From the IMG/VR virus record IMGVR_UViG_3300042516_001936, positions 1 to 26,034 of that record: 26,034 bases of DNA, one strand, 5' to 3'. Every line of letters begins with the position of its first letter. The stretch's first letter is position 1. Made by a program: the position numbers and the translations under genes. Origin of the DNA: a virus. Lineage: Duplodnaviria > Caudoviricetes. The notes under the pieces are model-generated. The model was given only the letters and a program-made list of their open reading frames with translations, ran no database searches and had not been told where the DNA came from. Of this stretch, positions 1 through 26,034 are shown piece after piece.

Positions 1-422
1 AAAGATGATGAATCTAAACTTATCGAACCACTACCAAATTTATGACCGTACGCTACTGCAAATTGAACTTCGGATGAGGAAGATGTTGCATTTTCATTAT
101 ATACATTAATGTAGTAATTTGATGAACTAGCTGCAGCCTGAGTAGATGACGTAAAAAATGTTTTAATATCACCATTATCTCCACTCCACATACCAGTTGT
201 AACGATTTCAATTTTACCAGTTACTTGGTCAAATTCTCCAAATCTTTTATAGATACCCGTGTTGATGTTTCCACCTTGAGCACCTAATTTATCACCACCG
301 GTTAAGTATTGGTTGATAATTGTTGATAATTGCTCAGATGTTAAACTACCTTGTTGTGCGTTTAAATACGCAGCTAATTCTTGAGTTAAGTTTACACCGG
401 CTTGTCCTGTAATTTGTGCCAT
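1..422 (-). CDS. Partial CDS (runs off the window), probable virion structural protein
   Basis: Not in the ORF track. ATG at 422-420 opens a frame with no stop to the window edge: MAQITGQAGVNLTQELAAYLNAQQG...EVQFAVAYGHKFGSGSISLDSSS. Begins 22 nt after the stop of 445..1074, with GAGGA upstream. Confidence 0.85.
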   Translation of the reverse strand, partial: MAQITGQAGVNLTQELAAYLNAQQGSLTSEQLSTIINQYLTGGDKLGAQGGNINTGIYKRFGEFDQVTGKIEIVTTGMWSGDNGDIKTFFTSSTQAAASSSNYYINVYNENATSSSSEVQFAVAYGHKFGSGSISLDSSS

Positions 423-444
423 ATCTTTTTAATTCCTCGTTTTA

Positions 445-1074
445 TTATCTTGGTTGTACATAGGATACTGTCACTGGGATTGATTGAGAACCTCCAGTTT
501 CGTTACCATATACGGTTAAAGTTGTCTTAATTGTTGTAGTGATATTAGGATTCGGAATGAAAGTAAAAGCCAAACCTCTTTCTACTGCTGCAGTTGTAGT
601 GATTTCATCGCCCAAGAATACTGGAATAGTTCCACTACCTGCTGCTAATCCCGAACCAACAATAGAACCTGCATTTTTGTTAGCAAGAACCAAAGTATAT
701 CCAGCTTGTGTATTACCACTTGGAGATGTAGTTGGGGTAAGAGAAACCTGACCAGAGTTCTGATTGACAGAAATAGATGGTACACCAAATTCAACTTTAG
801 GGATTTTGGTAGTACCCTTTGGAAGGGTTACTAACTTGTATCTTAATACTTGAGTTTCATCAGGAGAAGCTTCAGTAATAGGAATAGCTCTGATTGCTGA
901 ATCATAATAAGCTGACCCAAGTGGATGATCTGGTGCATACAAGGTGTAATCAATTTCATCATCACCTAATGCGAATTTTGTAATGTTTAACCCTTCTCCG
1001 GTTGCTAATTTCTCTCTACCTTTTTTTGTAAGGATAGCATCAACGGTAATTTCGGTATTATTTAAATAAGCCAT
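445..1074 (-). CDS. Probable baseplate/tail structural protein
   Basis: 209 aa. N-terminal ILTKKGREKLATG...ITKFALGD resembles the N-terminal baseplate-attachment domain of tail-fibre/collar proteins; beta-rich C-terminus; preceded by the late-promoter-like 10-mer. Confidence 0.7.
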   Translation of the reverse strand: MAYLNNTEITVDAILTKKGREKLATGEGLNITKFALGDDEIDYTLYAPDHPLGSAYYDSAIRAIPITEASPDETQVLRYKLVTLPKGTTKIPKVEFGVPSISVNQNSGQVSLTPTTSPSGNTQAGYTLVLANKNAGSIVGSGLAAGSGTIPVFLGDEITTTAAVERGLAFTFIPNPNITTTIKTTLTVYGNETGGSQSIPVTVSYVQPR

Positions 1075-1100
1075 AGTTTTATTTCCTTTTTACTTTCAAT

Positions 1101-1110
1101 ATATAAATAT
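1101..1110 (-). promoter_or_regulatory. Putative phage late promoter ATATTTATAT
   Basis: Identical 10-mer in five intergenic regions; here 26 nt before the ATG at 1074. Confidence 0.75.
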
Positions 1111-1140
1111 AAGTATTTTTTAATTTTGTAATAATAATTC

Positions 1141-4100
1141 TTATTCAACAATCAATATTGGTTCTCCACTACCTCTACCCGTATCATTTACTCTTAATGT
1201 ATTAGGGTTAGTTGTAAATGTTACTACGGGTGAACCACCATCAAGTGTTGTTGCTTGAGTTTGCTTTGAACCTCTAAAATAACTATTCTCTAGACCAGTT
1301 GTTAAATCACCAACATTTCGGTAATGATATGGAAAATAACCATTTAATGGAGTCACCGAAACAATATTACCACCACTTGGAGTAGGAGTTTCTAATCCAT
1401 TCGAACCAGTAAATGGTAAGATTGTTACTTTATTTCTAAATAGAGTTTGTGTTACAAATTCTCTACCAAGTGATTCATCATTTGGATTTATGTTTTGTGG
1501 TACATCAACTTGATAACTTTCTTTTACTTGGAATATTTTTACTCTTTCTTTAATAGTATTTCCAAAGACATCTATATAAGTTCTTATTGAATGAGAACCA
1601 CTACCAAATACACCAAAACCTGCAACTGATATGGAATCTTTATCCATGCCAACTTGAGTAAATGAATCCGATTCGTATTCACCTGTTAATGAGGAACCTA
1701 ATTTGGCATCTATGTTAAACACAATACCACCCATATCCGAACCTGAATTTACTGTCATAAATCCATATTGTGCAGAATCATCGGTAGTTCGATATGTACC
1801 TTCATAATCCGTTCGTTCACCAGTTAACTGTGATACATCAGTATCAGTAATTGTACCTTCATATTGAGGATTTGTTACAACAAATGCAACATCTTGAATT
1901 ACTGATAAAGTAACTTCTTGTCCTTCACTTGTGCCAATTATATTTACATTTTCTTGTGCATCAATAATTGTTTCATAATCACCTTTTTCAGAAGTTGGTT
2001 TTCTCCATTTTACTTTACTTCTTTCTAAAATATGTGGTTCTATTAATAAACCCGAAGAAACTTTTGCTCTTGCAGGTACTAATGATTCCAATGTATCAAA
2101 TAGAGATTTATCAATATAACGAACTAATTGAATATATTCGTTAAAGTTTAAATCAAATCTTTGGAAATAGTAATTTCTTAATCTATCCAAATCAGAATAA
2201 CTATCGTTATATTCATCACCAGGATTTCCAATATAATCGTCAACATTAAAATTGCCTAAAGATTTTAGAATATCCATATTAATCTCTTTTATTGGAGAGA
2301 AGAATAATCCCAATCTATCAGTATCAATCGGTGCAGTATCAAATGATTTTTTAGTTGCACGAGATTTGTAATCTAAATTTACACCATTTATTGAATTTGA
2401 ATTTATTTCATTTCCTTCAAAATCATATTGAGTTTCAAATCTAAACTTGTTACCAAAATTAAATCCAGTTTGTGGTACCGTTGCCGTTACATCTCTATCG
2501 TATGGAGTATAATTATATGGATAATTAGGTATAGATGTAAACCCACTTGCAACTGAAGAAGTTTGATATGTTTGAATATATGCAACATTTTTAATATCCA
2601 ATTCAACCCCACGATTCTTTGGATATTCAAAATCATTTCTAAAAATCAAATCAACGGTAGATGCAGAAATATGATTACCATCTATACCATCAGCAATCAA
2701 CGCATGGTTATCAATTCTCGATTCAGAAAGAGCAGTTGTCCATAATCTAAATTCATCAATAGAACCAGTAAAGTATGGTTGAATACCACCAATTGTTAAT
2801 TCAGAGCCACTCTTCCAAGATGTTGAATCAGTTGATAATAATAAACTCGATGACCCTTCGTTTCTAATTCTACCATTAAATCCTTCTTTGATATAGACAT
2901 CAAATATTTCGTTGCCACCGTTTGTAGTTTTATTTAATGTAATATGATAATAATCATCATAAAATACCGGTACATAATTGGTATAACTACTCGTTTCTAC
3001 ACCACTACCACTTATACTAAATTTTAATCTACCCAAATAATTAGAACCACTTTCAATTTCAAGTTTCCAACCTTCAGTTTGTGCAAGTACTTGATTTTGT
3101 TTTTGAGTTGTATTGATTCTAAATTCTACTGAATTTGGATAATCACCATTAAACTCTTTCCAATCTACTGAAATTTGTGATGAACCATTTAAATTTAATG
3201 CAGCAGTTCTATCTTCAAATGTAAATTTAGTGGTAGCATTTAATTCTGGATCTTGTGGTCCACCAAATTCCATTACCGTCAATAATGAAGCAGGAACACC
3301 ATAACAAGCCATTGCAGCATGTAATGCTCTCTTAGTACCTTTATGTTTAGTTAAATATGGTAAGTTATTTAGTAATCTTCTCCAGATTTCTTGTTGTCTT
3401 TGTTTACCACTCATAGTGGAAATTTGAGTTCCATCTGAATGTTTACCAAATGCATATTCCCATAAGAATTGAGATTTAACCCCCATATCAGCATCCCATC
3501 CAAGAGATTCTAACATATGGTAAATCAATTCATCCTTAATACCTATTTCGTATTTATGTTCTAATTTTTTAGATTGTTGTAATCCTTTGGTATAGGACCA
3601 AATAATATCAAAATGTTGACCAATCATATTAAAGAACAAGATAAATTCTTGTCCTGCATCATCATCTTGAATATGTTGTGGTAAATTATTTACAAGATTA
3701 GATGTGTTATAATAATCATAATCTTCTGCAGATGTTATAATCGTATCATACCAATCCAAAACAATTGTATCGGTTGATGCAGATAATTGAGTTCCACCTG
3801 CGCCTGGATATGTCAATCCATCGGTTGAAGAAGAAAGATATAAAAATTTTTCAAATGAATCAAAATCATTTTTTACTTTTGATATTTTACTAACATATGA
3901 ATTGGCCTCATTTACAACAGTTAAAGAAGCTGTCCAATCAGTTCCGGTGGTTAAATTTTCATATTTTTGATTATAAAATTCTATAAGTTTTATTTTATAA
4001 ATAAAATTTTCCACTCGTTCCTTAGCAGAAGAATATTTTACAAAATTAGCCCATCCCCAAGTATTATCACTATCAACTAAAATAGAACCAGATTCCACTT

Positions 4101-5754
4101 TAGTTGTAGATGAAAATTGTATATTTAAATCAGCCAATGAAAATTCCGATGAGGATACAAATTGACCTATTAAATCAGTAGATGTATTTGAACCACTTGA
4201 TATTAATTCATCAAGAATTTGATAACCAATATCATCTCCCAAATCAACACTAAAGTTTGGGGTTAACGGAGTACAATTATTTGCTATATCACCAATTATA
4301 GAAATTTGCTCAATCATTGATATTGATTGAACTTTAGAAATCCAAACTGTTTGATTTTCTTGTACTGAAGTTGGTAGAGGTTCGTATAATTTTAATACTA
4401 ATGATTTAGGTTGATTTAATTTTCTTCTAAATGCATTTCCTTCCGCATCAAATCCTTCATTATAAACAGAAAAAGTTTCAGTATCAACACCCCAAGTTGC
4501 AATTAATTTATTATCACCATTTCCAAAATGAACGTAGTGGGTTAGTAAATTGGAAATCTCATCCTTGAATATCGTGGTATTAAAATGTTTATTAAATGCT
4601 TCTCTAATATCAGAAACAACATTTCCTCTTTGTAATTTTAAATCACCTTTATCAAAAAGTATTTCTATTTCTTCAACAACTCCTTCAGTTATTTCATCAC
4701 CTTCAATGTTTGTTGGTACTAATAAAAGTTTAAATTGTATTTTATCAGTATCTTCGTTAAAAGTTGATTTAGCTTTTTCTAATACTTTTTGAACATTGAA
4801 AGTTGTTTTACCACTAGGTGAAAATCTGCCTAATACAAATTCGGTATCTTTCTTACTTACATAGATGTCGACATAGTTTGTATTTATTGATTGCCAAGTA
4901 ATATCAAAATCTACATTAAATCCTGCAAAATCTTTACCCTTAATCATTTCAGGGTAAGTGATATTCGTAATATCAGGACCAGGTAAGAATGATTTACTAA
5001 TTACATTTATTGAAACGGTTTGCAAAGTACCAATTCCACCTCGAATAGAAACTGGTTGAAGATATAAGGTATGTTGACCTATGTATTGTAATTCAGTCTT
5101 TGTTAATTTTAATTCACCCGATTTTGGTAATTGTCTTTGTATTTTACCCAAAGACATTTGCACATAATCAGTACTTTGTGCAGTTGACCGCATGACATCT
5201 ATATTATCATACGTCAATTCATAAGGAATACTTAATGGAGATGAATCATTTATGTTCCATTGAAAAGAATTTTGAGATACAACTAATATAGGAGCACTGA
5301 TGTTGGGAACATTATTTTTAGTTGTTGTTACCCCAATTAATAAACTACCACCACCCAAATCAATTTGTAAATCTTGATCTACAAATGGTGTTTGATTGGC
5401 AAATCTTGGATCATTTAAATTGGCAGATCCTTTTAATACTTTAATCTCACTTGTATATTGTGTACCGATACTTTGTCTTTCAAACTTAATCCATTTAGAA
5501 TCGGTTCTAAAGTTTATAGATTCTGCAATTAGTCCACTTTCAAATTCGGTAATATATCTTATAGATGTACCAATAAACACATCGGCATCAATCCGAATTT
5601 CAGTTCCGCCAAGAGGTTGTGTTGAGTTTTCTTGTTGAGGTGAAAATGTAAATTGTATAGTTACATCAGGAGCATCGGTTGGATTAATAACGCGAACCAC
5701 TCCCTCATTTTCTTTAAAGATAGTTGTTTTATATGAAGTGGTAATTATAGCCAT
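1141..5754 (-). CDS. Large baseplate wedge-like virion protein with a LamG/concanavalin-like domain
   Basis: 1537 aa. LNNLPYLTKHKGTKRAL resembles the KGT motif of P2 gpI / T4 gp7-type wedge proteins; FTGSIDEFRLWTTALSESRI is a LamG-like signature; lies downstream of the gp25- and gp6-like genes. Confidence 0.7.
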   Translation of the reverse strand: MAIITTSYKTTIFKENEGVVRVINPTDAPDVTIQFTFSPQQENSTQPLGGTEIRIDADVFIGTSIRYITEFESGLIAESINFRTDSKWIKFERQSIGTQYTSEIKVLKGSANLNDPRFANQTPFVDQDLQIDLGGGSLLIGVTTTKNNVPNISAPILVVSQNSFQWNINDSSPLSIPYELTYDNIDVMRSTAQSTDYVQMSLGKIQRQLPKSGELKLTKTELQYIGQHTLYLQPVSIRGGIGTLQTVSINVISKSFLPGPDITNITYPEMIKGKDFAGFNVDFDITWQSINTNYVDIYVSKKDTEFVLGRFSPSGKTTFNVQKVLEKAKSTFNEDTDKIQFKLLLVPTNIEGDEITEGVVEEIEILFDKGDLKLQRGNVVSDIREAFNKHFNTTIFKDEISNLLTHYVHFGNGDNKLIATWGVDTETFSVYNEGFDAEGNAFRRKLNQPKSLVLKLYEPLPTSVQENQTVWISKVQSISMIEQISIIGDIANNCTPLTPNFSVDLGDDIGYQILDELISSGSNTSTDLIGQFVSSSEFSLADLNIQFSSTTKVESGSILVDSDNTWGWANFVKYSSAKERVENFIYKIKLIEFYNQKYENLTTGTDWTASLTVVNEANSYVSKISKVKNDFDSFEKFLYLSSSTDGLTYPGAGGTQLSASTDTIVLDWYDTIITSAEDYDYYNTSNLVNNLPQHIQDDDAGQEFILFFNMIGQHFDIIWSYTKGLQQSKKLEHKYEIGIKDELIYHMLESLGWDADMGVKSQFLWEYAFGKHSDGTQISTMSGKQRQQEIWRRLLNNLPYLTKHKGTKRALHAAMACYGVPASLLTVMEFGGPQDPELNATTKFTFEDRTAALNLNGSSQISVDWKEFNGDYPNSVEFRINTTQKQNQVLAQTEGWKLEIESGSNYLGRLKFSISGSGVETSSYTNYVPVFYDDYYHITLNKTTNGGNEIFDVYIKEGFNGRIRNEGSSSLLLSTDSTSWKSGSELTIGGIQPYFTGSIDEFRLWTTALSESRIDNHALIADGIDGNHISASTVDLIFRNDFEYPKNRGVELDIKNVAYIQTYQTSSVASGFTSIPNYPYNYTPYDRDVTATVPQTGFNFGNKFRFETQYDFEGNEINSNSINGVNLDYKSRATKKSFDTAPIDTDRLGLFFSPIKEINMDILKSLGNFNVDDYIGNPGDEYNDSYSDLDRLRNYYFQRFDLNFNEYIQLVRYIDKSLFDTLESLVPARAKVSSGLLIEPHILERSKVKWRKPTSEKGDYETIIDAQENVNIIGTSEGQEVTLSVIQDVAFVVTNPQYEGTITDTDVSQLTGERTDYEGTYRTTDDSAQYGFMTVNSGSDMGGIVFNIDAKLGSSLTGEYESDSFTQVGMDKDSISVAGFGVFGSGSHSIRTYIDVFGNTIKERVKIFQVKESYQVDVPQNINPNDESLGREFVTQTLFRNKVTILPFTGSNGLETPTPSGGNIVSVTPLNGYFPYHYRNVGDLTTGLENSYFRGSKQTQATTLDGGSPVVTFTTNPNTLRVNDTGRGSGEPILIVE

Positions 5755-5766
5755 TTATTAATTTAT

Positions 5767-6324
5767 TTATCGTTGTGCACTATTTCTATCTCTTGAAGTA
5801 CCAGCTACTGCAAATTCAGGTGTTCTAAACTCACCGGGAGTTATTTCAGTATCACCTGCTCCTCCTGCTGAAGTTTGTCCTCCACCACCTCCGGCAGTTC
5901 CTCCAATTACATTAGTTACTACTTCTGATGAAAGAATATATGTTTCTTGTGAATTGTTTGTACCATTAACTACTGTAATAATTTTTGGGGTTAGTAATTC
6001 AGTTTCTTCGAATTTCATAACATGGGGTGTGATAAGATTAGTATTAACTCCATCAAGTAAAATACTCGCACCAATTGGAGATGAAGTTATTGTAAAAGAA
6101 ATTGTTCTACTTGTTGGTACATTAGTAACTGCACCCGAAGTATCGGTAATAGTAGTGGTAGTGGTTTCACCAAGTTGCCCTGAACCTCCTCCTCCATCAC
6201 TTTCCGAAAGACTTGCAGCATCTTGTTGAGTAGCTGTAAGTGGACTGTTTGGGTTGAATTGTCCTATTCCACCACCTGCTATAACATCCCCTACACCAAT
6301 ATTTGAAACATCTACTACGGCCAT
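5767..6324 (-). CDS. Gly/Thr-rich putative virion protein with a PEGA-like domain
   Basis: 185 aa. TITSSPIGASILLDGVNTNLITP resembles the PEGA pattern, flanked by low-complexity linkers; has its own promoter-like 10-mer. Confidence 0.6.
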   Translation of the reverse strand: MAVVDVSNIGVGDVIAGGGIGQFNPNSPLTATQQDAASLSESDGGGGSGQLGETTTTTITDTSGAVTNVPTSRTISFTITSSPIGASILLDGVNTNLITPHVMKFEETELLTPKIITVVNGTNNSQETYILSSEVVTNVIGGTAGGGGGQTSAGGAGDTEITPGEFRTPEFAVAGTSRDRNSAQR

Positions 6325-6341
6325 TATCTTAATTTTATTTT

Positions 6342-6351
6342 ATATAAATAT
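6342..6351 (-). promoter_or_regulatory. Putative phage late promoter ATATTTATAT
   Basis: Same 10-mer, 17 nt before the ATG at 6324. Confidence 0.7.
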
Positions 6352-6363
6352 TTTAATATTATT

Positions 6364-7857
6364 TTATTGTTGAGCATTTCTTGGACCTCTAGCCCCTCCA
6401 GCAATTCCATAATTAAATTGACCAGTTTGTCCTCTAGTATCTTCCATAAATCCTTCGCCGGTTGTAGTAGTAGGACCACTAGCACCACCGCCAGTTGTTG
6501 TACCGATTGTAGTACCAGTTGTTGCATTATTTGCAGATTCATTACTTTTATCAACAGAAGTTTTAGGTACATCTCTAACATCTCCACCTGCTGAAATATC
6601 AAATGAACCCTCGTAGTATGTTAATTTAAATTCGTCAAACTCATTAAATGTTTGCATACTTCCACCATTTTCAGATAAATATTTAACCTTAGAACCGTCT
6701 TTCCATCCGTACCAAGTTTTTGTTATCAAATTGGCTCCAGTTGAAGTGCGTGGAATCTGTCCATCACTTGTACCTCTCTCAAAAACACAACTACCATCAT
6801 CTTCAGTTGCAAGTGGATTGTAATTTTTTGCGTTTGGATTAGTACACCCTTTTACTACAGCTGGTTGATTTACGAATAAATCAGTATCATATTTGGTTCC
6901 TGATGTAACAGTTTTTAAAAGTTGTTTTACTTCATCTAATGTTATTTGCTCATCTAAAGTTAAAATATTCTCTTCCTGATATGATCGTTTTGGTAGATAT
7001 TTATCAATTACTTTTATTAGAATTGAATTTAAAGTTTCTACAATTTTTTCTACCGAAAGTTCTAAATCTCTTGGAGTAGAAAGTGGTTTACCATAATTGT
7101 TAGATGAAATATTCCAATCTTTATTTTCAACAAAATACTGAGCACCTTCAATTAACTTTTCTCTTAGTTGGTTTAAAAATAAATCCCAACTTTGAATTTT
7201 AAATTCTGATTGAATTAGTTTTACATAATTTTCACCCGATGTAACCGTACCATTTAATGTTAGAAATGTTTTTATTACCTCTTCAACCTTAATAGATTCA
7301 ACCATAGATTTTACGAAATAAATGGTATCATCTCTAAAATTTCTACCATCCAATAAAATATTTAATCTTTTTTGTAAATCATCATACACTAATTCGTTTT
7401 CGTCTTCCATAGGAAGGATACGAATTTCGGTACGAGATGGTGATATTTCATGAATCCATAATTTATCTTTATCAATCGTTTCCGAACCAACTCTTCTGTT
7501 TAATAAAGAAACTTGACTTTTAAAAATACCATTTGAATATCCTGCTTCAGTAATAAGTTTTTCTATATCAATAATATACTCATCCGCCCCATTCATTTTC
7601 ATGTTTGATTTGTTTTGAGTAATTAAAAAATATTTTCTAATATTCTCTATATCTAATGGAATATATCTAACTAATTGTCCTGAATCTCCTTGTGGTAATT
7701 GGTTATCATTCGAATCATAAACAATAAATTCAATCATATCAGATATACCAAGACCAAAATATGATTTACCAATTTCTCTTTCGAAAATGGTTCTATCTTT
7801 GGCGTTTACTCTAAACCCCTTTTTATCTATTATCTCCTTGAATCCTCTTATTGCCAT
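6364..7857 (-). CDS. Putative virion structural protein
   Basis: 497 aa ORF in the baseplate operon, overlapping the upstream stop. Contains LWIHEISPSRTEIR, one GCTNPNAKNYNPLATEDDGSC motif and a Thr/Gly-rich tail. Confidence 0.65.
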   Translation of the reverse strand: MAIRGFKEIIDKKGFRVNAKDRTIFEREIGKSYFGLGISDMIEFIVYDSNDNQLPQGDSGQLVRYIPLDIENIRKYFLITQNKSNMKMNGADEYIIDIEKLITEAGYSNGIFKSQVSLLNRRVGSETIDKDKLWIHEISPSRTEIRILPMEDENELVYDDLQKRLNILLDGRNFRDDTIYFVKSMVESIKVEEVIKTFLTLNGTVTSGENYVKLIQSEFKIQSWDLFLNQLREKLIEGAQYFVENKDWNISSNNYGKPLSTPRDLELSVEKIVETLNSILIKVIDKYLPKRSYQEENILTLDEQITLDEVKQLLKTVTSGTKYDTDLFVNQPAVVKGCTNPNAKNYNPLATEDDGSCVFERGTSDGQIPRTSTGANLITKTWYGWKDGSKVKYLSENGGSMQTFNEFDEFKLTYYEGSFDISAGGDVRDVPKTSVDKSNESANNATTGTTIGTTTGGGASGPTTTTGEGFMEDTRGQTGQFNYGIAGGARGPRNAQQ

Positions 7858-8891
7858 GATACTTGTTTGTTCTTATTTGCAAACACTTTATATACTAAAA
7901 TTGAAAACTTCTCACCGAATTTGTGTAAGAATTTTCCCTTATAATTTTGTTTTGGTAAAACACCCATTTCATACGCCATGTATTCTGACCAATCTTTAAC
8001 AAAGTAGTTGTAAACAAATTTAGAAAAAGATTTAGATGTTTTTAATTTATCAACAATTGGTTGTGCCCATATCCAATATCCATACATAACTTCAGGATTT
8101 TTCTGAAGTACAATATCACCGAATTTCGAATCCATATCATAAATGAATTGTGGCATGAATCCTTGATTATACATTTCAGTACAAATGATAGTACCTCTTC
8201 CTTCACTATTTCTTTCATTGAGTGCATTAGCGGCATCTGCAAAATTATTTTGTGCAGCAACTAAATTATCTTGTATTGTTGCAATAGTATTATTTGCTCT
8301 ATCAATTGTACTTTTTGATTCTTCTTGTAATGCTATAAAAGCCTCTTTTTCTGCAAGTAAACCTTGTAGAGATGCTTCTCGCGAAACTCTCTCTATAGCC
8401 TCTTTAACACCTTTAGAAAGTGCAGATTGTAAATCTAATGTTACTGATTGTAATACTTGATTTGTTGCATCTCTTTCGTTATCTGCAGATGCCCTTAATA
8501 GTTTTTCTAAATCTACTTGAATTTGTAATTGTTCTATATCAGTTTTAAGTGTTTCGTTTTCTACGAGTAATTGATCTAATTGTTCTTGTAAATCTTGTAT
8601 GTCATTTAAAGCCTGATTATACAATCTTCGTAAATCATCATAAATTGTTTTTAATACAACAGCTGGTGCTTCTATTTGCGGAGGACCTATTAATTCATCT
8701 ACAACTGTATCAACTGCTTTTACAAGTTGTTCATTATTGTAAACTGGTCTTTCAACATAACCAAATGTAGAACCATCAGTATCTACTGCAGTATCTGATA
8801 AGATAATACCTTCAGGAGTTACCTCTTGTTTTAATGCTGCTGAACCACTTTTTATAAGTTCTGATAATATGAATTCGTTACTTAATGCCAT
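7848..8891 (-). CDS. Coiled-coil protein with a distinct C-terminal IICT domain, putative virion protein
   Basis: 347 aa. Long heptad-like L/Q/E-rich middle, then an abrupt change to an aromatic-rich ~110-aa domain starting GTIICTEMYNQG; TAATG overlap with the upstream gene. Confidence 0.65.
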   Translation of the reverse strand: MALSNEFILSELIKSGSAALKQEVTPEGIILSDTAVDTDGSTFGYVERPVYNNEQLVKAVDTVVDELIGPPQIEAPAVVLKTIYDDLRRLYNQALNDIQDLQEQLDQLLVENETLKTDIEQLQIQVDLEKLLRASADNERDATNQVLQSVTLDLQSALSKGVKEAIERVSREASLQGLLAEKEAFIALQEESKSTIDRANNTIATIQDNLVAAQNNFADAANALNERNSEGRGTIICTEMYNQGFMPQFIYDMDSKFGDIVLQKNPEVMYGYWIWAQPIVDKLKTSKSFSKFVYNYFVKDWSEYMAYEMGVLPKQNYKGKFLHKFGEKFSILVYKVFANKNKQVSWQ

Positions 8892-9952
8892 TATTTTTCT
8901 ACTAAGAATGTTAAATCTCTATCTGAGAAGTATTCTATTACACCATCTCTATCTATCTTTACTTCAATATAATATTCTCTATTAGTTTCCCAGTTTTGTA
9001 AATTTAACTTAAAAAAGTTACCATTAGAATCACAACTAACTTTTGAATAATCACCAAATGGTACAATTATATCATCAGTAACAATATCTCTAATTTGGTA
9101 ATATGTTGTTGATGGTAAATATTTTAAATCATTATATGTGTAATAATCAGTATAAGTTCTTAATGGATATTTTTCTCTACCGAACACTCTAATTTCAGGT
9201 TTACTATCTTGTTTATATCTACTTTTTAATCGTTTAAATGTCACATGAATATCATCAGATGTAAGTTCGGTAAGTGAACCAGTTGTAAAACTAGAATCAT
9301 CCCAACCAATTCTTATTTTTGGTTGATATATTGTATTTGTTTCTTTTGAGAAGAATTTTAATTGACCGTAATCATTTTGGTCATTTTCAAACTCAGAATC
9401 GTATTTAATAATAAATCCATTATTTGGAAGTGAACCACTTAACCATAATTGAATTGTATTTTTTACATCAATTGATAAATCAGCTGTTTGGTATTCAAAT
9501 GATTGGGTGGATTGAGAACTTGTATACCAAGTACCCCCTCTACCATTGTAAGAACCAGTAGAATCCAATGAAAGGGATTCTGCTAATAACCAATTGGTGT
9601 TAGTTGATTTATGATTCCACGTTATACCATCTCCTGAAATTTCATCAAATCGTGTACCTATACCCATTTCCCAAGATTGAGAAACTGGATGGAGATATAT
9701 TGTATATGATAAAGGAATTTCAGATGCCTCTGCCTCATGTAAAATGAGTTCGGCTGAACTCATAGTTATTTGTCCGTTTACTATTGATGATGAAAGTGAA
9801 TTCAAATTAAATTGAATAAAAGAACGAGCAACATCTTTAAGATTTCCATAATAAGTTTTAGAAACTTCTAATATTTCATCTAATCCAGTATTCTGAGTTG
9901 GTTGTTGTAAATATATTGATGCATCTTTTGATGCCGTTAAAAAATGATACAT
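8891..9952 (-). CDS. Putative baseplate-associated structural protein (DNRLRE-like beta-sandwich)
   Basis: 353 aa. Pattern KDASIY...RSFIQFNL...SAELILH...W...NNGFIIK...FFSKE...PKI resembles DNRLRE domains; TAATG-coupled to the gp6-like gene. Confidence 0.6.
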   Translation of the reverse strand: MYHFLTASKDASIYLQQPTQNTGLDEILEVSKTYYGNLKDVARSFIQFNLNSLSSSIVNGQITMSSAELILHEAEASEIPLSYTIYLHPVSQSWEMGIGTRFDEISGDGITWNHKSTNTNWLLAESLSLDSTGSYNGRGGTWYTSSQSTQSFEYQTADLSIDVKNTIQLWLSGSLPNNGFIIKYDSEFENDQNDYGQLKFFSKETNTIYQPKIRIGWDDSSFTTGSLTELTSDDIHVTFKRLKSRYKQDSKPEIRVFGREKYPLRTYTDYYTYNDLKYLPSTTYYQIRDIVTDDIIVPFGDYSKVSCDSNGNFFKLNLQNWETNREYYIEVKIDRDGVIEYFSDRDLTFLVEK

Positions 9953-11967
9953 TAAATAGCCCTCCCCTTAATATCTTTATTTGGAAACTTAACTTCAAAT
10001 ACTGATGGATCTAATGATGGATATACCATTTTACCCTTTGTTGCTGCTCGAATGTTATATGAATTTTTAGAGTAACTACCTAAACATTTATTTACGATTT
10101 CACATTTTGGAACGGACTGAACTCCCTCTACTCCTGCAATTAATAATTCAACTTCAGAAATATTAATTGGCATATTAAATGTCCAATTGTCTATATTAAA
10201 GTATTGTTGGAGTTCGGTAATACAACGAGTTAAAACTTCTCTTTTGTTATAACCACCATAAACTCTAATTTCAAAATCAACACCAATATTAATCACAAAC
10301 CCATCCAATAAATTTACACCATCGGTTAATAATCTATATTCATTCATGTATGTTTTAAGATTTTCTTTAACCGCTCTATTAAGAGGTGATAAATTTTTGT
10401 TTAAGTTATATCCTAACACATATAAATTAATTGCGAATGGATTATTTTTTTCTTGTATATTATTTTTCTTACCAATTAAAAATCTTTGAACTTCTTCTTT
10501 GATTTGGTCTTCAGTTAATTCTCTATTTTTTAAATCGGTAATTAAACCAGTAAATTCACTCAACACATCAGGATTCGCTAGAATAGAAGATGGTGAATTA
10601 TTATCCAACTCGCCATCAGGTGCACAATATGCTTTTGCAATTCCACCATATTTTGCTGGTAATGATAATGCTCTTACTTGATAATCTTTACGAGTTACTG
10701 CTCTATTTTGAGCACCAAAATTTGCAAGTGAATTTTCTCTAATTTCTTCAATAGTTTCTGCACCTCTACCTCCGGTTGCAGGAATTTCATTATCTACTGC
10801 AACTGATGCTTTCATTGAATTATATAATCGTAATTCATCAGGTGTAAAAGTTGTTGTATCATCATCAAATTCAATCCTATCAATTTTTGTCAAATCTCCT
10901 TTGGGTACATTTGAACTAATACCACCACCAATTAAATATGAAACGGCAAGTGTTGTATTAGAAGGTGATTGACCGTATGTGTTAGTTTTTAAGAAATTTG
11001 CTGGGTCAAATGATGAACCTAATTTACTAATTGATGAATTTAATCCTAATCCCACATTTTTAAAATTTGGTATTAGTGTTTCATCACTCGTACTCATACC
11101 CCCACCAAATACAAGTGTAGTTGTATTATTTTCGTTTATTTGTTTTACAAATCTACGAGAAGTTTTGATTAATTTTAATACATTTGGAACCGAATCTTTG
11201 AATTGAACTAAATCTTTATCGGTTTGTTCGGAGTTTGGATAATCTATATAAACCATCTCTTGTGCAAGATATGGAACCTCATACCATTTATTTCCATTTG
11301 AATCACGAACATCGTAAATATCAATAACATTTGTATCTGCTATTTCTATTTTAGAAAATTGTTGAGCAGAACCAAAACTTATACTTTGAGATTTTAAAGT
11401 TGCTGAAATCGCATTAACATATTTTTTAATCAAATATAAATTAGGTTCTCCTGATAAAGAATCAGTTCTATACACACTTATTTCTCTTTCATCTTCAACA
11501 CTAAAATCTAACATTTCAGTTGTTCTAAATATAATAGAACTTGGACCGGATACCAACATACCTTCTTTAATTCTTAAAAAATAAGTTTCATCAGGTTTAA
11601 TATCACTTCCAGTTCGTGTTGCCGGTACTAATTGGTATACCGATAATTTTGTAATTGCAGGAGATGTTACTTTGGGTTTATATCCTAAATAATTTGCAAG
11701 AGCTATAACATTATTTTTATCCTCCGCATATAACATCATTGATTCTTTTAATGAATCATCAACATAATAAGAAAGAACATCACCTATATACGATGCCATT
11801 TCAATGAATAACATACCAGGTGATGCCTCATTGAAATCGGAATAAGTTTTTGGGAAATATGTTTTTGCGTATTCAATTAGATTACGTCTAAATGATGCAA
11901 AATCTTTATTAAGATATTTTATATCTCTACCCTGATTACTTCTTCTTGTTGTACTATTTAGTGCCAT
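9952..11967 (-). CDS. Baseplate wedge subunit (T4 gp6 / P2 gpJ-like)
   Basis: 671 aa. YLNKDFASFR...DFNEASPGMLFIEMASYIGDVLSYY at the N-terminus and ATGGRGAETIEEIR...QNRAVTRKDY are typical baseplate J/gp6 motifs; follows the gp25-like gene. Confidence 0.9.
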   Translation of the reverse strand: MALNSTTRRSNQGRDIKYLNKDFASFRRNLIEYAKTYFPKTYSDFNEASPGMLFIEMASYIGDVLSYYVDDSLKESMMLYAEDKNNVIALANYLGYKPKVTSPAITKLSVYQLVPATRTGSDIKPDETYFLRIKEGMLVSGPSSIIFRTTEMLDFSVEDEREISVYRTDSLSGEPNLYLIKKYVNAISATLKSQSISFGSAQQFSKIEIADTNVIDIYDVRDSNGNKWYEVPYLAQEMVYIDYPNSEQTDKDLVQFKDSVPNVLKLIKTSRRFVKQINENNTTTLVFGGGMSTSDETLIPNFKNVGLGLNSSISKLGSSFDPANFLKTNTYGQSPSNTTLAVSYLIGGGISSNVPKGDLTKIDRIEFDDDTTTFTPDELRLYNSMKASVAVDNEIPATGGRGAETIEEIRENSLANFGAQNRAVTRKDYQVRALSLPAKYGGIAKAYCAPDGELDNNSPSSILANPDVLSEFTGLITDLKNRELTEDQIKEEVQRFLIGKKNNIQEKNNPFAINLYVLGYNLNKNLSPLNRAVKENLKTYMNEYRLLTDGVNLLDGFVINIGVDFEIRVYGGYNKREVLTRCITELQQYFNIDNWTFNMPINISEVELLIAGVEGVQSVPKCEIVNKCLGSYSKNSYNIRAATKGKMVYPSLDPSVFEVKFPNKDIKGRAI

Positions 11968-11971
11968 TTAA

Positions 11972-12403
11972 TTAACCTCGTATCGTAAATGTTATTTCTT
12001 CTGTATTTATTTGATTACCAACTGTAAATTGAATATTCATATTTGCTATATTTCTATCTTTCATCTCATCTGTCATTTCGATATCGATTTGTTTGATAGT
12101 AATATAAGGCAACCAATAATTTACATTAGTTGTTATTGTCTCTTCTAATCTAGTTTCAAAATCATCTGTCATTTGTTCAAAAAGTAAAGATTGTAATCCA
12201 GTACCAAAGTTGGGTTGCATAACTCGTTCACCTTTTTTGGTAAGTAAAAGATTTTTTAAATTAGCTTTTGCTTGTTCAAAGACAGAAAATGCTTGATTAA
12301 AATATCCAGTATTACCTCGTTGGACAGGTAGAGTGATACCGTAAGCAAAATCATTAAATGCTTCAGTATCTTTTACAATCTTTTTATTTAAAACATATGC
12401 CAT
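11972..12403 (-). CDS. gp25: Baseplate wedge / sheath-initiator protein (T4 gp25 / GPW family)
   Basis: 143 aa with NLKNLLLTKKGERVMQPNFGTGLQSLLFE, the GPW_gp25 signature. Confidence 0.93.
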   Translation of the reverse strand: MAYVLNKKIVKDTEAFNDFAYGITLPVQRGNTGYFNQAFSVFEQAKANLKNLLLTKKGERVMQPNFGTGLQSLLFEQMTDDFETRLEETITTNVNYWLPYITIKQIDIEMTDEMKDRNIANMNIQFTVGNQINTEEITFTIRG

Positions 12404-12405
12404 TA

Positions 12406-13041
12406 TTACTTATTGAACCTCTTAACTAATTGAGAGTAATCTCGGTTTAATGCTTTATCTAATGCTTCGTTTCCAGTTTTAACACCTAAACCACCTCGTT
12501 GAGCACCTCCTCCGAAATCACCATAACCCATCTTCTCTGCCATTTGATTTCTCATAGCACCCAAGCCTACTTGTGCAGTTACTGGATTATTAAATGTAAA
12601 TGTTTCATCAATATCAGGTTCTGCATCCATATACGAAGGAACATAAGATGCTGCTTCTTGAATCGGTTGTTGGTATGTATCTAAAATTGAAGTACCACCA
12701 CCAAGACCACTTCTTTGAGCAGAACTAAATGGTTGTGTTTGATTTAGTATTTCATTCAATACTGGATTTTTTGTAAACTCTTTTGTTGGTTTATTTTGTG
12801 TTTGTTGTCTTTCTTTTTGTAAGACAGATTCTGCAAGAGCAAAAGGATCTAATTCTTTTATTTTAGTTGTAGTTTGAATCGGAGTTTTACTTTTTGTTTC
12901 TTTTAAAAGTTTTACCATTTTGGCATTAACTTCTTCTTCCAAAATTTTTGGAAAAATTTTAGTTAGAAAATGTTCTTGTTTTTTAGCAACTTCCGCTTCT
13001 ACAATTATTTGAATTAACTTTGCTAATTTTTTACTATCCAT
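12406..13041 (-). CDS. Hypothetical phage protein
   Basis: 211 aa, preceded by the promoter-like 10-mer, ends 2 nt before the gp25-like start; no recognised motif. Confidence 0.75.
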   Translation of the reverse strand: MDSKKLAKLIQIIVEAEVAKKQEHFLTKIFPKILEEEVNAKMVKLLKETKSKTPIQTTTKIKELDPFALAESVLQKERQQTQNKPTKEFTKNPVLNEILNQTQPFSSAQRSGLGGGTSILDTYQQPIQEAASYVPSYMDAEPDIDETFTFNNPVTAQVGLGAMRNQMAEKMGYGDFGGGAQRGGLGVKTGNEALDKALNRDYSQLVKRFNK

Positions 13042-13062
13042 TTTTATTCGGTTTTATTCTTT

Positions 13063-13072
13063 ATATAAATAT
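13063..13072 (-). promoter_or_regulatory. Putative phage late promoter ATATTTATAT
   Basis: Same 10-mer, 21 nt before the ATG at 13041. Confidence 0.75.
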
Positions 13073-13095
13073 ACCTTTTATGGATTTTGTATTCT

Positions 13096-13126
13096 AAATA
13101 AAAAAAGGGAGTTTTCACTCCCTTTT
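13096..13126 (-). terminator. Intrinsic terminator after the TBDR-lipoprotein operon
   Basis: Minus strand AAAAGGGAGT-GAAA-ACTCCCTTTT followed by TTTATTT; perfect stem, GNRA loop, 3 nt after the lipoprotein stop. Confidence 0.88.
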
Positions 13127-13129
13127 AAT

Positions 13130-14326
13130 TTAATTACCTTTAGATGGGAATCTAGTCCATCCATTAACCCATACAGGCTTATCTAATTCAGGTATTACTA
13201 CATCTATCTCCTTATTACTCTTTGAAAGTGCTAAAGTTTTAAGTTGGTCATTTGTTAAAATTGTGGTTGCTCTACTGATAAAGTTTAGGGTAGGGTTAAA
13301 TGTTCCTACTGAATTGTTTTCAAATACCGAAACTCCATCTTTTACGAATTGTGCAGTTTCATTACTTTCTAAACTCAATCCACCTTTCATCCATCCCCAA
13401 ATTACACTATTCTTCATTGTGAATTGGGTTGCTCTTCTAAATCTTAAACCTAAATTATGGTTTGCCAGTGCAGTTGATACATTAGGTCCAACCAATACCA
13501 TATTCAATAATTTAGGATGTGTTACTGGTTGTGCAGATGAACCAGTTCCATCATTATCACATTCCACACCATTTCCGGCATCACCACTATCTACGAATTG
13601 AGGGTCTCTCTTTGCTACACCATTTGTGATAGTTCCAGTATATCCAAAATCAAAATCAAAGTCATCATCTGCGGTTGCGAATGCATATAAGTTTTTAGGT
13701 GATACCGTTCCGCCAAAGAATTCGAATGCATCATCGTTAGCATAGATAGTTTGAACATTCTCAATGATTGTTCCACTACCTACACCACCCAAAGTTAATG
13801 CGTTGATTTCAGAGTTTGGCATTGCAGCAATTCCAGCGTATTCAATCCTTACATATTTTAGAACACCACTATTATCGAAATCGTTGGTTCCACCGAATGC
13901 TCTACCAATACCACCTTCGATAGTTGGTTCGGATGTTCTATTGGTTTTTGCTCTACCCAATATCACAATACCACCCCAATCACCAGGAGTTCTTTCACCT
14001 ACTGCTTTACCAGATGTAAACACAATTGGTTTTGCTGCAGTTCCTTCTGCTATAATTTGTGCACCTCTTTCAATACATAATGCACCCTTCTCACTTATAT
14101 CGGAAATGATGGTTGTTCCAGGTTGAATGATAAGTTTAGCACCATCGGTTACATAAACATATCCTTTCAATGTCCAAACTTTATCTGATGTAAGGGTTGT
14201 GGTTGTGTTGATGTTACCAGTTAAGGTTGTTGATAAGGGAGTGTTAATAGGAGCATCATCTCCACCTAATTCTTTTTGGCAGCTGAATAATCCCACGATT
14301 GCGAATAATACTAATAGTTTTCTCAT
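13130..14326 (-). CDS. Outer-membrane lipoprotein, probable beta-helix fold, partner of the TonB-dependent receptor
   Basis: 398 aa. Lipoprotein signal MRKLLVLFAIVGLFS/C16; acidic motifs GDWGGIVILG, DNSGVLKYVRIEYAG, DDAFEFFGG, DDDFDFDFGY; ATGA overlap with the receptor stop. Confidence 0.85.
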   Translation of the reverse strand: MRKLLVLFAIVGLFSCQKELGGDDAPINTPLSTTLTGNINTTTTLTSDKVWTLKGYVYVTDGAKLIIQPGTTIISDISEKGALCIERGAQIIAEGTAAKPIVFTSGKAVGERTPGDWGGIVILGRAKTNRTSEPTIEGGIGRAFGGTNDFDNSGVLKYVRIEYAGIAAMPNSEINALTLGGVGSGTIIENVQTIYANDDAFEFFGGTVSPKNLYAFATADDDFDFDFGYTGTITNGVAKRDPQFVDSGDAGNGVECDNDGTGSSAQPVTHPKLLNMVLVGPNVSTALANHNLGLRFRRATQFTMKNSVIWGWMKGGLSLESNETAQFVKDGVSVFENNSVGTFNPTLNFISRATTILTNDQLKTLALSKSNKEIDVVIPELDKPVWVNGWTRFPSKGN

Positions 14327-16800
14327 AATGTTAAATTTAGTGTTAGTGAAATTGTTTGTTCGTTGTTTGTTTTGATTAAATTTCTGTTTTGTACTTTTTG
14401 ATAATAGATTGATGATTGGCCAAATACATCACCTATTGCCAATTTGATTTCTCCATTTTTGAGTTTATGTAAAAAGGTTATATCCAATACATCTCTACTA
14501 TTCTCAAAAATGTCTGGATAACCTTGAAATCCTACTGCTGATATTCTATCTCCTACTCTGTTATGTGTTATATTGAGTGTGTTTTTATTTTTATGTATAT
14601 TCACACCACCATTTACCACATAGTTTGACTGTCCTTGTAATTGTCTTTTAGTTCCACCAACTTCCACCTCCGAGTTCATTAGTGAAGTATTTGTATACAC
14701 ATCCAACCATTCGGTGACCTTTTTACGAAACTCCAATTCAACTCCATAAAGAAGTGCATCATCAGGATTTGTATAAGTTAATAACAAATTGGATGGAACC
14801 GAACCATCTGCTACTATTTGTTCTATCGGTCTAATGAATTGTTTACCGAATACGGATACTGAAATGTTCTCTCCCATAGTTGGATACAATTCCCACTTCA
14901 TATCTATATTGTATATGTCCGTTTTTTCTAACTTTGAATTACCCAATATTTGTGCGTTTCTCACAAAATCATAATAAGCAAAATTAGCTACTTCTCTAAA
15001 CTCTGGTCTTGCCAATGTTTTACTTACTGAAAATCTATACTTTGTTTTATCCAAATTATATGAAAGGTTTAGTGATGGTAGAACATCCAAATATTCTCTA
15101 TTCACATTTACCTTTCCACCACTAAAATCTGCAGTAGATACATCGAATAGGTTATACTCACCTCTTACTCCTGTATTTAGTTTCCACTTACCCCATTCGT
15201 TTTCATACATTGAGTAAAGAGAACCTAAATCAAAATCGGCAGTATATCTATCGGTATTGTTTGTTATCTCATCCATCAAATCTGCTGCAGTATATCTAAA
15301 AACTCTTGCATTAAATCCTCTAATCTTTTTTAGATATCCACCACCAACTTTTATCTTACCCAACTCTTTGTTGATATTACCATTGAAACTATTCTCATCC
15401 ATAATCGACCAGAAACGATAGGTATCTCTCCATGCAGTAGCGTATGGTTCGTTCACACCTAACGATTTTGTGATTGGATTTACTCTGTAATCAGGTTGTT
15501 CTCTGAATATGAAATTGTATCCTAAATTGAAATCCCAAGTCCTAATCTTTCCATCAAATTGAGAATTAATTACAACATTGTTTATATGATTGGATGAATT
15601 GGTTAATACATCTTGTAGGTTATCATAATTTTCACCACTACGGGTTAGATAGGTATCATCTTCCTGATAATTTACTAATGTTTTCCAACTATATCGGTTC
15701 TCACCCAAATAAGTTAAGTTTAATAAACCATTTGTAGAAAATCTTTTTGTGTATAGGATATCCTTGTAATCGTATGCTAATTCAGTTGATGATTGGTAAT
15801 CTTTTCTTTGGATATCATTTAGTATGAATGAGTTTCGGATTGTTGAACTGAATAGGGAATTGAACTTACCTTTTGTGTATCCAAATGATAGTCCACCATT
15901 TAGATTTGGAATTGATTGGAAATTCGTTTCACTTGGATTGCCGATTTGTTTTGTAAATAATCTCTTATCACCATTACCACTAATTCTATATTTGTAGGTA
16001 GAAGGGAATGTGGAAGGGAAATCGGTAGTTTGAACTAACTTAAAATCTCTAAAAGTTGAAACCGAACCCCAGCCACTTCCCAATGATATATTAAAAAAAT
16101 TATCAGATACTTCCTTTGTTGTAATTTGCACCAAACCACCACTCCAATCGCCAGGTTGATTTGCTGATGCTGATTTAGAAACTATAATGTTATCAATTAA
16201 TGCGGTTGGGATTATATCAAATGAAAATGCTCTCCTATCAGGTTCGGTTGATGGTAATGGGGTTTTGTTTAAGATAGCAGAGTTGTAACGGTCTGCCAAC
16301 CCTCTTACCAACACAAACTTATCATTTTGGATTGTTACACCACTTACTCTTTTAAGTGCATCACCCACATTTCTATCAGGTGTTTTCTTAATGAAATCTA
16401 TTGATACACCATCCGATACTACTGATGAATTACGAATTGATTTTACAACTGAAACCTCACTTACTTTCTGTCCAATTGCTTGTATTGTAACTTCTGTTAA
16501 TTCAGTAGTTTCTTCTTCTAATAGGATATCTAATTGGATATTATCTTTTACATCTATTTGTTTTACAAAAGTTTTATATCCTAAAAATGATGCTCTTAAT
16601 TCGTAAACGCCAGTTGGAATAGTTATTTCATAATTTGAATCTATATCAGATGCAACTCCTGATATTTTACCATCCGAATTTGTTAAAAGTATGTTTACAA
16701 ATGGAAGTGGTTCTTTAATAGATTTTGTAGAACCTTTGATTGTTACTTGCGAAAATAACAAGTTTGGTAAAAGTAATAATAGTAAAAATAAGCGTTTCAT
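14323..16800 (-). CDS. TonB-dependent outer-membrane receptor
   Basis: Start placed at ATG 16800 (signal peptide MKRLFLLLLLLPNLLFSQ) rather than TTG 16809. Carboxypeptidase-regulatory-like N-domain (GVYELRASFLGYK), plug motifs (VRGLADRYN, DIIPTALIDNIIVSKS, SGGLVQITTK), barrel motifs (LPSLNLSY, SKTLARPEFRE, YGVELEFRK) and an amphipathic last strand ISLTLNLTL. Confidence 0.93.
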   Translation of the reverse strand: MKRLFLLLLLLPNLLFSQVTIKGSTKSIKEPLPFVNILLTNSDGKISGVASDIDSNYEITIPTGVYELRASFLGYKTFVKQIDVKDNIQLDILLEEETTELTEVTIQAIGQKVSEVSVVKSIRNSSVVSDGVSIDFIKKTPDRNVGDALKRVSGVTIQNDKFVLVRGLADRYNSAILNKTPLPSTEPDRRAFSFDIIPTALIDNIIVSKSASANQPGDWSGGLVQITTKEVSDNFFNISLGSGWGSVSTFRDFKLVQTTDFPSTFPSTYKYRISGNGDKRLFTKQIGNPSETNFQSIPNLNGGLSFGYTKGKFNSLFSSTIRNSFILNDIQRKDYQSSTELAYDYKDILYTKRFSTNGLLNLTYLGENRYSWKTLVNYQEDDTYLTRSGENYDNLQDVLTNSSNHINNVVINSQFDGKIRTWDFNLGYNFIFREQPDYRVNPITKSLGVNEPYATAWRDTYRFWSIMDENSFNGNINKELGKIKVGGGYLKKIRGFNARVFRYTAADLMDEITNNTDRYTADFDLGSLYSMYENEWGKWKLNTGVRGEYNLFDVSTADFSGGKVNVNREYLDVLPSLNLSYNLDKTKYRFSVSKTLARPEFREVANFAYYDFVRNAQILGNSKLEKTDIYNIDMKWELYPTMGENISVSVFGKQFIRPIEQIVADGSVPSNLLLTYTNPDDALLYGVELEFRKKVTEWLDVYTNTSLMNSEVEVGGTKRQLQGQSNYVVNGGVNIHKNKNTLNITHNRVGDRISAVGFQGYPDIFENSRDVLDITFLHKLKNGEIKLAIGDVFGQSSIYYQKVQNRNLIKTNNEQTISLTLNLTL

Positions 16801-16819
16801 AGTTATCAAGTTAGTTCCC

Positions 16820-16888
16820 CAATAACTATATTTCGAAATATTTAAAATTTTAACTTTTAGATTATCAAATTATTAATAAATTGTTTAT
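16820..16888 (-). promoter_or_regulatory. Putative regulatory region of the TBDR operon (variant late promoter, palindrome, 11-bp periodic repeats)
   Basis: ATAGTTATTG (16829-16820, 7/10 match to the 10-mer) 19 nt before the ATG; perfect 14-bp palindrome ATATTTCGAAATAT (16828-16841); 11-bp-spaced units at 16888-16845. Confidence 0.4.
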
Positions 16889-17869
16889 TTAAGTGTAAAG
16901 ATTTGGATTTTCTTTTAATTTACTCCAATATGCACAAAATTTTTGTTTTCTATCTTCCCATCCATTAGGAAGTCCATTTTTATTTTTACCATTAATTCGT
17001 ATTGAAACTGCTAATACTGATGCTTCAGTATCATCTTTTGCCAATGTGTTTATATCATTTTTCTTCCAAAACCATCCGGCAGTTTCAGTATAATAATCAG
17101 TTGCAACAACAGTTGGATTAGTAACAACGCCTGGTCTTACTTTATCGTATTGGGTATAGTTATACCTACCAGTAACTTGTATATATCCCCGACCTTTAAA
17201 TCTACGTCCATCTCCTTTTTGAGTATTTCCCAAATTCTTTCTACCTTCATATGCTTCACCACTTGCAATTTCTTCTTTATAATAAAAATTTGCAGTTTCA
17301 TGTGCAACTTGTGCAAGAAAATGTGCCCTTTGTAACGGAGTTTTAATTCCATATAGTTTCATAGTTTCAATCAATAACGGCTCAGGGTCTTTAATAGTTA
17401 CTTTGCCACACGCAGTTATTACTTGAGTTGGGTTTACATTTGTAGGTGTACTTGTATTCGATGATTCTCGTTTTCTTTTTGCCTCGGGTAAATCTCTGTT
17501 TACATCTTCTATTTTTAAATTACCTTTAATAACTTCACCACCGAGTTGACCACCTATCGCAGTAGAATCTGAAATTGCATATCCCTTATTACTTGCAATA
17601 TTTGATACTGCTAATTCTTCCGGCTTAAAAACTACAAGTTCATCAAAATTTTGTAGTACTTCTTCACTCAATGTTAAATCGGGTGGTGGACCACCTTGAC
17701 CACTTGGAATAGTATACCCTGTCCAAGTTTTAAATCCTGGTAATGGTAGAGGTGAAGGCAATATAGTACCAATGGTGATATAAATACCACCCACCGTTTG
17801 TAAATGTAATTGCATTTGTGTGATTAATTGATTTAAAAACACTTCACTATCGTTAGTTGGTCTTGCCAT
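16889..17869 (-). CDS. Protein with C-terminal GH19 (chitinase/lysozyme-like) peptidoglycan hydrolase domain
   Basis: 326 aa. RAHFLAQVAHET, YEGRKNLGNTQKGDGRRFKGRGYIQVTGRYNY, AGWFW and RING are phage GH19 lysin motifs; N-terminal 55 aa are non-catalytic. Confidence 0.92.
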   Translation of the reverse strand: MARPTNDSEVFLNQLITQMQLHLQTVGGIYITIGTILPSPLPLPGFKTWTGYTIPSGQGGPPPDLTLSEEVLQNFDELVVFKPEELAVSNIASNKGYAISDSTAIGGQLGGEVIKGNLKIEDVNRDLPEAKRKRESSNTSTPTNVNPTQVITACGKVTIKDPEPLLIETMKLYGIKTPLQRAHFLAQVAHETANFYYKEEIASGEAYEGRKNLGNTQKGDGRRFKGRGYIQVTGRYNYTQYDKVRPGVVTNPTVVATDYYTETAGWFWKKNDINTLAKDDTEASVLAVSIRINGKNKNGLPNGWEDRKQKFCAYWSKLKENPNLYT

Positions 17870-17875
17870 ATCTTA

Positions 17876-18811
17876 TTATCCTATTTTTTGTGATTCTACT
17901 GCAGCTATACCATTTTCGTTTAATCGCCAAAGGGCAACTGTATTAAAATCTACACCACTTGTTTGAACCTTACCTTGAGTGAAATCACTAACCCAAGCAA
18001 ATCCGGTCCAAACTTGTATGTGACCGTATGCACGAGATTTGTAACCTTGGGCTATCACATCTCCAACTTGCCATTTTGTTGCGTCTTTAATCCATTCCTC
18101 ACTTACCTTGACTTTATTATGATAATACTTTGTACCGTTAACATCAATAGCAAATGAAGATGCACCGGTTGTTGGAGTATCTGTGCCAGGACTTTTAAAT
18201 GAAAACCAATCTGCGTGACCGTATATTTTACCAAGTTCATTTATACCAGTCAATGCAGCAACTACTGCTTGAGTACCTTGTGGACATAATCCATGAATAT
18301 CTTTAATATAACCACGTCTTAAATTTTCATATTTTACTCTTTTATTTTTACCAAGTTTTGGTGCAAGATCTCCTGCAATTTTTAATAATTTATCTAATGT
18401 TCGATACCCACTTTTTACCTCCTTACCTTCTGGTTCCTCATTCAATCCTTGGTTTTTAACCTCATCATCAATTATTTGTGTTTTAACATTATTCAATTGA
18501 GTTGCAGCTGATTTTTCTAAATCAGTAACAGCTTTGGCATCTACAATTTTTTGATTTATTTTATTAATATCAGGATTTATAATTTCCTGAACCTCTGGAT
18601 CATTTTTATCTAATGGAACTCTACTCCAATCTAATTTTTGATAAACATCGTAATTAATTGCATCGGGGGCAAGCGGGGTTTCTAAAGTCACATCCGATGG
18701 TGTCCATATACCAGAATTTGTTGTAAAATTTGTTATTTGTGAAATATGTACGAATACCCCAATAGGTGTTATTGATGGTATTGGTGGTGGAAATAAACGC
18801 ATTGTTGCCAT
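17876..18811 (-). CDS. Protein with C-terminal CHAP/NlpC-P60-like (Tae-type) cysteine amidase domain
   Basis: 311 aa. Cys in HGLCPQGT, then GDVI and YGHIQVWTGFAWVSDFTQ, matching the Cys-His papain-like peptidoglycan amidase pattern. Confidence 0.72.
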   Translation of the reverse strand: MATMRLFPPPIPSITPIGVFVHISQITNFTTNSGIWTPSDVTLETPLAPDAINYDVYQKLDWSRVPLDKNDPEVQEIINPDINKINQKIVDAKAVTDLEKSAATQLNNVKTQIIDDEVKNQGLNEEPEGKEVKSGYRTLDKLLKIAGDLAPKLGKNKRVKYENLRRGYIKDIHGLCPQGTQAVVAALTGINELGKIYGHADWFSFKSPGTDTPTTGASSFAIDVNGTKYYHNKVKVSEEWIKDATKWQVGDVIAQGYKSRAYGHIQVWTGFAWVSDFTQGKVQTSGVDFNTVALWRLNENGIAAVESQKIG

Positions 18812-18823
18812 AGTTCTATATGT

Positions 18824-19942
18824 TTATTCGTATATTGAAACGTGCATAGGGTCATTACTACTTAACCAAGTCATTCCTACACTCTGAAATACTTTTGCTA
18901 CTTGTAAAAAACCTTTATCAAAATCATTTAAATCTCGTATCTTAATCTTACCTACATAGATTCCATCTGACTTAAATGAGGTTCCAAATGGATACCTTCC
19001 TGCATTCATATCAAATGCAGTTCCCCAACTATGATTTGAAAGTCGAGTTCCTCCAGTAACATTTCTTACTGCAAGTCCTCCCGCAGTGTTTGCTATAAAT
19101 TTTTCTAATTTTTTTTCTCGAATTATTTTAAATGCAGGTTCAGCTACAGCAGCCAAATCTTTATGAATCGTAAGTTTCGCATCACCACTTGCAGTTGGTA
19201 ATAATACCTGTGTACAATTTGCTTTTATAAAATCAGGATTTTGTTTATACCATATTCGTACACCATCTTTAGTAACTTGTCTACTACTTTCTTCAAATGA
19301 ACCTGGTCCTGGTCCTTTTGCTGGCCAATATCCATTACCACATTTTTCTAATAATTTGAAATCAGTTCCAGTTCCTTTTGTAGTAATTGGGCCAGTTTGG
19401 GTTGGGGTTACATCATCTGTACCTGAAGATGGTTGTTCTGAATTTGATTCTTTTATTTCTCGTTGATTCGAAAAAACTTGTTCTCTATCTACATTTTTAT
19501 TATGTGCAAATGCTGCAGCAGAAGTACTAAAAAAACTTTCGTATATTCTTTGTGTTTTTGGATACTCAATTACTATGTCTCTACGAATTGCCTCAGCTTC
19601 TTCTTTCTCTTCTTCAGTAAAGAATTCTATAATTTGTTGAAGAAGTGAACCTCCTCCTGAAATTGGAGTCCAGTACGCCTGAAATGCCTTCCCCATATTT
19701 GTTATAATAGCATGTTCACCTGATGATTGTTGGAACGCAGTATTTAGTACCCCACCCAATACTTGTTCCATCGCTGCAGTATTTCCTTCTTGAAGAGTTA
19801 TACCATTTACTGTATCAAACCCTCTCTTAATTAGAGCATCATATTCTTGAACCAATTTTTTAGCAAATTGTTCTTTAAATGCTATATTTGGTTGGTTTCG
19901 CATAAAAACCAACATATTTTGTTTAAAGATATCGTATGACAT
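18824..19942 (-). CDS. Protein with C-terminal peptidase M15 (VanY-like) Zn domain
   Basis: 372 aa. R...LSNHSWGTAFDMN and DPMH match the M15 SxHxxGxAxD...(D/E)xxH signature; N-terminal ~93 aa helical and non-catalytic. Confidence 0.88.
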   Translation of the reverse strand: MSYDIFKQNMLVFMRNQPNIAFKEQFAKKLVQEYDALIKRGFDTVNGITLQEGNTAAMEQVLGGVLNTAFQQSSGEHAIITNMGKAFQAYWTPISGGGSLLQQIIEFFTEEEKEEAEAIRRDIVIEYPKTQRIYESFFSTSAAAFAHNKNVDREQVFSNQREIKESNSEQPSSGTDDVTPTQTGPITTKGTGTDFKLLEKCGNGYWPAKGPGPGSFEESSRQVTKDGVRIWYKQNPDFIKANCTQVLLPTASGDAKLTIHKDLAAVAEPAFKIIREKKLEKFIANTAGGLAVRNVTGGTRLSNHSWGTAFDMNAGRYPFGTSFKSDGIYVGKIKIRDLNDFDKGFLQVAKVFQSVGMTWLSSNDPMHVSIYE

Positions 19943-19943
19943 T

Positions 19944-21179
19944 TTATTCAGTATAATTTAAAGTAGATAACATTTCTGACAATCTTCCTTTTAAAGAATT
20001 GAATTGAGCCCTATTTTCAGGACCTGTTGCAGTTGGACCAGATGGAGTTCGATATACTTGTGAGTTAATCAAATCAATCATGGTAGATAAAATTTCTTTT
20101 AGAGTATTACCCCTAACTAATGGTTGGGATGAATTATTAGTGTTTAAGAATATTTTACCACTGCCAGTATTTAGTGTAATATTAGAACTACTTCGTGATG
20201 TAGTTATATTTACATTACCACCAAAATCTAAATCTGCACCAAGACCATTATCAATTGAAAATTTACCATCAGATATAAATCCATAATCTCCTTTTGAATG
20301 AAACACCATTTGTCCTGTCTTTGCAGAAATTATAATTTTACCACTATTGATTAGTAAATGGTCATCACCCTTGAGTGGATTTGGGTATGAGGAAAATTTA
20401 CTTGGAGTGATAGAAGTTGTTGCAGTAAATGGTATTTGGTAATCCCCACTTGACAAAACAATAACACTACCATCACTATTTACATTTTCTTCAGTTATGT
20501 CACCTTCTTTTAATGATGATAGAGTTTGTGAATCTTGTCTATTACGAATTATTATAGTTGGTGAGTATACATTATTTGCATTATTATATGCACTAAATCG
20601 GATTGATTGACCGAATCTAGTTTGTATTAATTTATCACCTTCATATAATTTTAATTTATTTACTGAATTAGCTCTGAAATACTTACCAAACTCACTTGTT
20701 TCAGAAGTTTCATTTGTAGTATTTCCAAGAGGAGTTCCAGTTTGAGCAGATTCTTTTATAGATGCATCCACTGCAATCTTTTCTTTCTTGTTATAGATTA
20801 CATCGGCTCTTTTTTTAATAGCATTACCAGTATTTAATGAAAATCCTGGTATTCTTCTATAATATTCAACCGAACCGACCATTATCAATTCAACTGATTC
20901 ACCAATTAATGGTAATTCGGTATCAGATGGGTTTAAACATGGATAAGTGTTTAATTGTTCGTTTGGGTTTGTACCATCTGAATATTTTCGTATAACAACA
21001 TTACCTACTATACTTGTATCTTTTTCGGTAAACGCAGTTTGGAAATTTTTTTTATTTTTTATTCTAGGATGTGTTTCATCTAAAATAACATCAACAACAA
21101 CTCCAGTACTTGTTGATGTAACTAACGGTTGTTTATTAGTACCACTTGATATATTTGATTGTTGTATTCTAGTACTCAT
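19944..21179 (-). CDS. Baseplate hub / central spike protein (gp5/gpV-like) without a lysozyme domain
   Basis: 411 aa. OB-fold-like N-part (GVVVDV...PLIGESV), EGDKLIQTRFGQSIRF, a stretch of short beta repeats, then QPLVRGNTLKEIL...TPSGPT; position upstream of gp25/gp6. Confidence 0.72.
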   Translation of the reverse strand: MSTRIQQSNISSGTNKQPLVTSTSTGVVVDVILDETHPRIKNKKNFQTAFTEKDTSIVGNVVIRKYSDGTNPNEQLNTYPCLNPSDTELPLIGESVELIMVGSVEYYRRIPGFSLNTGNAIKKRADVIYNKKEKIAVDASIKESAQTGTPLGNTTNETSETSEFGKYFRANSVNKLKLYEGDKLIQTRFGQSIRFSAYNNANNVYSPTIIIRNRQDSQTLSSLKEGDITEENVNSDGSVIVLSSGDYQIPFTATTSITPSKFSSYPNPLKGDDHLLINSGKIIISAKTGQMVFHSKGDYGFISDGKFSIDNGLGADLDFGGNVNITTSRSSSNITLNTGSGKIFLNTNNSSQPLVRGNTLKEILSTMIDLINSQVYRTPSGPTATGPENRAQFNSLKGRLSEMLSTLNYTE

Positions 21180-21592
21180 TATTTCTTATTTATTTTTTGT
21201 TTGAGTTCTTCTACTTCATAAGTTAATTCATCTACTTTTTGATCTTGAACATCTACTACTTCTTTAGCAGTCAGTTCTATTTCTTTTAGTAGTTGTTCTT
21301 TTTCTTCGTCACTAAGGAAACCAGTATCACCCTCCGATTTGTGTTGAGATGACATAATTCTCTGTGCAATTGCAGCAAGTTTGATTAGAGCATCATCATT
21401 CTTTACTGATGTGTCTACTAAGTCTTTTATGATTGGCCCGATAACTGCCATATCTCCTGCGTGTCTAATTACCTTTTTCATCTCGGCAATTAGTTCGGAG
21501 ATTCTTTGTTTTTTATTTTGCTGGTTATCGTATATATCCTTAAATAACCCACTTAGGTTTTTACCAGGAAATAATTCAAAGTCTGTACTCAT
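21179..21592 (-). CDS. Helical hypothetical phage protein
   Basis: 137 aa, first gene after the promoter-like 10-mer, TAATG-coupled to the spike gene. Confidence 0.75.
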   Translation of the reverse strand: MSTDFELFPGKNLSGLFKDIYDNQQNKKQRISELIAEMKKVIRHAGDMAVIGPIIKDLVDTSVKNDDALIKLAAIAQRIMSSQHKSEGDTGFLSDEEKEQLLKEIELTAKEVVDVQDQKVDELTYEVEELKQKINKK

Positions 21593-21613
21593 GATTTTAC
21601 CATATTATGTTGT

Positions 21614-21623
21614 ATATAAATAT
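21614..21623 (-). promoter_or_regulatory. Putative phage late promoter ATATTTATAT
   Basis: Same 10-mer, 21 nt before the ATG at 21592. Confidence 0.75.
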
Positions 21624-21626
21624 AGT

Positions 21627-21656
21627 AAACGAAAAAACCTCACCGAAGTGAGGTTT
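21627..21656 (-). terminator. Intrinsic terminator with a cUUCGg tetraloop
   Basis: Minus strand AAACCTCAC-TTCG-GTGAGGTTT then TTTCGTTT, 7 nt after the oxygenase stop. Confidence 0.9.
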
Positions 21657-21663
21657 CTATGTC

Positions 21664-22470
21664 TTATTGATAAAAAAATCTTATAAATGCAAATCGTTTA
21701 AAATTATCATCTAACACCGAATTAACACTATGATATACATTATTTTTAGTAAAATCTAAAATTACAATATTTCCAAATTCGGGTTTTACAATATTAGATT
21801 TATTAATAACTAACTCACCTCCATATCCTTCTTTATAATCATCATTTAAATAAATTAGTATAACACACAATCTTCCTGCATCAAATCCATCTTGATGATT
21901 TTCTATAAAGTTATTTTTTAAGTATAATGTTAAATCAACACTATGTTGTGGTTGATATGAAACATTATATAAATCTTTTAATAAAAATTCAAAAATTTTA
22001 TTTGATACATCAAGAGAATTATTACATAATAAATCTTGCTGTGGATATGATGTATTGTTTTTTTTAATAGTATGGTAATACCATACTTGAGAATAATTTT
22101 CTATATAATTTGCTAATTCATTATTTAAATCTTCAATATTTAATTTATTTTTAGCGAATGAATTAAATATATGTAATTGATGTATTGTATCTATTTTATC
22201 TTGAGTGGAATTTCGCTCAGTTCGAATCATAAATAAGTTAGATACATCTACATATTTTAGATGATTATTACAAATATTTATAATTTTTTCTATCTCATCG
22301 TTTGTTAAATTTTTTCTCAATGTTGAATCTATTCTAACATTTTCTATTAGTTTTTCATACTCACTTTTATCAACTATTGATAATAATTCATTGTATAGTG
22401 ATTCATTGACATCTTTTAAATTAAAAGATAAAAACCCATTTTCTAATAACTTTGATTTGTTTAACACCAT
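21664..22470 (-). CDS. 2-oxoglutarate/Fe(II)-dependent oxygenase (prolyl-hydroxylase-like)
   Basis: 268 aa. HQD...RLCVILIYLNDDYKEGYGGEL...YHSVNSV...KRFA gives the HxD...H...R ligand set. Confidence 0.88.
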   Translation of the reverse strand: MVLNKSKLLENGFLSFNLKDVNESLYNELLSIVDKSEYEKLIENVRIDSTLRKNLTNDEIEKIINICNNHLKYVDVSNLFMIRTERNSTQDKIDTIHQLHIFNSFAKNKLNIEDLNNELANYIENYSQVWYYHTIKKNNTSYPQQDLLCNNSLDVSNKIFEFLLKDLYNVSYQPQHSVDLTLYLKNNFIENHQDGFDAGRLCVILIYLNDDYKEGYGGELVINKSNIVKPEFGNIVILDFTKNNVYHSVNSVLDDNFKRFAFIRFFYQ

Positions 22471-22473
22471 AAA

Positions 22474-22572
22474 TTAGTTTACTTTTTTGTACTGTCCCTT
22501 TTTTTGTTGGGATTTAATTGTTTCTTTTGCCATTCTTTTTCTATTTTTTGTGGCAATCTCTCGTTTAGTCAT
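22474..22572 (-). CDS. Small basic protein (32 aa), not in the ORF track
   Basis: MTKREIATKNRKRMAKETIKSQQKKGQYKKVN; ATG overlaps the end of the upstream gene by 8 nt, TAA ends 3 nt before the next ATG, exactly filling the gap. Confidence 0.6.
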   Translation of the reverse strand: MTKREIATKNRKRMAKETIKSQQKKGQYKKVN

Positions 22573-23137
22573 TATCAGCCTCCTTTAACTTTCCACACTT
22601 CAAACATTCCAACTCACCATCGTTATCAGAATCACCCCAAACGTGTTCACATTGTCTGTGTGCGAAGTAGACATCGATTTTACCATCACCATCGAAATCA
22701 ATACCATCCATTATACCATCGCCATCTTCATCCACTTCGATACCAATTCTTGGTTCTTGTTTTACAACTACTTGTTCTTCGATTTCAACTTCTTTTACGA
22801 TTGGTTTTATTGGGGTTGGGGGTTCCGGCGAATCTCCACCTAATGTATTGGATAATGAAACACCGTCTTCTTCATCCATCTTTTGTACTAACATCTTATC
22901 CTTATCGGTATCACTAAACCAGTAATCGATAATCTTACCATAAGAACCAATGAAGGCACCTAACATTAGAAGTAATAATTCTTTCCATTCTTGACCAACT
23001 ACGGTTTCGGTATGGATAGAAACAACAATACCTATTGTTAATAATAAAAATGTAAATAATACGATGGCTGTGATTAACCATCTTCGTTTCATCATTGAAT
23101 TTAATAAATCCTTAAATCCAGAACTTTGATTTTCCAT
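22565..23137 (-). CDS. Two-TM membrane protein (holin-like N-terminus) with DxDxDG repeats and a Zn-ribbon-like C-terminus
   Basis: 190 aa. Hydrophobic segments WLITAIVLFTFLLLTIGIVVSI and LLLLMLGAFIGSYGKIIDYWF; DEDGDG, DFDGDG, DSDNDG; CEH...CLKC. Confidence 0.7.
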   Translation of the reverse strand: MENQSSGFKDLLNSMMKRRWLITAIVLFTFLLLTIGIVVSIHTETVVGQEWKELLLLMLGAFIGSYGKIIDYWFSDTDKDKMLVQKMDEEDGVSLSNTLGGDSPEPPTPIKPIVKEVEIEEQVVVKQEPRIGIEVDEDGDGIMDGIDFDGDGKIDVYFAHRQCEHVWGDSDNDGELECLKCGKLKEADND

Positions 23138-23161
23138 TTATGTAATCTCCTATTTTTTTAC

Positions 23162-23171
23162 ATATAAATAT
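23162..23171 (-). promoter_or_regulatory. Putative phage late promoter ATATTTATAT
   Basis: Same 10-mer, 24 nt before the ATG at 23137, with AGGAG between them. Confidence 0.75.
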
Positions 23172-23203
23172 AAAACAAAAAACCCAAGTATTAACTTGGG
23201 TTT
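23172..23203 (-). terminator. Intrinsic terminator after the carbamoyltransferase
   Basis: Minus strand AAACCCAAGT-TAAT-ACTTGGGTTT then TTTGTTTT. Confidence 0.82.
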
Positions 23204-23236
23204 AATTTTTTGTTTGTTTTTATACTGTGAGTATAA

Positions 23237-24952
23237 TTATAGTATCTTTTTTCGAACTATATAATTGTGTAATACCAATGTATCCATTTCACAATCCAAA
23301 AATGTTTTTATTGCAGTTTCGGGGTCTAACACCATTGTTTGGTCTTTTAGATTAAATGAAGTATTTAGAACAATTGGATACCCATTATCTATTTCTAACT
23401 GATTAAGTAATTTGTACATACGAGTATGTTGACGATTATTCAAAGTTTGTATCCTTGCAGAACCATCTATGTGTGTAATAGCAGGTAAATTTTTACGATG
23501 TTCTTCGTTTACTTTTACCACTTGATTCATGTAAGGAACGAGATGTTTATAATCAAAATACTTTAATCTTTCTTCTTCCTTTACTATTGGTGCAAAAGGT
23601 CTAAACCCTTCTCGTTTCTTAATAACACGATTGACTCGTGCTTTCATTTGAGGGTCTCGGGGGTTAGCAAGTATAGAACGATTACCGAGGGCTCGAGAAC
23701 CGAATTCCATTCTACCTTCGAACCAACCAATAACATTTCCATCAGTAATTTCTCTACTGATGACTGGAATAATCTCAGAGTGATTTTTATATTCATACCA
23801 AACATCATTTTCGTGTTTATCTAATATTTCTTTTATTTGTTCGTTTGTATAAGATGGACCTAAATAAGGATTTGTATTTACTACTCTATTTTTGTTATTT
23901 AATTCATTATACCAATAATAAAGAGCAGAACCAATAGCAGAACCAGCATCGGATGGTGCAGGTGGAATCCACAATCCTTTGAATGGTGTCATATCGGTAA
24001 TTTTACCATTTGCAGTTCCATTGTATGCACAACCACCACTCAAACAAACATTATTTGCCGGTCTTAATGCAATTGCACGATTTAATAATCTAAAAAAATA
24101 ATGTTCGTATTCGTGTTGCAATGTTGCAGCTAAATCTTTATGGTCTTGTGTAATTTCCTCATCGGGTAATCTATTAGGGAATTCAAACAACTCTCCCAAT
24201 TTCTCGTTAAACATAGATTTATCATCCCAATCATAGGTAAAATAATTCATATTGATTTTATATCCACCATCATCGGTAGGTGAAATCAAATGAGAAAATT
24301 TAGATAAATATTTTTTGTAATCACCATAAGGTGCAAGACCCATTACTTTATATTCACCTTCATTTGGTTTGAATCCAAGGAATGCGGTAAATACTGAATA
24401 TAGCATTCCTAACGAATGTGGAAACTCTACACTTTGAAGTTTAATTATTCTATTCTCGTCACCATAAGCAATTACGGTGGTTTCCCATTCACCAACACCA
24501 TCTACCGAGACAATCATTGCTCTCTCGTAGGGTGATGTATAGAATGAATATGCTAAATGTGAGAGGTGATGTTCGGTATGAAACAATTCTGAATTAGGAA
24601 ATAATCTCTTAATCTTTTTTTCTACCTTCTTGTATTCTTGTTTATTATTGTAGATAATTTTTTGTCTATTAATTTCATTAACGAACCCACCTCGTTTTGT
24701 AGATTTTTCAATTCTATCAATTTTCAATTCGGGTAGTTCATAAAAAGTAACTACATTAATATCGTTAGGAGTAATTCCTTCATTTTCTAATAACCAATTT
24801 ATGGTATTAATTGGAAACGAAGAATCATGTTTTATACCAGTAAATCGTTCCTCTTCAACTGCACCTACAACCTCACCATTTTTAATGAGAGCAGCAGCAG
24901 AATCATGATAACCAGAACTTATTCCTAAAATATAAAAATTATTCACTTTCAT
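23237..24952 (-). CDS. O-carbamoyltransferase, NodU/CmcH/TobZ family
   Basis: ILGIS..YHDSAAAL, EEERF, HHLSH, DGVGE, EYKVMGLAPYG, SGGCAYN, GRMEFGSRALGNRSILA, KREGFRPFAP, HIDGSARIQT, LNTSFN. Start placed at the second ATG (24952) to minimise overlap; 24970 is the alternative. Confidence 0.95.
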   Translation of the reverse strand: MKVNNFYILGISSGYHDSAAALIKNGEVVGAVEEERFTGIKHDSSFPINTINWLLENEGITPNDINVVTFYELPELKIDRIEKSTKRGGFVNEINRQKIIYNNKQEYKKVEKKIKRLFPNSELFHTEHHLSHLAYSFYTSPYERAMIVSVDGVGEWETTVIAYGDENRIIKLQSVEFPHSLGMLYSVFTAFLGFKPNEGEYKVMGLAPYGDYKKYLSKFSHLISPTDDGGYKINMNYFTYDWDDKSMFNEKLGELFEFPNRLPDEEITQDHKDLAATLQHEYEHYFFRLLNRAIALRPANNVCLSGGCAYNGTANGKITDMTPFKGLWIPPAPSDAGSAIGSALYYWYNELNNKNRVVNTNPYLGPSYTNEQIKEILDKHENDVWYEYKNHSEIIPVISREITDGNVIGWFEGRMEFGSRALGNRSILANPRDPQMKARVNRVIKKREGFRPFAPIVKEEERLKYFDYKHLVPYMNQVVKVNEEHRKNLPAITHIDGSARIQTLNNRQHTRMYKLLNQLEIDNGYPIVLNTSFNLKDQTMVLDPETAIKTFLDCEMDTLVLHNYIVRKKIL

Positions 24953-25703
24953 CAAATATATCGTCTTCAAATTCTATGCTAGATGTATCAATCCAAAATG
25001 GTTTTTCTTTTACTGAAAATTCTCCATTTTCTAAATACTCATTTAACATTTTTTTCTGATGTTGTTTCATTACATTTACTACCTTGGTAATATAATGAGT
25101 CTTACAATCAGTCATTTCTCTAATAAGTAGATAAAGATGTTTTTTATTAAAATTTTCTATATATTGACTTCTACGAAATAATTCCAATACTGCATCTGCT
25201 ATTTGAATATCTCTTTTCTTATTAAAGACAGTAGCAAGATGCTTATCCCAATACTCCAACATTATATCATTGAACTCTCTAAACTCACTTGCCTCTTCAG
25301 TTTCATAAAAATCATTTTCGGGATTCCAACTCTCAGGCATTTCTGATACAAGAGCGTTTTGTTTCCATCTTTTGAAATTACCATTGTTTTTTAAGATAAG
25401 ATGATTTTTAGCAATGATACTAAAATAAGAAAATGCCCTACCTTTGTTTTCTTTATACATATGTATTTTTTCAATCATAGTAGATACAACCTCGGCCTGA
25501 ATATCTTTTTTAGGTGCATCAAAATATGAAAATTTAAATGTATTAAGAACATTTTCTGCTAATTTTTCAAACGGATATTTAATTCTTTCTTGATAGATTC
25601 TTGACCGTTTGATTGGGTCTTTTGTTTTATTGTATTCTATTATTGCATCTTGTGCAGGAGTACCAAAATAAATTTTATCTTTTGGTTTTCTTTGTTTCAT
25701 CAT
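24939..25703 (-). CDS. Putative phage RNA polymerase sigma factor (gp55-like, late transcription)
   Basis: 254 aa. FEKLAEN...DIQAEVV...KIHMYKENKGRAFSYFSIIAKN follows the sigma region-2 pattern (compare F-x-YF of gp55-like proteins); a C-terminal helix-turn-helix-like segment (LIREMTDCKTHYITKVVNVMK) and an acidic tail. Confidence 0.62.
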   Translation of the reverse strand: MMKQRKPKDKIYFGTPAQDAIIEYNKTKDPIKRSRIYQERIKYPFEKLAENVLNTFKFSYFDAPKKDIQAEVVSTMIEKIHMYKENKGRAFSYFSIIAKNHLILKNNGNFKRWKQNALVSEMPESWNPENDFYETEEASEFREFNDIMLEYWDKHLATVFNKKRDIQIADAVLELFRRSQYIENFNKKHLYLLIREMTDCKTHYITKVVNVMKQHQKKMLNEYLENGEFSVKEKPFWIDTSSIEFEDDIFDESE

Positions 25704-25704
25704 A

Positions 25705-25968
25705 TTATAATTGTTGATTTAAATCTTCGATAATGTTTTTTAATTGTTCGAATGTGGCACCGACCTCATCATCTTTTTCAAAAACTTCTCGATTATCAAT
25801 ATCTCTCATTTGTTGTAATGTAGTTTCAATTTTGACGCGAGTTCCCTCTATAACATCTGTCATAGTATCTTCTAATTCTTCAGTTTGTTTGATAGTGTTT
25901 CGTATGCCAATTCCTAAAACAATATTAAGTATAACGGATAAAACAAGGAGTGTATAAATTAATTCCAT
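25705..25968 (-). CDS. Small membrane-anchored coiled-coil protein
   Basis: 87 aa. N-terminal hydrophobic helix (LIYTLLVLSVILNIVLGIGI) followed by an acidic helical region; ends 1 nt before the sigma-like start. Confidence 0.75.
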   Translation of the reverse strand: MELIYTLLVLSVILNIVLGIGIRNTIKQTEELEDTMTDVIEGTRVKIETTLQQMRDIDNREVFEKDDEVGATFEQLKNIIEDLNQQL

Positions 25969-25971
25969 AAA

Positions 25972-26034
25972 TTAGATTGGTTTGATAGAAGATTTGATAT
26001 TTTGAAGTAATTGTAACTCATTGTGAAATACCTT
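25972..26034 (-). CDS. 3' end of an upstream CDS (partial)
   Basis: Open frame KVFHNELQLLQNIKSSIKPI-TAA ending 3 nt before the ATG at 25968. Confidence 0.5.
   Translation of the reverse strand, partial: KVFHNELQLLQNIKSSIKPI

Follow-up and report, generated by a model that had tools for sequence, protein, structure and literature searches.

The window, 26,034 nucleotides of DNA from a large lake phage, carries on its minus strand a two-gene cassette: a non-SusC TonB-dependent receptor of 825 aa (14323..16800), with a signal peptide, an N-terminal CarboxypepD_reg-like domain, a plug and a barrel, and a 398-aa surface-type lipoprotein (13130..14326), a parallel β-helix (PF28492, Beta_helix_4) predicted to form the receptor's lid. 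The receptor counts 825 aa from its ATG and 828 aa if an upstream TTG at 16809 is used; signal peptides of both proteins were judged by eye. Its TGA stop overlaps the ATG of the lipoprotein in an ATGA motif (14323..14326, minus strand) that suggests translational coupling and recurs at 68 of 69 distinct phage junctions. A reading of the sequence alone had singled out this TGA, and the receptor does stand alone in it among 21 window genes checked, but the overlap forces a TGA, and we rejected the stop codon as a mark of foreign origin. The terminator that the sequence-only reading placed after the pair is present as a 10-bp hairpin with a T-run (13103..13126, minus strand), and of 78 distinct lipoprotein ends in phages, 38 are followed by a hairpin with T-run. 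Ahead of the receptor, on the same strand, lie two half sites with an 11-bp period that constitute a putative PhoB box (16856..16877), degenerate in this copy and located as the best-scoring site in the register of its relatives, and a TAnTTAT(A/T) element (16816..16828), a putative promoter core like the phage's own upstream motif. The minus-strand flanks are a GH19 endolysin-like gene upstream (16889..17869; PF00182, phrog_181) and, downstream, a 211-aa gene, gp25 and gp6-type baseplate wedge genes (9952..13041; PF04965, phrog_219/261). The proposed site between a lysin trio and a gp25/gp6 block needs small corrections: the 211-aa gene (12406-13041) intervenes before gp25, and in the trio the GH19 and M15 genes pass their Pfam cut-offs, the middle one having no more than a weak PHROG match to endolysins. 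The gp6-type protein is 38% identical to that of Flavobacterium phage immuto.

All three receptor domains score above their Pfam cut-offs (PF13715; the plug PF07715, 36.8 bits against 23.9; the barrel PF14905, 91.5 against 27), and domain profiles place a plug ahead of an outer-membrane β-barrel, making the protein a TonB-dependent transporter by its domains, for which transport is predicted. It scores 162 bits against TIGR01782, under the cut-off of 310. We rejected a SusC/SusD assignment for the pair because the receptor has no TIGR04056 match at E 0.01 and no SusD Pfam family, hence no SusD-family lid, was matched by either protein. A PDB sequence search with the receptor returned matches to the N-domain and plug only; at least 90% conservation is seen for 19 of its 37 arginines, 7 of 45 lysines and 12 of 48 aspartates. 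Together with these domains, the Cys16 of the lipoprotein, invariant in 30/30 aligned homologues, and its mature pI of 4.92 bear out the earlier description of an intact receptor coupled to an acidic lipoprotein. The lipoprotein was modelled with a pLDDT of 88; PDB sequence and profile searches found no solved relative, and Foldseek found nothing at E 0.001 and only weak β-helix fold matches. When both proteins were modelled together (receptor cut to 226-825, own alignments, runs sharing 85% or more of contacts, partner pLDDT of 90 or higher), the complex scored 0.81, the best of three controls scoring 0.00; the mark applied to such scores is reached by 116 of 157 solved pairs versus 2 of 215 mismatched pairs. 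The model predicts that the lipoprotein caps the receptor barrel.

The cassette is real and is not an assembly chimera. Contigs of runs X1 and X2 cross 11902-13166 and 16687 onward without a differing letter, and those of run X11 cross both junctions with 23 and 38 differences; run X5 crosses the downstream junction only, and neither is crossed among the pieces listed for run X4. One bridging run may be the window's own source, and the same gene order recurs in 11 separate IMG/VR contigs, which clears the suspicion of chimerism that had been raised for the junctions. Nor is the pair rare in this phage group, as the phrase "unusual in phage genomes" had implied: it is present in more than 100 freshwater viral contig stretches, its relatives occur in 107 of 110 and 135 of 200 pattern-matched viral stretches, and 405 overlapping viral loci hold 90 distinct full lipoproteins and 78 receptors. 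In two carriers (G002, G005) the lipoprotein is missing only because the contig breaks off within the receptor. In five DNA runs, the contig depth summed over the cassette is about 5 to 40 times that of its flanks, so that many similar cassettes must share these lakes; the excess is not a copy number. Among 79 related loci at the same baseplate site the cassette is present in 11 and absent from 53, a presence/absence check that the earlier reading had proposed, and 48 different neighbour pairs surround 60 cassettes, establishing it as movable among phages. Alleles are also exchanged between phages: one cassette (L001) has a receptor of 96% identity beside a gp25 of 62%, another (L015) a receptor of 78% beside a gp25 of 100%. 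Measured against the window copies, median dN/dS is 0.14 for the receptor (65 pairs) and 0.13 for the lipoprotein (96 pairs), over rows that include repeats of one contig and with a maximum of 0.26 over both genes. The cassette combines phage-gene flanks, intact ORFs, purifying selection and patchiness among relatives, and its genes are intact, coupled and widespread in phages.

Orthologues of the lipoprotein occur in 147 of 151 genomes of one bacterial family, and the phage proteins are compact, at 825 and 398 aa versus 920-940 and 440-590 aa in most cells. Genes for phosphate uptake or phosphonates and phoBR-like genes surround the cellular homologues. At least one of PitA, DUF47, OprP, a phosphodiesterase, ppk, ppx, DUF5690 and HpnW is present at 41 of 80 cellular loci, and 51 of 80 lie in a phosphate context once PhoR/PhoB-like genes are counted, a rate taken over related loci, without a random-gene baseline and with PhoB/PhoR matches under their cut-offs. 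The sequence-only reading had taken the pair for a host-derived uptake system linked to phosphate starvation; these neighbourhoods, an 11-bp repeat shared with cells and the published account in PMC8115612, as far as its available text goes, all support that view. By contrast with the cells, the phages carry little else of the kind: no PitA, OprP, ppk or phoBR homologue was found in 156 phage loci and no pstS in five of five long carrier genomes, so the cassette stands alone, and phoH is present in three of those five. We consider it probable that this movable two-gene cassette of large freshwater phages imports a phosphorus-containing molecule for a phosphate-starved Bacteroidota host during infection. 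Import of organic phosphorus, switched by PhoB, into the infected Bacteroidota cell would be the best reading of the sequences.

A repeat matrix trained on 65 cellular upstreams reaches at least 6 bits in 31 of 58 phage receptor upstreams versus 5 of 562 other phage genes. In 44 selected cells the half sites lie 14, 25, 36, 47 and 58 nt before a TAnnTTTG element; in 51 phage upstreams they lie 36 and 47 nt before the putative promoter core, TAnTTAT(A/T), which is found in 50 of 63 phage receptor upstreams versus 122 of 439 other phage upstreams. An exact triple repeat has seven sites in three bacterial genomes (two matches for the reversed control); two are receptors of the training set, and the other five include pitA, a metallophosphoesterase-glycosyltransferase pair and a phoB-like gene, a gene context that ties the repeat to PhoB, whose binding is putative. 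The receptor's repeat site ranks 8th of 109 upstreams in a 326-kb carrier (G001) and first of 48 in another (G006); in a third (G007) the receptor ORF is broken or mis-called and the site has no proper score. PhoX genes sought in five bacterial genomes as a test of the repeat were found in none and were unusable as such, a sigma-70 scan was uninformative (22 sites versus 21.7 by chance), and the RNA-labelled runs X19 and X20 (shares 0.06 and 0.05) yielded a few short contigs, spread over the cassette and its flanks without distinction, and were uninformative as to expression or habitat. The available text of PMC10976474 regards predicted Pho boxes in phage genomes as unreliable without binding tests. 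The window's own repeat, although 77 nt before the receptor start, the position common to most relatives, scores -1.9 bits, which puts it in the lowest five or six of the 58, and 27 of the 58 fall under 6 bits. A working importer expressed regardless of phosphate, at least in this phage, from a phage-type core, with the repeats as a decaying relic and perhaps any anionic nutrient as cargo, for example nucleotides as building blocks, would account for these scores, for a core whose TATATTTAT form precedes four other window genes and for the rarity of the host TAnnTTTG element (6/63). We nevertheless think it unlikely, since the repeats stay fixed at 36 and 47 nt although the receptors differ by up to 40%, and persist over 33 different upstream gene contexts.

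The trees (all quick LG+G4 with SH-aLRT) contain phage-only clades for both receptor and lipoprotein, as a phage-specific lineage of the kind envisaged earlier would. In both, one Aquirufa allele, which has taken over the native site, falls inside the phage sequences, likely a return from phage to host; Aquirufa swaps three divergent alleles at one site. A first lipoprotein tree, built with only the 80 best viral matches, had made Aquirufa a mere sister of the phages, a placement that changed with a second phage clade. An AU test did not reject the main phage clade standing alone without Aquirufa (p 0.18), so the receptor tree does not require the deep nesting. TonB-dependent receptors commonly serve phages as receptors. 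Receptor-level roles have been raised for phage outer-membrane proteins (bioRxiv 10.64898/2026.10.24.761521, available text), and the pair could mask, displace or out-compete the host receptor of rival phages; three divergent alleles at one Aquirufa site, like receptor loci under predation, and the swapping of alleles between phages would suit exclusion of this sort or a remodelled surface. Among phages, however, the predicted outer interface is more rather than less conserved than the remainder (0.93 versus 0.80 and 0.92 versus 0.86), the plug is 89% conserved, and both partners always travel together with the phosphate-type repeat, which a decoy would not need; we regard exclusion as decidedly improbable. 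A tailspike-like baseplate appendage is far more doubtful still: the β-helix protein adjoins baseplate genes, and tailspikes are among its best, though weak, fold matches (E 0.005 or worse, TM 0.2-0.35), but it has a signal peptide, an invariant lipidation cysteine, no PHROG match and cellular orthologues throughout a bacterial family, and the cassette is missing from 53 of 64 informative baseplate loci, that position being one of many, and is therefore not a baseplate part. Neutral cargo or a chimera with host DNA might explain a cassette GC3 of 0.22-0.23 versus 0.13-0.16 in ten flanking genes (0.21 in a carbamoyltransferase gene) but is effectively refuted by the bridging contigs, the shared gene order, the phage-only clades and dN/dS near 0.14.

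We posit that phosphorus import for the starved host would proceed as follows. Host PhoB would bind the two 11-bp repeats and raise transcription at low phosphate from a phage-like core; host Sec, BAM and lipoprotein export would bring both proteins to the cell surface; and, because no TonB was found in the five long carrier genomes, host TonB-ExbBD would power the pair. The lipoprotein is predicted to sit on the outer loops of the receptor, turning an invariant Asp/Arg/His face to the pore. An anionic organophosphate, for instance pieces of nucleic acid or phospholipid, may be the cargo, and its phosphorus would feed phage DNA synthesis. The trees suggest that the genes came from a Chitinophagaceae-like donor and were shortened in phages, and that one phage allele then took the place of the native genes in some Aquirufa. 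Tentatively, we extend this into a broader picture, in which freshwater jumbo phages have long kept a compact lineage of importer and lid under a hybrid promoter (host PhoB sites, phage core), shuffled it between unrelated sites and phage groups and returned it, across orders from its donor, into about a fifth of Aquirufa species, in place of the native pair behind the native promoter. If so, phages would actively serve as a reservoir from which abundant lake bacteria are re-equipped with nutrient transporters, the cargo of the receptor-lid family would be what phage DNA synthesis most lacks, and the Aquirufa swap would be a clear return of an auxiliary gene from phage to host of another order. 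Known phage phosphorus genes (pstS, phoA, phoH) are mostly from cyanophages, and their target is inorganic phosphate within the envelope. With a complete outer-membrane importer and its lid, viral control over phosphorus in lakes would reach organic sources and heterotrophic Bacteroidota as well. In starved Flavobacterium few proteins are induced as strongly as those of the receptor-lid family, which has no known substrate, and the compact phage pair would be a handy construct for finding its cargo.

By domains and context, not by alignment, the pair belongs with PUSIV, BT4055-BT4056 and cc0171-ElpS, sharing their layout of a three-domain receptor directly followed by a β-helix lipoprotein. 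As described in the accessible part of PMC8115612, Fjoh_0545 (TBDT) and Fjoh_0546 (lipoprotein FII) form PUSIV in the phoBR cluster of Flavobacterium johnsoniae and are induced by phosphate depletion only. Fjoh_0545 has the same PF07715, PF13715 and PF14905 domains as the phage receptor, Fjoh_0546 is pectate-lyase-like and so resembles the phage β-helix lipoprotein, and the cellular homologues share glycosyltransferase, OprP and phoBR-like neighbours with the Fjoh cluster; the phage pair differs in being phage-borne, shorter and without phoBR, OprP or phosphatases. BT4055/BT4056 and cc0171/ElpS likewise unite a non-SusC receptor with an adjacent lipoprotein proposed as a lid. The portions available of bioRxiv 10.1101/2023.03.17.533168 link BT4056 to Fjoh_0546 (40%) and ElpS and report no clear phenotype for BT4055/BT4056 mutants in Bacteroides thetaiotaomicron; that cellular pair has few confidently predicted contacts, whereas the phage pair has many. 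Caulobacter ElpS is made under phosphate starvation and is not itself a phosphatase, cc0171 being constitutive (PMC2996285, text as available), and Pus3/Pus4 are described as hard to predict in this literature. Among phages, 22-stranded β-barrel outer-membrane proteins of huge phages, some beside phosphate-acquisition genes in aquatic phages, are described in bioRxiv 10.64898/2026.10.24.761521, and Mar_Mega_1/LR745206, said in PMC9723777 to carry a "SusC", has a distant copy of both cassette genes (27.5% and 39%). The main texts of these two reports, as far as available, differ in offering no lipoprotein partner, Pho box or return to host; "lipoprotein" has no occurrence in the available text of the former, whose Supplementary Table 7 may list these proteins. 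There is thus published precedent for phage barrels next to phosphate genes and for cyanophage pstS controlled by PhoB, and the cassette itself was not found in print. Cyanophage pstS under host PhoBR (PMC10976474, available text) is similarly a host-derived, patchily distributed phosphorus gene with a host-type Pho box, which is putative in the cassette, but PstS is a periplasmic binder of inorganic phosphate, whereas the phage pair would be an energised outer-membrane pore with a lid, likely taking up organic cargo in heterotrophic hosts.

The receptor–lipoprotein pair inside the phage region is real: contigs of sequencing runs X1 and X2 bridge both junctions with zero differing letters, and those of X11 do so with some differences, laying to rest the chimeric assembly that the sequence-only reading had named as a hazard; X5 contigs bridge one junction and the X4 pieces listed neither. 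One X5 contig has a long loose end at 16901, perhaps from a coexisting strain in which different DNA follows the GH19 gene. The record is linear and ~13% complete (CheckV), with every real gene on the (-) strand. The receptor (14323-16800, (-), 825 aa) consists of a PF13715 N-terminal domain, a plug and a PF14905 barrel (Pfam), a family-model search having ruled out SusC identity; its TGA overlaps the ATG of the gene for a 398-aa lipoprotein of family PF28492 (Beta_helix_4), directly 3′ of which lies a hairpin terminator. The upstream flank (16889-21179, (-)) includes lysin-type genes, the adjoining one GH19 endolysin-like; downstream come a 211-aa gene, gp25 and a gp6-type wedge gene, whose product is 38-42% identical to counterparts in three phages (Flavobacterium phage immuto, one filed under Microcystis and one uncultured megaphage). 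In the upstream flank, a 411-aa gene without a family match precedes the GH19, middle and M15 genes, one to three of which are present in relatives; by analogy with T4 gp5, their role may be that of hydrolase modules in the baseplate hub, not that of a lysis cassette. Also on the (-) strand, 21664-24970 encodes a carbamoyltransferase (PF02543/PF16861), kept at the same place in relatives, and a 2OG-Fe(II) oxygenase that varies and lies within a stretch of 22% GC, and 22565-23137 a membrane protein of 190 aa with DxDxDG repeats close to its C-terminus, no Pfam match and homologues in 46 of 157 clustered loci.

The lipoprotein is predicted to fold as a β-helix (pLDDT 88); a fold search gave weak matches to pectate lyases and tailspikes and no strong ones, and a profile search found no solved relative. 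Modelled together, the receptor barrel (226-825) and lipoprotein (20-398) score 0.81, against 0.00 for the best control, with at least 85% of contacts agreeing between runs and partner pLDDT of at least 90; the mark is passed by 116/157 solved complexes and 2/215 mismatches, counts that are approximate because our own alignments were used. Among phages the predicted interface is more conserved than the rest (0.93 vs 0.80; 0.92 vs 0.86), and invariant residues (R130, E173, D198, D226, D246, D249, D259, H290, R297 and R298) lie in or beside it. These residues and the many conserved receptor arginines (19/37) would suit a cargo that is anionic and perhaps metal-bridged.

Receptor and lipoprotein relatives are encoded in 107/110 and 135/200 pattern-matched IMG/VR stretches, from which 80 receptors and 80 lipoproteins were retained, on carrier contigs of up to 326 kb. 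The baseplate location that the sequence-only reading emphasized recurs in a minority: among 79 loci retrieved with a gp6-type protein, 11 hold the pair there, whereas in 53 the lysin-type genes directly abut the 211-aa gene; the remaining 15 do not extend far enough to judge. Cassette surroundings are diverse (48 neighbour pairs among 60 distinct cassettes), and alleles shift independently of their flanks, since L001 matches the window at 96% in the receptor vs 62% in gp25 and L015 at 78% vs 100%. The N-terminal domain is missing from 29 of 68 distinct full receptors. Selection on the cassette is purifying, with median dN/dS of 0.14 (receptor, 65 pairs) and 0.13 (lipoprotein, 96 pairs) for pairs with dS <1.5, rows including repeats of single contigs. 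In five long carrier genomes neither pstS nor TonB was seen, so energy and export must be host-supplied; phoH is present in three.

Many relatives carry a recurrent exported-protein block upstream of the receptor (L002, L005, L007-L009, L042, L056) comprising cohesin-like, DUF3244-like, DUF2589 and small membrane proteins; the window has only its 190-aa member. Five phage contigs encode a second TonB-dependent receptor of 1091-1095 aa (PF25183 + PF13620; L027:6452-9733, L034:4766-8047, L106:4339-7626, L025:5009-8290, L146:3379-6654), divergent from the cassette in L027 and L034 and immediately upstream in L106; a homologue (31% identity) adjoins the native pair in Aquirufa L594. An orphan low-phosphate receptor with PF13620 only, Fjoh_3841, is described in the available part of PMC8115612. 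In the 635-kb megaphage L237 (LR745206.1, 77475-81048) the two genes keep their order (27.5% and 39% identical) and form a long branch of their own in the tree, likely an independent capture; its receptor is possibly the one that PMC9723777, in the text accessible, names SusC, for carbohydrate uptake, in the LR745206 genome.

Among the best 80 cellular loci, the closest to the cassette belong to Aquirufa (69-73% identity); in 150 other genomes of its family, homologues among the matches listed are 37-50% identical. Across 64 Aquirufa genomes, a 71-75% form occurs in 12, always as sole copy, and a 44-51% form in 41, with one faint match and none in 10. All three alleles occupy a single site (9/10 phage-type and 10/10 native loci examined); besides the phage-type form, L588-L597 show a pair of divergent native alleles there (930+443 aa and 940+590 aa), embedded in a phosphonate and phosphatase island. 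Phage-type L159 and native L592 share upstream genes at 96-97%, downstream at 94% and the promoter region at 92%. The phylogenies proposed earlier did reveal phage clades: the lipoprotein tree (108 rows, including 37 picked from the main phage clade) places Aquirufa phage type with the main phage clade and a second phage clade outside them (SH-aLRT 99 and 100), the whole nested within Chitinophagaceae, and the receptor tree (88 rows) makes the Aquirufa form sister of six phage rows inside the main clade. The second clade (L413, L523, L516, L524-L526; lipoprotein 54-59%, receptor 45-49% identity) lacks the N-domain and retains the ATGA overlap; phage genes sit at its loci (three of six inspected). 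In AU tests with reduced sets of 58 and 60 rows, two topologies are rejected: the Aquirufa form grouped with its own family (p 4e-5 and 0.0099) and a single clade of all phages that excludes Aquirufa (p 3e-7 and 0.023); the main phage clade alone without Aquirufa is not rejected (p 0.18). The most parsimonious history is a transfer from phage to Aquirufa, a direction we consider probable; there may instead have been two captures out of a cellular lineage that the sampling misses, and Aquirufa receptors end in Phe, vs Leu in 37/37 phage rows.

Upstream of cellular receptors stand up to six copies of an 11-bp repeat with core TAA(C/T)A. A matrix built from 65 cellular upstreams and seeded with this core, itself already noted in both sets, reaches at least 6 bits in 31/58 distinct phage receptor upstreams vs 5/562 other phage upstreams, a contrast whose p-value is inflated by the relatedness of the sequences. 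Half sites lie 14, 25, 36, 47 and 58 nt before TAnnTTTG, the Bacteroidota -7 element, in 44 cellular upstreams picked for a dimer followed by that element; 51/63 phage upstreams have a TAnTTAT(A/T) core, with half sites 36 nt (52%) and 47 nt (42%) before it. In three whole bacterial genomes the exact triple repeat has seven matches: two belong to receptors of the training set, two are unrelated, and the others fall at pitA, at a phoB-like gene and at a metallophosphoesterase-glycosyltransferase pair. On these matches, the repeat is a putative PhoB site; the literature searched gave no Bacteroidota PhoB consensus. Against this reading, the window's repeat, at the position common to relatives, scores -1.9 bits, and the receptor site of G001, a long carrier genome, ranks 8 of 109 upstreams. 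Predicted phage Pho boxes frequently fail in binding tests, according to the part of PMC10976474 available. Four window genes (-) are preceded by TATATTTAT (about 13058-13070, 21600-21615, 23150-23165 and 1095-1110), likely a phage late-promoter core.

The phosphate link proposed in the sequence-only reading is supported by gene neighbours. Around the best 80 cellular lipoprotein loci, nearly all labelled Bacteroidota, are PitA (29), DUF47 (23), OprP (8), phosphodiesterase (8) and ppk (6), with PhoR-like (21) and PhoB-like (13) regulators whose top models are PhoB/PhoR at scores below cut-off; phosphate genes adjoin 41/80 loci, or 51/80 if the regulators are counted, both raw rates. In Aquirufa, phosphonate-degradation genes and alkaline phosphatase come after the pair. 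We lean towards the cassette being a phosphorus-acquisition auxiliary gene by the proposed mechanism.

Phage-encoded TonB receptors have precedents in the accessible portions of PMC9723777 and bioRxiv 10.64898/2026.10.24.761521, whose Supplementary Table 7 may contain the present barrels; cyanophage genes under PhoB control have one in that of PMC10976474; TonB has zero occurrences in the portion of PMC13573597 available. The receptor-lid cassette, its repeat and the Aquirufa swap did not appear in the literature searched, which covered few subscription papers. In excerpts of PMC8115612, Fjoh_0545 and lipoprotein Fjoh_0546 of Flavobacterium johnsoniae sit in a phoBR cluster and are strongly induced by phosphate depletion; Fjoh_0545 shares all three Pfam domains of the window receptor, a likeness at the level of domains. 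Price et al., as far as available, tie Fjoh_0546 to BT4056 of Bacteroides thetaiotaomicron and to Caulobacter ElpS and propose a lid role; ElpS is produced in phosphate starvation and is itself no phosphatase (PMC2996285, in part), and the accessible PusCD preprint text describes Pus3/Pus4 function as hard to predict. Set beside these systems, the receptor-lid cassette would extend the known phosphorus-acquisition auxiliary genes.
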